The notes under the pieces: generated by a model | The model's input: the letters and a program-made list of their open reading frames with translations, nothing else | Told to the model about the DNA's origin: nothing | The model's database searches: none | In this document: piece after piece, positions 1-64,000 of the stretch | Position numbering within the stretch: the first letter of the stretch is position 1 | How the letters are laid out: every line of letters starts with the position of its first letter | Source of the DNA: an uncultured Bacteriovoracaceae bacterium | GTDB lineage: Bacteria > Bdellovibrionota > Bacteriovoracia > Bacteriovoracales > Bacteriovoracaceae | Assembly: GCA_964012805.1 (NCBI GenBank) | Contig: CAXGUD010000013.1 | Location: forward strand, 1 to 64,000 | Length of the DNA: 64,000 nt | Direction: 5' to 3' | Translations under genes and position numbers: made by a program

Positions 1-650
1 AAGGAAACCTTGATGCATCTTTTACTCTTGGAAGTGCTAGAGCAATGGGTGATGACGATGCTTCTTTAGGATCAGACATTTCAGTTGGTGCTGGAATGAA
101 GTTTGGAAAATTTGACGTTGGTGGTTCATACCACATGATTAATGCTTCAGATGTTGTCTTCCAAAATGGTGTTAATAAGGAAGGTGGAAACCTAGAAAAA
201 ATTAGTGCTATGGTCTTTGGTGCTGGTGGATCATTCGGTAACTTTAACGTTGCTGCAGACTTCATGACTAAGACACAAAATGCCTGTCTTGTTGACCACA
301 CTGGTACATGTGCAGCTGCAACATCTTTAGAGACAAAGACAACTTCAATGGGTATGCACTTATGGGCAAGCTCTGGAGTATTTAGACCTGGATTTTCTTA
401 CAGTACTGAAACTGTAAAAAATGAATGGAATAATCTTTCTGCAGAAACGAAAGTTAATGCAATGGGCGCTGGTGTAGCTTGGCATCCAAAAGAAGGTGGA
501 CCTTCTGTTAGACTCGCGTACCAAAATAAAAAGAGCAGTGGTAAAGCACCAAATAGTGGTTACACTGGTACGAGCGATGTTGGTGACAGTACCACTAACC
601 CAGAAACGAAGATTTCAATCAAGATTTCTTCAAGTGTTACTGTTCTATAA
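1..650 (+). CDS. Outer-membrane beta-barrel/porin-like protein (5' partial)
   Basis: The frame of ORF 45..650 is open back to the window edge (GNLDASFTLGSARAM...). Gly/aromatic-rich alternating beta-strands; terminator follows. Confidence 0.55.
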   Translation, partial: GNLDASFTLGSARAMGDDDASLGSDISVGAGMKFGKFDVGGSYHMINASDVVFQNGVNKEGGNLEKISAMVFGAGGSFGNFNVAADFMTKTQNACLVDHTGTCAAATSLETKTTSMGMHLWASSGVFRPGFSYSTETVKNEWNNLSAETKVNAMGAGVAWHPKEGGPSVRLAYQNKKSSGKAPNSGYTGTSDVGDSTTNPETKISIKISSSVTVL

Positions 651-675
651 GGACTGTCAAAATAAAACGAAAAGA

Positions 676-705
676 AGGGCGTGGTTCAAACCACGCCTTT
701 TTTTT
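676..705 (+). terminator. Rho-independent terminator
   Basis: GGCGTGGTT-loop-AACCACGCC stem followed by T8. Confidence 0.85.
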
Positions 706-837
706 GTCTCACTCAAGTACTCACCTTTTAAACTCAACTAGTGCCCTACTTGCTTAGTTTAGTCTAAACCAGGTTTTTCCCAACAAAGCCCTAAAGGACC
801 TTTCATGATTTTGCACTACCACCCTAGGCCTGCAAAA

Positions 838-1494
838 CTAAGGCTTATTAACGATGACTGGACGCCTTCTATTTGGATAGCAGCTTTTACAGATATAACA
901 AACCGTTCCATCACACCCCCTAGCACTACAATATTCTCTGCCATAGAAAATAAATTGTAAGTGTAGGGTATTCCACTTCTCCTCTGGAAAAAGTTTTTTC
1001 AGGTCCTTTTCTGTTTCTTTGACATTTTTACCCTTCGAAAGACCCCACCTTTGGGCCAAGCGGTGGATATGAGTATCAATTGGAAAGGCAGGAACGCCAA
1101 AAGCTTGGCTCATAACAACAGAAGCCGTCTTATGCCCTACTCCAGGCAACGCCTCCAAAGCTTGAAAACTCTTTGGAACCTCACCGTCATATTTATCAAC
1201 CAAGATTTGAGAAAGCTCTTTAATCGCTTTAGACTTTTTTGGTGAAAGGCCACAAGGTCTAATAATTTCCTTTATTTCATCTGCAGATTTTTTACTCATA
1301 TCAAATGGATTATCGGCCAAAGAAAAAAGAGAAGGTGTAACTTCATTAACGCGCTTATCCGTACATTGAGCAGATAAAAGAACGGCAACAAGAAGAGTGT
1401 ACGGGTCCTTATGATCCAAAGGTATGGGAACTTCAGGGTACAGTTTTTCAAGCTCATTCAAGACGATACCTGACCGCTCCTTTTTTGTAGGCAT
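838..1494 (-). CDS. nth: Endonuclease III (HhH-GPD glycosylase)
   Basis: LLSAQCTD, HhH LPGVGHKTA, DTH and a C-terminal Cys cluster. Start moved to MPTKK, which has a GGAG Shine-Dalgarno (SD). Confidence 0.93.
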   Translation of the reverse strand: MPTKKERSGIVLNELEKLYPEVPIPLDHKDPYTLLVAVLLSAQCTDKRVNEVTPSLFSLADNPFDMSKKSADEIKEIIRPCGLSPKKSKAIKELSQILVDKYDGEVPKSFQALEALPGVGHKTASVVMSQAFGVPAFPIDTHIHRLAQRWGLSKGKNVKETEKDLKKLFPEEKWNTLHLQFIFYGREYCSARGCDGTVCYICKSCYPNRRRPVIVNKP

Positions 1495-1582
1495 TATCAA
1501 AGGCTCCTTGAGAAAGTTTAAATTCACTTCTTATCTATCTTGGGCAAATCTTTCCTTCAAGAAAAATAAAAGATTTCAAACT

Positions 1583-1609
1583 TAAAGTTCCTTCTAAAGA
1601 CCCCGAAAG
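1583..1609 (+). promoter_or_regulatory. Putative sigma28 (FliA) promoter
   Basis: TAAA-N15-CCCGAAAG, the same pattern as upstream of both flagellins and fliS. Confidence 0.55.
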
Positions 1610-1674
1610 TGTAGTGACACGAAAATTAAAACACACCGCGTTCTAGGAAGGAACCGATTCGAAGGAGCCGGTTC

Positions 1675-2331
1675 ATGGATTTTTTTAAAAAGTTCATTAC
1701 AAAAAAAGATAAAAATCAAAAGCAAGAAAGTCCTAAAAAAGACGATTTAAAAATCGGAGAAAAAACCAAGCAGTCTCTTAAGAGCTTGAAAAACACTCAA
1801 GAAAAATACATCGAAGAGGCCTGTTTCTATATGATTCAAGAAAGTGGTGTAGAAAAAGGTATTGGTTTACTTAAAAAAAGGCTCTTGGAAGTTGAAGGAA
1901 ACCATAACCACTCTTCGGTAAGCACAATCGATACCTCATCGAAAGAAAATTTTGAAAGAATCAACTATACTCTTCAAAAGAAAATTGAGAAATTCCTTTT
2001 CAATGAAAAAAGAGGTGAAAAGATTCCTCTCATAAGGCAGTTTCTTTTAGAAATAAAAGCGGTAGGGAAATCGCCCTCCTCACTAGACGAAAAAGAAAGC
2101 ATTAGAGAAATTATTAACCTTTTTGAAAAGACAAAAGAAAAGTTTAATGATGAAAGAGCAAAGTGCTTAACTCTCGCCAACCAAATGGAAAAACTACAAG
2201 AAATAAGAGGTGAGAGTGAAATGGCCGCTCAGCCTAAAATTGATCATCAACTCCTAGAAGGCCAGGTAGAAAAAATAGTCGATTGCCAAACTATGCCAAC
2301 AGGCCAAGAGCTTGAGCGGCTTCTTAGTTAA
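1675..2331 (+). CDS. Hypothetical helical/coiled-coil protein
   Basis: 218-aa ORF with AAGGAG SD; no recognisable motif. Confidence 0.7.
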   Translation: MDFFKKFITKKDKNQKQESPKKDDLKIGEKTKQSLKSLKNTQEKYIEEACFYMIQESGVEKGIGLLKKRLLEVEGNHNHSSVSTIDTSSKENFERINYTLQKKIEKFLFNEKRGEKIPLIRQFLLEIKAVGKSPSSLDEKESIREIINLFEKTKEKFNDERAKCLTLANQMEKLQEIRGESEMAAQPKIDHQLLEGQVEKIVDCQTMPTGQELERLLS

Positions 2332-2648
2332 TAAATATTCGCTTCAGTTTTTGGGCCTTCCCCAACTTTAGCGATGGCCTGACCCATATAAGTCGTTATT
2401 AAATGACAAAAAGACCCATCCGGCTGAGAAATTGTAGTAAAAGGTGTGGGTCTTTTAGACTTTGGGTCTGAGATAATATCTATAATAACCCTCTTTTTTT
2501 GACCGATGGCCTGACCACAAATTTCGGCAGTCATATTTTTTTGATTATCACTTATACGGCTAAAACTGTTGATTTTTACAGTCTTCGCCTCTTCACCAAA
2601 GACCGATCCTGAAATACTAAGAAAAGCAAGAAAAACTAACTTTTTCAC
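2328..2648 (-). CDS. Small secreted hypothetical protein
   Basis: GGAGG SD with GTG start; Sec signal MKKLVFLAFLSISGSVFG; two Cys. Confidence 0.75.
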   Translation of the reverse strand: MKKLVFLAFLSISGSVFGEEAKTVKINSFSRISDNQKNMTAEICGQAIGQKKRVIIDIISDPKSKRPTPFTTISQPDGSFCHLITTYMGQAIAKVGEGPKTEANIY

Positions 2649-2677
2649 TTTATCCTCCTTGATATTAAGTGGTTTAA

Positions 2678-5068
2678 TTAGGTTTTTCTATATTGAAACA
2701 AACATCTGTAGAGTTCGTCCACAAGATCTCTTTGAAATACTATTCTTTTCTGAAAAGAATCCCATTCCACCTTTTCTTTTAAATAGGAAATGATGGGAGA
2801 TATTTTTTTATTATAATTCTCTTCAACTTTTTCTCTTTTATTACTAAATCTCCTTACGATCCTATTCTTTTGAAATTTATAGTAGGGAGCAAACATATCC
2901 TTTTCACTACCCACCAACTGTAGCTTTACCTTTTTATCATTTTCCAACTTTTTAAGCATTGCTCTCTTACTTGAGTATATTTTAAAATAATTACCAATAG
3001 AGCCCTGTATTTTTGGCAATTCACTTCTTTTTACGTTTTCTTTATTAATAGAAAGCTTGAAAAATTTTTGATTTTTTAAACTGCCGATAACCCTTCGCAT
3101 AACTTCTTTTTCATGATCTGAACTCCAGCTACCTTGGTTAAAAAGTTTCATCCAAGTCGACCTATTCCATCTCACCCTTATTCGCTTTTCAAATGGTTCA
3201 TCTAAAACAAAAAGTAAAGGTTGATCGACCTCTTCAAAATAAACTTCATTTAACTTATCTTTGGGAATACGACTATTAAAGAGTATCATTCTTCTCAGCA
3301 TTAATTGCAGCTGATCAATAAACAAATTGAAATCTTTCGTTTTGTATGAAAGAACAAAAAGAATCCTCTGAGCAAGAACATCAAAATTACTTTTTTCCCT
3401 TTGATAGTAGAGCCCTCTTTCCTTGGCCTGATTAAAATCACCTCTTTGATAAGCTGTAAGGCTTTTCAAAAAATCAAGGTGGATCCAACTTTTAATCGAC
3501 TTTTCAAGCTGAGCAGTGGTTTTTGTTAGTCCATCCCAGCGCTGCCATGAGACTTGAAAGTTAGAGAGCGTATGAAGAAGATATGGACTCTTAATTTTTT
3601 CTACTTCCTTTTCAATAGCAAGGAGATCGTCCCCTTTCTTGGCAGTTTTCACTAGCTGAACCTCTTTATGAAGAGGGGGAAAGAATTTAAGGCCGCAATA
3701 TAAAGAGAGAATAAAAATTGGTAATGCAAAAGCCAAGGACCAATCTTTTTTTTCAGCTTTCTGACTGCAACCTTGATAGAAGGAAAAAACAAAGGCCAAC
3801 ATTGTGAATAAGGGTAAGCGGACTGCCAACATTCTTGGCGCCATAGAAAAACTGGCGTGAATAAAATACCCCAAAAAAGCAAAGAGGAGAGCAGCTCCTA
3901 TTACCTGCTCTTTTTTGTTTTTTTCATTTCTCATTGAGTTTAAAAGAATTGAGAAAATCAAAATCCAAAAACCTAGTTTAATAGTTAGCCCCAGCAGACC
4001 TCCTTCCTGAAGAGTCTCTAAAACCTCAGAATGAGCATGAGAAACATGTTTTCCTGACTTTGAGTAAGTCCTCCAGTCAGGTCGCCGATGCTCAAAAAAG
4101 AGCTGATAACTTGTACCAGGTCCATGACCTAAGAAAGGGGACTTTTCAATAGAATTAAGAGTGGCCTTATACACATTAAGACGAGGACCCCACCCTTTTG
4201 AAGTAGTTAACTCCAAAAAGCGGGATTGACTACTCAAATCACTTCCTTTGACAAAATAAAAACTTAAGATAAGAAAACAAATGCTAAAGCAAATCAATGC
4301 GATCTTCTTTAAAGACACTTCTCTCTCTCGCCATAACCAGTAAAGAATACTAGAAAACAGGGAGACTCCATAAGCAACCAGTCCTGCTCGTGACCCGGTA
4401 AAAAATATTCCAGCGCTGCCCAAAGTGACTACGCATAGGAGAAACTTTCGAGAAAAGAGAGTCTGCTCTTTGTCTTTTGAAAGTTGCGAGGCAAAAAGGA
4501 GATTACAAAAAAAGGGAAGAATAAGGACTAGAAAACCTGCAAAAAAATTCGAGTTTCCAAAAGTTGAGTGAACTCTGTCAATGCCTAGGGATAAAAAGTT
4601 ATTTGGCTGGAGACCAAACCTTTCTAAAATAGACCAAACTGATGTAAAAATGACCGTTATCCCCACCCACTTAAATAAAGTGAGCCAATCCTCACTTCGT
4701 TTTAGTTTTTTATATAGGAAATAACACCAAAGGGCAGATGCAAGAATCGAACACAACTCAATCCAAGAAAAAAAACTAAAATAGTCCTGGTTTAGAAGCC
4801 ATCCTCCAAATGTACCAACTAGCGGCAACAAAGATATTGTTAAAACAATTAAAGGTGATAGTTTCCTTGGAGCAGGTTTTCCATTTTTAAGGAGTTCAGT
4901 ATTGGTTATTTTCTTTTCAAAAAGAGAGAAAGTAAAAAAGAGAAGAATTATAAAAAGAAAAACAAAGAGTTTAAAAAGGTTTTGGTTACGAAAAACGTAG
5001 GAGCTGGCAAGTGATGTTACCAAAAAGCCTAACCCGGATATCAATCCCCAATTTATTAGCCTGACCAC
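2678..5068 (-). CDS. O-antigen ligase / O-oligosaccharyltransferase family (Wzy_C) membrane protein with large C-terminal helical domain
   Basis: Many transmembrane (TM) segments; STFGNSNFFAG, PFLGHGPG and HAHSEVLE motifs. Confidence 0.8.
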   Translation of the reverse strand: MVRLINWGLISGLGFLVTSLASSYVFRNQNLFKLFVFLFIILLFFTFSLFEKKITNTELLKNGKPAPRKLSPLIVLTISLLPLVGTFGGWLLNQDYFSFFSWIELCSILASALWCYFLYKKLKRSEDWLTLFKWVGITVIFTSVWSILERFGLQPNNFLSLGIDRVHSTFGNSNFFAGFLVLILPFFCNLLFASQLSKDKEQTLFSRKFLLCVVTLGSAGIFFTGSRAGLVAYGVSLFSSILYWLWREREVSLKKIALICFSICFLILSFYFVKGSDLSSQSRFLELTTSKGWGPRLNVYKATLNSIEKSPFLGHGPGTSYQLFFEHRRPDWRTYSKSGKHVSHAHSEVLETLQEGGLLGLTIKLGFWILIFSILLNSMRNEKNKKEQVIGAALLFAFLGYFIHASFSMAPRMLAVRLPLFTMLAFVFSFYQGCSQKAEKKDWSLAFALPIFILSLYCGLKFFPPLHKEVQLVKTAKKGDDLLAIEKEVEKIKSPYLLHTLSNFQVSWQRWDGLTKTTAQLEKSIKSWIHLDFLKSLTAYQRGDFNQAKERGLYYQREKSNFDVLAQRILFVLSYKTKDFNLFIDQLQLMLRRMILFNSRIPKDKLNEVYFEEVDQPLLFVLDEPFEKRIRVRWNRSTWMKLFNQGSWSSDHEKEVMRRVIGSLKNQKFFKLSINKENVKRSELPKIQGSIGNYFKIYSSKRAMLKKLENDKKVKLQLVGSEKDMFAPYYKFQKNRIVRRFSNKREKVEENYNKKISPIISYLKEKVEWDSFQKRIVFQRDLVDELYRCLFQYRKT

Positions 5069-5230
5069 TTCCCCTCCTCAATAAGCGCCTGAACCTTTCA
5101 CATAGAGTGAAAAATCGTCTTCCTTTATTATATTTAGGGCATAATTAAAGCCAATGGAAAGACTTCAGTCAATCATTCAAAGACATTCTTCTATAAAAAA
5201 AAAAAAATTTATAAACAGGTAAGATTTTCC

Positions 5231-5257
5231 TCAAGGAATTTTTTTCCCCACCGAAAT
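5231..5257 (+). promoter_or_regulatory. Putative sigma28 promoter of flagellin 1
   Basis: TCAA-N15-ACCGAAAT; spacer nearly identical to that at 7303-7329. Confidence 0.7.
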
Positions 5258-5385
5258 CCCCCATAGAACATTTATCACGGATTTTGATAACAAACCTTAG
5301 AGCAGGAAGCTTGATAATTCTCACCCCACTCGGTCGAGTATTAAATTCCAGTAAGGATATTTTACATTCACTCAAGGAGGACACA

Positions 5386-6399
5386 ATGGGTCTAAGGATT
5401 GCAACCAACACGGCTGCATTGGCCGCACAAAGGTCTATGAGCCAAAACTCAGTCAGACAAAACGATGCACTAGCTAAACTCTCTTCAGGAAGTAGAATTA
5501 ACAAAGCCGCTGATGATGCTGCCGGGCTCGCGATGAGTGAAAAATTGAAGGCAAACATCAAAGGTGGAATACAAGCAACGAGAAATGCTAATGATGGTAT
5601 TTCCATGCTTCAAACAGCTGAAGGTGGTTTAAACGAAGTTTCTCGAGTACTTATCCGTCTTAGAGAACTAGCTGTTCAATCATCTTCCGACACCGTCGGA
5701 GATAAGGAAAGAGAGTTTGCCAACCTCGAATTCCAAAACATGAAAAAAGAAATCGAAAGAATTTCGCAAGTTACAGAGTTCAACGGCTCGAAGCTTTTGA
5801 ATGGTGAAGGACTTAATGGAACTGGAGACTCTTATGATATTCAAGTTGGTGTCAGAAACAACCAATTTGAAGATAGAATCCAGTACAATGCCGGTATGAT
5901 TAACTCAACCCTATCGAGCCTCTTTGGCGGCGAAACGGCAAGACAAGATCAAGTCGACGCTCAGTTGGCCTTAAGGCAAAAATTAAATGATATCGATGCT
6001 CAGACTTATGGCCACGACAGGGAAAGAGTTGAATTGAGAAAGGCTGCTCAAGCTGAATATGTTGACAGTCTTCAAAATGGGGACAATATGCCATCTGAAC
6101 TTAGTGTTCAAAGTAAAGAATTGTCTCAATTAAGCTTAAGGTCTATTGATAACGCAATTCAGAGAGTTTCAAACCAAAGAGCGGAACTTGGTTCAGTTCA
6201 AAACAGACTTGGATCAGTTATTGCTAACCTCCAGGTTTCAAACGAGAACTTAAGTGCGACGAACTCTCGTATTAGAGACACTGAATACGCCGAAGTAACG
6301 GCCGAGAATGTGAAGCTTAACATTCTTAACCAAGCTAGTACATCTGTTCTTTCTCAAGCAAATGCTCAAGGACAAAGTGCACTAAGGCTTTTAGGCTAA
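5386..6399 (+). CDS. fliC: Flagellin, 337 aa, with an insertion in the variable region
   Basis: MGLRIATN...LSSGSRINKAADDAAGLA N-terminus and SRIRDTEYA...LSQAN...LLG C-terminus; AAGGAGG SD before ATG 5386. Confidence 0.96.
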   Translation: MGLRIATNTAALAAQRSMSQNSVRQNDALAKLSSGSRINKAADDAAGLAMSEKLKANIKGGIQATRNANDGISMLQTAEGGLNEVSRVLIRLRELAVQSSSDTVGDKEREFANLEFQNMKKEIERISQVTEFNGSKLLNGEGLNGTGDSYDIQVGVRNNQFEDRIQYNAGMINSTLSSLFGGETARQDQVDAQLALRQKLNDIDAQTYGHDRERVELRKAAQAEYVDSLQNGDNMPSELSVQSKELSQLSLRSIDNAIQRVSNQRAELGSVQNRLGSVIANLQVSNENLSATNSRIRDTEYAEVTAENVKLNILNQASTSVLSQANAQGQSALRLLG

Positions 6400-6421
6400 T
6401 TACAAAAAAGTTAGAATCTAT

Positions 6422-6449
6422 AGGGGTGGGTTTCTTGCCCACCCCTTTT
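6422..6449 (+). terminator. Rho-independent terminator
   Basis: AGGGGTGGG-loop-CCCACCCCT plus T tract. Confidence 0.8.
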
Positions 6450-6548
6450 ACCCACTCCTCTGCTTGGAAAAAACTACCTTCTCACATTTTAACTCACAGC
6501 GAACTATAATGACACAAAACGATATATCTCTTCTCATGAGGTTTTTAT

Positions 6549-7220
6549 ATGAAAATTGCGAGTAATTATATTGGGATTAATCATAAAAGAGAAAAAGCAA
6601 GAGATGACTTCCAAGCTGAGCTCAAAAAACTTAAGACGAAAAAAACTGAAGAGGTTGATAAAATAAAAAATGACTATGACCAAAGGCTTAAAAACAATAT
6701 AAGGGCCAACAGAGAATGGGCCGCAACAACAGTAAAAGAAAAAGAAAAAGAATTTATTTCTGAGCTCCAAAGACAAGCAAATAGCTATAACATTGATAGA
6801 AACAACTTAATAGAAGACTTTGAAGATCAGATATCTAATATAAATAAATCTCATCAAAATACAATGAAGCAGCATGATGAAAGAACACAGTCCCTCTTAA
6901 GAGAAAATGCAGACCAACTTTCTCAAAAGTTTAATGAAAGACTTAACAGATTTAAAGAAAATGCAAGAAAAGATAAGCTTCAAGGTATAGAAGATATATA
7001 TAAAGAGTATAAAGCGGAACTTAAAAGAGGAAAAGAGATTCATAAACTTCAGCAAAGCCACGCCCAAAATATGTACCGAAATAATCTTATAGATATTCAA
7101 TCTCAAAATAGGATTCAAAGTCAAAAACAAGAGAATGCCTTACAAAATGTTGTTGAAGACGCTCGTTATGAAAGAGGGAAGCTCATTAGAGAGTATGAAA
7201 CTAAGCTTGGAGTAAGATAA
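6549..7220 (+). CDS. Hypothetical long coiled-coil protein
   Basis: 223 aa, K/E/Q/R-rich and almost free of Pro; GAGG SD. Confidence 0.75.
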   Translation: MKIASNYIGINHKREKARDDFQAELKKLKTKKTEEVDKIKNDYDQRLKNNIRANREWAATTVKEKEKEFISELQRQANSYNIDRNNLIEDFEDQISNINKSHQNTMKQHDERTQSLLRENADQLSQKFNERLNRFKENARKDKLQGIEDIYKEYKAELKRGKEIHKLQQSHAQNMYRNNLIDIQSQNRIQSQKQENALQNVVEDARYERGKLIREYETKLGVR

Positions 7221-7302
7221 AAAAGCCCGACCACTGCGATCAACTGAGCAATTCAATCACCCTCTTTATTTTGAAAAAAAAGATAAAAAAGAGATTTATT
7301 TC

Positions 7303-7329
7303 TAAAGGAAATTTTTTCCCCTCCGAACT
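7303..7329 (+). promoter_or_regulatory. Putative sigma28 promoter of flagellin 2
   Basis: TAAA-N15-TCCGAACT. Confidence 0.7.
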
Positions 7330-7468
7330 GCCTCCACAACTGCAAAAGAATTGAAGACAAAGATCGTCTTCTCAAGCAAGTAGGCTTATTGTCCCAAAAA
7401 GGGACTCGTTCCACAGATGGAATCTTACTTAAGGTTATTAACTAAGTAGATGACAAGGGGGAACAATT

Positions 7469-8311
7469 ATGGGTCTACGAATTAATACCAATGTCGCGTC
7501 TATCGCTGCACAAAAGAACCTAAGACAAACTTCAGAAAAGCAAGGTAGTGTCCTTCAAAAATTGGCCTCCGGTAACAAAATTGTTAGGGCGGCAGATGAC
7601 TCTGCTGGTTTGGCCATCAGTGAAAAAATGAAGGCACAAATCAGAGGTACTAACCAAGCGAAAAGAAACGCTGAAGATGGTGTTTCCATGGTTCAAACTG
7701 CAGAGGGTGCTTTAAATGAAGTTTCTGGAGTTTTAATCCGTTTAAGGGAACTTTCAATCCAATCTGCTTCCGACACTGTTGGTGATACCGAAAGAGAATT
7801 TATGGATTTGGAATACCAAAACTTAAAGCAAGAAGTTGAAAGAATTTCAAGGACTACTGAATTTAACGGAAAAAAGCTTCTTCAAGGCGGCGACTCAACT
7901 TATGATTTTCAAATTGGGATTAACAATATTCCTTTTGAAGATAGAATTTCTTATGATCAAAGTAAATCTAATGCTTCACTAGACAGTCTTTTTGATGGTG
8001 ACGCAGATTCTATTACTGTTGTTTCTAAAGAGTCTGCTCAAGGAACTTTAGAAAAGCTTGATAAGGCCATTCAAAATGTTTCAGGTCAAAGAGCTGTTAT
8101 GGGTTCTATCCAAAATAGGCTTGGATCTACCATTAGAAACCTAGAGGTTTCTGCAGAGAATATCTCGGCCTCTAACTCTCGTATTAGAGACACTGATTAT
8201 GCTGCAGCAACGGCAGACAACACAAGGCTCTCCATTCTTGGTAGTGCTGGTAGTGCTGTTCTTGCTCAAGCAAATGCAAATGGCCAAAATGCTCTTAGAC
8301 TCATTGGTTAA
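7469..8311 (+). CDS. fliC: Flagellin, 280 aa (short type)
   Basis: MGLRINTNVAS...AADDSAGLAISEK; C-terminal SRIRDTDYA...LAQAN. Confidence 0.96.
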   Translation: MGLRINTNVASIAAQKNLRQTSEKQGSVLQKLASGNKIVRAADDSAGLAISEKMKAQIRGTNQAKRNAEDGVSMVQTAEGALNEVSGVLIRLRELSIQSASDTVGDTEREFMDLEYQNLKQEVERISRTTEFNGKKLLQGGDSTYDFQIGINNIPFEDRISYDQSKSNASLDSLFDGDADSITVVSKESAQGTLEKLDKAIQNVSGQRAVMGSIQNRLGSTIRNLEVSAENISASNSRIRDTDYAAATADNTRLSILGSAGSAVLAQANANGQNALRLIG

Positions 8312-8338
8312 TACCTAATAGTTAATAATTAGGAAATA

Positions 8339-8378
8339 GAAAGGCTTGCCTACCTAGGCAAGCCTTTCCTTTTTTTTT
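8339..8378 (+). terminator. Rho-independent terminator
   Basis: GAAAGGCTTGCCTA/TAGGCAAGCCTTTC inverted repeat followed by T9. Confidence 0.9.
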
Positions 8379-8395
8379 ACCATTATTTTTTATAT

Positions 8396-8423
8396 TAAAG
8401 AACCAATACTCTGGCCCCGAAAA
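8396..8423 (+). promoter_or_regulatory. Putative sigma28 promoter of fliS
   Basis: TAAA-N16-CCCGAAAA. Confidence 0.55.
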
Positions 8424-8453
8424 TTACAATGACCATTTTTAAAAGGGGATAAT

Positions 8454-8858
8454 ATGGGTTATGGATTTGGGGCCTATAAAAAGACATCAATAACAACTGC
8501 TTCAAGAGAAGAAGTACTTCTTATGCTCTATAGAGGGGCCATTAAAGAAGCCAAAAAGGCCATTTCTGCTCTCGAAAAAAAGGATGTTTTAGAAAAAGCA
8601 AAACATATTGGAAAATTTCAAGATATTATTATTGAGCTTTCCGAATCACTCGACTACAGCGTAGACGAGAGGGATAACGTTACAGTTGCCCAAGATTTAG
8701 GTCGTCTCTACGATTACATATGCTCAATAGCAACTCAAGCCAGCTTTAAAATGGATCCCGAACCTATGAAAGAGTGCTTAAAACTTGTTCAAACCCTTTA
8801 TGATGGTTGGAATGAAGCCATTACCAATCTAAAAAAAGAAAATCCTCAATCCCCCTAA
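8454..8858 (+). CDS. fliS: Flagellin chaperone FliS
   Basis: AYKKTSITTAS-EEVLLMLY-GAI, LYDY and L-DGW motifs; adjacent to flagellin. Confidence 0.92.
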   Translation: MGYGFGAYKKTSITTASREEVLLMLYRGAIKEAKKAISALEKKDVLEKAKHIGKFQDIIIELSESLDYSVDERDNVTVAQDLGRLYDYICSIATQASFKMDPEPMKECLKLVQTLYDGWNEAITNLKKENPQSP

Positions 8859-8907
8859 GCTATACCTTGTTTGTAAATTCAAAGTTTATAAAAGGCAGGG
8901 AGTTAGT

Positions 8908-9228
8908 ATGAGAAAAAACAGGCTTAGACATTTGACTCTAACTTCTTTTCTTTTTTTTACCTCTATACCAAAATGTTATAGTCAAAGAGGGCTCCCCTTC
9001 TATACAACAATTGAAGTTTTGAGAGAAAAAAAATATGACTATCACCAAAAAAAAAGGTGGGTTATGCGTAACATCCTAAGCCTCGATGAAAATGAAAACG
9101 AAAATGAAAATTCGAAGTCTCATGTTATAAAACAAAACTTGCTTGAAAAAAAGTTTTCCATATATCAAGAAGACCAAAAGAAAAGAAGAGAGCTTCAACT
9201 TAAGAGATGGGAGGAGGTCCTAAAATAA
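8908..9228 (+). CDS. Hypothetical, possibly exported protein
   Basis: GGGAG SD; signal-like N-terminus. Confidence 0.55.
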   Translation: MRKNRLRHLTLTSFLFFTSIPKCYSQRGLPFYTTIEVLREKKYDYHQKKRWVMRNILSLDENENENENSKSHVIKQNLLEKKFSIYQEDQKKRRELQLKRWEEVLK

Positions 9229-9233
9229 GATCT

Positions 9234-10352
9234 TTAAGCTGCTTGCTTTTTCTTCCACTCATGTGAAATGAAGTGGCTTTTGGGAAAAGGAAGCTTATTT
9301 AAGACAACATCCTCAAAAAAACTTGGAACATAATTGCAAGGAACCATTTGACCTGTATACTTGCCCTCAGGAGTTCTTCCCGTTTGCATCCAACGAAAAA
9401 TATCTCTCGTAATATAGTTTCCACTACTATCAAGTCCCAAGACTTCTGATATATGACTCGTCCTCCTTCCTCCATCATGATAACGACTACACTGAACAAC
9501 AACTTGCATAGCGCTTGCAACCATCTTTCTTATGGCATCAGGAGGTATTTGTGTATCACCCATCAAGCAGAGCGTCTCCAAGCGAGTGCACGCATCTAAA
9601 GGAGTGTTCGCATGAACAGTTCCCATTGAGCCATCATGGCCCGTATTCATAACTTGAACGAGGTCTAAAGCTTCGGCCCCCCTGACTTCACCAACAATAA
9701 TTCGATCAGGTCGAAGCCTCATTGCTGAAATAACAAGGTCTCTAATAGAGACTGCTGTTATTCCTCTTTGGGGGTCCTCTTTTCTTGTTTCGAAATTAAC
9801 AACATGTTCAGCGGCCACTTGTAACTCTGCTGCATCCTCTATAATAATGAGTCTTTGAGTTTTAGGAATTCTTCCTCCTAAAACATTCAGCATCGTTGTT
9901 TTACCTGAACCTGTACCACCTGAAACCACGATATTTTTTCCGAGATAAATACAAATATCTAAAAACCTTGCCCCTTCCTTAGATAAGGAACCAAAGTTTA
10001 TAAGGTCTGTAAGAGTTAAATCATCTTTTGAAAATTTTCTTATCGCAACAGTCGTACCATTTTTTGCCATAGGAGGAAGTACTACATGAATTCTAGAACC
10101 ATTAGGAAGACGAGCGTCCAAACGGGGATTTTCATCATCAATAACACGCCCCACTGATTGAGCAACCGCACGAAAAGCAGAAATTAAAGATTCCTCATCA
10201 GGAAACGTATTTTCTACTTTATAGACCAGTCCCTTTTGTTCCACAAAAATTTCTTTTGGGCCATTAATCATGATTTCAGAAATCTTTTCGTTCTTAAGAA
10301 GATCACCTATTGGATGAAGAAAATTTTCAATAGCATCTTCAAAAACGGACAT
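9234..10352 (-). CDS. cpaF: CpaF/TadA family pilus assembly ATPase
   Basis: Walker A GGTGSGKTT, IEDAAEL, RLRPDRIIVGEVRG, MNTGHDGSMGTVHAN. Confidence 0.92.
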   Translation of the reverse strand: MSVFEDAIENFLHPIGDLLKNEKISEIMINGPKEIFVEQKGLVYKVENTFPDEESLISAFRAVAQSVGRVIDDENPRLDARLPNGSRIHVVLPPMAKNGTTVAIRKFSKDDLTLTDLINFGSLSKEGARFLDICIYLGKNIVVSGGTGSGKTTMLNVLGGRIPKTQRLIIIEDAAELQVAAEHVVNFETRKEDPQRGITAVSIRDLVISAMRLRPDRIIVGEVRGAEALDLVQVMNTGHDGSMGTVHANTPLDACTRLETLCLMGDTQIPPDAIRKMVASAMQVVVQCSRYHDGGRRTSHISEVLGLDSSGNYITRDIFRWMQTGRTPEGKYTGQMVPCNYVPSFFEDVVLNKLPFPKSHFISHEWKKKQAA

Positions 10353-10355
10353 ACT

Positions 10356-10799
10356 TTATTTCTCCCTAGGTAGCCATTCTTTTTTATAACTCTTCCCTCC
10401 AATATTTGCTCGAACTTCCTTTTTTAGACCCTTTCTATAAACGATAAACTTCCCTTCAATTTTACCGGTTGGACAATAAAACTTATACACACCGTCTTTT
10501 TTAAAACTAACCAATCCCTCGGAAATTTTTCCCTTAGTTACAGACATAAAAAGAGATTTTTCAGGAACCATCAAACAAGTGCTAAGGTGACCTGGTAACG
10601 TTGAAGTTAAGTAAATTTTAATTTTTTCATTTGTAAAAACAGGTATATGCTTTGGATAGTATCCCTCGGGAGCTATAATTATGGAGATTTCCCGTGTAGG
10701 GTTTTTAAAATAGGTTTCCGTTAGATCCTGTGACTCGGCTTGGAAACAACATAGAAAAAAACCTAAAATGACAAAAAAAGATTTATTTATCCTTTTCAA
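10356..10799 (-). CDS. Exported cupredoxin-like domain protein
   Basis: Signal peptide; GYYP-HI-V and GVYKFYCP motifs; AGGAGG SD before TTG 10799. Confidence 0.65.
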   Translation of the reverse strand: MKRINKSFFVILGFFLCCFQAESQDLTETYFKNPTREISIIIAPEGYYPKHIPVFTNEKIKIYLTSTLPGHLSTCLMVPEKSLFMSVTKGKISEGLVSFKKDGVYKFYCPTGKIEGKFIVYRKGLKKEVRANIGGKSYKKEWLPREK

Positions 10800-10890
10800 A
10801 TGATGGCCTCCTTTTGTCAATTATACGACATAAGAAGGAGAAAACTTTAGTTACAAATGAATAATAAAGCCCTTATACAAAGAAAATTAT

Positions 10891-11607
10891 TTAAATAGTT
10901 TTATCAAAGAGGCTTGGGTTAATAGGCTTGAGGTTTTGGGGCTTATTTTTAGAAGGCCCCTTCTTTTTTGACTTAAAACCCTTTAATTTTTTAAAAATAA
11001 TTTTTATTTTCCCTTTTTCTTCTTGTATTAAAGGGTTCTTTTCATCTAGGCCATCTGGAATTGAATAGCTTTGCCTTATACGCATGAGTCTCTGAGATGT
11101 GATTCTTTTATTCCCTTTTTGATCAATCTTCTCATTTTTTTGGATCACATCACCAGCAACCTTTATTGTTCCATTTTTTATTTCTATATTAAGTGGAACA
11201 CCTTTTTTAGCTTCAAGGTTTAATATAAAGATCATCTCTTGACCGTTTTCTCTCCATTGACCAAGAGTTGCCCTTCTCCCTTTGCCTAGAGAATCCATCC
11301 CTTTAAAAAAATCATCTTTAAAAAAGTCATCTTTAAAAAATTCATCTTCAAAGAAGCCATCGAAAAACTTTTTCCCTACCCCATCCATAAAACTTTCTAA
11401 TTTTTCTTCCAAGTTATCAAACAACTCAGCTTTTAATTTAAAAGATTTTTTCAACTCCTCACTCATTCTTTTTTGCTTTTCTAAGAGTTTTTTTTGTAAT
11501 TCTTGAGAGTTTTTAAAGGGACTCTCGTCCCATGAAAAAGCACATAAGGAATGATAAGTAAAAAATAAGGGTAAAAAAAAGATGAAAAGGTTTGTGGCAG
11601 TTTTCAT
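10891..11607 (-). CDS. Signal-peptide-bearing Hsp20/alpha-crystallin-like protein
   Basis: N-terminal hydrophobic signal; FFxDD repeats; C-terminal LNIEIKNGTIKVAG...QSYSIPDGLD...KGKIKIIFKK resembles the alpha-crystallin strand pattern. Confidence 0.6.
   Translation of the reverse strand: MKTATNLFIFFLPLFFTYHSLCAFSWDESPFKNSQELQKKLLEKQKRMSEELKKSFKLKAELFDNLEEKLESFMDGVGKKFFDGFFEDEFFKDDFFKDDFFKGMDSLGKGRRATLGQWRENGQEMIFILNLEAKKGVPLNIEIKNGTIKVAGDVIQKNEKIDQKGNKRITSQRLMRIRQSYSIPDGLDEKNPLIQEEKGKIKIIFKKLKGFKSKKKGPSKNKPQNLKPINPSLFDKTI
11301..11367 (-). repeat. Degenerate 15-nt tandem repeat encoding FFDGFFEDEFFKDDFFKDDFFK
   Basis: ctttaaaaaa(a/g/t)tcat unit repeated about 4 times. Confidence 0.8.
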
Positions 11608-11632
11608 AATCTAATTAAAATAGCACTAAATC

Positions 11633-11687
11633 AGCCGAGAATAAAAAAAAAGGGAAGACATTCTTCCCTTTTTATTTTCTCTCGGCT
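11633..11687 (-). terminator. Terminator downstream of the FKBP gene, inside a long hairpin
   Basis: AGGGAAGA/TCTTCCCT core with A/T tracts, enclosed by AGCCGAGA/TCTCGGCT. Confidence 0.75.
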
Positions 11688-11705
11688 TTTAAAAAAGCCT
11701 ATGAC

Positions 11706-12440
11706 TTAGCCTTTAATCTTTTTAGGGCTTTTTTTTTCGTCCTTTCCTGACGCTTTAATAGTAAATAATTCAACTTCAAAAACAAGGGTCGATCCGCCTG
11801 GTATTTTTGGTGGAGCGCCATGTTCCCCGTAACCAAGCTCGGCAGGAATAACAAGTTTAATCTTCCCACCCTCTTTAATTAGTTGAAGTCCTTCAGTCCA
11901 CCCCTTGATAACTCTATTGAGAGGGAAAGAAACTTTTCTTTTTCTGTCCACGGAGCTATCAAAAACAGTCCCGTCAATAAGAGTCCCATGGTAGTGTACT
12001 TCAACAACGTCTGTAGGTTTTGGAAAATTTCCACTTCCCGCTTTCAAAATTTTATAGGCCAAACCGGATTTAGTTTTCTTAACACCTTCTTCTTTCAAGA
12101 AAGTCTCAAGGTACCCCTTTCCTTCTTTTTTAATTTTTGCGACATTACTTTTTCTACGTTTTCTAAAAATTTCCTGAACCTTCTTTTGGTAGCTCACAAG
12201 TTTTTCAACTTCAGTTTTTCTGCCTTGAGCAACATCTCCAAGACCTTTTTTTAAGGCCTTGAGTTCATTATCGGTAAGACTAAAACCTTTTAGCTGACGT
12301 CCCAGCATTGCACCTAGAGCATAAAATGTTTTGTCATCCTCTGTTTTTATTTCATACTTTGCTTCCTCCTTTTTACAGCCACCTAAAAAAAGAGAGAGAA
12401 CAATAGCTGAAATCATAAGTTTTACGGCATTTTTTTTCAT
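11706..12440 (-). CDS. fkpA: FkpA/Mip-type FKBP peptidyl-prolyl isomerase (lipoprotein)
   Basis: Lipobox LGGC; FKBP_N helices; VHYHGTLIDGTVFDSS, VIKGWTEGL, LVFEVEL. Confidence 0.9.
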   Translation of the reverse strand: MKKNAVKLMISAIVLSLFLGGCKKEEAKYEIKTEDDKTFYALGAMLGRQLKGFSLTDNELKALKKGLGDVAQGRKTEVEKLVSYQKKVQEIFRKRRKSNVAKIKKEGKGYLETFLKEEGVKKTKSGLAYKILKAGSGNFPKPTDVVEVHYHGTLIDGTVFDSSVDRKRKVSFPLNRVIKGWTEGLQLIKEGGKIKLVIPAELGYGEHGAPPKIPGGSTLVFEVELFTIKASGKDEKKSPKKIKG

Positions 12441-12511
12441 AAAATATCCTTTTTCTTAAACTACCACGGTCAAATAAACCCATAGTATTAAATACAAAAA
12501 TTGCTTAATTA

Positions 12512-13216
12512 TTATAAACCGGCCTCATCTAAGGCCACATTTGCTAGCTCATCGCATCTTTCATTTTGTGGATGTCCATCATGTCCTTTCACCCATCTAA
12601 AGTAAACTTTGTAAAACCCTGAGGCCAATTCGTCTAGCTTTTTCCACCTATCAACGTTTTCTGGTTCCTTTTTATCGGCTTTTTTCCAACCTCTTTTCTT
12701 CCAATTCACGACCCATTGATTCATTCCATCGACAACATATTTTGAATCGCTATATAAGTAGGCTTGAACATCTCCAAAAGGCGTCTTATTTTCTTCACAT
12801 TCTTTCTGCAATGCCTCCAGCGCCTGTATAGCACCTTCTAACTCCATTCGATTATTTGTAGTTTTGAAATCCACACCCGAAGCTTCAAACAAAAGCTCCC
12901 CATGAGAGTCTTGACCGATAGCTCCCCATGCACCCGGGCCAGGGTTTCCTCGGCAAGCTCCATCAGAAAAAAGAGCAAAACAAAATTCGTCTTTTTCCAT
13001 ATCATCCGGTAACAAAAAGCTACCTTTATTGGTTGTTTCCTTTTTAGTTTTTTTATCTTTTTTACTATTTAAAGAATTAGATAGTTTATACTCGATGACT
13101 TCGAGGGCCTCGAGGGCTTCATGATCATGTTCCAAGGCCTCCCTTAGTGACTTTAGAGAGCTTTGAAGCCTTTGTTCAACTTTTTGTTTTCCGTATAATT
13201 TCAAAAAAATTCCCAA
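12512..13216 (-). CDS. rnhA: Ribonuclease HI with N-terminal extension
   Basis: SDGACRGNPGPG, TTNNRMEL, DSKYV, WVKGH, NERCDELA; start uncertain. Confidence 0.93.
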   Translation of the reverse strand: MGIFLKLYGKQKVEQRLQSSLKSLREALEHDHEALEALEVIEYKLSNSLNSKKDKKTKKETTNKGSFLLPDDMEKDEFCFALFSDGACRGNPGPGAWGAIGQDSHGELLFEASGVDFKTTNNRMELEGAIQALEALQKECEENKTPFGDVQAYLYSDSKYVVDGMNQWVVNWKKRGWKKADKKEPENVDRWKKLDELASGFYKVYFRWVKGHDGHPQNERCDELANVALDEAGL

Positions 13217-13252
13217 TGTTAAGGTTTCAACAAAATCGAAAAAAGTTGCCCC

Positions 13253-14539
13253 TCAAACGAGCTGTAAAAATTTTCTTTTTCCAACTTTTAAAACCTTACC
13301 CGAAAAAGAGTCATCAAGGGCCAGCTCCGGATCCTCGACTTTTTCCCCGTCTACAAATCTAACAGCATTCTGCTTAACCATTCTTCGGACTTCCCCTTTA
13401 CTTTGAAGTAAACCGGATTCAAAAAGAATCGTAACAACATCTTGTCCTCTTACAAATTTATACTCAGGAATATCATCTGGAACTTGTTTCCTTTTGAAAA
13501 CAGCTTCAAATTTCTCCCTCATTTCTTTTCCTATATTATCTCCATGAAAAAAGCTCACAACTTTTTGTGCTAATTGCTTTTTACCCTCATTGGGATGGAG
13601 GCTTCCCGACTCTAGGCCTTCCTTAATAGTTGAAAACTCTTGTGGATCAACTCCAGCAACATGTTCGTAGTATTCAAGCATAACCTTATCAGGAATACTC
13701 ATTATCTTTCCAAACTTATCAAAAGGTTCATCTTGGATACCTATGGTATTCCCCAATGACTTACTCATTTTTTGAGAACCACAAGTTCCGTGAATAATAG
13801 GCAAGAGCATGGCCACTTGTGGCCTTAAACCTGCATTTCTTTGATAATCTCTTCCCATCAAAACATTAAATTTTTGATCTGTTCCACCCAATTCAACATC
13901 GGCTTTAATATAAATTGAATCAATCCCCTGAAGCATTGGATAGAAAAGCTCATGAAGGGAAAGGGATTGGTTTTGGTCGAGACGGTCTCTAAACGTCTCA
14001 TGAGAAAGGAGCTTGCTAACTGTTGTCTGGGATGCCCAACCAATAATATCTCTTAAAGTAACTTCCTCAAACCATTCCGTTTGATAACAAATCTCCGTTC
14101 TCTTTTCATCCAAAACGGTCATGACTTGGTCCATATAACTTTTAACATTTTGTTCAATTTGCTCTCTTGTTAAAGGAGGCCGTGACTCCGTCTTCCCAGT
14201 TGGGTCACCAATACCAGCTGTATAATCTCCAATAATCACAACGCCAATGTGACCTAGGTCTTGGAACTGCCTCATTTTTCTAAAAGGAACTGTATGACCG
14301 AGGTGTATATCTGCAGAGGTCGGGTCGATACCGCATTTAACTCTAAGTGGCTTGTTGTTTTTAATTGAAGACTTAAGCATTTCAAAAAATTCATCTTTTG
14401 GTGTGATCTCTACAGCACCAAACTCCAACCTTTTAAGTTGTCTCAGCGCTTCTTCAACAACCTTTGGATCCTCTTCATTCTCTGTTTGCTTCTCTTGATC
14501 TACGCTCACTTTTCCTTCCACTTTTTCTGCTACTAACAA
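13253..14539 (-). CDS. tyrS: Tyrosine-tRNA ligase
   Basis: GIDPT...HLGH, GGTDQKFN, KMSKS and a C-terminal S4 domain. Confidence 0.96.
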   Translation of the reverse strand: MLVAEKVEGKVSVDQEKQTENEEDPKVVEEALRQLKRLEFGAVEITPKDEFFEMLKSSIKNNKPLRVKCGIDPTSADIHLGHTVPFRKMRQFQDLGHIGVVIIGDYTAGIGDPTGKTESRPPLTREQIEQNVKSYMDQVMTVLDEKRTEICYQTEWFEEVTLRDIIGWASQTTVSKLLSHETFRDRLDQNQSLSLHELFYPMLQGIDSIYIKADVELGGTDQKFNVLMGRDYQRNAGLRPQVAMLLPIIHGTCGSQKMSKSLGNTIGIQDEPFDKFGKIMSIPDKVMLEYYEHVAGVDPQEFSTIKEGLESGSLHPNEGKKQLAQKVVSFFHGDNIGKEMREKFEAVFKRKQVPDDIPEYKFVRGQDVVTILFESGLLQSKGEVRRMVKQNAVRFVDGEKVEDPELALDDSFSGKVLKVGKRKFLQLV

Positions 14540-14712
14540 GCACCCTTATCTATATTCATTAGTTTTACACGTGTGATCATAGCCTAAGCATAATTTAATG
14601 AAAACTTTTTTTTCCTCTTTTAAGGTCTAACTATAAGTCTTTTCTTTTCAGAACTTTGTCCTCATGGTAACGATACTTTCTTGTTATTCATGGATGTTTT
14701 GCTGGAGCCCTT

Positions 14713-15210
14713 TTGAAAAAAGATTTCTCAATCAGAGTGTACAAGCAATATTTTAATTTTTCCTCTTCCCATTTTCTTATTTTTGAAAATGGCGAAAGGG
14801 AGCCTCTTCATGGTCATAATTATAGAGTCCAAATTAAAGGTAATGCTCCTCTCCAAACATCAGATATGGTTTTTGACTTTCTTGATATAAAGCCTATTGT
14901 CAGAGAAGTTTGTGACTCTCTGGATCATCGACTCCTATTACCTGGGGAAAACCCATCGCTCAAAATAGAACAATCTGAAAAGCAAATCTTATGTTTGACT
15001 CCTGACAACAGCCAATTTATCTTTCCTATACAGGATGTCATTATTTTACCCATCTCAAACACAAGTTCAGAGAGGTTGGCCATTTACATTTCATATGAAA
15101 TTAGGAAGAAAGTAAAAGAAAGGTTTTCCTTTACTTTTCCCAAGCTAGAAGTTGAAGTGGAAGAAACGCCCGGACAATCTGCAGTATATGTCCTTGAGGA
15201 GAATGATTGA
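14713..15210 (+). CDS. queD: 6-carboxytetrahydropterin synthase / PTPS family
   Basis: FSSSHF, EPLHGHNY, LDH, SSERLA, EETPG. Confidence 0.8.
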   Translation: MKKDFSIRVYKQYFNFSSSHFLIFENGEREPLHGHNYRVQIKGNAPLQTSDMVFDFLDIKPIVREVCDSLDHRLLLPGENPSLKIEQSEKQILCLTPDNSQFIFPIQDVIILPISNTSSERLAIYISYEIRKKVKERFSFTFPKLEVEVEETPGQSAVYVLEEND

Positions 15211-15890
15211 TGGAGTTTTTATCCCTAAAGCCTGGGAGAAGTGTGGAAGGAGACGAAATACCTTGCTTCCGCTCAGAAAATAAAGCAAGCAATTATGTAT
15301 ACCTGGTCGCAGGAACACATGGGGATGAAGTGGAAGGTGTCTACGTCCTTCAGCAGCTTTTTGACTGGCTTAAAGAAGATGAAGATGTAAATTTACCATT
15401 TATTATTTTACCGATATTGAATGTCGACGGCTATAGAGCAAGCACAAGGGTCAACTCACACGGGGTCGACCTTAACAGAAATTACCCCACTAAAAACTGG
15501 TCCTCCGAAGCTAGGGAAAAAAAATACTTTCCTGGAGAAAAAGCTCTCAGTGAGCCTGAGAATCAATTTCTTGAAAAGCTCTTCCAAAAGTATCCTCCAA
15601 GAATAATTATTAGCTTCCACTCTTGGAAACCGATGTTAAACTTTAACGGAGATTGTGAAAAAGTTGCTCAATTTTTAGAGTCTTATAATTCCTACCCAGT
15701 GGTAGCTGAAATTGAAGGCCACCCAACTCCCGGGTCTCTTGGTGAGTATGGACCAGAAAAATACAAGGCCCCAGTTCTTACATTTGAATGCCCGTTATTA
15801 TCAGAGGATGTATCACTTAGAAAGATTTGGGAGGAAAATCAACAAGGATTGAAAGAACTTCTCTTATCTAACCTTCTCGAAAGCAAGTAA
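15210..15890 (+). CDS. mpaA: Murein peptide amidase A-like M14 zinc carboxypeptidase
   Basis: HGDE, NVDG...R, VDLNRNYP, SEPE, SFHS, TPGSLG, TFE. Confidence 0.8.
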   Translation: MEFLSLKPGRSVEGDEIPCFRSENKASNYVYLVAGTHGDEVEGVYVLQQLFDWLKEDEDVNLPFIILPILNVDGYRASTRVNSHGVDLNRNYPTKNWSSEAREKKYFPGEKALSEPENQFLEKLFQKYPPRIIISFHSWKPMLNFNGDCEKVAQFLESYNSYPVVAEIEGHPTPGSLGEYGPEKYKAPVLTFECPLLSEDVSLRKIWEENQQGLKELLLSNLLESK

Positions 15891-15898
15891 CCTACTAC

Positions 15899-15931
15899 AA
15901 AAAAAAGGAGCTCCCCATAAGGAACTCCTCT
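15899..15931. terminator. Probable terminator between convergent genes
   Basis: A tract plus AGGAG...CTCCT stem. Confidence 0.6.
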
Positions 15932-15957
15932 CAAAAAAACTCATTATTTATTGATTG

Positions 15958-16797
15958 TTAGGCTTTGGTATATTTTATAACTTCTACAGGGCAAGCTTCT
16001 GCAGCTTCTACGATTCTTAATCCATCATTCATAGGAGCGTCAGGGCGTATAAGACAAGTCTCTTCCGTAACCTCAAAGACCTCCGGATAGATGCCTTCAC
16101 AAGCATCACAAACGATACAACCTGGATCAATCCAGACCTTAGAAACGGCAAAGTTTTCCACGGAGGCTGCTGCCTGTCCCCCTGCTGCAGCAAATTCACC
16201 AGCAAACTCAGGGTTTGTGGCGATTTTTAATTTTTTATTTGATTCTGGAATGGGATCAGCTATGAAGCTTCTCTTTGTCTGAAAATAGATTGGCTGCTTC
16301 TTCTCATCCTTATGCTTAGTTTGGAACTCTTCTGCTGTTTGAGATGCCTCACTTAACTTCCGAAGGAACCCATGCCCCTTCATATCAAATTGGTGAAAAA
16401 TTCCATTTTTTGTTGAGGAAATTTCGATCTGAACTAAAGCAGAATTGAGGCCCTTTGCCTTCATAAAACTGCTAAACCCCTTACCAAAATCCATATCCAT
16501 AGCGAAGCTCTTGCCCTGTGGGGTGAATTGTTTAGTCACTTCAACCTGCGTCGGCTCACCAAAAGGATTAAATAGCCTAAGCTTAATTTGATCAAACTTG
16601 GCAGGTTCCTTCTCATCATTCCACCGGAACCCAAAGGCGAAGCCACTTTCTCCAAGCCCCGTTTTAAGAAGCTCTACTTTAGGACCTCCAAAGAAGAATT
16701 CCATGGCCCCTGAAAGAAGACTCAAGCCTCCAAGAGAAACCAACAAACCTAGGGCCAAAATTATGGCTATCACCATAGAAATAAGTACGACATTCAC
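15958..16797 (-). CDS. Membrane-anchored protein with C-terminal monocluster ferredoxin domain
   Basis: GAGGAG SD with GTG 16797; N-terminal TM; C-terminal CIVCDAC...CPVEVI. Confidence 0.8.
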   Translation of the reverse strand: MNVVLISMVIAIILALGLLVSLGGLSLLSGAMEFFFGGPKVELLKTGLGESGFAFGFRWNDEKEPAKFDQIKLRLFNPFGEPTQVEVTKQFTPQGKSFAMDMDFGKGFSSFMKAKGLNSALVQIEISSTKNGIFHQFDMKGHGFLRKLSEASQTAEEFQTKHKDEKKQPIYFQTKRSFIADPIPESNKKLKIATNPEFAGEFAAAGGQAAASVENFAVSKVWIDPGCIVCDACEGIYPEVFEVTEETCLIRPDAPMNDGLRIVEAAEACPVEVIKYTKA

Positions 16798-16901
16798 GCA
16801 AAACTCCTCACAAACCCAAACTGTATTGTAATAACTATCTTGTCCTAATCGATTAACACCAATTATAACAGACAAAACAACGATTTTCCATACGGAAACC
16901 A

Positions 16902-16916
16902 ATAGATATTATCTAT
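16902..16916. promoter_or_regulatory. LysR/OxyR-type palindrome ATAG-N7-CTAT
   Basis: ATAGATATTATCTAT, upstream of a minus-strand extended -10 (TGTTATAAT, 16862-16870) of the ferredoxin gene. Confidence 0.45.
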
Positions 16917-16967
16917 CAATTAATTTTGTTTTAACTCTAGTAAAGGGATTTTTAAAGTTGCTCCGAA

Positions 16968-17951
16968 TTAAAAATGAGACTTTGTGGGCAAATTAAAATA
17001 GGGCGAAAAAAAACCTTTTTCTTCTCTCGATAAACCTAAGAGTTTGCCCTCTTGATTAGTAATCCATATTGGCTCAACAATCTTTCCTTGGTCAAAAGAC
17101 TCTTTTGCCCAACTAGCAACTCGGTTTCTACAAATTTGTTTTCCATTTATATAACCCAAGTCATTCGGTGGACTTAAAATTGCCTTCTTAAAAGGAAGAA
17201 TTTCATCCATTCTCAAAAGGCAATGAGGTGACCAATCCAAAGTTGTTCTAAACCTCTCTCCTTTAGGTAACCAGCCTTTCTCATTTAAGGCATCTTTGAT
17301 GGAAATCTTCCCTATTGACTCCCTAGTTAACGCCGCAAGAGTTCCAACCTCACCTAAACAATCTGCAATATCTTCAAACAAAGTACGTATGTAAGTACCA
17401 GAGCTTACTTGAACCCTAAAAAGAAAATAAGGGGCCTTTGCCGGAAGGACCTCTAACTTATAAATTTCCCTAAGAACAGGGTCTTTTTTAATGATTGCCC
17501 CCTCACGTGCCCACTTATAGAGGGCCTTTCCTTTATACTTCACAGCTGAAAATGAGGGCGGTGTTTGATAGTAATTTCCCAAAAACTTAGTCTTTAAATT
17601 ATCGTTAATATCTTTTAACTCTTTCAAGGATTCAATTGAGAAAGAAGATCTCTTCTCACGAATCACGCACCCTGTGTAATCACCAGTGTCCGTTTGAGAA
17701 CCAAACCGTCCCAAGGCCAGGTATGTTTTTGGAAGGTACTTGTGAACAAAATCATTTATTTTTGAAGCACCTCCAATGCCTAAAAGGAGAACCCCAGAGG
17801 CAAAGGGATCAAGAGTCCCAAAATGACCAATTTTGGTTTTTTTTGGCAGCATATGCTTAAAGCGATTTACAACATGCGCTGAAGTCACTCCACTTGGTTT
17901 GTAAACATTTAAAACAAAAGGCCCTTCGGGAACAGAACGGAGCATGGTCAT
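16968..17951 (-). CDS. truB: tRNA pseudouridine(55) synthase
   Basis: KPSGVTS, GHFGTLDPFASGVL, TDTGD, PPSFSAVK, GTYIRTL; follows rbfA. Confidence 0.93.
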   Translation of the reverse strand: MTMLRSVPEGPFVLNVYKPSGVTSAHVVNRFKHMLPKKTKIGHFGTLDPFASGVLLLGIGGASKINDFVHKYLPKTYLALGRFGSQTDTGDYTGCVIREKRSSFSIESLKELKDINDNLKTKFLGNYYQTPPSFSAVKYKGKALYKWAREGAIIKKDPVLREIYKLEVLPAKAPYFLFRVQVSSGTYIRTLFEDIADCLGEVGTLAALTRESIGKISIKDALNEKGWLPKGERFRTTLDWSPHCLLRMDEILPFKKAILSPPNDLGYINGKQICRNRVASWAKESFDQGKIVEPIWITNQEGKLLGLSREEKGFFSPYFNLPTKSHF

Positions 17952-18018
17952 AATCTCTTCAAAAAATAAAAAAAATAAGAGGTCCAAAGTTCATTTTTAC
18001 TTGGTAGACTTAGGACTC

Positions 18019-18378
18019 TTAGTGGCCACCCTTATCATTGTTAGAACTTAGAAGGTCATCTATTTTCTTTTCGGATTCAAACTGAGAGTCATAATAGAAC
18101 TCAATGGCTGGAGTATGCCTTGCCTTAAGCCTTGAAGCAAGAAGACCTCTAACTTTTCCTACAGCATTATCAAGCGCTTTTTTTGCGTCACCTCTTTTTG
18201 AGGAGTCAAAAGTATCCCAATAAACTTTCGCAACAGAGTAGTCACTATTTAACTCAACCTTGGTTATTGAAACAAAAGTTAGCCTAGAGTCTTTAATTTC
18301 ACTTCTAAAAATAAGGTTTATTTCTTTAATAAGCCCTTCTTGATATTTTTCCTTTTTAAATGCTTTTTGCTTTGCCAT
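18019..18378 (-). CDS. rbfA: Ribosome-binding factor A
   Basis: IKDSRL, VELNSDYSVAKVY, RHTPAIEFYYD; operon position. Confidence 0.93.
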   Translation of the reverse strand: MAKQKAFKKEKYQEGLIKEINLIFRSEIKDSRLTFVSITKVELNSDYSVAKVYWDTFDSSKRGDAKKALDNAVGKVRGLLASRLKARHTPAIEFYYDSQFESEKKIDDLLSSNNDKGGH

Positions 18379-18402
18379 TTTAAACCTCTACAAAAGCTTT
18401 CC

Positions 18403-21384
18403 TCAAAGAGACAAAGGAGATGAGAGACCTTCGGCTTTAGAAGAAGAAGCATGACCTTCTTCCTTTTCAACATCCTCAAGCTTTCTCTTTCTTTCAACCA
18501 TCATATATGCTTCGAATAAGTCCGCAACTTTTATGTCATTATAGTTCTCAAGACCAATTCCACACTCAAATCCATTTTTGACTTCCTTAACATCGTCTTT
18601 AAATCTTTTTAAAGATGACATTTTTCCATCAAACAGAATTTTTCCATTTCTAAGAAGGCGAATATGACATCCTTCCATAATCTTTCCATCAATGACCATA
18701 GAGCCAGCAATCGTCCCAATCTTAGGAATAACGAAAGTATCTTTAACTTCTGCTCTTCCGATATATTTTTCCTCAAACTCGGGGTCAAGAAGACCTTCAA
18801 GCGCAAGCTTTATATCATTAATAAGCTCATAAATTATAGAATATGTTTTGACATCAACCTTTAGGTCTTCAGACAATTTTCTCGCAGTCGTTAGAGGTCT
18901 CATATTAAAACCTAGAATAACAGCTCCAGCAGACTCAGCTAAATTAACGTCTGAGTCATTGATTGGGCCGACACCACCACCTACAACTTTAACTGCAACT
19001 TCTTTGTTAGATAAGGAAAGTAAGGCCTCCTTAATTGCTTCATAGGACCCTTGGACATCTGATCTAATAATCAAATTAAGCTCTTTCTTTTCAGCCCCTT
19101 CTGCAGGACCCATTGAAAAGAAGTCTTCAAGAGATACTGTTGGCCCACTGTCTGCAGAGGAAGTTTCTTTCCGCTCATTGACTCTGTTTTGAACAACCTT
19201 TTTAGCTTCTCTTTCATTTTTAACAACGTTAAGCATGTCTCCTGGAGTTGGAGGGTTATCAAGGCCAAAGATTTGAACCGGTGTAGAAGGACCTGCTTTG
19301 GGCAAAACCTCTCCAAGATGATTAATCATGCTACGGGCCCGACCAAAGCTTTCACCAACAACTATACTATCACCTTTTTTGAGTGTTCCTTTCTGAACGA
19401 GAACTGTAGCGACCGGGCCACGCCCAGGCTCAATTTTTGATTCAATAACGATTCCTTCAGCCTTACCTTTAGGTTCTGCACGAAGCTCCTGCATTTCTGC
19501 GAGTAGAGAAATTGACTCTAGTAGTGAATCAACACCATCTCCCTTTAAAGCGGAAATAGGGACAAACATTGTGTCTCCACCCCAATCTTCAGGAGTTATG
19601 CCAAACTCTGCCAAGTCGTTTTTGACTCGATCAGGGTTCGCAGCTTCTTTATCCATTTTATTTATAGCAACAATTATTGGAACACCTGCATTCTGACAAA
19701 AGCGTATAGACTCTTTTGTCTGAGGCATAATGCTATCATCAGCGGCAACGACGAGGACAACAATATCTGTAACATTTGCGCCCCTTTGTCTCATTGAAGC
19801 AAACGCAGCATGACCTGGTGTATCCAAGAAGGTTAAAACTTTATCCTGAACATTAACGGAATATGCACCAATATGCTGTGTAATTCCACCAGCCTCACCA
19901 TCAGCGACTTTAGCATCTCTTATATGATCCAAAAGAGTTGTTTTCCCGTGGTCAACGTGACCCATAATTGTAATAATTGGATTTCTAAGAGGCAGCTTAC
20001 TTTTCTGATCTTCATCAAGCAACTCGCGGCCTAGGACTTTATCCTCATTAAAGGCTTTGTTTTCAACTCTAAAATTATATAAGCCAGCAATTTCCTCAGC
20101 TAACTTAACACCAACATAATCACCTGGCTTAATAAGCAAGTTTAACTCAAGGGCCTTATTAACAAGGTCATCAAATTTAATGTTTAATTTTTTAGCCAGC
20201 TCTTCTAGGTAAACACCTTTATATAAATGGATCACTCTTTTAGACTCTTTGACAGTTGTAATTTGGGTTTTCCCACTCAGTCCATGAAAAATTTTCTTAC
20301 GCTTAACTTGTGTATAAAGTGGTCTTCCTAAAGAACCCAAAGCTCCATAGGACTTTAACTCTGAATCCGCTCGAGATTGAGTTAATGTCTGGGCCCTATT
20401 AATTGTCGTTTTTTTGGTCGACATCATTGAAGCAAGACCACCAAGCCTTTTCTTGGACTCGCCGGCGGCTTCTGACCTCTTGCCAGAAGAAAGTTCAACT
20501 TCTGGATCAGCAGGGCTTTTAAGTTCTTTTCCAGCCTTTGCCGAATCTGATCGAGATGAGGTCTCTTCACCACTTTCAGCCTTTCTTGCAGGTGGAGTGT
20601 AGATAGGCGTAAACCTATGCACCTTCTCTTTATAATACTCCTTACCATCTTCAGGCTCTTCTCTCTTCTCAGTTTTTTCTTCTCTTACTTTTTCAGAAAC
20701 TTGCTTTTTTATAGATTCTAAAGCTTTCTCTGGTCTTGATACAACTCTTAAACCTAAACTTGGTCTAGCATCAGTTTCTGGTTTTCTGTCTTCATTTTGT
20801 TTTGAAGGCGAACCATCTTCAACAATAGAGGCTTCCTCTGAGTTAAGGCCTTCAGCCATTGTTCCATCACTAGAAATAGTACTTTGCTCTGCCGCTTTAA
20901 CAGCTTCCTCTGTATTTTTTTCGTCCACTTTAACGCTAACAAACGAGTCAGAATACTGTTCAGGAGCATCCTCTGAGCTAGCAGTACCTTCTATAGGTTT
21001 TGATTTAGCTGAAGCAGCCGTCTTTTTCCTAATAAGAGTTCTTTTTCTGGCAACAGCTTTTTTTCCACCATCCTCATCACCAACTTTTTCTTCTGAGGCA
21101 ACTTTCACGGCGGCTTTCTTATCTTCAACTTTGGTTGTTTTTTTGGTCGCAGTCTTTTTAGCCGCAACCTTCTTTTTAGCAACCTTTTTCTTAACTACTT
21201 TTTTCTTTTTCTTTGATGCCGTTGTACTTTTCGCTTTGTAAAGTTCATCTACTTTAGCCAAGTCTTCATCTGACAAACTTGTCATATGATTTCTAACGGA
21301 AAAACCTTTAACCTTTAACTCCTCAACCAGGTCAAGAGGTCCAATTCCCATTTCTTTGGCCAATTCAAAAATCTTTTTAGGCAT
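18403..21384 (-). CDS. infB: Translation initiation factor IF-2
   Basis: MGHVDHGKTT, DTPGHAAF, NKMD, SLKRFKDDVKEV. Confidence 0.98.
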   Translation of the reverse strand: MPKKIFELAKEMGIGPLDLVEELKVKGFSVRNHMTSLSDEDLAKVDELYKAKSTTASKKKKKVVKKKVAKKKVAAKKTATKKTTKVEDKKAAVKVASEEKVGDEDGGKKAVARKRTLIRKKTAASAKSKPIEGTASSEDAPEQYSDSFVSVKVDEKNTEEAVKAAEQSTISSDGTMAEGLNSEEASIVEDGSPSKQNEDRKPETDARPSLGLRVVSRPEKALESIKKQVSEKVREEKTEKREEPEDGKEYYKEKVHRFTPIYTPPARKAESGEETSSRSDSAKAGKELKSPADPEVELSSGKRSEAAGESKKRLGGLASMMSTKKTTINRAQTLTQSRADSELKSYGALGSLGRPLYTQVKRKKIFHGLSGKTQITTVKESKRVIHLYKGVYLEELAKKLNIKFDDLVNKALELNLLIKPGDYVGVKLAEEIAGLYNFRVENKAFNEDKVLGRELLDEDQKSKLPLRNPIITIMGHVDHGKTTLLDHIRDAKVADGEAGGITQHIGAYSVNVQDKVLTFLDTPGHAAFASMRQRGANVTDIVVLVVAADDSIMPQTKESIRFCQNAGVPIIVAINKMDKEAANPDRVKNDLAEFGITPEDWGGDTMFVPISALKGDGVDSLLESISLLAEMQELRAEPKGKAEGIVIESKIEPGRGPVATVLVQKGTLKKGDSIVVGESFGRARSMINHLGEVLPKAGPSTPVQIFGLDNPPTPGDMLNVVKNEREAKKVVQNRVNERKETSSADSGPTVSLEDFFSMGPAEGAEKKELNLIIRSDVQGSYEAIKEALLSLSNKEVAVKVVGGGVGPINDSDVNLAESAGAVILGFNMRPLTTARKLSEDLKVDVKTYSIIYELINDIKLALEGLLDPEFEEKYIGRAEVKDTFVIPKIGTIAGSMVIDGKIMEGCHIRLLRNGKILFDGKMSSLKRFKDDVKEVKNGFECGIGLENYNDIKVADLFEAYMMVERKRKLEDVEKEEGHASSSKAEGLSSPLSL

Positions 21385-21448
21385 CAATTCACTCCCTAAC
21401 GAAAACCATTAACCGTTTCTTTATAACGGTAGAAACTCTTCACAATAG

Positions 21449-22858
21449 CTACTTAATCTTAAATGCAGCCAATTCTTCTCTAAGCCTTTTTTCAGCATCA
21501 GAAAATTTATCTTTTCCAGCTTTTTCTTCCTCAGCTCCTGATTCGAGAAGCCCTTTATAAGCAGGCACTGCAGAAGCTGAGACGAGGTCTTCATCTTCTT
21601 CAACAGCTAATTCAATGCTTCCTTCTTCAATCGCTTTAAGCGTGCTCTTTAGAATTGCTTCAGCTTCACTTTCTTCAACTCCAAGAAGTTCAACTAAATC
21701 CTGGTTCTTCATGCCACTAAGGTCTCCAACTGACATAATCCCTTCTTGAACAAGAACCTGAGACCAAGCTTCTGTAACACCCTCAACTTGAAGAAGGTTT
21801 TCAGTTGCTTTCTTAAATTTTTCCTGGAGTTTAGATTTAGATAAAATATTAATTCTTAAACCTGTTAACATCGCCGCTAAACGAACATTTTGTCCTCTGC
21901 GCCCGATGGCCAGAGAAAGCTGGTCTTCTTCAACGATAACATCCATTGAATTGTTCTCGTTATCTAGCATAATATTTGAAATATCAGCAGGAGCAAGAGC
22001 CGCTCTTGAAAACCCCTCGATTTCTTCAGACCATTTCACAATATCAATTTTCTCGCCTTGGAGTTCGTTGACGACGTTTTGAACCCGACTACCCTTCATC
22101 CCAACACATGCTCCAACTGGATCAATTTCTTTATCAGTTGAAATGACAGCAATCTTTGCCCTTTGACCTGGTTCTCTCGCAGCAGATTTTATTTCGATTG
22201 TCCCATCCTGAATTTCAGGAACTTCTATTTCAAAAAGCTTCACAAGGAACATAGGTGAGGTTCTAGAAAGCCTTATTTCTGGCCCTCTATTCGTCATAAC
22301 AACCTCTGTAAGGAACGCCTGAATTCTATCCCCTGGTTTGAAGTTCTCTCCAGGAATGATTTCCCTCTTTGAGAGAATTGCATCAGCTTTACCCAAGTCC
22401 ACAATTATATTGCCACGTTCATAACGCCTTGCAATGCCTGTTATGAGCTCACCTTCTCTGTGCTTAAACTCAGAGAAAAGAATCTCTCTCTCAGCATCTC
22501 TTACTTTCTGAAAAATTATTTGCCTTGCAGTCTGAACATCAACACGAGTAAAGTTAGGATTTTCAATTCTAACGCCCAGCTGGTCGCCGATCTCAACATC
22601 CTCATCAAGTTCTTTGGCCTTACTGACCTCTATTTCAATAATATCGTCTCTGACTTTTTCAACAACATTTTTATATTGATATATTTCAATATCTCCATCT
22701 TCTTCATTATACCGAGTTTCATACTCTCCCTGTATTCCATATTTCTTTCGAGCCGTTACAAGGAAAGCTTGCTCAATGGCCTTGATAACAATTTGCTTGT
22801 CTATCCCTCTGTCCTTCCCTAGCGTTTCGATAACCTTTCCTATTTCTGAAAAGCTCAT
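21449..22858 (-). CDS. nusA: Transcription factor NusA
   Basis: AREPGQRAKIAV, DPVGACVGMKGSRVQ, LAIGRRGQNVRLA. Confidence 0.98.
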   Translation of the reverse strand: MSFSEIGKVIETLGKDRGIDKQIVIKAIEQAFLVTARKKYGIQGEYETRYNEEDGDIEIYQYKNVVEKVRDDIIEIEVSKAKELDEDVEIGDQLGVRIENPNFTRVDVQTARQIIFQKVRDAEREILFSEFKHREGELITGIARRYERGNIIVDLGKADAILSKREIIPGENFKPGDRIQAFLTEVVMTNRGPEIRLSRTSPMFLVKLFEIEVPEIQDGTIEIKSAAREPGQRAKIAVISTDKEIDPVGACVGMKGSRVQNVVNELQGEKIDIVKWSEEIEGFSRAALAPADISNIMLDNENNSMDVIVEEDQLSLAIGRRGQNVRLAAMLTGLRINILSKSKLQEKFKKATENLLQVEGVTEAWSQVLVQEGIMSVGDLSGMKNQDLVELLGVEESEAEAILKSTLKAIEEGSIELAVEEDEDLVSASAVPAYKGLLESGAEEEKAGKDKFSDAEKRLREELAAFKIK

Positions 22859-22929
22859 AAATTATTCCTCTCAATTGAAATTTTTTATCTTTATCTTCTT
22901 TCTCTCTTTAAACTTTCTCTCACCTAAAC

Positions 22930-23442
22930 CTAAAACTCGGGCTCCTGATTGGCTTTTTTAATATCAGAAAAACCTAGGGAAAAGGTAAACTCATCACGAT
23001 AATTTAAAGTCAGTCCATCATCATTCAGTGAAACGAGTTTCGCAACAACTTTCTTCTCTCCTTTCAACGACTTAGGTAAATCCGGAAAAAACTCAAAAGC
23101 AAGCCTCTTGATAAGAACAATCTTAATACTTTTACCAAGAACTCTTTCAAAGTGAACCCTAGTCCTCAAAGACCTATCAATACCAGGAGAGGAAACTTGC
23201 AAGGTAAGATTCTCTGGCATCCAATCAGACTCCTCAACATAAGGAGTCAAAGCCTTGTCTACCCTTACACAGTCTTCAATAACGGCAGTATCAGTTCCTT
23301 CATTGTATATAAAGATGCGCCACTCTCCGTTACCGGGAAAGTAATCCATATCATAAAGCTGTAGGCCTTCCTCAGCCACAACCTTTACCGACAAATCAAA
23401 AAATCTCTTTTCTAATCCCTGCCTTTCTTCTCTTAATACCAT
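22930..23442 (-). CDS. rimP: Ribosome maturation factor RimP
   Basis: IEDCVRV, LQVSSPGIDRSL; upstream of nusA. Confidence 0.92.
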   Translation of the reverse strand: MVLREERQGLEKRFFDLSVKVVAEEGLQLYDMDYFPGNGEWRIFIYNEGTDTAVIEDCVRVDKALTPYVEESDWMPENLTLQVSSPGIDRSLRTRVHFERVLGKSIKIVLIKRLAFEFFPDLPKSLKGEKKVVAKLVSLNDDGLTLNYRDEFTFSLGFSDIKKANQEPEF

Positions 23443-23476
23443 TATCTTCCAAATATTTCTTATTTACAGACTTAAT

Positions 23477-23514
23477 AAAAAAAAAGGGCGGTTTTTAAAA
23501 AAAAGATCCGCCCT
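23477..23514 (-). terminator. Terminator/attenuator immediately upstream of rimP
   Basis: Minus strand AGGGCGG...CCGCCCT followed by a T run. Confidence 0.7.
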
Positions 23515-23621
23515 AAGAAAAAGTCTAAATTTCTATAGAACCACCTAACCCTTTACCAAGCATTTAATAAAAAATCAATTTTAAAGAAAAAATAAGGCCT
23601 TAAATCACATCTAAGGGTAGA

Positions 23622-24143
23622 TTATTCAAGGAATTTGCCCATTTTCACGGCGCTACGCCCAGCACCGTAATAATTCAAGGCCTTGTGGAGTTTTCCAAAT
23701 CCCAGACTTTCATAAGTTCTAATCGCTGAAACATTATTGTCCTCTACTTCTAAGTAGAAACGAAAAAAACCATTTTTTACAAAAAAAGCTAGTGAGGATT
23801 GAAGAAAAAACTTTCCGAGCGCCTTTCCCCTCCAATCAGGTATAATCAAAACTTTAAGTAGGTGAACAAGTCCCTCTAACTCGCTAATTTTCCATAGACT
23901 AAAAGCAATGCAGTCCGAGTTTCTATCCTCTAAAGTTATTAAAATATGAGAATCTGCATTTTCAACCAAGTCGAGCCAAGCTTTTTTTGACCAGGGGAAA
24001 GGAAAAAACAAATTGTCTAATTCAGCAATGACTTCAATTTCTTTAGAGTGAACTGGCCAAAACGATGAAGGGAACAAGCGGCTTTTACTGTAAAAAGAAC
24101 AACTTAAACCTAGATCTTGCTCTCCTTCAAAAGTAGGTTTCAT
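23622..24143 (-). CDS. rimI: RimI-like GNAT acetyltransferase
   Basis: PWSK, WRGKALGK, LEVEDNNVSAIRTYESLGF, NYYG. Confidence 0.75.
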   Translation of the reverse strand: MKPTFEGEQDLGLSCSFYSKSRLFPSSFWPVHSKEIEVIAELDNLFFPFPWSKKAWLDLVENADSHILITLEDRNSDCIAFSLWKISELEGLVHLLKVLIIPDWRGKALGKFFLQSSLAFFVKNGFFRFYLEVEDNNVSAIRTYESLGFGKLHKALNYYGAGRSAVKMGKFLE

Positions 24144-24807
24144 GTGAAATCCTCTTGTCCAAAGAAGCTACAAATAGTTTTATGGCCTCGACAATTTGAA
24201 GGTTCTTATTTCTTTTAAAAGCCTCTTTTAACGCCTTTTCATTCAAAAACTTATTTTTCTTCTTGAAAATTTCATATTGACTCACATCAGAAGCCTGGCT
24301 TTGTGGATCAAAGCGGTCTCTCAGAAAAGACTCTGTTAACATTAAATCCTTTTTCTTCTCACTCTTTCCTAAACTACCATAAACTCTTTTTTGGCATCGT
24401 CTATCAAGGCTTCGCTTGAAAAGAGGCTTGCTAAGCTCTTTCTGTCTTTCTTTTATATAGATTGAAGTTTTAATAACCCTTATAAGCTTTCCTAAAAAGT
24501 CTTCCTCTTTTTGATTTAAGCTTTGAACACTCTTAATTTTAGGCATTGTCAGCAAGACGCCCTTGTTTAAGCCCACACCCTGTAATGCTAAGGAGTTAGA
24601 TGAGAGGCACCTAAAAAAGCGTATCTCTTTGATGATCGGAGCCAAGTCAGACAGAAAAAAAATACGCCCCTTAATCTTAAAAACGGCTTCTTCTTTTACA
24701 AGCAGCTTTTTACGATACACATTTGCTTCAGGTGATTCTTGAGAGTTAAGAGGGGTAAAACTGAAAAAAATAAAAAAAAGGACTAAGTTGAATATGGAAT
24801 TTCTCAT
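24127..24807 (-). CDS. Exported hypothetical protein
   Basis: AAGGGG SD before MRNSIF; signal peptide. Confidence 0.65.
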   Translation of the reverse strand: MRNSIFNLVLFFIFFSFTPLNSQESPEANVYRKKLLVKEEAVFKIKGRIFFLSDLAPIIKEIRFFRCLSSNSLALQGVGLNKGVLLTMPKIKSVQSLNQKEEDFLGKLIRVIKTSIYIKERQKELSKPLFKRSLDRRCQKRVYGSLGKSEKKKDLMLTESFLRDRFDPQSQASDVSQYEIFKKKNKFLNEKALKEAFKRNKNLQIVEAIKLFVASLDKRISHETYF

Positions 24808-24862
24808 CACCATCCCCTTAAAATTAAAAAGGTCATCCATAACTTTTAAGAAGTTTAAGCCT

Positions 24863-26146
24863 TTATATTGGTGAACTAAGGTCTACGTTACCTATAGATT
24901 TGTAATTTGATGTCTTTTGCTCCATATAAAAACGAATTTTAGCAAGAGGATTAAAGGTGTAGCCATCTTTCCCTCTCAAAATGTATTTTCTTTTTGAGTC
25001 CTTCTTATCATCGGAACACTTCGGCTCTATCAGCTTTCTCAAGCGGCTAACACTTGTATAAATCAACTTATCGTGAATAAGAGGGTTATACTCATCTTTC
25101 CATATCGCTTTAGCCAAGCCTTCTTTGTCGTAGTAAATGCCGGAGTTTTTTGCAAGTAAGAACAAAATCTCAAGAAGAACGAAACGGTGTTTAAAATCTA
25201 TGACTCCAAGAGACTGTTCATGAACCTTCCTATTCGTTCTATCAAGAAAGATGTCTACGTTACTGTCATTAATATCCTGAACTTCATTTTTAACAAGACC
25301 TTCTAATCTTTTGAAAACACGGGGGTCTGAAAAGCTCTGGGCCAGATTACAAAATAAGAGGGACTTATCAAACTGCCCCATCATCTTGTATGCCATACCT
25401 TTTCCTAGAAGAACGTAGCCATGAAGATTCCAGCACTTTTTATCTAAAAGGTTTGCTGTAGCATTATCGAAGGCAGCTAAGGCTTCCTCAAACCTATCCA
25501 TTTCAAAATAAATTTTGCCAAGGTAAAACTCCATTGCCCCTGCTAAATAAAACTTGTTTATTATTTTTAACAATTGTTTTAGTTGTTGCAGGTAATTGAT
25601 CGCAGTTTCATAGTCTTTTGTTTGATAATAGTTCGTTGCTAGCGCCAAAAGACATTTCGCAAGTAGCTCTGGCTCATTTTCCTGCTTTGACTTTTGATAG
25701 GAAATTAAAAAGGCTTCTCTAGCTTCATCAAAAGCTCCACCATAATTTTTAACAAGGCCAAAATTAAAGTAATACTCAGCATTTAAGGAGTCCAACCTAA
25801 CTTTTAGGTCTAAAACGACCTCTTCAGCTTTGGTGATCCACTTCTCAGCTTCAAAGTTTTCAAGTCTTTCCGAGCATATTCTGATTAAGAAACCCAAAAT
25901 CTTGAGTTTGGAAAAATGCTCTTCACCTTCATTGAAATATGCTAAGGATTTTTTAAAGTTTTCTTCGGACTGAGACAAGTCAGCCTTGTCGTAATGAATT
26001 TTGCCTAGTTGATAAAAGGCCCTTGCATAGTCATAAGGCTCATAACTTTGGTTTATAGCAATACTATCGAGGGTAGAACCTTCTCCTATTAAGAAAGGGA
26101 GGGAAGTTGATGGTTCTATACCATACTGATTCGTTTCATTCCCCAT
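24863..26146 (-). CDS. TPR-repeat protein with C-terminal OmpR-type winged-helix domain
   Basis: Repeated YQLGKIHY / YLGKIYFEM TPR-like helices; C-terminal LAKAIW...IYTSVSRLRKLIE...GKDGYTF. Confidence 0.8.
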   Translation of the reverse strand: MGNETNQYGIEPSTSLPFLIGEGSTLDSIAINQSYEPYDYARAFYQLGKIHYDKADLSQSEENFKKSLAYFNEGEEHFSKLKILGFLIRICSERLENFEAEKWITKAEEVVLDLKVRLDSLNAEYYFNFGLVKNYGGAFDEAREAFLISYQKSKQENEPELLAKCLLALATNYYQTKDYETAINYLQQLKQLLKIINKFYLAGAMEFYLGKIYFEMDRFEEALAAFDNATANLLDKKCWNLHGYVLLGKGMAYKMMGQFDKSLLFCNLAQSFSDPRVFKRLEGLVKNEVQDINDSNVDIFLDRTNRKVHEQSLGVIDFKHRFVLLEILFLLAKNSGIYYDKEGLAKAIWKDEYNPLIHDKLIYTSVSRLRKLIEPKCSDDKKDSKRKYILRGKDGYTFNPLAKIRFYMEQKTSNYKSIGNVDLSSPI

Positions 26147-26300
26147 TTCTAAAGCTCCATTTTCGCCGGATTAAACTTAAAAGCACTCCGCATTCAGAAC
26201 ATTTATCGGATTTCCCTTAAATCCTGAGCGTATGTATAGCACGTAGCCTTTATAAAGCCAAACTTTCTGGCCAATACTGAAAAAAATATTCGCTAACTCA

Positions 26301-26329
26301 TTGATTTATAAATTTACCGTTGGTAGTCT
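26301..26329 (+). promoter_or_regulatory. Putative sigma70 promoter of thrS
   Basis: TTGATT-N17-TAGTCT with extended TG. Confidence 0.55.
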
Positions 26330-26436
26330 GTGCGGCCAAAAGTAGAAGCAATTGGGCTCCCAAATGAGGTGTGATCCTCTACTTAATGGGAACTTCAAAC
26401 AAACACATTTGAATATCTTAAAAAGGAAATTGTCTT

Positions 26437-28191
26437 ATGGCCAAATACGATCTAGACACACTGAGGCATTCAACAGCGCACCTAATGGCCCAAGCGATTT
26501 CTCGACTCTTCCCTGAGCACCATGTTCAATTTGGAGTCGGCCCCGTTATTGACAATGGGTTTTATTACGATGTGGAAACTGATTATAGGATTAAAGACGA
26601 AGACCTTCCTAAGATAGAAGCAAAAATGCTTGAAATTATTGAGGAAAAACTTCCCATAGAGAGGAAAGTCTTATCTAAAGATGAAGCTCTCGATTATTTT
26701 GAAAAAGAGAAGCAACATCTGAAAGTCGAGCTTATAAGTGGGTTTGACCCAGAAGAAGAAATTTCATGCTATAGCCAAGGTGAATTCATAGACCTTTGTC
26801 GAGGACCACACGTTGAAACGACTGGTGATTTACCCAAATATTTCAAACTTCTTCATACAGCTGGAGCTTACTGGAAAGGAAGTTCAGACCGCCAAATGCT
26901 CCAAAGAATCTATGCCGCCTGCTTTAATGACAAAAAAGCTCTCAAAAAACACTTAAACTTCCTCGAGGAAGCCAAGAAGCGGGACCACAGAAAACTGGGA
27001 AAAGAACTGGAGCTTTTCCACTTCGAACCTGTTGCACCAGGATCGCCTTTCTTTCTTCCTAAAGGTGCCTTTATTTACAATGAGCTAGTCGAATTCATGA
27101 GACGTATTTACAAAAGATATAACTACAAAGAGGTTATAACGCCTCAAGTTTTATCAAGTGACCTTTGGCACACGAGTGGGCACTACGCTAATTACAAAGA
27201 TGACATGTTTTTCACAAATATTGAAAAGGGTGAATTTGCTGTCAAACCCATGAATTGTCCTTGTCACATGCTCATGTTCAAGCACTTCCGCTATAGCTAT
27301 AGGGACTTACCTCTTCGCTATGCTGACTTTGGAAGGCTCCATAGAAATGAAAAGTCGGGAACACTTGCAGGCCTCACAAGAGTAAGAACGTTCTGCCAAG
27401 ACGACGCACATATCTTCATTCCTCTTGAAGACATTCAAGAAGAGATATTGACTCTTCTTGATATGTTTTTTGTCGTTTATAAACACTTCGGCTTTACCGA
27501 CATAAAAATAAACCTTTCAACAAGGCCAGAAAAAAAGGTCGGTGATGACGCAACTTGGGATAAAGCTGAAAACGCTTTAAAAGAGGCCCTTGAAAAAAGT
27601 GGCCACCCATTTGCCATTAAAGAAGGTGATGGAGCGTTCTACGGCCCTAAAATTGATGTAGAGATTTCAGATGCTCTTCAACGTTACTATCAATTAGGAA
27701 CCATCCAACTAGATTTTCAACTTCCTGACCGCTTTGGACTTAAGTTTACAAATAAAAAAGGTGAGGAAGAAAGGCCTGTTGTTATTCACAGGGCACTCTT
27801 GGGTTCACTAGAAAGATTCTTTGGAATTTACCTTGAGCACACAGGTGGTGCTTACCCCTTCTGGCTCTCTCCAACTCAAGTAACTATAGTTCCAATTAAT
27901 AATGAGAACCATCTTGAGTATTGCCAAAAAGTGGCCAAAGACTTAACTAATGAGGGGATAAGGGTTCACATTGACGATAGAAATGAATCTATGGGCTTTA
28001 AGACTAGGCAAATTCAAAAGTCAAAGACTCCTTTCATGATGGTGTTTGGAGATAAAGAAATAGAGGAAGAAACTGTCAGCCTAAGGGCCTATGGCCAAAA
28101 GGGCTCTCAAAAGCTGACACTTAAAGAAGCTTTTGAAAAATTTAAAACCCTGGATGAAGAAAAAACTCCTAAGGAATTAAGGGAGAGCTAA
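26437..28191 (+). CDS. thrS: Threonine-tRNA ligase (short form lacking the N-terminal TGS domain)
   Basis: RHSTAHLMA, DLCRGPH, RDHRKLG, KPMNCP, GAFYGPKID, IHRALLGS. Confidence 0.97.
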   Translation: MAKYDLDTLRHSTAHLMAQAISRLFPEHHVQFGVGPVIDNGFYYDVETDYRIKDEDLPKIEAKMLEIIEEKLPIERKVLSKDEALDYFEKEKQHLKVELISGFDPEEEISCYSQGEFIDLCRGPHVETTGDLPKYFKLLHTAGAYWKGSSDRQMLQRIYAACFNDKKALKKHLNFLEEAKKRDHRKLGKELELFHFEPVAPGSPFFLPKGAFIYNELVEFMRRIYKRYNYKEVITPQVLSSDLWHTSGHYANYKDDMFFTNIEKGEFAVKPMNCPCHMLMFKHFRYSYRDLPLRYADFGRLHRNEKSGTLAGLTRVRTFCQDDAHIFIPLEDIQEEILTLLDMFFVVYKHFGFTDIKINLSTRPEKKVGDDATWDKAENALKEALEKSGHPFAIKEGDGAFYGPKIDVEISDALQRYYQLGTIQLDFQLPDRFGLKFTNKKGEEERPVVIHRALLGSLERFFGIYLEHTGGAYPFWLSPTQVTIVPINNENHLEYCQKVAKDLTNEGIRVHIDDRNESMGFKTRQIQKSKTPFMMVFGDKEIEEETVSLRAYGQKGSQKLTLKEAFEKFKTLDEEKTPKELRES

Positions 28192-29187
28192 ATGGAAAAA
28201 AAAAATATAGTACTTCTTTGTGGAGGTGGCTTTAGTGAGCACGATATCTCACTAGTTTCAGCTGCTTTTTTAAAAGACCAACTTTCTTCTCTTAAAACCT
28301 ATAACCTCTTTTTTGTAGAAATCACAAAAGAGGGACAATGGATTCATGAAGAAACTGGTCCTTGTGAAATTGGCTTAGATGGTAAACTGAAACTCTTAAA
28401 AGAAAATAAAGAAGTTCCGGTCGATTATACAATTCCTTGCCTTCATGGACCTCCTGGCGAAAATGGTGATATCCAAAGTTTTTTTGAGCTGGCGAATATA
28501 AGTTACTTGGGTGCTGGCCCTGAAGCTAGTCAAAATTGTTTTAATAAAATATCGACAAAACTATGGTTTAACGCTCATTCAATTCCAAATACTCCTTTTG
28601 TTTTTCTTAAAAACTCCTCTAAAAAACAAGTTGAGTCGGCCCAAGAAGCCTTTGATCAATGGGGCTCCGTGTACGTTAAGGCCTCTTCTCAAGGCTCATC
28701 CATTGGCTGTTACTTTGTAAAAGACAAAAAAGATCTTGAGAGCAAGATAAAAGAAGCCTTCAAACTTTCTCCCTATGTTTTATTAGAAAAACCAATCGTA
28801 GGAAGAGAGTTAGAAATTTCAGTTTATGAATGGGAAGGAAAACTGATTGCTACGGATCCTGCGGAAATAGAAACACCTTCCTCCTCTTTTTACTCTTTTG
28901 AAGAAAAATATAGTCAGGACAGTAAAACAGAAACCCATATAAAAGCTAGAAATATAAACGATGAAATAAAAAAGAAAATGAAGGAAACGGCCCTTAAAGC
29001 CTTTACCCTTTTAAAAATTAAAGACCTTGCACGCGTGGATTTTTTCCTCAGTAAGGACAAAGAAATTTATATTAATGAAATAAATACTTTCCCAGGTATG
29101 ACACCCATTTCCCTCTTCCCAAAAATGATGGAAGCCAATGGCCATTCATTCTCTAAATTTCTTAAACAAAAAATTGACGGTCGGTGA
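28192..29187 (+). CDS. ddl: D-alanine-D-alanine ligase
   Basis: GGGFSEHDISL, LHGPPGENG, GSSIG, FYSFEEKY, NEINTFPG. Confidence 0.94.
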   Translation: MEKKNIVLLCGGGFSEHDISLVSAAFLKDQLSSLKTYNLFFVEITKEGQWIHEETGPCEIGLDGKLKLLKENKEVPVDYTIPCLHGPPGENGDIQSFFELANISYLGAGPEASQNCFNKISTKLWFNAHSIPNTPFVFLKNSSKKQVESAQEAFDQWGSVYVKASSQGSSIGCYFVKDKKDLESKIKEAFKLSPYVLLEKPIVGRELEISVYEWEGKLIATDPAEIETPSSSFYSFEEKYSQDSKTETHIKARNINDEIKKKMKETALKAFTLLKIKDLARVDFFLSKDKEIYINEINTFPGMTPISLFPKMMEANGHSFSKFLKQKIDGR

Positions 29188-29280
29188 AAATCACCCACCT
29201 GTCAGTTTGAGCAGTTACAATAATAATTTAAGGTTTTAATTAATTCAGCGAAAAAGATAATTAAGTAAAAAGGATCGTTT

Positions 29281-32200
29281 ATGAAGCAGAAGCACTTTCC
29301 CATTATAAACTCTAAAGATGAATCTCATGCTCAAGAAAAATTAAAAGGTTTTTACGAAAAAAATATGATTCCAGCAGAGAAGAAAAACTACTTAACCAAC
29401 CTAAAAGAATCTGAAGGCCCTTTTTTGGCCGTTGAAAGTGCTGATGGAGATAAGCCTCATTTTCTTATGGACGCTGCTTCTCAAATAGCTACATTGGGAC
29501 TCGGTTTCAACCCTCAAGTTTTCTTTGGAGCTTCCCATCACTTAGATGCTTGGCTTAACCAAGAGCAAGGGCGTTTTGGAGAGCTTAGACAAACTTATGA
29601 GTCTTTTCTAAAAAGAAAACTCGGTTGGCAAACTCTTTCAACAACATTCTGCCATTCAGGAGCCGAGGCCAATGAAACGGCCCTTGGTTATTGTTATAAA
29701 TCAAGAAAAAGAGAATCGGCCAATAGAGTCCTTGCTTTTGAAGGATCTTTTCATGGAAGGATGATGGTGACCCTCTCAGCAACCTGGAACCCAGCTAAGA
29801 GAGAGCCCTTTGAGTGGGAAGATTTTAAAGCTGTTTACTCACCATTTCCAGACTCACCGACTGGTGCCATCAAAGCTGATTTTCCTGACGGTTGGAGAAA
29901 GCTTTGGGATCAAGCTCCTTTAAAAGACTGGTCTGTGCCTAAAGAGCTTAAAGAAAAGGATCCTCTCCTTCTTAAAGAAATAGAATGCCTTAATGTTGTA
30001 AGAAATCAACTAAATGAAGGTAAAATATTTGCTATCATTGCCGAACCAATGCAGTGTGAAGGTGGTGACCGCTACGGAACAGACCGTTTTTTTACGGCCC
30101 TTCTTTTGATGGCAAGAAGCTTTTCTGTCCCTGTTATTTTTGATGAAGTTCAAACGGGTTACCACTTAGGACGTGCCTTTTTCTGGCACTCTCAATTTGA
30201 CCTTAAAGATGAAAACGGTGACCTTCTAGCTCCTAACTATGTGACTATGGCAAAGAAAGCTCAAATTGGTGCCGTTATCTCTCACGACTCGTTTAAATTT
30301 AATGAAGAGTTCTCAACTCTTTCTGCCTATAGAGGTTACCACCATGCTATTTCTCTAGACCAATCAACTAAAAAGATTCTAGAGCTCGAAGAGTTTTCTC
30401 TTTCAAAGCTTTGCCAATATGCAGAAAAATACAGCGATCATATTGAAGGACCGAGAGGTCTAGGAATAAGCTTTGCTTTTGATTTCAAAAAGAAAGAACA
30501 AGTTTCAGAGTTTATTAAACGTAGGTTTCAATACGGCCTCCTATACTACCCCGCAGGAGATAAAACTCTTCGTTTCCGCCTTAACTTAAGTTTTACAAAA
30601 GAAGATATCACCTTTCTTTTTGATGCTCTTTCGGCAATTGCTGATGAAGTTTTTGAAGGCAAAGAACCTCAATTGCCAACGAAAGTTGAATCGAGAGATC
30701 GGAACACAAACGGAATATTTGAGTGGCAAAAGCTCCTTCTTTCAGAAAAGCTTAGAAACCTTCAAGACTCTAAGGCCTTAAACCAAGAAGAACTTTTTGG
30801 TGAAATTCAAAAATTAATGGGGCTTTCTGAAGATTTAAAATTAGTTAAAATAGACGGAAGTAACTTTTCCTCCTTAGAGCAAAAGATTCAAACACTTCAA
30901 GAAGAAGTTTACGAGCCAGCAAGAAGAACAGGCCTTGAAGTTTTTGAAAAGACCGCCAAAGATCCAAAAGGAATTTGTCTTGGAATTTTAAAAGACGAAG
31001 AGCTTCTTGGAATTTGTTTTTCTTCTCAAATGGGTAACTACCCTCTTGAAAGAGGGCTTAGAAGAGATCGTTCCTTTCATGACGAAAATTGTTTCTATAT
31101 GGTCGACACAACCATTTCATCGAAACTCCGTGGGGCCGGTTTAGGGAGAGACCTTAAATACGCTCTAACTCTTTTAGCACAAAACCAAGGGGTCATTGAA
31201 GTCAATGGAAGAAATAGAGACCAGATGGCCTCATCCATGCTTAATATTAATCTTTCGCTTGGTGGAGTTGAAAGGTTTTACATCGAAGAAGACTACCCTG
31301 ACTTTGAGCCTAATAGGGATGTGATCTATTATAGTGCTCCAACAAAATGGACATTACCACAACTTGAGCTCTCTCAAGCAATGTCCTCACCACTTGGCAT
31401 TTTTGACCTTTCTCCTGATTTTATAGAGGAGCAATTACCAAGTGCTGTTAATAAAGTTTGTCTTTCAAACTTTGTTGGTGAAAGGTTCTTGTCTCACGTA
31501 AAAGATATTTTTCAATTAGTTCCAGAAGAGTTGAGGCATGGCTATACAGCAAGTGGGCAGTCTGAATGTGTCGACAAATTAGTTAAAATTTTGTGGCATA
31601 AAATTAAAGAAAAAAGAACGGTTCATAAGATGATGACTTTTGATGGGCATTTCTTTGGAACAGGAAGTTTTCTTTCAAGATCCCTTTCTCTTCCTGAAGA
31701 AGCTTATTTTCCAGTAACAGTCATGGACAACCCTGAGTCTCATAACGAAGAAGACCTTCTTGAAAAAATAGAGCAAGAATTTGAAACAGGTGATTATTTG
31801 GCGGTTTGGATTGAACCACTCCTTCAAAAAACATTGAAGAGAGTAAGTGTTTCTTTCCTTAAGCAGTTAAAAAAGCTTTGTCAGAAGTTTGACCTTCCTC
31901 TTGTTTACAATGAAACAGCTTCACAGATGTATCGCTATAGTGATGACAACTATTTCCTCTCAAATGTTAGTGAGTTAAGACCCGACTGCGGTCTTGCCTA
32001 TATGGGTGGACAAGCGGCTTTTGTTTATTGCTCTGACGAGTATTTCTTAGAAAAACCTCTTATGATGATCAGTACTTGGGATGGGGATGAATTCTCTCTA
32101 GGTTGTTATCATAGGGCCATGACGATGATCGAAAAAGATCATGGAAAATTTAAAGAGTTAAGAAAGAACTTTGATAAGAAATTAAAAGAAGTTCTTGAAA

Positions 32201-32355
32201 AGTACCCAACCAATCATATTGAAATAGAAAACGGTGTTGGTTATTTCAAAGGGAAAATTCCTCATCAGTTGTCTCAATACCTAAACTCACATAAAGATGC
32301 GTATCTTGTTTGTCCATCAACAAGCTCGATGAGACGTTTTTTAGAGGAGTTTTAA
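29281..32355 (+). CDS. Fusion: class III aminotransferase (Lat/GABA-AT-like) + GNAT + degenerate class III aminotransferase
   Basis: SGAEANE, SFHGR, EPMQCEGGD, DEVQTG and MAKKAQ in the first domain; GNAT motif A SKLRGAGLG; second copy with SGQSECVD, EPLLQK, NETASQ and ISTWDGD. Confidence 0.88.
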   Translation: MKQKHFPIINSKDESHAQEKLKGFYEKNMIPAEKKNYLTNLKESEGPFLAVESADGDKPHFLMDAASQIATLGLGFNPQVFFGASHHLDAWLNQEQGRFGELRQTYESFLKRKLGWQTLSTTFCHSGAEANETALGYCYKSRKRESANRVLAFEGSFHGRMMVTLSATWNPAKREPFEWEDFKAVYSPFPDSPTGAIKADFPDGWRKLWDQAPLKDWSVPKELKEKDPLLLKEIECLNVVRNQLNEGKIFAIIAEPMQCEGGDRYGTDRFFTALLLMARSFSVPVIFDEVQTGYHLGRAFFWHSQFDLKDENGDLLAPNYVTMAKKAQIGAVISHDSFKFNEEFSTLSAYRGYHHAISLDQSTKKILELEEFSLSKLCQYAEKYSDHIEGPRGLGISFAFDFKKKEQVSEFIKRRFQYGLLYYPAGDKTLRFRLNLSFTKEDITFLFDALSAIADEVFEGKEPQLPTKVESRDRNTNGIFEWQKLLLSEKLRNLQDSKALNQEELFGEIQKLMGLSEDLKLVKIDGSNFSSLEQKIQTLQEEVYEPARRTGLEVFEKTAKDPKGICLGILKDEELLGICFSSQMGNYPLERGLRRDRSFHDENCFYMVDTTISSKLRGAGLGRDLKYALTLLAQNQGVIEVNGRNRDQMASSMLNINLSLGGVERFYIEEDYPDFEPNRDVIYYSAPTKWTLPQLELSQAMSSPLGIFDLSPDFIEEQLPSAVNKVCLSNFVGERFLSHVKDIFQLVPEELRHGYTASGQSECVDKLVKILWHKIKEKRTVHKMMTFDGHFFGTGSFLSRSLSLPEEAYFPVTVMDNPESHNEEDLLEKIEQEFETGDYLAVWIEPLLQKTLKRVSVSFLKQLKKLCQKFDLPLVYNETASQMYRYSDDNYFLSNVSELRPDCGLAYMGGQAAFVYCSDEYFLEKPLMMISTWDGDEFSLGCYHRAMTMIEKDHGKFKELRKNFDKKLKEVLEKYPTNHIEIENGVGYFKGKIPHQLSQYLNSHKDAYLVCPSTSSMRRFLEEF

Positions 32356-32421
32356 AAGCTCCTCTAATTTAAAGAGATTTGGAAATCTTAGTGATGAGTG
32401 CTAGCGAAAAGGAATGAGAGA

Positions 32422-33549
32422 GTGACTGAGAAGAATTACGATTTTCCTTATATAAAATATGAGGCCAATAAATCGGCGAAAGAGTGGGGCCAGGCACATG
32501 GTGAAAGTTTTAGAGAAGGAATTAAAGAACTTGTCGAAATTAGAAAAAAGCTCATGCTTTCTAAGAACCCGGCCCTTAGAAGTCAGCTTAACCCTTTAGC
32601 AAAACTTCAATATGAGGCCACCAAGAAGTTTGCTCCTGAAATTACAAAAGAAATTGAAGGGATTGCTGAAGGGGCGAATATTGACCTAACCGAAGTTGTG
32701 ATCCTTAATAACTACACAGACTTTAGGGACATCCAACTTCCAGATGAAGGCTGTTCAACCGTTCACGTTCAAACAAATAATCAAATCCTTTCTGGTCAAA
32801 CATGGGATATGCATGGATCAGCAAAGAGGTTTGTCAACGTCATCCACATACCAAAAACAGGTCATACACCAGAGTCCGTTGTCTTTTCTCTCATTGGTTG
32901 CGTTGGAATGATGGGAATCAACACTTATAAAAACTTAATTGGTGTTAATAATATTAATACGGCCAATGCTCAAGCGGGACTTGTTTGGCCTGCTCTTGTC
33001 AGAAAGGTTTTAAAAGAAACGAACCTTTCAGGAATGAGGCAAAAGCTGATTGAAGCTCCCGTCACTTCTGGCCACAATTACCTTATTTCTTCCCTTGAAG
33101 GTGGAGAGCATTGGGAAATTACACCAAGACTTCAAGAAAAAGTTGCTGAAATGACAAAAGAGCAGTCTGGTGGAGTCTTTCACACCAACCATTGCCTTGG
33201 CCAAAAGGTTCAAGAGGAAGAAGACACTTCTTCCATTAGTTCAACCACCCATGGACGGTACGAACTATTAGGTAAAAAGGTTCCTAATGTAGATTCTTTT
33301 GAAAAGTTGAAATCACTTTTAATGGATCATGAAGGTTATCCAAAATCAATTTGTTCTCACTTTCAAAGTGGCGCCCAAGACCCTTCTATGACTTGTGGTG
33401 GAGGGATTGCTGACTTTATTCATGATGACTATTACTTTTGGAGAGGCTGTCCTGAATACGATGATAACTTTAGAAGTTATCAGTTTTCTCTAGAAGGAAG
33501 TGAAGGAGAAAAAACCTTTGTTCTCAAAGAGTCTAAAAACTCTCTCTAA
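32422..33549 (+). CDS. Peptidase C45 family Ntn-hydrolase/acyltransferase (IAT/Tan-like)
   Basis: WGQAHGE, EIEGIAEGA, autoproteolytic DEG|CST, GQTWD, HTNH; probable GTG start at 32422. Confidence 0.85.
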   Translation: MTEKNYDFPYIKYEANKSAKEWGQAHGESFREGIKELVEIRKKLMLSKNPALRSQLNPLAKLQYEATKKFAPEITKEIEGIAEGANIDLTEVVILNNYTDFRDIQLPDEGCSTVHVQTNNQILSGQTWDMHGSAKRFVNVIHIPKTGHTPESVVFSLIGCVGMMGINTYKNLIGVNNINTANAQAGLVWPALVRKVLKETNLSGMRQKLIEAPVTSGHNYLISSLEGGEHWEITPRLQEKVAEMTKEQSGGVFHTNHCLGQKVQEEEDTSSISSTTHGRYELLGKKVPNVDSFEKLKSLLMDHEGYPKSICSHFQSGAQDPSMTCGGGIADFIHDDYYFWRGCPEYDDNFRSYQFSLEGSEGEKTFVLKESKNSL

Positions 33550-33615
33550 ATTAAAAACTCAACCACTCTAAGAAGCTACGCCTTTTTAGAGTTTTTAAAA
33601 AAGGAATGGTAATCC

Positions 33616-34830
33616 ATGGCAGACTATCCCTATTTTTTTACTTGGGCCAATCAATCAAGCCCCACAAAAATAGAGTTTGAAAGTAATGAAGATCATTTTT
33701 TTGTTTTAAAAAATGGTCACAAAGTTTACGACCTCTCTTCCATAAGCTTTCAAGCCTCCTTTGGTTTAAATAATGAAAAAATTAAAGAGGCCATTAAAAA
33801 GCAATTAGACTCTTTTTCTGTTGTATCGCCGAAAGCCATCTTCCCTTTAAAAGATCAAGCTACTTACAAACTCCTTAGCCATTTGGATGGATATAAAAGA
33901 CAAATCAATGCATTGGATGGAAAAGTCTTTTATACACTCTCCGGTGCTGAAAGTGTTGAAAACGCTTTAAAGATGGCAAGACAGATAAAGAAGAAAAACG
34001 TCGTTCTTTGCCGAGAAAGGTCATATCATGGTGCCTCTCTTGGTGCTTTAAGTGTCACAGGTGACTGGAGGAATCAACCTCATCAAACCGTTGATGAATG
34101 GACGACCCGAATTCCTGAACCTCACAATGATCCTTTTTTAACTCAAACTGAACTCATCATAAAAGATGTGGGGCCAGAAAATATTGCGGCTTTTTGCCTT
34201 GAAACTATAACCGGTGGAAATGGAGTTATCATTCCTCCAGAAAGTTGGTGGCAGGGAATCCAAAGGCTTTGTGATCAATATAATATTTTTCTTATCTTAG
34301 ATGAAGTTATTTGCGGTTTTCAAAGAACTGGCAGGCGCTTTGGTTTTCATAATTACCCTTTTTTAAAACCACACTTTATCTGTATGTCTAAGGGAATCAC
34401 GGGCGGTTACATCCCTTTTGGAGCCGTTTGGGCCAATAGAGACATTGTCGAATTTTATAATGAAAACGTACTTTCTTGCGGGCTCACAAGTTACGCCCAT
34501 CCCTTAGGTCTCGCTGCCATGGATGCCATTTGTGACATTTTAGCCGATGGCCATTTTTTAGAAAATATAGTTAATTTAAAAAAAATGATGAAAGGCTATT
34601 TTTTAAAATGGGAAGAGCTGCCGAACGTTAAAGAAATACGGACTATTGGCCTTTTGGCTGCCATTGAATTTACGAGTGATGTGACCCTCGACTTTAACTA
34701 TTTTTTAGAAAGAGGAGTTCACCTAGTTGTTCAACCTCAGACACTTATTCTTTCTCCCGCTCTTACTTTTAACAAAATGGATTTACAGGCGGCTTTAGAA
34801 ACATTAAATAAGGCCTTGAGAGAACTTTAA
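33616..34830 (+). CDS. Class III omega-aminotransferase (beta-alanine/taurine/GABA-pyruvate type)
   Basis: SGAESVENALK, SYHG, ETITGGNG, DEVICGFQRTG, SKGITGGY, GLTSYAHP. Confidence 0.88.
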   Translation: MADYPYFFTWANQSSPTKIEFESNEDHFFVLKNGHKVYDLSSISFQASFGLNNEKIKEAIKKQLDSFSVVSPKAIFPLKDQATYKLLSHLDGYKRQINALDGKVFYTLSGAESVENALKMARQIKKKNVVLCRERSYHGASLGALSVTGDWRNQPHQTVDEWTTRIPEPHNDPFLTQTELIIKDVGPENIAAFCLETITGGNGVIIPPESWWQGIQRLCDQYNIFLILDEVICGFQRTGRRFGFHNYPFLKPHFICMSKGITGGYIPFGAVWANRDIVEFYNENVLSCGLTSYAHPLGLAAMDAICDILADGHFLENIVNLKKMMKGYFLKWEELPNVKEIRTIGLLAAIEFTSDVTLDFNYFLERGVHLVVQPQTLILSPALTFNKMDLQAALETLNKALREL

Positions 34831-34863
34831 ACTTTTAGCTTAGAATAAATAAAAGGAAAAAAA

Positions 34864-35568
34864 ATGACTCAACAAAGTTCCAAAGTTTTTCAAAGTGCTA
34901 AAGATGCACTTCACGATATAAAATCCGGAAGCGCTCTTATGAGTGGAGGCTTTGGTCTCTGCGGTATTGCAGAAAATTGTATTGATGCCTTAAGTGAGAT
35001 GGATATTAAGGACCTTACGGTTATTTCTAATAATATTGGAAACTCAGGACGGGGGCTCGTTAAAATTTTAATTCAGCATAAAATTAAAAAGGCTTATTGC
35101 AGTTATGTTGGGGGAAACCCTGACCTTGAAAAGCAAATGCTTGCTAAAGAAATTGAGGTTGAACTTGTCCCTCAAGGAACCTTTAGTGAAAGGATTAGGG
35201 CCGCTGGCATGGGAATAAGAGGTTTTTATACGCCAACAGGTGCTGGAACACTTGTTGCTGAGGGAAAAGAAGAGAGAACGTTTGACCGTCCTTGCATTTT
35301 AGAACTCCCTCTGCACGCTGACTTTGCCATTATCAAGGCCCAGAAAGCGGACCCTTACGGGAACCTCTGGTTTAAAGAAACCGCAAGAAACTTTTCTCCA
35401 CTTATGGCGATGGCCTCAAAAATTACTGTTGTTGAAGTGGAAGAGCTCGTTGAGCTCGGTGACATTCCACCAGAAGACGTTCACGTGGCGGGCATTTTTG
35501 TCCAAAGAATTTTTAAAGGGTCAAACTACAAAAACGATATTGAATTTTTAAAAGTGAAGGGAGAATAA
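34864..35568 (+). CDS. scoA: 3-oxoacid CoA-transferase subunit A
   Basis: GGFGLCG, ISNN, SYVGGN, PQGTFSERIRAAG, ARNFSPLMA. Confidence 0.9.
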   Translation: MTQQSSKVFQSAKDALHDIKSGSALMSGGFGLCGIAENCIDALSEMDIKDLTVISNNIGNSGRGLVKILIQHKIKKAYCSYVGGNPDLEKQMLAKEIEVELVPQGTFSERIRAAGMGIRGFYTPTGAGTLVAEGKEERTFDRPCILELPLHADFAIIKAQKADPYGNLWFKETARNFSPLMAMASKITVVEVEELVELGDIPPEDVHVAGIFVQRIFKGSNYKNDIEFLKVKGE

Positions 35569-35570
35569 AG

Positions 35571-36206
35571 ATGACTTGGTCAAAAGAACAAATGGCGGAT
35601 AAAGTAATTTCTCTCTTTGAAAAAGATACAAGTGTAAACCTAGGAATAGGTTTACCAACCTTGATAGCTGAAAGAATTCCAAAAGAAAGCAGAGTCATGA
35701 TTCATTCAGAAAATGGCGTCCTTGGTGTTGAGGGAAGACCTGATGAAAAAAATGTATCGCCGACTCTTATCAATGCAGGAAAAGAAACCATTGCTGTAGG
35801 CAAGGGTGCTAGTTACTTTGACAGTGCTTTAAGTTTTGGAATGATTCGAGGGGGTCACTTAGATTACTGTGTGCTCGGTGGAATGGAAGTCGATGTTGAA
35901 GGAAACCTCGCTAACTGGATGATTCCAGGAAAAAAAGTCACAGGAATGGGCGGTGCCATGGACCTTGTTCATGGAGCAAAAACAATTATCGTGATGATGA
36001 CCCACTTTAATAAAAACGGCAGTCCCAAAATGTTAAAAAGGTGTGGGCTCCCTTTAACAGGACTTAATGTTGTAGACATAGTGGTAACAGATAAAGGGCT
36101 TTTTTCTATTAAAGAAAACCGCTTTGAGGTTATTGAACTTGCTGCTGATGTCTCTAAAGAATCTTTAGGTATTAGTGAGGAACTATTAATTGAAAGACAT
36201 AAATAA
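35571..36206 (+). CDS. scoB: 3-oxoacid CoA-transferase subunit B
   Basis: VNLGIGLPT, catalytic SENG, MIRGGH, LANW, GMGGAMDL. Confidence 0.9.
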   Translation: MTWSKEQMADKVISLFEKDTSVNLGIGLPTLIAERIPKESRVMIHSENGVLGVEGRPDEKNVSPTLINAGKETIAVGKGASYFDSALSFGMIRGGHLDYCVLGGMEVDVEGNLANWMIPGKKVTGMGGAMDLVHGAKTIIVMMTHFNKNGSPKMLKRCGLPLTGLNVVDIVVTDKGLFSIKENRFEVIELAADVSKESLGISEELLIERHK

Positions 36207-36216
36207 CTAGTAGATA

Positions 36217-36252
36217 AAAAAAGGGGGCCTCCTGCAAAGGCCCCCTCTTTTT
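36217..36252 (+). terminator. Rho-independent terminator closing the aminotransferase operon
   Basis: AGGGGGCCT/AGGCCCCCT stem plus T tract. Confidence 0.85.
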
Positions 36253-36459
36253 GGCTTCCTGCCTAATCTTGTAAGCAACTTCCTATCACCTACACTAATA
36301 GGTTAACCTAAATTTAGCGTAGGCAAAGAAAAAAAATAAAGTGGTAAAGTTTTCCTCGGTGTGTTTAAATTGACTTCTTTGATTGGAAAAACTCAATTTG
36401 AACGTACATCCTTTAATTTTTTAAACTCAAAAGTTATAATTCATTGAAATTAATGGAGA

Positions 36460-37836
36460 ATGTGGATAATAATGAAATCAAAACTCTTCCCTTGGTTAAT
36501 ATTAATTTACTTAACTAATTTTGGCTGCACACAAATAATAAAACCTGCCAATAAAGCTACAGTTTCTTCATTATCAAAAAAAGAGAATGAAAAAACTTAC
36601 TGTATAGTAAAGAAAAATAAATCTATCAATTTCCTATCTGGATCAGAAGAAAACTCTAAGTCTTTTCATCAACTTCTTACAAAAATAAAAAGGCAGCGAA
36701 TTAAGCTCTCCTTTGTAGAAAAAGCTGCTCTATGGCTTCTTTACCAGATAAATGCAAACCCAGACGTTTGCTCACCTTCATCTCGCCTTCAAATTATTTT
36801 CGCCCACAAAGATTCAGAACCGATCTATTGGGACTTTCACCATCCATTTGCAAAAAACTTAAAATCAAAAAATTATTATCCCTACCTAGACGGTATCGAT
36901 TTTATGCTCAAGAATTTCAAGTCAAAAAAGAGTCTTATTCAGTTAAGTTCCTTGCTAGACAGAAACCTTCCCAAAAGATTTAAAGTAACAAAAAGCCTTG
37001 AAAAGATAGTTAATATGAAGAGAACCGAGCTTTATAAATTAAAGCCATTTAAAAACTCTTTTTTTAAAGAGGCTGAACCTCTCAAAAAAAATGAGAGTTT
37101 TCCTAAACTTCAATTTAAAAAGCTTGTAATGAATTACAGAAAAAGCCAAAAAATAAATACGAATAAGAAATCTTTTGGAAAACACCTTTTAAAAAAAGCG
37201 TCTATCTCAAAACTCCTGTTTCCATTCAAAGTTGAAGGTGACAATTTCCCCCCCCCTATTAGATGTAATATAGACCTTTCTCTCTATAAGCATTCTATAT
37301 TCCTCATAAACTCTGAGGAAGTATCATCTAGCATCTTTGGATTTGAACAAAATAATTCTTACTTTCTTGCTGCGAGTTCTCAATTACTTTCAGGACCTAT
37401 TTCACCAATTTTTGGAACATTTCTCATGAGGGGTGCGCCCCCCCAAAAGACACCTACTATGTGCCTTATAAAAAATAGAAATAAGGAATCCAACATTGCG
37501 TTAGTTTCTTATAAAGGGAGGGACCCTGGTCAACATATTTACAACCTTTTTCAAAAAGGGATTCATCAATCAAATTCACTCATGGACCTTGATATTTTTT
37601 TAAAAGGTCCTAGAAAAATTTTTTTGGTAAACCCCTTAAGAGTTCTTATTGAACCATTGGATAAAAACACAAACGACTTGTTGCGTTTTAGAAAAAGAAA
37701 TATTCCTTTATATCCTGTTAGAAACCTAGGATACATCCTGGCACACGGAAAATTTAACCTAAAAAAGCAAAATGGTTTCATTCTAGATAGAAGATCTCAG
37801 GAGAAATTATCATGCCTCGAGAAAAAATCTCCCTAA
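36460..37836 (+). CDS. Hypothetical basic lipoprotein
   Basis: Long ORF; lipobox-like NFGC; start may be 36472. Confidence 0.65.
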   Translation: MWIIMKSKLFPWLILIYLTNFGCTQIIKPANKATVSSLSKKENEKTYCIVKKNKSINFLSGSEENSKSFHQLLTKIKRQRIKLSFVEKAALWLLYQINANPDVCSPSSRLQIIFAHKDSEPIYWDFHHPFAKNLKSKNYYPYLDGIDFMLKNFKSKKSLIQLSSLLDRNLPKRFKVTKSLEKIVNMKRTELYKLKPFKNSFFKEAEPLKKNESFPKLQFKKLVMNYRKSQKINTNKKSFGKHLLKKASISKLLFPFKVEGDNFPPPIRCNIDLSLYKHSIFLINSEEVSSSIFGFEQNNSYFLAASSQLLSGPISPIFGTFLMRGAPPQKTPTMCLIKNRNKESNIALVSYKGRDPGQHIYNLFQKGIHQSNSLMDLDIFLKGPRKIFLVNPLRVLIEPLDKNTNDLLRFRKRNIPLYPVRNLGYILAHGKFNLKKQNGFILDRRSQEKLSCLEKKSP

Positions 37837-38081
37837 TTGAAATCTATGGTAGTGCTTCTAAAAAACTCCTTATTAGACGTGAGCTGTCAATTCAAGACCT
37901 AAACATCAACCTTATGTCCTTCCTTCAAAATCTAGGACTCCCTATAGCGTCATCATGCCAAGGAGAAGGTATTTGCCGCTTATGCATTGTGAATGAGAGC
38001 GTGATTAGCTGTGGTATTTCAGTAAAAGACCTTCCTTTTGACAAAAAAGGCGTAAGAAAAGTGAGCATTGGCTATTTGTGA
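37812..38081 (+). CDS. 2Fe-2S ferredoxin-like protein
   Basis: SSCQGEGICRLC...SC (Cx5Cx2C...C). Confidence 0.7.
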   Translation: MPREKISLIEIYGSASKKLLIRRELSIQDLNINLMSFLQNLGLPIASSCQGEGICRLCIVNESVISCGISVKDLPFDKKGVRKVSIGYL

Positions 38082-38155
38082 AGAGTTTTCACTTGTCGGC
38101 GCTTACTCAAATTCATATCATGTTCTTAATTTAGGAATTTAAAAAGGTATTGTGA

Positions 38156-38761
38156 ATGAGGTATCTATCCTTCGATTTAGAAGCAACAGGGCTTGATCAA
38201 CACGATTACATCATCGAATTTGGTATGATCCCCTTTGACACGGAAACTAAGACGCTCGAGGAAAACCTTGCTAGAACTTTCACAGTTCACTGCCCATCTT
38301 TTGAAACTTTAAAACCTCAACTAGCCCCGTGGGTCATAGAACACAATGAAGGGCTTATCAAAAGGGCTCATGAAGAAGGTGTTGACCACACGACTTTTAG
38401 AAAAATGATGGAAGAATACCTCCAGAGTCCAGATGTTAAAGATTATTTCCAACCTACTACAATTAACCAAATTGTCCTCTTTGGCAAAAGTGTAAACTCA
38501 ATAGACATCCCCTTTTTAAATAGAGATCTTGGTTGGGGATTTATGAAAGAACACTTCAGTCATAGAGTGCTTGATTTAACGTCTACGGCCCTTACTCTTA
38601 TTGACCTCAACTTTTTGCCAGATGAATGCGCCTCCGGCTCAGACCTCATGAAGTATCTTGGAATGGGAGAAGTTGAGCACACCGCTCTCGCGGATGCAAA
38701 AAACACCGCCATTATGTACCTAAAACTAGTCGAGATGTTTTTCAATAACTCAGGTGAATAG
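38156..38761 (+). CDS. DEDDh 3'-5' exonuclease
   Basis: FDLEATG, SIDIPFL, HTALADA. Confidence 0.85.
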   Translation: MRYLSFDLEATGLDQHDYIIEFGMIPFDTETKTLEENLARTFTVHCPSFETLKPQLAPWVIEHNEGLIKRAHEEGVDHTTFRKMMEEYLQSPDVKDYFQPTTINQIVLFGKSVNSIDIPFLNRDLGWGFMKEHFSHRVLDLTSTALTLIDLNFLPDECASGSDLMKYLGMGEVEHTALADAKNTAIMYLKLVEMFFNNSGE

Positions 38762-38788
38762 ACTAAGTTAAATATTAGAAAAATTTCT

Positions 38789-39436
38789 TTAGTTCGAAAA
38801 AGAAATAAATTTAGAAGGGTTCAAAGCTTTTCCCTGCCTTCTAACTTCAAAATGCAAGTGTGGACCAGTAGATTTTCCCGTATTGCCGACTCTTCCAATA
38901 ACCTGCCCTTTTTTAACGACTTGACCTTTTGTTACATAGTTATCCTGGTTATGTGCATAAACGCTAAAAAAGCCTCCTTTATGAGCAATGACGATGATAT
39001 TTCCATAACCTCCTAGCTCGTTGCCTGAATAGACAACAACACCACTATTTGATGCCAAAATATGAGCACCTCTCTGCGCCGCAATATCCAACCCCTCATG
39101 AGGCCGTCCCCATCGGGTTCCAAAACGCGAACTAACTCTTGATGAAGACGGCACCGGCCATAAAAAAGCCTTATGACCAAGCAAAGACCATCCGCTGTCT
39201 ATTTTGCTAAAAATATGGGGAAGGATTCCCTTTTCCTCTGGAACAAAAACCCACTCACCAGGAACAAAAGACTTATCATCGTTTTCCCGCTCCAAATCAT
39301 AACGCGAAACACTATACTGCTTCGCAATACTTTTAAAAGATTCCCCTTCCTTAATTTTTACAAAATGACCACTTTTGAATTGAGTACAAGAAACAAAGAT
39401 GAAAACGAAAGCAATCTTTAAAATTTTACTCGTCAT
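38789..39436 (-). CDS. LysM + M23 peptidase lipoprotein (NlpD-like)
   Basis: Lipobox FVSC; LysM domain; HEGLD, YAHN, STGPHLHFEVR; downstream of surE. Confidence 0.88.
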   Translation of the reverse strand: MTSKILKIAFVFIFVSCTQFKSGHFVKIKEGESFKSIAKQYSVSRYDLERENDDKSFVPGEWVFVPEEKGILPHIFSKIDSGWSLLGHKAFLWPVPSSSRVSSRFGTRWGRPHEGLDIAAQRGAHILASNSGVVVYSGNELGGYGNIIVIAHKGGFFSVYAHNQDNYVTKGQVVKKGQVIGRVGNTGKSTGPHLHFEVRRQGKALNPSKFISFSN

Positions 39437-39487
39437 TGTAATCTCCATCCATGGAAATAAAATTTTGATTTGTTTAAAACTTACTTT

Positions 39488-40276
39488 TTATCTAAATTCA
39501 AAAATCTTTTCAGAGAGCTTGTTCCAACACTTTTGATCAATTCTCCCTTTTTCCAAAAGGCTCAGAGGAGTAATCGAAACTTTTCCCTCAGAGACTGCAT
39601 AGCAATCTGTTTTTTCGTTACCTTCAAACCCTTCGTAGATCCCACCAATCCAAAAATAATCTCTTCCCCTAAAATCTCGGCGCATTTGAATTTCTTCTGA
39701 GTATTTTTGAAACCCCAAACTGGTCAGTTCTACACCTTTGATCTCTTCAATTGGGAGGTTTGGTACATTTATATTAAGAAGTCCCATAGGCTCTAAAAGT
39801 AAATGGAATTTTTGCTCGACGAATTTTTTAGTAAATTCTCCTGCTGTTTCATAGAAAAGAGGGTTGCTCTTTGGTGTTCCAAAAGAACTTGCAGTACTTA
39901 CGCTTAAGGCTGGTACACCGTGAAAAACTGCCTCTCTTGCTGCCGCAACTGTTCCCGAATAATATGTGTCCTGACCTAAGTTTGGACCGCGGTTAATTCC
40001 ACTAACTACCAGGTCCGGCTTTCTTCCTTTTTTTTCCTTAAAAAGATGAATAACTCCTAATAGTGCACAATCTGCAGGATATCCACTACACCCATAAATA
40101 TCCTTCTCCAGCTCAATAAGTCTAAGTGGGTGGTCTAGCGTAAGTGTGTGACCTGTTGTCGACCTTTCTTCAAGTGGAGCAACAACAGTAACATTACCAA
40201 TTTGACTTAGAGATTTTCTAAGGCTTTTTATTCCTTCCGCATAAACGCCATCATCATTTGAAATAAGAATCTCCAT
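39488..40276 (-). CDS. surE: 5'/3'-nucleotidase SurE
   Basis: ILISNDDG, VVAP, GYPADC, SGINRGPN, YSGTVAAA. Confidence 0.95.
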   Translation of the reverse strand: MEILISNDDGVYAEGIKSLRKSLSQIGNVTVVAPLEERSTTGHTLTLDHPLRLIELEKDIYGCSGYPADCALLGVIHLFKEKKGRKPDLVVSGINRGPNLGQDTYYSGTVAAAREAVFHGVPALSVSTASSFGTPKSNPLFYETAGEFTKKFVEQKFHLLLEPMGLLNINVPNLPIEEIKGVELTSLGFQKYSEEIQMRRDFRGRDYFWIGGIYEGFEGNEKTDCYAVSEGKVSITPLSLLEKGRIDQKCWNKLSEKIFEFR

Positions 40277-40378
40277 CTTTCCTCCCCTGAACTCCACAAT
40301 TTTTTGCGGAAAATCTACTGTGTTCTCGACCTTTTACTCTTCTAAAAACCAGTAATCAAGATTACTTGGCCATAAAAT

Positions 40379-41071
40379 CTATAAGGAAAGCTCTTTTTCA
40401 ATCGCTTGGTCAAAAATTTCTATTTCGGCCTTAAGTAATCTAAGATCAACATTCCGATAAGAAGATTCAAAGTGATGATCTATTGGAAGAGAAATAATGT
40501 CAAAAGGCATCATATTTAAAACTCTTTCAAGAAAATTTAAAGGTCTTACACCCCTAATAAGGTTTTTTAACTTCATGCGCTGTATATGCTCACCGTAATT
40601 ATCCCAAAACTGATCAAAAATAAGCTCCAAACTTCTGGATTTATCAAAGTCATATAATAAATCTAGAGACCATACCATACCTCTTAGGTTATAGCATTTA
40701 AGAACTTCATCCAAAGCAATACCTGGTGAGTAATGCCAAAAAAATGGGACTCCAAATTGATCATAAAAACCTGCATCCTTTTCATCACTAAACTCAAGTA
40801 CCATTTCTGAAGTGCTCGAACTTTTTTCCAAGACCTTGTTCAAGTCTTCAACAACCTTCTTGATAAGAAAATCTTTTTCATTAGAAAAATGTAAATAAAA
40901 ATTTTCTTGATTATCAGGGATATCGTTTATCATTTCTTGAAAGACGTGAAGCTGTAAAAAATTCAAACTTCGAGGCCTAAAATCAAATTGAAAAGACTTA
41001 AGCCCCATTGAACGTGCGGCATCTAGAGTTTCACAGCTATAAATTCCATCCAACCGAATCAGATTCTTCAT
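40379..41071 (-). CDS. Divergent TrpF-like (TIM barrel) protein
   Basis: IRLDGI...FDFRPRSLNF resembles TrpF KICGI...F(I/V)FYPKSPR; C-terminal FESSYRNVD resembles VESSPG-KD; catalytic Cys missing. Confidence 0.5.
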   Translation of the reverse strand: MKNLIRLDGIYSCETLDAARSMGLKSFQFDFRPRSLNFLQLHVFQEMINDIPDNQENFYLHFSNEKDFLIKKVVEDLNKVLEKSSSTSEMVLEFSDEKDAGFYDQFGVPFFWHYSPGIALDEVLKCYNLRGMVWSLDLLYDFDKSRSLELIFDQFWDNYGEHIQRMKLKNLIRGVRPLNFLERVLNMMPFDIISLPIDHHFESSYRNVDLRLLKAEIEIFDQAIEKELSL

Positions 41072-41720
41072 AATTGAAATTATACAAAAAATACTTAAGA
41101 GGCTCAAAAAACAAAGATGGGAAAGAGGTGCCGATAGACTCTGGATGGAACTGGTAACTTACCCCCCGCTCAAATAACCTCATTAGAACCTCATCATTCT
41201 CATCTAGGATTTCTTTAAAACTATTTTTAATTTTTTGTTTCTTAATAGACAGGGAGTTATACCTCTGCACCAGTATATTTCTACCCCAGGTTTCTTTTGG
41301 AAAACAGCTCTCCCATGAAGGGATTTTAAGAGAAACAGTCTGCGCATGAATAGGGTTTTTACTAAGGGCAACATCATCACCAAAAATTCTTCCCATAATT
41401 TGATGCCCCAAGCAAATCCCAACATGAAAAAGCCTATTGCAGCTCAATAACTCCTTGATGGAGGAAAAAAGATTCGAATATTCATCTGGATGTCCTGGGC
41501 CTGGACCATAAACAAGGATATGAACATTGTTAAAAAGAAAAGGACTTTTTAAAAAGGAACTTATTCTACAAAACGGAATAACTTGAAAGGAATAGCCTAA
41601 CAAACCAAGGTAAGTTGCAATATTAAAAGTAAAGCTGTCATTAAAATCAAGGAGGCTTATTATTGGTTCCCTCCCCAATTTGTCTTTATAAATCCGATAA
41701 GGATGTAAAACTGTTGTCAT
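41037..41720 (-). CDS. Type I glutamine amidotransferase (PabA/TrpG-like)
   Basis: DFNDSFTFN, GPGPGHP, GICLGHQ, RYNSL, QFHPES; true start possibly TTG 41678. Confidence 0.85.
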   Translation of the reverse strand: MTTVLHPYRIYKDKLGREPIISLLDFNDSFTFNIATYLGLLGYSFQVIPFCRISSFLKSPFLFNNVHILVYGPGPGHPDEYSNLFSSIKELLSCNRLFHVGICLGHQIMGRIFGDDVALSKNPIHAQTVSLKIPSWESCFPKETWGRNILVQRYNSLSIKKQKIKNSFKEILDENDEVLMRLFERGVSYQFHPESIGTSFPSLFFEPLKYFLYNFNYEESDSVGWNL

Positions 41721-44160
41721 TAAAGTTTACCAAAAAGTTAAAAAGAAATTTCTTGCTGGATAGGTCATCTTTATAACCCCAAATGAGCCTCCAACAATTA
41801 TTATGTGGTTTATAAGTTACTTGGTATAAAGACAATTCTTTAACTTTTTCTTGAAGATTCCACTTAAACTCACCATCAAAGGTCCAAGCATCCATAGGCG
41901 ATAAAGAAAAAGAAGCTTTTAAATTTCTTGCAGGCTCAAGGCCATTCACTGTATTTTGTTCCCAACCAAAACTTACGTTTCCTGATAAAACCCTTTGCCC
42001 TATATCTAAATTAAATTTATGCCCTTTAAAATTATCGCTAAAAAAGTAATACTCAGAAAAAGAGAGAGTCGTTCCCGTTTCCTCAAATGTTGTCCCACCA
42101 TTAACATAGAGCCTCGTAAGGCGATTCAACAACCTTTCATCAGTAACGGTGAAATCGATACCTTGACTTATGTTCAAATAGGCAACTTCTCTAAAATTAA
42201 AATTATCACGTAGACTTCTTCCATCATTGAAAGGCTTGTAGTCTTTCACGCTTTTTCTAATAACAGAATGATTCCATTGAAACTCCAAAGTATTTTCTTT
42301 TGGCAAACTGGTACTAGGACTTAACTGAGCATTAAGATATTTTTTTGTCTTTAAAAAATCGACATGGTCAAAGATACCTTCAGAAGTAGAGATCTGATTC
42401 AAAAAACTCTGGTTGCCTTTATATTTTTGATCAGTCAAATAATAATGGTTAAAAATGAACATCTGAGAATGCTTATAGCTATCCTTCTTGATCGATATGT
42501 TTTGTCTCTTGTAGTAATTTTCGGAGCTAGGAAACTCCCCAATTACATCGCCCACATTTTTTTTTGATAAGTCTCTTTTTCCCTTTTCCTTTTTTCTTTT
42601 GGATTCTTTTTGAAAACTTCTATATTTCTCAACATCTAATTCCTTCAGGGGAAGCTTTTCTTCATAAGCCAATCCAAAAATTTTCTCTAACTCAAAAGAC
42701 ATAGAACTTTCAAATACGAAGCCTTCTTTAGAAAAGGTTGGTTCTTCTTTTTCATACGGAAAAACGTAATCTTGTCGGTCCCAAGTTATTTTCGACGTAA
42801 AATCAAAAGGACCTTTTCTAAAAAAAGTCATATCTATGTAGGGAGCACTATTTAAACGACTGGCATTTCTTATATAGCTCGTTTCCTTAACGTGATTCTG
42901 CTTAAACACTTTCAAATCTGACTCAAATCCAATATTCAAATTTTTAAATAGACTGGAGGAAATATTCCACAAATTAATTGGAACAGTTGAAAAGTTCAAC
43001 TGAGGTAAAATCTGAATGAACTCTTCATCGAACTCAAAAGGAGAATCAATAAGCTGACTTCTGTAAAAATGCCCTTCAATGGAAGACTCAAAAAGTGAGC
43101 TTCTAAATTCTAGAAAAGTTGACCCACCCCACTCTGGTGAGAATGTTTTTTTCTCTATAAAAAAATCGAAATCTTTTAATAAATCAAGGTCTGTCCCATT
43201 TGTATAATGAAAGTGATGGTTAACGTTTTCTCCTAAAGAAAAATGATGCTCCCATTCGTAAAATGCCCTTTTCACTATTTCTTGGCCTCTATTGGTCGAT
43301 CCATCTCCACTATAAATTTGATCCCTAATAAGTATTGTATCAAGTTCCAACCAGTTCCTGTGACCAAAGACTTTTCTTAGTTGAACTTCAGTACCATTTC
43401 CCCTTAGACCATAGAAAGAAGGAGTAAAAGTCATATCCATAGACCGACTTATATTCCAAAACCAAGGTTGTCTGTAATAAACACCCTCTCCACTGGGAAA
43501 AGAAAAACTTGGAAACAAAAGTCCACTTTCTCTTTTCTTTTTAATAGGCAGTATTATGTAAGGAACGTATAAAACAGTCACTCCATTAACTTTTATATAA
43601 GCTTCCTTAATTCTTATGTACTGCCCTAAAGTTATTTTTATACTTTTACCAAAAATACTCCATGACTCAGGACAATCTCTACAAGTGCTATACTCAGCGT
43701 TAATAGCGTTAACAATGCCTTTTCTAGGCATCGAAATGAACTCGCCCCAAACGACAAAGTTATCAGCTATAATTCTCGCATCTTTAACTTCAAGGTTACT
43801 TTTTTTAAAATTGTAGAAAAGCCTTGTCCCATAAAAAGTGATGCCTTCTCCAACGTACCTAACATTGCCCTGTACATTTAAAGTGCCTTCACCATATTTG
43901 AGCGAAGCCTTCTCGCCGTAGAGCATCTCCGTTCCATGAACGATAACAACATTGCCAACGGCATTGTATTCACTTTTCGAGGTTCGTCGGTAAGCTTTGT
44001 CAGAGAGAATCTGAACATCATCACCAGTCTTAAAGTCAAAACTAGTTCTTGCCAAAAGGTCCATTGAAGAAACTAAAGTGACTCCAACCAGAAAAAGGAG
44101 ACCAAAAGAAAATAAAACTCCTCTACACCTTTGAAAGTAAAAACTTTTGTACTTCGCCAA
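41686..44160 (-). CDS. lptD: LPS-assembly protein LptD
   Basis: OstA-like N-domain, YSTC...W, RESGLLFP, PWFWNI, C-terminal NCW. Confidence 0.85.
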   Translation of the reverse strand: MAKYKSFYFQRCRGVLFSFGLLFLVGVTLVSSMDLLARTSFDFKTGDDVQILSDKAYRRTSKSEYNAVGNVVIVHGTEMLYGEKASLKYGEGTLNVQGNVRYVGEGITFYGTRLFYNFKKSNLEVKDARIIADNFVVWGEFISMPRKGIVNAINAEYSTCRDCPESWSIFGKSIKITLGQYIRIKEAYIKVNGVTVLYVPYIILPIKKKRESGLLFPSFSFPSGEGVYYRQPWFWNISRSMDMTFTPSFYGLRGNGTEVQLRKVFGHRNWLELDTILIRDQIYSGDGSTNRGQEIVKRAFYEWEHHFSLGENVNHHFHYTNGTDLDLLKDFDFFIEKKTFSPEWGGSTFLEFRSSLFESSIEGHFYRSQLIDSPFEFDEEFIQILPQLNFSTVPINLWNISSSLFKNLNIGFESDLKVFKQNHVKETSYIRNASRLNSAPYIDMTFFRKGPFDFTSKITWDRQDYVFPYEKEEPTFSKEGFVFESSMSFELEKIFGLAYEEKLPLKELDVEKYRSFQKESKRKKEKGKRDLSKKNVGDVIGEFPSSENYYKRQNISIKKDSYKHSQMFIFNHYYLTDQKYKGNQSFLNQISTSEGIFDHVDFLKTKKYLNAQLSPSTSLPKENTLEFQWNHSVIRKSVKDYKPFNDGRSLRDNFNFREVAYLNISQGIDFTVTDERLLNRLTRLYVNGGTTFEETGTTLSFSEYYFFSDNFKGHKFNLDIGQRVLSGNVSFGWEQNTVNGLEPARNLKASFSLSPMDAWTFDGEFKWNLQEKVKELSLYQVTYKPHNNCWRLIWGYKDDLSSKKFLFNFLVNFNDNSFTSLSDL

Positions 44161-45496
44161 TAAAATAATACGATCCTGTTATGAGAGTTCTTTGACCCTC
44201 AGTTTGTTTTCCAGAAACTTTTTTTTGAAACCTACTGTTTAACCACTCCTGCCAGTCTAATAAAACTTGAATCCCCAAGGAGTCGCATAATTTTAAAATT
44301 TGATCATCACCTTTATCGTTCTTTTCAGCTTCTTTCCTCCATGCCTTTTCGTGATCAAAAAAAGTTAACGCAATACTTTTGTAAAGACATGGGTAGGTTG
44401 CAAGATGAGAAAGAGAATCTAAGATATCCTTTTTATTCCTTTTTGAAAAAGATAAAAGTACGTGGTCAAAAAAAGCTTCCTTTAAAGCTCCAGTTAACTT
44501 CCTTATCCCATCGATATTGTGGGCCCCCACGAATAGGACTTCATGGCCTGTCCCAATCTCCCATCTTTCAAATCGGCCTTTGCCTCCCGTAAAATCAGAA
44601 TAAAGGTCAGAATTTACATTTTTCCGCACAACATCTGGAGGCAAGGACTCAAAGACCTCCTGCTTTTCACTTAAACAAAAAGTTTCTTTTAAAAGATAGG
44701 CCATTACTTTATTTCTAAAAACATAATGGTCACTCTTTTTCAAATACCCCATTTTAAAGAGGTCATAGTGAGGGACATCCTTTTTTGAGCAAAAGGAATG
44801 TGTTTGTGATTGAAGCCACTCCAATTCAAAGCCAGTGATCAGAGGGACCTGAGGTCTAGAAATACCCAGCTTTTCCATCAGTATCTCTTTTAAGCTATTC
44901 CCCAAAATTCCTTGATGATCCCTTGAAAGAGAGCAAATGGCCGTCAAATCTGGGCCTAGAAAATTGACCGCATCAAGTCTTCCTCCAAGTCCTACTTCCA
45001 ATAAAACAACGTCCAGACCTTTGGACTTTTCTATGGACAAAGAAAGTTCACAAAAAACGAAAAACAAAAACTCGTAGTAACTCAAAGACCAACCATTGGC
45101 CAAACAAGATTTTCTACTAGAATCTAAGTATTGGTTTAAAAGTTCGTAAGAGGCGTGTTTACCGTGAAAAAGAAACCTCTCCCTTAAGCTTAAAATATGA
45201 GGCGAAGTCCAAAGAGCTGTCCTTAGACCCTCTTTACGAAGGAGGCCATCCAAACGATGGGCAGTTTCGCCCTTGCCATTTGTTCCACCAATTACAATGA
45301 TCTTTATGTTTTTTTCTAAAAAGAAGGGTTTAAATGATTTTATAACATCTTTAGCATCGCTCTTATTAGATAGAAGAAGTTTTTCTTCGCCATACCACTT
45401 AGAGAGCTTCGTCTTTAAATTTTCTTCTTTGTCGGGTTGGAAGTCTCCTTCCCCTCCAACAACAGCTTGACCACCCAAGCCCAGTAAATCTATCAT
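44123..45496 (-). CDS. folC: Folylpolyglutamate/dihydrofolate synthase
   Basis: GGTNGKG, TSPHI...ER, LEVGLGGRLDAVN, DH...LG, GRFE, GSYYFIG; follows accD; alternative start 45547. Confidence 0.88.
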   Translation of the reverse strand: MIDLLGLGGQAVVGGEGDFQPDKEENLKTKLSKWYGEEKLLLSNKSDAKDVIKSFKPFFLEKNIKIIVIGGTNGKGETAHRLDGLLRKEGLRTALWTSPHILSLRERFLFHGKHASYELLNQYLDSSRKSCLANGWSLSYYEFLFFVFCELSLSIEKSKGLDVVLLEVGLGGRLDAVNFLGPDLTAICSLSRDHQGILGNSLKEILMEKLGISRPQVPLITGFELEWLQSQTHSFCSKKDVPHYDLFKMGYLKKSDHYVFRNKVMAYLLKETFCLSEKQEVFESLPPDVVRKNVNSDLYSDFTGGKGRFERWEIGTGHEVLFVGAHNIDGIRKLTGALKEAFFDHVLLSFSKRNKKDILDSLSHLATYPCLYKSIALTFFDHEKAWRKEAEKNDKGDDQILKLCDSLGIQVLLDWQEWLNSRFQKKVSGKQTEGQRTLITGSYYFIGEVQKFLLSKV

Positions 45497-45527
45497 AAAT
45501 TGGCCCTGATAAAGACTTGAGCTATTT

Positions 45528-46385
45528 TCAGCTTTTCTCTTTCCCAAACATTTTAAGAAAGAAGGACAACTTGCTTTTCAATTCATGACGAGGAACAATG
45601 CAATCAATAAACCCGTGGTCTAATAAAAACTCAGACCTTTGAAAACCGTCAGGAAGAATTTGTCTGATTGATTGCTCTATAACCCTAGGTCCTGCAAAAC
45701 CAATCAGAGCATTAGGCTCTGCAATATTAATATCCCCAAGCATAGCAAAACTAGCTGCAACACCGCCAGTTGTGGGGTCAGTCAAAACAGAGATATAAGG
45801 AATCCCTGCATTTCGAAGTCTTTGCCTAGCTGCTGACGTTTTTGCCATTTGCATAAGTGACAGAATCCCCTCTTGCATTCTTGCCCCTCCGGAGCAAGAG
45901 ATCACAACAGCCGGAATTTTTTCTTCCAAAGCTTTATCCATTGCCGCAGAGACTTTCTCACCGGCAACAACCCCCATAGAACCTCCCATAAATTGGAAGT
46001 CCATCACTGCGATTGAAACCTTTTGGCCTTCAATTGAACCAAGTCCACAAAGCACACTGTCCAAATTTCCAGTTTTTTCCCTGGCTTGAACAAGTCTGTC
46101 TTTATAGGGCTTTTTATCGGTAAAGATTAATGGATCTTTTGTCGCATAATTATCTTTTAAGGGCCGAAAAGAATTTTCGTCTAATAGACCATCTATCCGC
46201 TCTCTTGCAGTAAGCCTGAAATGATGATTGCAATAAGGGCAAACATTTTGGTTATCTACAAGTTTTAGGGATTGAATAATCTCTCCACAATTAGAACACT
46301 TTTTCCACAATCCCGAAGGAGTATTAGAAACAACTCTTTTAGCACTTTTTAATTTTGGACTTTTTACTGTGTCAAACCAACGCAT
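45528..46385 (-). CDS. accD: Acetyl-CoA carboxylase carboxyltransferase beta subunit
   Basis: Zn ribbon, FMGGSMG, SGGARMQEG, PTTGGV, GFAGPRVIEQ. Confidence 0.97.
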   Translation of the reverse strand: MRWFDTVKSPKLKSAKRVVSNTPSGLWKKCSNCGEIIQSLKLVDNQNVCPYCNHHFRLTARERIDGLLDENSFRPLKDNYATKDPLIFTDKKPYKDRLVQAREKTGNLDSVLCGLGSIEGQKVSIAVMDFQFMGGSMGVVAGEKVSAAMDKALEEKIPAVVISCSGGARMQEGILSLMQMAKTSAARQRLRNAGIPYISVLTDPTTGGVAASFAMLGDINIAEPNALIGFAGPRVIEQSIRQILPDGFQRSEFLLDHGFIDCIVPRHELKSKLSFFLKMFGKEKS

Positions 46386-46512
46386 ATAATTTTACCTCTT
46401 TTTTCCCCATTAACTGGCCAAGGGTTGACTAGAAGTCATCTTCATCCCTTCTTTGGAAAACGACAAGCTTTTTTTATTAACTTTTTTAATGCACAATTAA
46501 AACTTTTCTAAA

Positions 46513-47352
46513 TCACTTTCCCTTTTTCATTTTTGCAAGGCTTCCGTAGACTTCCTTTGAAGGTCTATCAAGCAAACAGCCCAACAGCTTACTTAAATCT
46601 TTAACACTTCCCGATTCAAGATAGTTTGAAGCCATTTCTTCGGCTTTTTTTAAAAGAGGGGCCTTATCTTTCCCTCCTATAGATGACAAAACGATAACAA
46701 ACTCACCCTTAAAATTAATTCCAATTTTTTCATTATCGTAATCGGAAGCTTTGAATCGATAAGCGGTTTCATACTTTTTCGTTATTTCTCTTAATACAGC
46801 AATATCAGCTTCCGGCAATGCCTTTTTAATCTCTTCTAAAGTTTGATCGACCCGTTTCGGCGATTCAAAAAAAACATGAGTTTTACCTAAAACTCCCATC
46901 AAGGCAATAAAACTCTTCTTTTTTTGCAAATCACGAGGAAGAAAACCATGAAACTGAAAAGGGTAGGGAGGCAAACCGCTCAACTCTAAAGCTGCAATAA
47001 CAGAACTAACTCCTGGCACTGTTTCTAACTTAAAACCCCAATCTAAAGCTCCTTTTACTAAAGGATGGGCAGGGTCACTCATTAAAGGACTCCCTGCATC
47101 TGAGCAAAAAACAATCTCTTCACCCTCTTCCAAAAGCTTTTTGGCAAATTGTAAACGGGAGTCCTTAGAGTGCTCATGAAAGGAATATACTCTTTTTCCA
47201 TCTGACTCTATTCCCTGAGACCGGAGCAGGTTAAAAAAGGGACGAGTATCCTCAACAAAAAACAGAGTTTTTTTTTCAAGAATTTTTCGTCCCCTTAGAG
47301 TTAAATCATCTGGGTTTCCAATAGGAACACTTAACAAGATTAAACGACTCAA
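46513..47352 (-). CDS. rsmI: 16S rRNA C1402 2'-O-methyltransferase
   Basis: PIGNPDD, EDTR, SDAGSPLMSDP, FHGFLP, FESPKR, REITK. Confidence 0.92.
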   Translation of the reverse strand: MSRLILLSVPIGNPDDLTLRGRKILEKKTLFFVEDTRPFFNLLRSQGIESDGKRVYSFHEHSKDSRLQFAKKLLEEGEEIVFCSDAGSPLMSDPAHPLVKGALDWGFKLETVPGVSSVIAALELSGLPPYPFQFHGFLPRDLQKKKSFIALMGVLGKTHVFFESPKRVDQTLEEIKKALPEADIAVLREITKKYETAYRFKASDYDNEKIGINFKGEFVIVLSSIGGKDKAPLLKKAEEMASNYLESGSVKDLSKLLGCLLDRPSKEVYGSLAKMKKGK

Positions 47353-47509
47353 TTGATTCTCCTCTTAAGCCAAATCACATTTCCATGGTTTACCCAACTT
47401 TACCTAATTAACCAACTCATCAAAACATAAAAAATTCCTATCTACACACCGCACAACATACAGAGTAAAATTTAAGAATATTTTAAAAATAAAAATGGGA
47501 GGCTTACCT

Positions 47510-47899
47510 ATGTCTATGAAAGCACAAATAAGGACCGACTCGACAGGTAATATTACGGTTCACATGCGGGGCGGTCTCAATTACGAGCACAGTGCACCAT
47601 TTAAGCAGGAGCTTGAAGAACTTATAATGGAAAATCCGCGCTCAATCATTACACTTGATATGCACTTTTTAGACTTTGTTGGCTCCTCAGGTATCAGCAC
47701 TTTCGTAAAAACAATTAAAGAACTTAATAAAGATTCAACTAAAGTTAGACTTTCTAATGTTAAAAAAGAGTTTATTAAAGTTTTTAAACTTTACGATGGC
47801 GGTGTTTTAGAATCCATCATTGATGAATTTGATAACGACAATATCCCAGGTTTTAATAACGGTCTGGGAATGCCTGGCAAAAGAACCTTTGAAAACTAG
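47510..47899 (+). CDS. STAS-domain anti-sigma-factor antagonist
   Basis: LDMHFLDFVGSSGI; GGAGG SD before ATG 47510. Confidence 0.8.
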   Translation: MSMKAQIRTDSTGNITVHMRGGLNYEHSAPFKQELEELIMENPRSIITLDMHFLDFVGSSGISTFVKTIKELNKDSTKVRLSNVKKEFIKVFKLYDGGVLESIIDEFDNDNIPGFNNGLGMPGKRTFEN

Positions 47900-47947
47900 T
47901 CTAAAATTTTAAAAGAAAATTAAGAGAAAAACGACACTCTAAAAACC

Positions 47948-48379
47948 CTAATATGACAGGGCAAGGATGGGAACATAAAACCCCCATCCTTTATTGTTTT
48001 TTTGAGCTTTTTTCCTTGGGTCATAGAGAGTGCTAAAGGCTTGCTGATGTCCATTTACTAAGAGCTCTTTGCCCTTTTCTTGAAAAAAATGACCATATTC
48101 GTCATCGTACTCTCTTTGAAAGCCGTGACTCAGGACAACATAGGTTCCAAAAATCAAACCTGCGTAGAGTCCTAATGAAGCTCCTTGAGCAATTGCACGA
48201 GCACCATTACCAAAAGCGAGGGTCGCAGTTCCTAAAAGCGCCCCACCGATTGTCCCATACAAGGCCATTGAACCCAATGCTCGGCTCTTAGCATCTTGGG
48301 CCTGAGCTTCTCCTCCGCCTAAAAAGAAGCACAAGGAAACAGCAAGAAAAAAGGTATGTATTCTTTTCATAACTTCCAT
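47948..48379 (-). CDS. Hypothetical membrane protein (Gly-zipper helices)
   Basis: Signal peptide; YGTIGGALLG and GASLGLYAG. Confidence 0.65.
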   Translation of the reverse strand: MEVMKRIHTFFLAVSLCFFLGGGEAQAQDAKSRALGSMALYGTIGGALLGTATLAFGNGARAIAQGASLGLYAGLIFGTYVVLSHGFQREYDDEYGHFFQEKGKELLVNGHQQAFSTLYDPRKKAQKNNKGWGFYVPILALSY

Positions 48380-48554
48380 GGCTCATAGGATAATTAAAAG
48401 CTCCCCTTTTGGCAAAAATATCTTTATCTCTCAGAAAAGAAAGACTATCAAAATGAAGTACTTAAAAAATGAAAACCTATGCCTGATCATTGTTTAATCT
48501 TGTTTATTTTGCTAAGAGAAGAGCCTGAAAATTTTTTACAAAAAAGGAAGGGGC

Positions 48555-51323
48555 ATGGCCTACAACTTTAATAAAATTGAAAAAGCCTGGCAGAAAAAAT
48601 GGCAAGACGACAAAATTTTCTCTGTCTCAATAGACACACAAAAACCAAAGTTTTATGTGCTAGATATGTTTCCTTACCCATCTGGCGCAGGGCTTCATGT
48701 TGGTCACCCTCTTGGTTATATAGCCTCTGATATTTACTCACGCTACAAGAGGCTTAAAGGCTTTAATGTTCTTCATCCTATGGGCTATGATGCCTTTGGA
48801 CTACCTGCAGAACAATACGCCATTCAGACAGGTCAACACCCCGCAAAAACCACAGATAAAAACATCTCCAGATATAGAGAGCAAATGGACCAGTTAGGGT
48901 TTTCCTTTGACTGGGACAGAGAAGTTAGAACTTGTGACCCTAAATACTACCACTGGACACAGTGGATGTTTTTAGAACTTTTTGAGCATTGGTTTAACAA
49001 AAACAATAATAAAGCAGAATCTATTTCAAACCTTATTTTAATTTTAGAAAAGGAAGGCAACAAAAACTTAAAAGCTGCGTGTAACCCAAAAACGCCTCAG
49101 GTTGGTGCTGAAGAATGGAATTCGATGGAGGAAAACCAAAGACTAGAATTTCTTCAAAACTACAGGCTTGCCTATCAAGACGAAACTTTCGTTAACTGGT
49201 GCCCTAAGCTTGGCACAGTTCTGGCCAATGATGAAGTGAAGGATGGACTCTCTGTTCGAGGCGGCCATCCTGTTGAACAAAAAAAGATGAAACAATGGCT
49301 TTTGAGAGTCTCCGCTTATGCTCAAAGACTTCTTGATGGCCTTGAAAAAATAGAGTGGTCAGACTCAATTAAAGAAATTCAAAGGAATTGGATTGGACGC
49401 TCAGAAGGAGCAACTGTCCATTTTTCTATAAAAGATAGAAAAGAAAAATTAGAAATTTTTACTACGCGACCTGACACCTTGTTTGGCGTCAGCTTTATGG
49501 TTCTTGCTCCTGAACATGAATGGATTGGCTTAATCACCACAGACGCTCAAAAGGACGAAGTGGAGAATTATATTCTTCAGACGAAAAAGAAAACTGAAAG
49601 AGACCGCATCTCAGACGTAAAGAATGTTTCTGGAGCCTTTACAGGAGCTTTCTGTATTCATCCTTTTACAGGAGAAGAAATTCCTGTCTGGATAGGCGAC
49701 TACGTTCTTGGAGGATATGGTACAGGCGCTATCATGGCCGTTCCGGGACATGACCAAAGAGACTATGACTTTGCAAAAAACTTTAACCTCCCAATTAGGG
49801 AAGTAGTCGAGGGTGGTAACCTTGCAGAAGAGGCCTTCGAAGCCAAAGATGGTGTTTTAGTGAACTCCGACTTTCTTAATGGCTTAAGAGTTCCTGAGGC
49901 CATCAAAAAAATGAACCAAGAGCTTGAAGGTGGTAAAAAGGGTGAACCTCGAATAAACTTCCGTTTAAGAGATGCTATCTTTAGCCGTCAAAGATATTGG
50001 GGAGAACCGATACCTATCTACTATAAAGACGGCGCACCCTACCCACTTCCAAAAGATAAACTCCCCCTAGAACTTCCACCTGTGGATTCTTACTTACCAA
50101 CCGAGGATGGAGAAGCTCCTCTGGGGAGGGCCAAAGACTGGAATTTTAAAACTGGTGAGCCATACGAACTGACTACAATGCCTGGCTTTGCGGGGTCATC
50201 AGCTTACTACCTAAGGTATATGGACCCTCACAATAAAAACGACCTTGTGAGTAAGGAAGCTAATCAATATTGGGAGAATGTCGATCTTTATGTTGGTGGA
50301 AGTGAACATGCTGTTGGCCATCTTATTTACTCCAGGTTCTTTAACAAATTTCTTTTTGATATTGGAAAAGTTTGTAAGGATGAACCCTTTAAAAAACTTA
50401 TTAACCAAGGGATGATTCAAGGTCGAAGTAATTTCGTTTACCGTAAAAAGGGAACAAATAGCTTCGTTTCTCACGGTAAAGTCAAAGACCATGAAGTCAC
50501 AACTCTTCATGTTGACGTAAATATTGTTCAAAATGATCAACTCGACTTAGAGGCCTTTAAAAGCTGGAGAGAAGAGTTTAAAAATGCTGAATTTATTTTG
50601 GAAGATGATGGTACATACCTCTGCGGAAATGCCGTAGAAAAAATGAGCAAGTCTCTTTTTAACGTTGTTAACCCAGACCTCATTGTAAAAGATTACGGAG
50701 CAGATACTCTAAGACTCTACGAAATGTTCCTAGGCCCTATTGAGCAATCTAAGCCTTGGAATACAAGTGGTATTGAAGGGGTCAGTCGTTTCCTCCACAA
50801 AGTCTGGAGGTTTTGCTTTGAGGAGGATGACTCCCTTTCACTCAATGATGAAAAAGCAACAGCTGCCGAACTAAAAATTCTCCATACGGCCATAAAAAAA
50901 GTTGAAGAGGCCATTGAGACTTTTGCCCTAAACGTTGGGGTAAGCTCACTTATGATTTGCCTTAACGACCTGACAAAGGAAAAAGCCAAAAAGAAATGCC
51001 TTATTAAACCATTTCTAATACTCCTCTCTTCATTCGCACCTCATATTAGTGAAGAAATTTGGGCCAGGCTTGGAGAAACTGAAAGCGTTTGCAAAGCTGA
51101 ATTTCCTAAATGGGAAAAAAGTTTTCTTGTAGAAAATACTTATACTTATCCTATTTCAATTAATGGAAAGAAAAAGTTTCTAAAAGAAATTTCACTTGAT
51201 TTACAGAAAGAAGATATTGAAAAAGTGGCCCTTGAAGACGAAAAATTACAATCTCTTCTTGAGGGCAAGACGGTTCGGAAAGTAATCGTTGTTCCGAAAA
51301 AAATTGTTAATATTGTTATCTAA
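48555..51323 (+). CDS. leuS: Leucine-tRNA ligase
   Basis: [45 protein letters not shown]. Confidence 0.98.
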
Positions 51324-51334
51324 TTGAGGTTTTT

Positions 51335-51757
51335 ATGGACACAAGAGATCAGTTTATCAAACAAATAGAAGAAAACTTAAAAGGTAATGGCTTTCCAGAA
51401 AGAAAAGTTTCTCTTCCCCTTGAAAAGATGTACGAAATTGCTGACTCAAAAGGGCTCAGCTTTAATGATGTCTTAAAAGTTATGAAAGAAAAGCATGGCA
51501 TAGAGTCCCTTTTAGAAACAGAGAGGGTCATCTTCTCTAGCGCTAAAAAAGGCAGCGCATCACAGAGCGCCCCCTTCTCTTTCAATCCTGAAGAGTTAAA
51601 AAATATGGATCAGGATGAGCTAAAAGAAAAAGCACAAAGCTTTATGAAGTCAATGTCTCCCGAACAAATGGCCGAAATCCAAAAAACTTTTGCTAATATG
51701 AGTCAAGAAGAAAAGGATGAAATCATGCGAAAAGGAAAGGAAATGGGACTCCTTTAG
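51335..51757 (+). CDS. Hypothetical protein with Met-rich helical C-terminus
   Basis: GAGG SD; 140 aa; MSPEQ/MSQEE helical repeats. Confidence 0.7.
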   Translation: MDTRDQFIKQIEENLKGNGFPERKVSLPLEKMYEIADSKGLSFNDVLKVMKEKHGIESLLETERVIFSSAKKGSASQSAPFSFNPEELKNMDQDELKEKAQSFMKSMSPEQMAEIQKTFANMSQEEKDEIMRKGKEMGLL

Positions 51758-51883
51758 TCTTGACCAAAAAAAAATGACCCCCTATATTTCCTTTACAAGA
51801 ACTCAGATAAAAAGTGCCCTAAAAAATAAGCTTAGGGCATGAATCCATTGTTTCGTAAGATTTATTCTTTGGTATAATTGAGT

Positions 51884-52666
51884 ATGGAAGAAATAGAAAT
51901 TGAAGAAGCTCCCCTTTATTTAATTGACCTATGTAACCTGTTTGACCTCAGGCCGGCTCATCAATATGCTACCCTTTTACTCCTCCTGGCCAAGCTTAAA
52001 GATGGCAGTGGTCACCTTGAAAAAGAAAGGGTCCTAAATTTCACAAAAATGGGTGGACTCTCTTTAAGCTTTCAACAGACCTATGACTCCTTGGCACAAC
52101 TAGAAAAAAAAGGAATCCTTAAAGCTGAAGGTGACGGTCTTTTTAGTATAAACAAACTTATTCCAACCTATGAGTCCATGAAGCTTATTGATCAAGGGAC
52201 TCTCTCCTTTAACCTGAATATCAGCTACAAGCTTAAGAAAAGAAGTGTTAATTTTGAACTTATTGGGCCGAAAGAAAATGGAAAGAGGAGGGAGAAGACA
52301 CCAAAAGAAAAGCCTTTGGAAGAGCAAACAATCCAAAAAGTTGTCGACTACCTAAATTTACAAACAGGAAAAAACTTTAAGTCCAGAACGACTGCTACAA
52401 GAAGTTCTATTCTCGGAAGACTAAGAGAGGGTTATTCATTTTCTGACTTTAAATGCGTTATTGATGGAAAAGTCTTAGAATGGGCCCATGACCCCAGTAT
52501 GGCCAAGTATTTAAGACCAGCAACTCTTTTTACACCCTCAAAATTTGAAGCCTATTTAAACGAATTTGAGAGCTTGGATCCAGCGGATGTGAGCCAGAAG
52601 GAGCAAATTAAAGAAACTTTTAGAGAAGCACTTAGGCAAAAACTTGAGCAAGAAAAGAGGAATTGA
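51884..52666 (+). CDS. Phage replisome-organiser-like protein (conserved phage C-terminal domain, Phg_2220_C-like)
   Basis: VVDYLNLQTGKNFK...GRLREGYSFSDFKCVID.K..EW..DPSMAKYLRPATLF..SKFEAYLN; possible N-terminal winged helix. Confidence 0.8.
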   Translation: MEEIEIEEAPLYLIDLCNLFDLRPAHQYATLLLLLAKLKDGSGHLEKERVLNFTKMGGLSLSFQQTYDSLAQLEKKGILKAEGDGLFSINKLIPTYESMKLIDQGTLSFNLNISYKLKKRSVNFELIGPKENGKRREKTPKEKPLEEQTIQKVVDYLNLQTGKNFKSRTTATRSSILGRLREGYSFSDFKCVIDGKVLEWAHDPSMAKYLRPATLFTPSKFEAYLNEFESLDPADVSQKEQIKETFREALRQKLEQEKRN

Positions 52667-52688
52667 TTTAAAGTAAAATTTTGAAAGA

Positions 52689-52718
52689 CCCTCTATTTAA
52701 TTAAAGAGGGCCCTTTTT
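52689..52718 (+). terminator. Probable terminator
   Basis: CCCTCT/AGAGGG stem plus T tract between convergent genes. Confidence 0.55.
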
Positions 52719-52736
52719 ATACGAAAAAACTCAGTC

Positions 52737-53204
52737 TTAAATTTCAGATTCGAAAGAAAACCCACCTTTGAACTCATATCCTTCAAGACAGTCCTCTTTT
52801 TCTTCAATGCCATCAATCTCATTTTCATCTTCAATATTCTTAGAGTAAACATCTCCATAATACTTGATAACATTTTTACCTTTCAAATAAGTTCCTTTAA
52901 AGATCATCGCACTTTTTTGTCCACCAGCAAAATCAGGGGCCTTCATTGTTGTCGCAAGATAAAAATTATCTTGTCCTCTTTTAGTTCTTGTAAAAGCTTT
53001 TTTGGCCTCAAGAGAAAAGTTCATACCTTCTGCACGAACGACAATCTTTCCTTTACGACCTTCAGGCATATCAAGGATCATGTCTCTTGAGACAACATCA
53101 CCTGTTCTTTTTATTGAGTAAAAAACCTTACCGGGAATTTCTAAAGCGGAAACTGAGCCTACTGATAAGAAAAACAGTAATAGAGAAGCCAACATTTTGT
53201 TCAT
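52737..53204 (-). CDS. Secreted hypothetical beta-rich protein
   Basis: AAGGA SD; signal peptide ending VSA. Confidence 0.75.
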   Translation of the reverse strand: MNKMLASLLLFFLSVGSVSALEIPGKVFYSIKRTGDVVSRDMILDMPEGRKGKIVVRAEGMNFSLEAKKAFTRTKRGQDNFYLATTMKAPDFAGGQKSAMIFKGTYLKGKNVIKYYGDVYSKNIEDENEIDGIEEKEDCLEGYEFKGGFSFESEI

Positions 53205-53333
53205 AGTAACATCCTTTTTTTGTGTTAGTTATTAAAATTTGCCCACACAATGTTTTAAAACTATTTTGAAACTTGGTCAAAATAAAAGCTATTGACAAAA
53301 ATTAGACAATTCTTTTGACAAAACTTCAAAAAA

Positions 53334-53630
53334 CTAGTCCCGCGCTTTAACTAAGAGCTTTGAAGAGATATTAAAAACCTTAGACAAAAAAGAACAAGTA
53401 CCTAAAAGCCTCCGTCTTTGTTTCCTAGAAAGAACAGGACGAGAGGGAGACTTCACCTCAACAACCTGCAAGCTAACAACACCGTCCTCCTTTTTAAAAA
53501 AGCAAAGGTCCACCTGGCCCAATCCTTTCTTCCTTAAAAGGTCCTGAGAAATAAGAACCGGAATACCTTTTCCATGAAAAAAAACAGACCACCACGACTC
53601 CTCTTTCAAACCAAGCTCAAAGGTTTTCAT
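53334..53630 (-). CDS. Divergent YraN-like PD-(D/E)XK nuclease
   Basis: GQVDL...VVEVKS...KQRRR; usual position after rnhB. Confidence 0.65.
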   Translation of the reverse strand: MKTFELGLKEESWWSVFFHGKGIPVLISQDLLRKKGLGQVDLCFFKKEDGVVSLQVVEVKSPSRPVLSRKQRRRLLGTCSFLSKVFNISSKLLVKARD

Positions 53631-54381
53631 AAAACTCTTTAACTCCTTTAAAAGTCTTCCTGTGAATGCGGCTTGGACCTATTTTTTCAAGAGCTTCGTA
53701 ATGGGCCTTCGTTGGATACCCCTTATGTTTGGCCAAACCGTAACCAGGGTATTCTGAATCAAATCTCCTCATTAAATGATCTCTGTACTCTTTGGCCAAA
53801 ATACTTGCAACAGCAATGAGGACAACTTTACTATCGCCCTTAATAACCGGCTCACTATAGGCAACGGCCTCGAGTCCCTTTGGAGGATACTTTCCATCAA
53901 CAAAAAGAACTCCCCTCCCGTGATTCTCCACAAAATCTTTCAAAGCTTTATTTTTATAAATTAAAGACCTTAAAAAAGATTTCTTCATTGCCATTAATGA
54001 AGCTTGAAAAATATTAACTTTATCTATCTCAAGGGGAGAAACCTCCTCTATACAATATGTAAAGGCTTCCAAACCTTTGCCTGTAAATACCTGCCTTTTA
54101 GAAGGCTTTAATTTTGGAACCTCTATACCTAAGAGGTTTAAAATCGATATTCTTTTCTTTTCTGTAAGAGACTTTGAGTCTCCCACACCTAGCTCAAGAA
54201 AAGGTTCTAAGACTTTCTCTATTCCCTGAGACTTAACACTCTTTGGTAGAAGATGAGGAAAAAGAGTTACGGTTGCCCCAACAACAGGGCCTGCCAAAGG
54301 GCCTCGTCCTACTTCATCACAACCTGAAAAGAAGGAATATTTTTGATCTTCAAAATAAACTTTTTCAATATGAAGTTCCAT
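53617..54381 (-). CDS. rnhB: Ribonuclease HII
   Basis: GCDEVGRGPLAGPV, DSK, VDG, KGD...ASILAK, HKGYPT, HRKTF. Confidence 0.95.
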   Translation of the reverse strand: MELHIEKVYFEDQKYSFFSGCDEVGRGPLAGPVVGATVTLFPHLLPKSVKSQGIEKVLEPFLELGVGDSKSLTEKKRISILNLLGIEVPKLKPSKRQVFTGKGLEAFTYCIEEVSPLEIDKVNIFQASLMAMKKSFLRSLIYKNKALKDFVENHGRGVLFVDGKYPPKGLEAVAYSEPVIKGDSKVVLIAVASILAKEYRDHLMRRFDSEYPGYGLAKHKGYPTKAHYEALEKIGPSRIHRKTFKGVKEFYENL

Positions 54382-54422
54382 GAATACCGTAGTCCTTTTT
54401 CTAATAAATTCTTAAAAAAGGG

Positions 54423-54455
54423 AAAAAAAAAGCGCCCAATTTGGACGCTTTTTTT
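54423..54455 (-). terminator. Terminator after rplS
   Basis: AAGCG.CCAA/TTGG.CGCTT stem flanked by A/T tracts. Confidence 0.75.
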
Positions 54456-54483
54456 ATTTTGAAAAAACTGTTTTAAAAGTAAC

Positions 54484-54846
54484 TTATTTTCTATCGTAGT
54501 CAATAGCAATACGAGCACTTTTCCCAGAACGATCTCTAAGATAGTAAAGCTTAGCTCTTCTACTTTTCCCTCTTTGAACAACCTCAACCTTTTCAACATT
54601 ATGTGAATGATAAGGGAAAACTCTTTCAACACCAATTCCACTAGAGATTTTTCTTACTCTAAAGTGGCCGTTCACAGAACCTTTTCTTTTAATGGAAATA
54701 CAGACACCTTGAAAAACCTGAATACGGGTTTTTGAACCCTCAGTAATTTTCGCGTGAACAGCAACGGTATCACCAGTTCTGAAGTCTGGAATATCCTTCA
54801 CTTTTGGGTTGGCATGAATTTCATTTACTACATCAATTAAGTTCAT
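54484..54846 (-). CDS. rplS: 50S ribosomal protein L19
   Basis: [30 protein letters not shown]. Confidence 0.97.
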
Positions 54847-54908
54847 TTTTTCCTCACAATGATCTTAGGACCCATTTAAGAAAAGTTTCTTAAACTTTTC
54901 GGGCCACT

Positions 54909-55523
54909 CTATTTAGACTCAGAGGCGCCAAGAAGACGATCTAAATAAATCGCCACTGCAGACCTCACAGATAGATGGTTGTAACCATCAAAACTTGAAC
55001 CGAAAATAGGTCCCAGTCTGTAATCCGCTCCTTCCACAACAGGTGCTGTAAGTCCCCATCCTGTACCAAATAGCAATAATATCGGCCTTTTGTCAATTTT
55101 CAATTTCTCTTTTAAGTCTTCTGCAAGCCCATCATGCTGCTTGAAGTTTGCACCAGTGACTACAACAAAAGGCTTCTGATAAGGGTTTCCTAGCTTTTTT
55201 TCTGTTTCAACAACAGAACGCAAAGCATCATCAATAGATGATACGCATCGAGCAACATTAAGAGCGTCACTTCTATCAGGATTATAAACAGATGCCTTAT
55301 CCTCATTCCAATGACCTAAAATCCTTTTTAGCAATTCTTGCTGGGCCTTTAGGGGTGTTATGAGAAAGTAATTAGTCACCCCAAACGTCCTACAACTTCT
55401 CGATATATCGTGGATATCTAAGTTGGTTACCGAAGTTGTTACAACCTCACCTCTTTTATTATTAATAGGGTGGTGCACAAGACCAAGGTAAACCCGAGAC
55501 CCCTCACCCTTTAAATTTTTCAT
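54909..55523 (-). CDS. SPOUT-class RNA methyltransferase (TrmD-associated family)
   Basis: LVHHP, VTNLDIHDISRS, LLFGTGWGL, YNHLSVRSA. Confidence 0.85.
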   Translation of the reverse strand: MKNLKGEGSRVYLGLVHHPINNKRGEVVTTSVTNLDIHDISRSCRTFGVTNYFLITPLKAQQELLKRILGHWNEDKASVYNPDRSDALNVARCVSSIDDALRSVVETEKKLGNPYQKPFVVVTGANFKQHDGLAEDLKEKLKIDKRPILLLFGTGWGLTAPVVEGADYRLGPIFGSSFDGYNHLSVRSAVAIYLDRLLGASESK

Positions 55524-56281
55524 AAATCCTCCAATAAATCTGGTCTCTCTGCCTGAGTGACTCTAATAGACTCAAACCTCTCAAATTCCTCTATTTTTTT
55601 ATGATTGCCTGAAAGAAGTACCTCTGGAACCTCTAGGCCTTCAAACAACCTAGGCCTTGTGTATTGAGGGTGCTCCAGCAACCCTCCCTGAAAGGACTCC
55701 TTTTGAAAACTTTCTCTATTCCCAAGAACTCCCGGCTTAAAACGGATAGCAGAATCAATAATTGCCATGACAGCAAGCTCGCCACCGGTCAATACATAGT
55801 CACCAAGGCTTAGCTGCTCATCCACATATTTCTGGATAAACCTTTCATCAATGCCCTCATAGCGACCGCAAATGAAAACCAAATCTTTCCCATGACCATT
55901 TTTTCCCCAGGCACTTTGGGAAAACTCCTGACAGTTTTTCTGATTCCAAACTCTTCCTCTTGGTCCAGGAAAAACAACGTGAAGCTTTTCCTTCCAGTCG
56001 GGCCCATAGCCTCCAGGCCCAACGACACCATTAATGAGTGCCGCTTGAAGAGTATCAGGCCTCATTACCATACCTGGGCCTCCTCCATAAGGAGCATCAT
56101 CTACACCCTTATAGGAATTGCTGGAATAATCTCTTAGCTGAACTAAATGAACAGATAGACCTGACTCTCTCTCACCTTTTAAGGCCCGACCGGAGAGACC
56201 TGTCTCCAAAAAGGCCTTGAAAAAATCCGGAAATAAAGAAATGATCCAAATCTTATGATCTTTTTTCTCACCGTTTGTCAC
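55520..56281 (-). CDS. trmD: tRNA (guanine-N1)-methyltransferase
   Basis: VDDAPYGGGPGMV, CGRYEGIDER, GDYVLTGGE, PQYTRP. Confidence 0.97.
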   Translation of the reverse strand: MTNGEKKDHKIWIISLFPDFFKAFLETGLSGRALKGERESGLSVHLVQLRDYSSNSYKGVDDAPYGGGPGMVMRPDTLQAALINGVVGPGGYGPDWKEKLHVVFPGPRGRVWNQKNCQEFSQSAWGKNGHGKDLVFICGRYEGIDERFIQKYVDEQLSLGDYVLTGGELAVMAIIDSAIRFKPGVLGNRESFQKESFQGGLLEHPQYTRPRLFEGLEVPEVLLSGNHKKIEEFERFESIRVTQAERPDLLEDL

Positions 56282-56333
56282 TTAATACACCTTCTCCCTA
56301 ACATTCATAATAAAATTGGCCTCTAATATGGTG

Positions 56334-56870
56334 TTAAATGACTTCTGGTCTGATCACTTCAATTCGATGGCCCCTTTCTAACTGCTCTACAACAGGAAAA
56401 AAGGCCTTCACGAATGGTATCTCAAGAAGATTTTTGTCTTTTGTTTCAATAACTGCAACGCTTTGACCTGGATGTTCATAAAAGCCTTTCAATTCCCCAA
56501 AAGGCTCACCTTTTTCGTGGTCAAAAACTTCCTGGCCTTCCAAATCAGACAGGTAAACCTCATCTTCAGGAAGATCCGGTAATGAATGACGAAAAACCTT
56601 TAAATCAAAAGGAAGAATCCGTTCAGCAGAGGTTCGGTCCTCCACACCTTTAAAACTGATCATAACTTTGTGGCCGTAGACAATATTGGATACAGTAAAG
56701 TCTCTACCATCAATCGGTAAATGATGTTTACCATTTCTTGGAAATAAGCGGACTTTTGTTCCTTTCTCAAGTGTCCTTCCCTCTAGGTTCTCTAAGTTGA
56801 GCTTTAAAGCACCTTTAAGTCCATGAACACTCTGACAAAACCCCAGTGTTATCATACTCGTCGTATCCAC
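56334..56870 (-). CDS. rimM: 16S rRNA processing protein RimM
   Basis: HGLKG, FKGVEDRTSAE, LPEDEVY..DLEG, IPFV; GTG start with GAGAGG SD. Confidence 0.9.
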   Translation of the reverse strand: MDTTSMITLGFCQSVHGLKGALKLNLENLEGRTLEKGTKVRLFPRNGKHHLPIDGRDFTVSNIVYGHKVMISFKGVEDRTSAERILPFDLKVFRHSLPDLPEDEVYLSDLEGQEVFDHEKGEPFGELKGFYEHPGQSVAVIETKDKNLLEIPFVKAFFPVVEQLERGHRIEVIRPEVI

Positions 56871-57138
56871 TCTTTTTAACCTCTCATTTCTAAAACAAAA
56901 CACCCTCTTTTACTAACAAAGAGGTCCTTTTGTAAAAGATGAAAGGTAAACTTTATAACCTCAAATAGCAGCTCAGAGACAACATTGGACAAAAAGATGC
57001 AAAGCATAAAAAAAGAAGCCTAACCGGCTTAAAGAAAAAAAGACGTAAATGGGACCAGATCAATGCATCGCCCGTTCATTTATCCATAAATTTCCTTTAT
57101 ATTGTCGCCCTTCTTAGACATTTTTTTTAGGAGACTTT

Positions 57139-58182
57139 ATGACTTTTCTTGTGGTCAAGCGTGCTTCGCTTAAACTAGGCCTTGCCATTTTTGCCCTTGT
57201 TTTAGCTTTTTTAACACCTGAAAGTGGTTTTCCATCTTCAGAGAAGTTGGAACTACTTTTTTCGAATAAACCAACGAAAGAGTTTCACAAGACGTTTTCA
57301 AAAGTCTCCTCAAATGACTCTGAAATTGTCAATTTCTTAAAGCCCTACCAAATTATCTTTGTAAGGGGTATTTTTACAGACCTTTATGGTGGGCTTTCAG
57401 AAAGAGTCAAGGCACTTGGAGGACCTATTCCCGAAGGCTTTGGAAACCCTTTTTATCATGAAATTAAGTGGCTCCAAGCTCAAGGAATCCATACGACAAA
57501 AGCTCGTATTCATACAGAGCAGTCACCAAGCTTCAATGGAAATATCGTCGCTGAACTTGTTGAAGAAAGCACCAAGCCCGTTATTTTGATAAGTCACAGT
57601 AAGGGTGGAAATGACACACTTTTTGGACTTCTCCAAAACCCTAGAATCTATCCTAAAATTGCCGGCTGGCTTACACTCCAGGCACCACTCTATGGGAGCC
57701 CCCTCTTTGACTGTCTTGTCGGTTGTCCCTTTACAGACTTAGCTTTAGGACTCGGAATTGATATCGTCGGGGGGAGCTTTGAAGGCCTTCAAGAAATGAA
57801 AACTCCACTTCTCACTAAGCTTCACGAAGAAAGGGCCCATGATATAAAGACAATAGTTCAAGAGATTCCAACAATCTCCCTCGCTAGCCAATTCAAAAAC
57901 CCAAATATTTTTCTGACAGGCCTTACACCACCAAAGAACAAATCTGCTTTTGAAGCTTTAAACCGCTTCATCCTTATCGCTGGTGGTGGAATAAATGATG
58001 GGATGACTCCGACAAAAAGTGCATGTCTTAAAGGAAGTGACTGTGTTTTCCTAAAGGGACTTGACCACGGAAACCTATCAGTCAATTTAAGCCCTTTTAG
58101 GGCCTATGAAAAAGAATTTAGAAGAAACACGATTCTTGGCCTCCTTGAAATGCTTAAAAAAAGAATTCTATTTAGAAAATAG
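57139..58182 (+). CDS. Secreted alpha/beta hydrolase (lipase-like)
   Basis: Signal peptide; SHSKGG nucleophile elbow; NDG; LDH. Confidence 0.8.
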   Translation: MTFLVVKRASLKLGLAIFALVLAFLTPESGFPSSEKLELLFSNKPTKEFHKTFSKVSSNDSEIVNFLKPYQIIFVRGIFTDLYGGLSERVKALGGPIPEGFGNPFYHEIKWLQAQGIHTTKARIHTEQSPSFNGNIVAELVEESTKPVILISHSKGGNDTLFGLLQNPRIYPKIAGWLTLQAPLYGSPLFDCLVGCPFTDLALGLGIDIVGGSFEGLQEMKTPLLTKLHEERAHDIKTIVQEIPTISLASQFKNPNIFLTGLTPPKNKSAFEALNRFILIAGGGINDGMTPTKSACLKGSDCVFLKGLDHGNLSVNLSPFRAYEKEFRRNTILGLLEMLKKRILFRK

Positions 58183-58336
58183 AACATCTTAATACATCTT
58201 GAAAGAATCCCCTCTTAAGGCCGCGCTGATAAAAAATGGCGGCCTTAAGAGAGGTGACCAACACTTTGAAAATACCTGAATACACCTCAAAAAGCGTGAA
58301 AAAACTACACTCTTTAACCACTTCCATAAGAGCTTC

Positions 58337-58365
58337 TTGATCCCATACCAGCAAAGAGATACAAT
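58337..58365 (+). promoter_or_regulatory. Putative sigma70 promoter of the small ORF
   Basis: TTGATC-N17-TACAAT. Confidence 0.6.
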
Positions 58366-58399
58366 GCAATGAGTTATAAAACACACAGGAGGAATACAC

Positions 58400-58567
58400 A
58401 TGCTTGAAAAATCACTCTTTTATTGCCCTGAAGAGTTTCAAGATGAACAAAAAAACGAAATCCTCAACGCGATCAATTCTCTAAAAAACCTTCCTTTAGA
58501 GCTAAACGAATTGAGAAGTTTATATATTGATCTTCTTCAACCAGAAATTAAAAAGCACTTTGTATAA
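58400..58567 (+). CDS. Small protein, 55 aa (absent from the ORF track)
   Basis: AGGAGG SD then ATG; MLEKSLFYCPEEFQDEQKNEILNAINSLKNLPLELNELRSLYIDLLQPEIKKHFV*; has its own promoter and terminator. Confidence 0.72.
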   Translation: MLEKSLFYCPEEFQDEQKNEILNAINSLKNLPLELNELRSLYIDLLQPEIKKHFV

Positions 58568-58569
58568 AC

Positions 58570-58601
58570 AAAAAAAAGGAAGCCCGTGAGCTTCCTTTTT
58601 T
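58570..58601. terminator. Bidirectional terminator
   Basis: A tract, GGAAGC/GCTTCC stem, T tract. Confidence 0.8.
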
Positions 58602-58652
58602 ATTCTACTGACACTGACCATCCTTGGTCTGCATCTAATTTCATTCTCTGAG

Positions 58653-59600
58653 TTAGGCCCTCGGTGGCCTAGGTAAAGGAAATGGGAAGCCGCCACCGCC
58701 GCCTCCGCCTCCGCCTTGATCATTTGGCTTAAACCAGCATAAAGGCCTTGTTTTGATGGCTGCTTCATTTCTCTCTCTTACACAAACACCCTTGTTGATA
58801 TCTGTTTCGCTAACTCCATCAGAAACTTCCTTATCACAAAGGGCACCTGAAAAATAAGTATCTAACCGGCACTGAGGTGCTGGGTGGTTACTGTCTGTTG
58901 TTGAGACCTTAGCTGGATCAGGTGTATCAAACTTAAGAGGCTTGTCTAACTTTTTAAGGGCCTTAAAAAGGTTGCCTAAAGACAGACCCGCCATGGCGTT
59001 TCTCTTACAAATCGCCAACTCATCCTGAGTCGAAAAACTTTCCTGACACTTCTTAGTCACAAATTCCGGTACGTCCATTTTCTCGACGATGGCAACATTA
59101 TCATCGTCTTTCATATAACGCCTCATACATTTTAAACTTGCAAAATAATCTGCTTGGCCTTCATTAGCTGCCCACGTTGTGGACCAAAACATTTTTTTCT
59201 TTGGAAGCCCACCGATATGATGACCAAGCTCATGGCAGACAACCATGGCAAAACCATCAGGAGTTATGGCCTCATGCCTGGCAAGACCCCCGTACATATT
59301 GACAACCCACTTATTACCAAAGCGCTGCGCTGATGCATTAACCGTACCATCGTCCCACTTCCTCTCTACGTGGAGGTCTCCACCTTTGTCACGCACTAGA
59401 GGTTTATAAATGGTCTCAATTTTAGAAATAACATTATTAAACTCCTGCTCAGTCATAGAATTGATCCCTTTGTCATGAGGGCCAATCCATAAGTCATTGT
59501 CTTCAACGATCCCTGTCCTACCGTGAATGTCGCAAGAATAAAGTTGGTTAAAAGGCATCGCTAGTGTTACGACTAAGGCAATCAGTAACTGTTTTAACAT
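58653..59600 (-). CDS. Secreted Cys-rich zinc metalloprotease (HExxH) with Gly9/Pro tail
   Basis: Signal peptide; VNASA, VVCHELGHH, NEGQADYFA, HP..QCR. Confidence 0.8.
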   Translation of the reverse strand: MLKQLLIALVVTLAMPFNQLYSCDIHGRTGIVEDNDLWIGPHDKGINSMTEQEFNNVISKIETIYKPLVRDKGGDLHVERKWDDGTVNASAQRFGNKWVVNMYGGLARHEAITPDGFAMVVCHELGHHIGGLPKKKMFWSTTWAANEGQADYFASLKCMRRYMKDDDNVAIVEKMDVPEFVTKKCQESFSTQDELAICKRNAMAGLSLGNLFKALKKLDKPLKFDTPDPAKVSTTDSNHPAPQCRLDTYFSGALCDKEVSDGVSETDINKGVCVRERNEAAIKTRPLCWFKPNDQGGGGGGGGGFPFPLPRPPRA

Positions 59601-59717
59601 ACATACTCCCTTACAAAGAACATTTGTCTTTAGCGCTCCTACTTAAGACCTTAATAGTTTCTCTGATAAACCCCCTCATGTCTGCCATCTGTAAGAAAAT
59701 GTTAATCTTATCTTTAT

Positions 59718-62699
59718 TTAGCTATTATATTGATCATTACCAAACAAGGAAGCTTCCCTAAGAGAAACGTCATAGACCTGTACTTGAAGGGCTCCGAGGA
59801 TATTTTCAACCTTCCCCTTAATCATAAAGGCCCTACCTGAATACAGAAGGTCACGGAAGGAAATATATGCCGGTGGGAAAAAAACGGCTTCTATAAGACC
59901 CACCTCATCTGAAAAAGTCGCAAAACACATTTCTTCACCTTTCTTGGTCCAAACGACTTTAGCTGTTACATAGACACCAAAAAGAATCACGACTTCATTA
60001 ATAAAAGCAGCAAGCTCAACACTTCGAACTCTTTTTTTATTTTTTAATGCATCTGGGTAAAGTGCCCAAACAGGGAAACTAACAGGAGATTTTAGACAAT
60101 CCATTTCCCACTTAATCAATTGCTCTGGGGAAAACTCTTTGAAGACCCTAGAGGGGATTTTTCCTTTAAACCTTCCCTTCTTTTGAACAGCAAACCATTC
60201 GTAGACCCGCCACATTTGAGAACAAAAGCTATCGCCTTCCTTAAGTGAAGAAAAGGCCCGTGATTTTACAAAAATCTTGGCCTCTTCAAAAGAAGGCATA
60301 ATCCTAAAAAGAAAATTGTCAATTGAAGAAAAAAGCCCTTTATCCCGACGCTCTTCAATAATTCTCTTTTTAAGTCCTTCAGTAAGACCACTTAACTGCT
60401 GAAGACCTACTCTAATCGAGCCTCCATGGCCCTGAAACCCCTCTTCACTAAGGTTTATATCAGGAAGTAAAACCTTCAAATTGAGCCGCCTGGACTCTTC
60501 CAAATAAGTCGAAAGAGAATAAAAACCACCACCATGAGACATAACCGCACTCATAAATTCAGCAGGAAAATGAGATTTTAAGTAGCAAGATTTAAAAGAG
60601 ACCATTGCATAGCTTGCCGAGTGGGCCTTACAAAATGAATAACCTGAAAAACTCAAAATCATCTTCCACACTTGCTCTAGAACCGACCTGCTAACACCTT
60701 TTTTCCTGCCCCCCTCAAAAAACATTCTTTCAAAATCCAGCAGTTTTTTCCTTTTATCTTTTTTATCAAGAACCTTCCTAAGACCATTTCCTTCACTCAT
60801 ACTAAAGCCTGCCAAAACCATGGCAGTTTGAGAAACCTGTTCTTGATAAATCATAATTCCATACGTCTCTTCCAAAATAGGCTTTAAAAGAGGGTGAAAG
60901 TGAGAATAAGACTTTCCATGGAGCCTCTTCACAAATTCAAGAGCATAATCATTGGCAGCGGGCCTAATAATTGAGGATGCCATCACAATATGCTCAAATT
61001 TGCTCGATTTCATTCTTTGAAGAAGTAGTCTTGAGGCTGGGGACTCTATGTAAAAAACACCTAGTGTCCCCCCCGACTCTATAAGCTTTCGGGCCTTAGA
61101 ATCAAGTAGAGGATCTAACCCATCATAAGTCAGCTTACCTCTAGGACCTCCATCCATTTCGATGCGCTTATTAACAGCACTTATTGTGTCTCGAATGACT
61201 GCAAGGGAACGGTTACCTAAAAGATCAATCTTCACAAGGCCAAATTTTTTTACCTGCCTTTTTTCCCAATGAACAATAGGCAAACCTTTCTGCGTTTTTT
61301 CTACAGGAACATAGGATGAAATTGGTTTAGGTGTAATCACAACCCCCCCGGGATGAACCGAAAGGTGTCTAAAATGACTTTGAAGACGCTGTGCCTGAAA
61401 CAAAATCGTCCTCCAAAGTGAGGAATCTTGAACTTTAGGAAACCGGCTTATCTGGTCATTAATTTCATCGAGAGGAACACCATAAACCTTTGCAACCTCT
61501 CTAATCGCAGAAGCTCCCTGGAGAGAATTGTGATTGGAAACCATCGCTGAATGACGAGGGTATTTTTGAAAAACATAATTTAAAATAGCGTCCCTTTCAT
61601 CCCAGGGAAAATCTATATCAATATCTGGAGGATCCTCTCGGTCTGGATTAAGAAAACGCTCGAAGTAAAGGTTGTGGCGGATGGGATCAACATGGGTAAT
61701 TCCTAAAAGAAAACTCACTAAACTCGCAGCTGCTGAACCACGCCCGCAGGTTCTAGGGCAATGCCTGACAATATCTTCAACGACTAAGAAGTATGAACTA
61801 AAACCCTTTTTAGAAATAACACCAAGTTCATGCTCAAGCCTCTCTATAAGCCGAGACTGAAACTGGTTATGAAGCGTCGGTGTTTCTTGTCCTCCATACC
61901 TTCGTTTAATACCTTCGAAGCTTTTCTTTCTTAAAACATCATCACATTTCTGCTTACTCCAATCGTTAAAGCTTGGAAAAATCGTTTTTCCTTCACAAAG
62001 ATTAAAATGGCGACACCGGTTAAAAATTTTATATGTATTCTCTATTATCTCTGGATAGGCTTGAAAAAAGCTTGATACTTCATTCGGATTCATGAGCCGG
62101 CAACTTTTCTTAAAAAAAGAAAGATCCACTTGATCTAATGTTTTATTTTGATGAATCGCTTGACCTAAACGGATAAAAAAATCATCTCCCTCTTCGATAA
62201 AACGTGCGCGAGTGCTCCCAACAAAAGGAATTTGTTGATCTCGGCACCAAAGAACATCTTTATGTTGAGAGAAGCCTGGAGAAAACTCGTAGTATAAAGT
62301 CCCCTCTTCTTTTCTTTTTTTGAGAGTAATAAGTAAAGACCGGCAATCGGTCATAATGACAGTATTTGAGCCCATCGAAATCAAATGGTTCTTAAGCTTT
62401 TCGCCAGTAAAAGATTCATGCTTCAAGTCTGTTAAAAGATAACACAAGTGCTCATAACCTTTTTTATTCGCACATAAGATAACAAGCCTATAGCTTGACC
62501 AAACGACCTCTGCCCCAATAAGAGGAGAAAGCCCCATTTTTCTGGCCTCTTCATTGAAGTGAACAGCACCATAAAGAGCATTCGTGTCCGTAAGTGCAAT
62601 CCCTGGCAATTGGTTGTCCTTGGCCCAACGGCACAATTCTTGAGGAGAATTCAACCCGGCCAGAGGGGAGTAAAAAGAGTGAACGTGAAGAGGAATCAA
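59718..62699 (-). CDS. dnaE2: Error-prone DNA polymerase III alpha (DnaE2/ImuC)
   Basis: PHP domain (HVHSFYS), GRGSAAAS, FERFL, PPDIDIDF, YSFCKAHS and OB fold; coupled to imuB. Confidence 0.88.
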   Translation of the reverse strand: MIPLHVHSFYSPLAGLNSPQELCRWAKDNQLPGIALTDTNALYGAVHFNEEARKMGLSPLIGAEVVWSSYRLVILCANKKGYEHLCYLLTDLKHESFTGEKLKNHLISMGSNTVIMTDCRSLLITLKKRKEEGTLYYEFSPGFSQHKDVLWCRDQQIPFVGSTRARFIEEGDDFFIRLGQAIHQNKTLDQVDLSFFKKSCRLMNPNEVSSFFQAYPEIIENTYKIFNRCRHFNLCEGKTIFPSFNDWSKQKCDDVLRKKSFEGIKRRYGGQETPTLHNQFQSRLIERLEHELGVISKKGFSSYFLVVEDIVRHCPRTCGRGSAAASLVSFLLGITHVDPIRHNLYFERFLNPDREDPPDIDIDFPWDERDAILNYVFQKYPRHSAMVSNHNSLQGASAIREVAKVYGVPLDEINDQISRFPKVQDSSLWRTILFQAQRLQSHFRHLSVHPGGVVITPKPISSYVPVEKTQKGLPIVHWEKRQVKKFGLVKIDLLGNRSLAVIRDTISAVNKRIEMDGGPRGKLTYDGLDPLLDSKARKLIESGGTLGVFYIESPASRLLLQRMKSSKFEHIVMASSIIRPAANDYALEFVKRLHGKSYSHFHPLLKPILEETYGIMIYQEQVSQTAMVLAGFSMSEGNGLRKVLDKKDKRKKLLDFERMFFEGGRKKGVSRSVLEQVWKMILSFSGYSFCKAHSASYAMVSFKSCYLKSHFPAEFMSAVMSHGGGFYSLSTYLEESRRLNLKVLLPDINLSEEGFQGHGGSIRVGLQQLSGLTEGLKKRIIEERRDKGLFSSIDNFLFRIMPSFEEAKIFVKSRAFSSLKEGDSFCSQMWRVYEWFAVQKKGRFKGKIPSRVFKEFSPEQLIKWEMDCLKSPVSFPVWALYPDALKNKKRVRSVELAAFINEVVILFGVYVTAKVVWTKKGEEMCFATFSDEVGLIEAVFFPPAYISFRDLLYSGRAFMIKGKVENILGALQVQVYDVSLREASLFGNDQYNS

Positions 62700-63874
62700 A
62701 ACTCTCTCCCAAGGACAAGAGAGGTTTCTCCAAAGCGGCGCCTGACATCTTCCATAGCATCAAGAATGTCATCTCTTTTTTTCTTATTAACTTCACGAAA
62801 AAGTGGTAACTGAACTTCCTCTTGAACAAGCTCACAAAACTCCAAGGCCATATAATGAATCATTGTTCTTCTTTTTATCAATTGATGGAGGAGGTCTATT
62901 GCCACATTCGACAAAATATCCATATCGAGGCTTAATGCTTTAAGGGCCTTTTTCTTGTGAACAAATTTATAATCACTATAGCGTATAAAAAGCTGAAGAG
63001 AGCCAGGATACTTACCATACCCTCTTAAAAAAAGAACACCACGGGACACGAGCCCCAAAAGAGCTTTTTGAATGCAAATGAGGTCATTTGTCTCTTCTTC
63101 CAAATAGAGCCCTTCATAATGGCCCTCCTTTCTTGAGCTTTTTTGAATAGGGCTTAAGTCAACCCCCTTGGCCATTTCCAAAATAGGGAACGCATCATCT
63201 CCAAAGGCCACCTGTAAATAAAAGTGGTCAAGCTCCACAATATCCCTATTTGTATGGATATTAAGCTCATCACAAAGTGAGCTTTTACTCTTAGAGCTCC
63301 TCTTGAGTATTTTTTGAATAGGAGGGAGTACACTAACTGGTAAAGGGGCAAAGAAATCCTTCTCCCCTCCTCTTTTAATAAAACAAATACCGTGATCCAT
63401 TTCCTTCGTCTGAGCGGCGACTTTACTGACAAGTTTATTTGTTGCACCACCAAAAGATCCCTCTAAGTGAAATGAATCCAAAATACTCCTTTGAAGGTCT
63501 AGGGCCTTATCTGGAAGGTGGGGATAAAGGTGATCAAAGCCAGTCATATCTAAAAAAAAGCGTCCATGCCCTTCCACTTCATAAAGAGGAGTCGTCTTGG
63601 CAATAACTTTTTCCTCTAGGTCTTTGGCCACTCGAGAGTAGAGCTCTGGCCTTGGAGGGAGAACAACAAGATCTCTGCACACCTTTTTTGCATGGGCCAT
63701 GGGCATCCCTGGCAGAATCCCTGCCGACCTCGCTTCATCGGAAGACTCCCATACGGGCGCTCGGCCACTTTGAGGAGGAGCAATAACTAAAGGCCTTGAC
63801 CTAAGGTTTGGTGATAACACCCTTTCAACGGCAATAGGAAACCTCGTTATATTGACATACAACACTTTTCTCAC
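62696..63874 (-). CDS. imuB: Inactive Y-family polymerase ImuB-like
   Basis: Y-family motifs (GILPGMP, NKLVSKVA) with catalytic DxD and SIDE replaced by NITRF and GHGR; beta-clamp motif QLPLF. Confidence 0.82.
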   Translation of the reverse strand: MRKVLYVNITRFPIAVERVLSPNLRSRPLVIAPPQSGRAPVWESSDEARSAGILPGMPMAHAKKVCRDLVVLPPRPELYSRVAKDLEEKVIAKTTPLYEVEGHGRFFLDMTGFDHLYPHLPDKALDLQRSILDSFHLEGSFGGATNKLVSKVAAQTKEMDHGICFIKRGGEKDFFAPLPVSVLPPIQKILKRSSKSKSSLCDELNIHTNRDIVELDHFYLQVAFGDDAFPILEMAKGVDLSPIQKSSRKEGHYEGLYLEEETNDLICIQKALLGLVSRGVLFLRGYGKYPGSLQLFIRYSDYKFVHKKKALKALSLDMDILSNVAIDLLHQLIKRRTMIHYMALEFCELVQEEVQLPLFREVNKKKRDDILDAMEDVRRRFGETSLVLGREF

Positions 63875-63942
63875 AAGAGAAGAACCTCTTTTTTCAATGT
63901 TTTAACTTATATCTAACAGACAACGAAAGACTTAAGTCTTTC

Positions 63943-64000
63943 TTAATAATGCCTCAAAAGACCCACAACGATCCCCTGTATTTCAAAGGGACCGCCCCTT
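63943..64000 (-). CDS. lexA: C-terminus of LexA/S24 family repressor (partial)
   Basis: Frame from 63999 reads RGGPFEIQGIVVGLLRHY*, a typical LexA C-terminal strand, upstream of imuB-dnaE2. Confidence 0.75.
   Translation of the reverse strand, partial: RGGPFEIQGIVVGLLRHY

What the first reader, a model, noticed from the sequence alone, without database searches (positions are those of the whole stretch)
29281..32355. Single-chain pseudo-dimeric aminotransferase with a split active site and an inserted GNAT domain
Seen: domain 1 (about aa 1-455) keeps the cis catalytic elements SFHGR, D288 of DEVQTG and the Schiff-base Lys in MAK325K326AQ. The KK-x-Q form and the terminal LRFR are typical of lysine-epsilon (Lat) and eukaryote-type GABA aminotransferases. 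Domain 1 lacks the (S/N)TW-G loop. Domain 3 (about aa 700-1024) has lost the Lys (AYMGGQ) and the Asp (N877ETASQ). It keeps ISTWDGD (S931-T932-W933, compare GABA-AT FNTWLGD and Lat SSTWGG) and VNKVCLSNF (compare Lat LNKPSNSD). Established: in fold-type I class III dimers these two segments are supplied by the partner subunit, and the Thr binds the PLP phosphate. A GNAT (motif A R617GAGLG) sits between the two copies. Inference: an internal duplication has subfunctionalised into a one-site intramolecular heterodimer, with an acyltransferase positioned for substrate channelling or ligand sensing. I do not recognise this architecture as a characterised enzyme.
Basis: partly seen in the sequence, partly recalled or inferred. 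Interest (0 to 1): 0.82.

Follow-up and report, generated by a model that had tools for sequence, protein, structure and literature searches.

The report
One-chain, one-site aminotransferase with acyltransferase
A protein conserved in Bdellovibrio-related bacteria carries one complete and one cofactor-lysine-less copy of a vitamin-B6 aminotransferase with an acyltransferase-fold domain between them; the second copy likely completes the first copy's single active site, and the protein likely performs two consecutive steps of a predicted, untested lysine-breakdown route.

Summary
Observation confirmed. The 1024-aa ORF is a Lat/GABA-AT-like class III aminotransferase (D1), a GNAT and a degenerate second aminotransferase copy (D3). 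In 128 aligned homologues D1 keeps K325, D288, E260 and F157 (128/128) but lacks the trans Thr loop (0/128). D3 keeps S931-T932-W933 (128/128) and has lost the PLP Lys and Asp. Of 223 relatives, 216 have both K325 and T932 and none has K without T. Six have lost both yet keep the GNAT motifs. AlphaFold gives one rigid body (pTM 0.95); the T932-PLP distance could not be measured. A one-site intramolecular pseudo-dimer is likely (about 0.9). Context points to acylate, omega-transaminate, oxidise, deacylate: a C45 hydrolase follows in 37/41 loci, AstD-like dehydrogenases are fused in some relatives, and lacking relatives carry a second astC-astA pair. A co-occurring lysine 2,3-aminomutase-like gene, the 3-oxoacid CoA-transferase, a thiolase and a YodT-like aminotransferase suggest beta-lysine to 3-oxoadipate (about 0.4). 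That link rests on few independent events. New variant of a known kind.

The parts
29281..32355 (+). Gene for the 1024-aa aminotransferase-GNAT-dead-aminotransferase protein (P0001)
   Evidence: 983 homologues at E<=0.001; AlphaFold pLDDT 95.3, pTM 0.95
29281..30660 (+). D1 (aa 1-460): complete class III (PF00202) aminotransferase with cis residues G127, A128, F157, H158, R160, E255, E260, D288, Q291, K325, R433; closest to Lat and eukaryote-type GABA-AT
   Evidence: (Lat 2cin Z 37.9, rmsd 2.4, 394 aligned)
30253..30255 (+). K325, predicted Schiff-base lysine (aligns with Lat K300)
   Evidence: 128/128
30277..30321 (+). D1 aa 333-347: site of the deletion that removes the trans Thr loop
   Evidence: 0/128 with [SN][TS]W, mean conservation 0.40
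30778..31368 (+). GNAT domain (aa 500-696); motif A R617-G622; conserved Y544, E545, R548, D596, Y606, D609, K626, R644-N645-R646, M653, N657, Y672
31369..32352 (+). D3 (aa 697-1024): degenerate class III aminotransferase copy; Asp replaced (N877), Lys replaced (G909/G910), FHGR degenerate; lacks the N-terminal part of the fold
31450..31473 (+). D3 N724-K725-x-C-L-S-N-F731, first predicted trans segment
   Evidence: K725 128/128, N730 126/128; segment conservation 0.65 against 0.39 for the D1 equivalent
32071..32079 (+). D3 S931-T932-W933, predicted trans loop equal to Lat S329-T330-W331
   Evidence: 128/128; loop conservation 0.85; lost in 6/6 relatives with dead D1; Lat role from PMC9780415
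32398..33549 (+). C45 autoproteolytic acyltransferase/amidohydrolase, predicted deacylase of the route
   Evidence: NF040521 over cut-off; in 37/41 loci; 41/41 carriers, 0/26 non-carriers
33616..34830 (+). Second class III aminotransferase (AT2), PRK06062/taurine:2-oxoglutarate-AT-like here, YodT-like in the distant lineage
34864..35568 (+). 3-oxoacid CoA-transferase subunit A
   Evidence: TIGR02429 over cut-off; orthologue in 39/41 carriers, 0/26 non-carriers
35571..36206 (+). 3-oxoacid CoA-transferase subunit B
   Evidence: TIGR02428 over cut-off
36222..36246 (+). Intrinsic-terminator-like hairpin closing the putative operon
   Evidence: 9 pairs, 7 G-C, T-rich tail; top site of 17 (shuffles 9.9 +/- 3.4)

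Best explanation
The gene encodes a complete aminotransferase (D1), a GNAT-fold domain and a second aminotransferase copy without the PLP Lys and Asp (D3); D3 likely packs on D1 like the partner subunit of a dimer, giving one predicted active site per chain, and the protein likely acylates and then omega-transaminates a lysine-type diamino acid, most likely beta-lysine. Shown: domains, motif losses, reciprocal conservation, gene neighbourhood. Inferred structure (about 0.9): PLP sits on K325 with F157/D288/Q291/G127/A128; T932 and S931 of D3 bind its phosphate and K325, and the N724-F731 segment walls the substrate pocket. The second site is empty and its trans loop was deleted from D1. Inferred chemistry (about 0.65): an AST-like sequence in which the GNAT acylates the backbone amine so that the aldehyde cannot cyclise. 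D1 then removes the terminal amine to 2-oxoglutarate (R160 and the E260/R433 switch as in Lat), the AstD-like dehydrogenase oxidises the aldehyde and the C45 enzyme removes the acyl group. Inferred substrate (about 0.4 overall): lysine -> beta-lysine (KamA-like, elsewhere in the genome) -> N3-acyl-beta-lysine -> semialdehyde -> N-acyl-3-aminoadipate -> 3-aminoadipate -> 3-oxoadipate (AT2) -> CoA-transferase and thiolase -> succinyl-CoA + acetyl-CoA.
For: Architecture. K325/T932 are both present in 216 of 223, both lost in 6, T only in 1, K only in 0. In the distant lineage D3 is cut to about 220-250 aa, the large interface domain only. Sequential steps: 10 of 31 scanned relatives carry an N-terminal aldehyde dehydrogenase. 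8 of 8 tested hit the AstD-like gene of G000 best, and 2 of 2 score AstD about 1e-114 against SSADH about 1e-62. C45 is in 41/41 carriers and 0/26 non-carriers. 21 of 26 non-carriers have a second astA, 0 of 41 carriers. It lies beside a second astC in 10/10 loci, with AstD and HglS in 6 of the loci. G219 and G273 lack astA but keep AstD, this protein and C45. Beta-lysine: a 450-aa KamA-family gene is in 38/41 carriers and 0/26 non-carriers. It keeps the CxxxCxxC and PGGGGK motifs of lysine 2,3-aminomutase 2A5H, and its closest plasmid relative lies two genes upstream of ablB. The CoA-transferase orthologue is in 39/41 and 0/26. Thiolase is adjacent in 6 of 18 distant loci. AT2 there is YodT-like in 7 of 7, and the Bacillus operon holds AT, CoA-transferase A/B, peptidase, ablB and kamA. 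HglS is found in only 11/41 carriers against 20/21 double-astA genomes.
Against: No coordinates or interface score were obtained, so the T932-PLP contact is inferred. On a ThrRS tree (50 rows) carriers fall in one clade and the double-astA genomes form a basal grade. The mutual exclusion is therefore about one event, and the KamA link rests on about one co-gain and two co-losses in genomes that also lost astA. G219 and G273 keep this protein and C45 without the KamA clade or CoA-transferase; G285 lacks the KamA clade. Outside the family a KamA-type gene is widespread (215/301 at 1e-75), so it does not discriminate there. The KamA-like gene scores below the TIGR03820 cut-off (281 against 525 bits) and was not seen next to the operon in the 8 carrier loci fetched or in G000. 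The AstD-like gene is the family's single AstD (66/67), not route-specific. The D3 profile does not rank Lat or pig GABA-AT among its best 60 PDB hits. AT2 in the window is not YodT-like (30%). No enzyme assay exists.
Confidence: 0.4

Rival explanations
1. Same one-site architecture and AST-like order, but on alpha-lysine (or ornithine): N2-acyl-lysine -> N-acyl-2-aminoadipate semialdehyde -> 2-aminoadipate -> 2-oxoadipate; the CoA-transferase recycles succinate or activates glutarate.
For: D1 is closest to Lat. The replacing astC2-astA2 pair sits with HglS, a 2-oxoadipate enzyme. G219/G273 keep the protein and C45 without the KamA clade. G000 itself has an HglS homologue.
Against: 30 of 41 carriers gave no HglS match (the model is weak on these short forms). 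It does not explain the KamA clade, the thiolase or the YodT-like AT2.
Confidence: 0.25
2. Same architecture, but the two activities are not consecutive: the GNAT makes N6-acetyl-beta-lysine, AT2 makes 3-oxo-6-acetamidohexanoate, CoA-transferase and thiolase give 4-acetamidobutyrate, C45 frees GABA and D1 is the GABA transaminase (Pseudomonas B4 route, recalled; yod-like).
For: The gene set mirrors the Bacillus yod-kamA operon. D1 is nearly as close to pig GABA-AT as to Lat (126.7 against 135.5 bits). None of the six class III genes of G000 looked like a separate GabT.
Against: The GNAT shows no significant similarity to AblB/YodP (probability 1%; 0 of 41 members hit an AblB family). The fused dehydrogenases are AstD-like, not SSADH-like. 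The replacement by astC2-astA2 fits consecutive steps.
Confidence: 0.2
3. Same architecture, different amine: a polyamine (putrescine, cadaverine) or diaminobutyrate from prey is acylated, transaminated, oxidised and deacylated.
For: The GNAT fold neighbours include polyamine and diaminobutyrate acetyltransferases, among many tied rows. Class III relatives include putrescine and DABA transaminases.
Against: R160, which binds the substrate carboxylate in Lat, is kept in 127/128. It does not explain KamA or the 3-oxoacid genes.
Confidence: 0.1
4. D3 does not complete D1 within the chain: it is a scaffold or pairs with D1 of a second chain, or D1 works without a trans Thr.
For: The contact was not measured; a single-chain prediction cannot exclude a domain-swapped dimer.
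Against: pTM 0.95 for the whole chain; invariant STW that is lost exactly when K325 is lost; D1 has deleted its own loop.
Confidence: 0.08

Closest known systems
L-lysine epsilon-aminotransferase Lat (TIGR03251; PDB 2cin) and eukaryote-type GABA aminotransferase (TIGR00699; PDB 1ohv)
   Same: Fold (Z 37.9 and 34.8), KKxQ lysine motif, E/R switch, FHGR, LRFR, and an (S/N)TW trans loop.
   Different: They are homo-oligomers with two sites per dimer. Here cis and trans halves lie in two copies on one chain, one copy is dead and a GNAT is inserted. Scores are far below both cut-offs (106 against 521; 90 against 567).
Serine palmitoyltransferase LCB1/LCB2, the viral single-chain SPT, and glycine decarboxylase P-protein (one-site arrangement recalled; the papers were not held)
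   Same: Fold-type I PLP enzymes built from one live and one lysine-less copy, some on a single chain. PMC13669308 passages confirm only that SPT is an LCB1/LCB2 heterodimer.
   Different: Other subfamilies and reactions; no inserted acyltransferase; an independent origin.
Arginine succinyltransferase pathway (AstA, AstC, AstD, AstE; pathway logic from established knowledge)
   Same: Acylate, omega-transaminate, oxidise, deacylate logic; AstD-like dehydrogenase fused in relatives; a second astC-astA pair occurs where this gene is missing.
   Different: GNAT is not PF04958; aminotransferase is Lat-like, not AstC; deacylase is C45, not AstE; no astB in 5 of 5 genomes tested.
Bacillus yodTSRQP-kamA operon (locus seen in B. 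velezensis; KamA activity and unknown role per PMC6522883 passages)
   Same: Class III aminotransferase, 3-oxoacid CoA-transferase A/B (39% and 45% to the window's), deacylase, acetyltransferase and lysine 2,3-aminomutase as a gene set.
   Different: Here there are two aminotransferases, a non-homologous GNAT, a C45 instead of the YodQ peptidase, and kamA is unlinked.

Membership tests
Class III aminotransferase (PF00202), D1 | Profile score over the gathering cut-off and fold-type I structure | tested here: met
   132.7 bits against 30.5; Z 38 to AcOAT and Lat
Class III aminotransferase (PF00202), D1 | Schiff-base Lys, pyridine Asp, FHGR, E/R switch | tested here: met
   K325, D288, E260 128/128; R160, R433 127/128
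Class III aminotransferase (PF00202), D1 | Own Thr loop donated to the partner subunit | tested here: not met
   deleted in D1, 0/128; present in D3
Class III aminotransferase (PF00202), D3 | Homology to the family | tested here: met
   profile hits to 1.3e-8; hhalign 97.5 to D1; Atlas 0.95
Class III aminotransferase (PF00202), D3 | Schiff-base Lys and pyridine Asp | tested here: not met
   N877 (Asp not among the four commonest residues); any Lys in aa 905-912 in 3 of 128
L-lysine 6-transaminase (TIGR03251) / eukaryote GABA-AT (TIGR00699) | Equivalog cut-off | tested here: not met
   106 against 520.8; 89.6 against 567.15
L-lysine 6-transaminase / GABA-AT | Activity on lysine or GABA | not testable with these tools
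   needs assay
GNAT superfamily | GNAT fold and acyl-CoA motif A | tested here: met
   Z 18.0, rmsd 3.6, 154 aligned; Q/R617 111/128, G620 103/128, G622 127/128; Pfam score of P0001 itself below cut-off
beta-lysine N6-acetyltransferase AblB/YodP | Sequence similarity to AblB | tested here: not met
   probability 1% against one AblB; no AblB family hit for 41 members
AstA succinyltransferase (PF04958) | PF04958 match | tested here: not met
   only one match in G000, on another contig; none on P0001
One-site fold-type I pseudo-heterodimers (SPT, P-protein type) | One PLP per two copies, site shared between live and dead copy | tested here: inconclusive
   sequence pattern and pTM 0.95 agree; contact and stoichiometry not measured
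Lysine 2,3-aminomutase (partner gene G000:C2:12895-14247) | TIGR03820 cut-off; radical-SAM and PLP motifs | tested here: inconclusive
   best family but 281 against 525 bits; motifs kept against 2A5H; relative near ablB

The most novel reading that the evidence does not exclude
A single-chain, one-site class III aminotransferase that carries its own substrate-acylating enzyme and heads an undescribed aerobic lysine catabolic pathway, beta-lysine -> N3-acyl-beta-lysine -> 3-aminoadipate -> 3-oxoadipate, which joins the beta-ketoadipate exit and interchanges with a second, alpha-lysine AstA/AstC/HglS route in sister lineages.
Probability: 0.35. Interest if true: 0.85.

Novelty: new variant of a known kind. 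Interest (0 to 1): 0.72.

Why it matters
Class III (omega) transaminases are obligate homo-oligomers and major biocatalysts. A natural monomeric, one-site version separates cis from trans determinants and would be a ready scaffold for asymmetric active-site engineering. It is also a clean case of subfunctionalisation after duplication, with natural controls in which both halves decay together. The context predicts how these bacteria break down lysine from prey. It offers two interchangeable, apparently undescribed routes and bears on the unknown role of the Bacillus yod-kamA operon.

Tried and rejected
A wide structural search with the full model found no solved chain among the top 50 that superposes on both aminotransferase copies; this is not evidence about the geometry. 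Stand-alone GNAT relatives: a search of shorter proteins gave 5 hits, at 46-81% identity and apparently pieces of this family (low sensitivity). Stand-alone D3: 47 hits of 121-578 aa, many on short contigs, contexts not examined, so a natural split form is neither shown nor excluded. The genome-contig scan gave 2 loci and the metagenome scan 2 family loci of 80, so context outside this phylum is nearly untested; L140 has no pathway genes beside the fusion. I first read the KamA match in 16 of 20 distant carriers as support and dropped it after the phylum control. I first read the C36 dehydrogenase as a lysine-specific second AstD and dropped that. Origin of D3 could not be placed: none of 82 other class III proteins in fetched loci had the STW motif, so no Lat-type outgroup was at hand. 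Plasmids hold no full-length relative (0 of 67 matches cover 80%). Promoter scan was uninformative (15 against 20 expected). Earlier findings of the scan: none. Literature: no description of this architecture or pathway in searches; the library lacks most subscription papers and no supplements were read.
Full report
1. Observation. Names of homologues place the genome among Bacteriovorax/Halobacteriovorax relatives. The protein has 983 homologues at E<=0.001 and a match in 62 of 301 sampled genomes of the phylum: G000, 41 of 67 in its family and 20 elsewhere. Of 102 long representatives, 95 give a clean D1-GNAT-D3 order and one more has it with an overlapping extra hit.

2. Domains. D1 (aa 1-460) is a full class III aminotransferase, closest to Lat and eukaryote-type GABA-AT by profile and fold. 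The middle domain is a GNAT by fold (Z 18.0), not assignable to a named subfamily. D3 is a second class III copy. In the hhalign of D1 with D3, D288 faces N877, K325 faces G909/G910, Q328 faces Q911, and D1 has a gap opposite the D3 loop that carries STW. Against Lat the gap removes residues 314-330. A review passage states that Lat N328, S329 and T330 come from the other subunit, and that T330 binds the PLP phosphate and K300 (PMC9780415, passage seen). A second review states that fold-type I enzymes need oligomers because the site lies at the interface, and that little is known on heteromers (PMC9309667, passages seen).

3. The split site. In 128 full-length homologues (alignment A1; six degenerate or partial ones were not in it) K325, D288, E260, F157, Q291 are 128/128, and S931, T932, W933, D936, K725 are 128/128. 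No D1 has the loop. Conservation is reciprocal: trans loop 0.85 in D3 against 0.40 in D1; DEVQ segment 0.86 in D1 against 0.61 in D3. Among 223 of 232 relatives that cover GNAT and D3, 216 have K325 and T932 and none has K without T. One (P0271, D1 partly missing) has T only, and six have neither while keeping GRNRD and YEPxR of the GNAT. So the Thr is kept only while D1 is alive, and the GNAT is selected on its own. In the distant lineage D3 is only about 220-250 aa. AlphaFold on 72 sequences gives pLDDT 95.3 and pTM 0.95, as expected for one rigid body. I put the one-site intramolecular pseudo-dimer at about 0.9. Duplication rather than fusion of a Lat-type paralogue is likely but unproven: both copies carry Lat/GABA-AT-type motifs that 82 other class III proteins lacked (STW 0, KKxQ one chance-looking match), yet the D3 profile does not rank Lat highly.

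4. Context. The gene follows thrS and ddl and precedes a C45 hydrolase, a second class III aminotransferase and a 3-oxoacid CoA-transferase A/B, closed by a terminator-like hairpin. In 41 loci, C45 occurs in 37, the CoA-transferase in 27 and AT2 in 27; a thiolase lies beside AT2 in 6 of 18 distant loci. Ten of 31 scanned relatives, and L140, have an N-terminal aldehyde dehydrogenase of the AstD type. Across the 67 family genomes: C45 41/41 carriers against 0/26; CoA-transferase orthologue 39/41 against 0/26; a 450-aa KamA-family gene 38/41 against 0/26. A control with AstA gave a surprise: 21 of 26 non-carriers have two copies and no carrier does. The extra copy sits with a second astC in 10 of 10 loci and near AstD and HglS in 6. 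HglS matches 20 of those 21 genomes and 11 of 41 carriers. astB was not found in 5 of 5 genomes tested. The Bacillus operon with aminotransferase, CoA-transferase A/B, peptidase, ablB and kamA shares the CoA-transferase and, in the distant lineage, a YodT-like AT2 (7 of 7), but not the GNAT. A review lists B. subtilis KamA as a proven aminomutase of unknown role and YodT as uncharacterised (PMC6522883, passages seen).

5. Mechanism. The fused parts (dehydrogenase, aminotransferase, GNAT) and the inseparable C45 form an acylate-transaminate-oxidise-deacylate module like AstA-C-D-E. The second module (AT2, 3-oxoacid CoA-transferase, thiolase) and KamA fit a beta-amino acid going to a 3-oxo acid. 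Joined, they give lysine -> beta-lysine -> N3-acyl-beta-lysine -> N-acyl-3-aminoadipate -> 3-aminoadipate -> 3-oxoadipate -> succinyl-CoA + acetyl-CoA. Beta-lysine has the amine spacing of ornithine and the chain length of lysine, which suits an AstD-like and a Lat-like enzyme (inference). All steps are inferred.

6. Against. On a ThrRS tree of 50 rows (22 carriers including G000, 25 non-carriers, 3 outgroups; G174 and 20 carriers not included) carriers sit in one clade and double-astA genomes form a basal grade. The exclusion is thus about one event and the KamA link about three. G219 and G273 keep this gene and C45 after losing the KamA clade and CoA-transferase. KamA-type genes are common in the phylum. 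AstD is shared, not route-specific. Hence about 0.4 for the full route, 0.25 for alpha-lysine or ornithine, 0.2 for the N6-acetyl/GABA route, 0.1 for other amines.

7. Known and new. One-site fold-type I pairs with a lysine-less half are known from serine palmitoyltransferase and glycine decarboxylase (recalled; papers not held; SPT as a heterodimer seen in passages of PMC13669308). I found no class III example and no account of this protein or route in searches (listings and abstract starts only), in the PDB or in earlier scan notes. Databases name it only as a class III aminotransferase, sometimes with GNAT. Verdict: real, conserved, a new variant of a known kind, with a testable new pathway attached.

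Noticed in passing
L120-L129 (e.g. L120:3532-9390): Family members lacking the fusion carry a second astC-astA pair next to a 2-oxoacid dehydrogenase E1 (10/10) and often AstD and HglS; likely an undescribed N-succinyl route for alpha-lysine.
   Followed up: partly
G000:C2:12895-14247 (L074:1411-2763): Highly conserved (70-80% identity) 450-aa KamA-family clade confined, in this phylum sample, to carriers of the fusion; the genome has two further KamA-family genes (EpmB-like on C16, a divergent one on C26).
   Followed up: partly
G000:C19:73209-77246 (L092, L094): astC-astA-astD cluster without astB (0 of 5 genomes tested), so probably not the canonical arginine route; G000 has a second AstD-like gene on C36.
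   Followed up: partly
Proteins P0173, P0240, P0242, P0255, P0259, P0266: Relatives with both aminotransferase copies decayed but an intact-looking GNAT: an acyltransferase on a pseudoenzyme scaffold.
   Followed up: partly
L140:5633-10999; P0200, P0210, P0211, P0230, P0234, P0241: 1560-1790-aa fusions of AstD-like dehydrogenase, a roughly 110-aa unannotated domain, D1, GNAT and D3; the same small domain begins the unfused distant members.
   Followed up: partly
L130, L131 (G219, G273): These two genomes moved the C45 gene away from the fusion and gave no match for astA, the KamA clade or the CoA-transferase.
   Followed up: partly
L059 (G090:C2): One genome has a second copy of the fusion without C45, beside cell-wall genes (ftsW, murG, mur ligase), with a shorter, divergent GNAT.
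   Followed up: no
window 24863-26146 (-): TPR protein with a C-terminal winged-helix (Trans_reg_C) domain, kept upstream and divergent from thrS in 23 family loci; a possible regulator, link untested.
   Followed up: no
Protein P0258 (5578 aa): Very long protein with about three class III aminotransferase-like regions; not annotated further.
   Followed up: no

Follow-up and report, generated by a model that had tools for sequence, protein, structure and literature searches.

What do five adjacent genes for acyl transfer, transamination, deacylation and CoA transfer accomplish together in an uncultured Bacteriovoracaceae bacterium? The window, the whole 64,000-nucleotide stretch of DNA that we analysed, encodes these ORFs on the forward strand with intergenic gaps of 42, 66, 33 and 2 bases, and ends the series with an intrinsic-terminator-like hairpin and T run (36222-36252, forward strand; stem of 9 bp, 7 of them G-C, folding energy -21.3 kcal/mol, z -2.45) that ranks first among 16 terminator-like sites, against 9.4 expected from shuffles. 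The 5' neighbours on the same strand are thrS and ddl, and we found no terminator between them and the operon; a promoter-like match at 29199-29227 is no better than expected by chance, and an Rfam search of positions 26000-38000 returned no match. The first-pass annotation had described five co-oriented genes with a terminator, a layout that the ORF coordinates and hairpin bear out, and had read them as an acylate-transaminate-deacylate pathway. One of three RNA runs gave a lone exact contig, 167 bases long and within ORF3, and no run connected two genes; we do not count these data as evidence.

ORF1 (29281-32355, 1024 aa) matches Aminotran_3 and, weakly, a GNAT family, and is modelled with a pLDDT of 95.6 and a pTM of 0.95. 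Its N-terminal domain (aa 1-462, 29281-30666) has the fold of a class III aminotransferase together with its PLP lysine, the aspartate of DEVQ and the FHGR motif, with K325 conserved in 187 of 190 rows, D288 in 190 and R160, which we take to be the carboxylate-binding arginine of LAT/ArgD-type enzymes, in 188; E260 and R431 are conserved as well. Structure comparison leaves ArgD, LAT and AstC tied at Z 37-38, GABA transaminases match the domain almost as well as LAT, and the score against the L-lysine 6-transaminase equivalog TIGR03251 is 106 bits, below the cut-off of 520.8. No solved structure spans ORF1 beyond the first 461 residues. The C-terminal domain (aa 696-1024, 31366-32352) is homologous to the aminotransferase N-domain (hhalign probability 99.3) and lacks both the PLP lysine and the pyridine-binding aspartate of class III: MGGQ stands in place of K325, NETA (N877) in place of DEVQ, and any lysine at 906-911 occurs in only 3 of 190 rows. 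The proposed AT-GNAT-AT fusion therefore holds for its domain content but not for two catalytic aminotransferases, the second of which is, to judge from these residues, catalytically dead. This domain nevertheless retains an ISTWDGD loop, with T932 aligned by motif with T330 of LAT, and such a threonine loop (S-T-W-G-G) is found in 186 of 190 C-domains versus 0 of 190 N-domains. In AstC, according to one report (PMC3590144), the partner protomer supplies the threonine loop, which binds the PLP phosphate. Because the dead C-domain keeps the loop that the N-domain is missing, ORF1 probably forms an intramolecular pseudo-dimer that has a single active site, a packing argued from motif complementarity and the pTM of 0.95.

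Between these halves lies a predicted small-molecule N-acyltransferase (aa 515-694, 30823-31362) with a GNAT fold (Z 19.1, rmsd 2.7, 152 aligned residues), conserved YEPAR and GRNR motifs, and an intact motif A (Q/R-x-x-G-x-G; Q/R617 in 162, G620 in 162 and G622 in 189 of 190 rows). Searches of solved structures, NCBIfam, the Atlas and folds gave no specific functional neighbour for this domain, the top structural neighbours being tied and mixed in function. ORF2 (32398-33549, 383 aa, with a GTG at 32422 that may be the true start) is a C45 Ntn-hydrolase and predicted deacylase, scoring 156.5 bits against the NF040521 cut-off of 85 and related to isopenicillin N acyltransferase. Its autoproteolysis site G118|C119 is intact, as the first-pass annotation had it, and the cysteine is invariant in 60 of 60 rows.

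ORF3 (33616-34830, 404 aa) is a class III aminotransferase of the PRK06062/taurine:2-oxoglutarate type and a predicted beta-amino-acid transaminase; its nearest solved relative is the taurine:2-oxoglutarate aminotransferase 6JIX (E 1.5e-50), and K259, W10 and R152 are invariant. Its most likely role is to take off a beta-amine and leave a 3-oxo acid, a revision of the earlier view that it would take a freed omega-amine. ORF4 (34864-35568, 234 aa) and ORF5 (35571-36206, 211 aa) are 3-oxoacid CoA-transferase subunits A and B, with SENG and E47 present in ORF5, again in line with the initial reading; they exceed the cut-offs of TIGR02429 and TIGR02428, families that include PcaIJ as well as ScoAB. 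ORF4 belongs to an operon-specific subtype (N60, C79, D87, L88) that a 100/99 branch separates from generic ScoA, and its closest solved structure is an acetoacetate-type SCOT (3CDK). Since ORF4 is SCOT-like, the pair is the only 3-oxoacid CoA-transferase in the source genome, and no acetoacetyl-CoA synthetase there exceeds the cut-off, ORF4/5 may also serve acetoacetate.

All four downstream genes are present at 27 of the 43 related loci with enough flank, so the neighbourhood is conserved beyond this genome. The same order of genes is found among Bacteriovoracia, Myxococcota and Planctomycetota, mostly in predatory bacteria, and homologues are on record for Halobacteriovorax marinus SJ and Enhygromyxa salina SWB005. 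Upstream, 29 of 68 loci have an AstD-like aldehyde dehydrogenase, which is often joined to the front of the fusion (21 full-length cases). This dehydrogenase clusters with E. coli AstD (support 0.947) and not with GabD; five AstD-like proteins scanned have TIGR03240 as their best family, at 310-446 bits against a cut-off of 579, and an AstD-like gene occurs in 140 of 151 genomes of the class, where the profile is uninformative. A thiolase adjoins the operon at four loci, and a glutaconate-CoA-transferase-type pair replaces ScoAB at three.

Within 151 genomes of the same class, each at least 90% complete, the genes fall into two modules. C45 is found in 75 and never without the fusion, and the two form module 1; ORF3 and operon-type ScoA form the second, occupying exactly the same 75 genomes as each other. 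We rejected the idea that ScoAB is an unrelated housekeeping neighbour on this shared distribution and on the branch that sets the subtype apart. Three genomes (G014, G061, G062) have an intact fusion and an unlinked C45 without KamA, ORF3 or ScoAB, and module 1 can therefore persist without beta-lysine, while another (G040) has lost the fusion and C45 and kept ORF3, ScoAB and KamA.

The clue to the substrate is lysine 2,3-aminomutase. Partners sought outside the operon, namely kamA, aldehyde dehydrogenase and thiolase, are present elsewhere in the source genome as KamA (contig C2, 12895-14247), AstD-like dehydrogenases and a PcaF-like thiolase that scores 496 bits against a cut-off of 597. 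This KamA scores 281 bits, below the TIGR03820 cut-off of 525, and exceeds the TIGR00238 cut-off for the broader KamA family. Another genome (G106) has a KamA that shares 69% identity with it inside a fermentation operon, kamA-kdd-(one gene)-kamC-kamD-kamE, a context that marks the clade as lysine 2,3-aminomutase. Two lineages carry KamA within the operon itself; the kamA gene is immediately 3' of scoA at two Pirellulaceae loci (L056, L106), and in G309 it ends 6 bases 5' of the dehydrogenase-fusion gene. Across the class, 69 of 76 fusion genomes have KamA versus 4 of 75 without the fusion (by genus, 23 of 26 versus 3 of 33). Lysine 5,6-aminomutase (KamD) is the known consumer of beta-lysine, and three of the four fusion-less KamA genomes carry it. 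In 151 Myxococcota genomes, with the fusion in 16, the KamA clade in 58 and KamD in 50, KamA accompanies the fusion in 15 of 16 cases and KamD in 0 of 16, and 49 of the 58 KamA genomes have either the fusion or the KamD route. Kin are not independent in any of these counts, so the co-occurrence looks more significant than it is. Ten of ten distant fusion genomes checked have KamA, four of this clade and six a classical KamA that falls slightly short of the TIGR03820 cut-off. KamA was not found in three fragmented assemblies with the operon (G047, G048, G055), and the sole KamA-like match in one genome (G105) is more distant, at 36% identity.

From these genes, domains, catalytic residues, conservation, linkage and KamA co-inheritance, we infer every substrate and the order of steps in the following scheme. 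We judge the odds slightly in favour of a cluster that degrades L-beta-lysine, made by the KamA encoded elsewhere, via 3-aminoadipate and 3-oxoadipate. KamA would convert lysine to L-beta-lysine, the GNAT domain would acylate its N3, and the ORF1 aminotransferase would carry out epsilon-transamination of N3-acyl-beta-lysine, followed by oxidation by the AstD-like dehydrogenase. ORF2 would then deacylate the product to 3-aminoadipate, ORF3 would transaminate this to 3-oxoadipate, and ORF4/5 would activate 3-oxoadipate with CoA, so that the steps would follow gene order. Since beta-lysine is the beta-homologue of ornithine, steps 1-4 would parallel that half of the arginine succinyltransferase pathway which runs through succinylornithine. 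The upstream dehydrogenase that groups with AstD and the two modules speak for this order of steps. Several observations weigh against the scheme: the three genomes that keep module 1 alone, the genome with KamA, ORF3 and ScoAB alone, the operon genomes in which KamA was not found or only distantly matched, the KamA score under TIGR03820, the near-equal match of the N-domain to GABA transaminases, and the possible acetoacetate role of ORF4/5. The acylate-transaminate-deacylate idea is supported in its chemical logic and gene order, with two details revised: the second aminotransferase domain of ORF1 is not catalytic, and ORF3 most likely acts on a beta-amine. Among its candidate substrates (lysine, beta-lysine, ornithine or a polyamine), the KamA link favours beta-lysine, and the others become rival readings.

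The same enzymes could run in the order of N6-acetyl-beta-lysine catabolism, which we regard as unlikely. Here, the GNAT would make N6-acyl-beta-lysine, ORF3 would take the 3-amine, ScoAB and thiolase would give 4-acylamidobutyryl-CoA and acetyl-CoA, C45 would release 4-aminobutyrate, and the fused aminotransferase and dehydrogenase would yield succinate. This order uses every enzyme, explains the KamA link equally well, and suits the GABA-transaminase resemblance of ORF1, the genome with KamA, ORF3 and ScoAB alone, and a PRK07483/PRK06917-like aminotransferase that adjoins thiolase in three distant loci; C45 enzymes can also handle acyl-CoA thioesters. Yet the dehydrogenase groups with AstD, with GabD-like dehydrogenases found outside the operon in the source genome, and the fused GNAT, aminotransferase and dehydrogenase would catalyze steps at opposite ends of the route, not successive ones. 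Moreover, the three genomes with fusion and C45 without ORF3 or ScoAB would then run a futile acylation cycle.

Less probable still is L-lysine or ornithine as substrate, with N2-acylation, omega-transamination, oxidation and deacylation to 2-aminoadipate or glutamate, and a CoA-transferase confined to acyl-group recycling or glutarate activation. The N-domain's closeness to LAT, ArgD and AstC, the kinship of C45 with isopenicillin N acyltransferase, a saccharopine-pathway enzyme 5' of the fusion in L106, and the retention of module 1 in three KamA-less genomes would all fit, as would, weakly given a nearly empty profile, a saccharopine dehydrogenase family in 0 of 76 fusion genomes (4 of 151 overall). 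KamA linkage and KamD exclusion would go unexplained, however; ORF3 is taurine/beta-type, the exit enzyme is a 3-oxoacid transferase, and the source genome has separate astA (on another contig), astC, astD and a weak astE. Such turnover may be a side activity of module 1.

We consider it improbable that the genes serve biosynthesis of an N-acyl-beta-amino acid osmolyte or secondary metabolite, or are two unrelated modules side by side. N-epsilon-acetyl-beta-lysine is a known compatible solute, and the modules can be lost separately; against this, gene order is conserved across three phyla, the irreversible dehydrogenase, CoA-transferase and thiolase suggest catabolism, the cluster and the catabolic KamD exclude each other, and the flanks show no recurrent transporter or biosynthetic gene family. 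Conversion of diamines or polyamines (1,3-diaminopropane, putrescine, cadaverine) through beta-alanine, 4-aminobutyrate or 5-aminovalerate to semialdehydes is very improbable: protect-oxidise-deprotect chemistry would be workable and ORF3 resembles taurine and beta-alanine transaminases, but R160, which corresponds to the carboxylate-binding arginine of LAT/ArgD-type enzymes, is near-invariant, a 3-oxoacid CoA-transferase would not be needed, KamA would go unexplained, and the source genome has a further aminotransferase in a pyrimidine-degradation-like cluster (contig C47; gene identities read by eye).

Returning to beta-lysine degradation through 3-aminoadipate, we see an even chance that its fullest form is correct: a B12-independent pathway (lysine to beta-lysine, N-succinyl-3-aminoadipate, 3-aminoadipate and 3-oxoadipate) that would join KamA to the beta-ketoadipate exit and, in predatory bacteria, take the place of fermentation. 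In this form the work would fall to a dehydrogenase-aminotransferase-GNAT-pseudo-aminotransferase, one chain that can reach about 1,700 residues and has a single composite PLP site. A search of mainly open-access literature returned no route from beta-lysine to 3-aminoadipate, no such fusion, and 0 papers with both compounds together; the beta-lysine to 3-oxoadipate route is apparently undescribed so far. If true, it would be a further way to degrade lysine, place 3-aminoadipate, a natural metabolite, in a pathway, and explain the radical-SAM KamA of many aerobic predators that lack B12-dependent downstream enzymes. It also names candidate enzymes (a beta-lysine N3-acyltransferase, a C45 amino-acid deacylase and a 3-aminoadipate transaminase), and a lysine-to-3-oxoadipate route would be relevant to adipate and nylon-monomer engineering.

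ORF1 shares LAT-type active-site residues with the lysine epsilon-aminotransferase of M. tuberculosis (Rv3290c). Fold-type-I enzymes with one dead subunit include the glycine decarboxylase P-protein and the LCB1/LCB2 serine palmitoyltransferase, and ORF1 likewise has a non-catalytic partner that would complete its site. Unlike all of these, it is a class III aminotransferase whose two halves share a chain and are linked by a GNAT; both active-site halves in one asymmetric chain would be unusual in itself. The cluster resembles the arginine succinyltransferase pathway (E. coli AstA/B/C/D/E) in its predicted N-acyl protection, ArgD/AstC-like omega-transamination and deacylation, and in a dehydrogenase that groups with AstD though under the family cut-off. 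It differs in having a canonical GNAT and C45 in place of AstA, AstB and AstE, in fusing steps, and in continuing via a beta-aminotransferase and a 3-oxoacid CoA-transferase. No AstA, AstB or AstE family gene is found in the cluster and no AstA match across the loci; we rejected an identity with the arginine pathway, as the source genome carries separate ast genes.

Pseudomonas B4 reportedly catabolizes N6-acetyl-beta-lysine, and the B. subtilis cluster yodT-yodS-yodR-yodQ-yodP-kamA has the same enzyme classes as this route, with an M20 deacylase where our operon has C45. One report (PMC6522883) describes the physiological role of KamA as undetermined and YodT as uncharacterised. Our system shares KamA, GNAT, class III aminotransferase, CoA-transferase pair and deacylase with the Pseudomonas and yod route, and departs from it in having two catalytic aminotransferases, an AstD-like dehydrogenase, a GNAT fused to the omega-aminotransferase, and a different predicted acylated amine and end products. 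In contrast to the lower beta-ketoadipate pathway (PcaIJ or CatIJ, PcaF), the operon would be fed from an amino acid, and ORF4 is SCOT-like in sequence. With lysine fermentation (kamA, kdd, kamBCDE) it shares a start from the same KamA clade, but it has no B12-dependent 5,6-aminomutase, and the fusion and KamD never occur together in the 151 Myxococcota genomes.

The five plus-strand genes (ORF1 29281-32355, ORF2 32398-33549, ORF3 33616-34830, ORF4 34864-35568 and ORF5 35571-36206) and the terminator at 36222-36252 form a genuine and conserved unit, read as a catabolic operon so far uncharacterised and likely acting on beta-lysine. The gene calls, spacing and hairpin proposed in the first-pass annotation are all borne out. 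In family scans ORF1 matches the class III aminotransferases and, weakly, GNAT; ORF2 is a C45 hydrolase, ORF3 a second class III aminotransferase, and ORF4 and ORF5 are 3-oxoacid CoA-transferase A and B (ScoA and ScoB); the SCOT-like ORF4 is the source genome's sole enzyme of that kind. thrS-ddl precedes the cluster in the same orientation, an arrangement found within Bacteriovoracaceae, and Bacteriovorax and Halobacteriovorax make up the majority of named homologs among the matches listed. Elsewhere in the window, minus-strand ORFs at 59718-64000 resemble, by eye, a LexA - Y-family/ImuB - DnaE2 mutagenesis cassette.

We aligned 190 ORF1-type proteins of at least 990 aa, drawn from the matches listed (120 of 298 and 150 of 339). 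K325, D288, R160, E260 and R431 are conserved in the N-domain, whose nearest relatives are lysine epsilon-aminotransferase (LAT), ArgD and AstC, with tied structural Z scores. The aminotransferase-GNAT-aminotransferase order read previously stands, but its second aminotransferase is not catalytic: the C-terminal 330 residues are homologous to the N-domain (hhalign 99.3%), and in the alignment both the PLP lysine and the aspartate are absent from them. An S-T-W-D-G loop, corresponding by motif to the loop bearing T330 of LAT, occurs in the C-domain of 186 of these 190 listed proteins and in none of their N-domains. In AstC the equivalent loop comes from the partner protomer and binds the PLP phosphate, according to one report (PMC3590144). 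The full ORF1 chain is predicted to fold as a single confident unit (pLDDT 95.6, pTM 0.95). From motif complementarity and this predicted fold, we infer that ORF1 forms a pseudo-dimer within one chain that has a single active site, which would make it an unusual aminotransferase of two domains and one site. Between these two lies a domain of GNAT fold, with motif A intact and family-specific YEPAR and GRNR motifs; none of its structural or sequence neighbors names a substrate. Two full-length relatives (P0195 and P0203) have lost the catalytic lysine, FHGR motif and ISTWDG loop and kept the GNAT motifs YE..R and GRNR; the fusion may persist as a GNAT alone.

The proposed five-gene unit recurs across phyla. 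The best 80 of 542 matches gave 68 loci in Bdellovibrionota, Myxococcota and Planctomycetota, some probably from genomes also counted in our class sample below. Among these best matches, 43 loci have at least 5.2 kb available downstream of the fusion; C45 is present in 39, an ORF3 orthologue in 33, ScoA in 34, ScoB in 28, and all four in 27. A dehydrogenase lies directly upstream of the fusion, or is fused to it, in 29 of the 68; its top family is AstD, with a score under the cut-off, and in a tree it falls with E. coli AstD and not with GabD (support 0.947). In the same set, ScoAB gives way to a glutaconate-CoA-transferase-type pair in 3 loci, and 4 have a thiolase gene next to the cluster. 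CatIJ-type 3-oxoadipate transferases resemble GctAB. Operon-type scoA stays in the cluster at L056, L071, L082, L085, L090, L091, L106, L156, L157 and L159-L161, where scoB is absent, displaced or inverted, suggesting that specificity resides in the A subunit. Planctomycetota fusions at L056, L096 and L106 group with Bacteriovoracaceae-type sequences (FastTree 0.93), suggesting possible acquisition by transfer.

Within the host's class, we sampled 151 genomes at least 90% complete; as related genomes are not independent, co-occurrence is given, here and for Myxococcota below, as counts rather than probabilities. The fusion occurs in 76, C45 in 75 and ORF3 in 75, and operon-type ScoA occupies the identical set of 75 genomes as ORF3. 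Operon-type ScoA copies show 71-85% identity versus at most 57% for others, and in a 66-row tree a 100/99 branch separates 12 generic copies from 54 cluster-linked ones. Three genomes (G014, G061 and G062; L021, L124, L125 and L184-L186) carry an intact fusion and C45, situated far apart, and in them no KamA (lysine 2,3-aminomutase), ORF3 or ScoA was found; a second substrate, for instance ornithine or lysine, may exist for the fusion and C45. In G040 the loss went the other way: ORF3, ScoAB and KamA are kept, with a second ORF3 copy on C70. At its locus L120 (C175), an ORF3 orthologue sits directly 3' of ddl, with fusion and C45 cleanly gone.

KamA provides the pointer to the substrate. In two Pirellulaceae loci kamA comes directly after scoA, with a saccharopine-pathway gene and an IclR regulator also standing in front in one of them, and in G309 just 6 bases separate the end of kamA from a dehydrogenase-fusion gene. 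The partners that the first-pass annotation proposed seeking across the genome are present: kamA (C2:12895-14247, below the TIGR03820 cut-off), two AstD-like genes, one in an astC-astA-astD cluster (C19:73209-77246) and a second at C36:6929-8494, and a PcaF-like thiolase. With E. coli queries, AstB was not found in this genome and AstE matched only weakly. KamA orthologues (identity at least 54%) occur in 69 of 76 class genomes with the fusion versus 4 of 75 others, and by genus in 23 of 26 versus 3 of 33; weaker matches of ~30% identity occur both with and without the fusion, and any match in 133/151. KamD (lysine 5,6-aminomutase alpha), the known beta-lysine consumer, is present in three KamA genomes without the fusion (G106, G107 and G110; the G106 KamA, 69% identical to the source genome's, lies among kdd, kamC, kamD and kamE) and was not found in the source genome, G005 or G040. 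Among 151 Myxococcota genomes, sampled separately, 16 carry the fusion, 58 a KamA of this clade and 50 KamD. The 16 fusion genomes include 15 with KamA and none with KamD, and the 58 KamA genomes divide into 15 with the fusion, 34 with KamD and 9 with neither (G242, 247, 248, 261, 263, 266, 286, 287 and 306), which leaves room for a third beta-lysine route. Against the link, four operon genomes beyond G014, G061 and G062 also lack a KamA orthologue. Taken together, the two cases of physical linkage, the co-occurrence seen in two phyla and the way the fusion excludes KamD make beta-lysine, in our view, the likely substrate.

Both amines of beta-lysine need removal. The most probable reading, in which we place moderate confidence, is a new route leading by way of 3-aminoadipate to 3-oxoadipate; all substrates and the step order are our reconstruction. 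The GNAT would acylate N3; N3-acyl-beta-lysine would pass through its semialdehyde to N-acyl-3-aminoadipate, then to 3-aminoadipate and 3-oxoadipate, and finally through 3-oxoadipyl-CoA, giving succinyl-CoA plus acetyl-CoA. Acylation at N3 would make the three fused activities consecutive and place the remaining steps in gene order, and the AstD-clade dehydrogenase fits since the predicted aldehyde is a one-carbon homologue of AstD's substrate. Weighing against this reading are the separate losses in G014, G061 and G062 and in G040, and the fact that ORF4 is SCOT-like and has no counterpart in the source genome. An N6-acetyl-beta-lysine route, which would draw on the same enzyme classes, is the main rival and less probable than the N3-acylation order. 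ORF3's nearest relative is a taurine transaminase; its W10 and R152, conserved in 51/51 rows, align with what we take to be two specificity residues of that enzyme.

In the literature searched, chiefly open-access text, we found neither a route from beta-lysine to 3-aminoadipate nor an account of an aminotransferase-GNAT-pseudo-aminotransferase fusion. A review (PMC6522883) describes the role of B. subtilis KamA as undetermined and YodT as uncharacterised. The operon is predicted to work like the succinylornithine half of the arginine succinyltransferase pathway, but is not a member of it, since AstA, AstB and AstE are all absent from the cluster. It also has enzyme classes in common with the route of Pseudomonas B4 and with the yod-kamA operon of B. 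subtilis.
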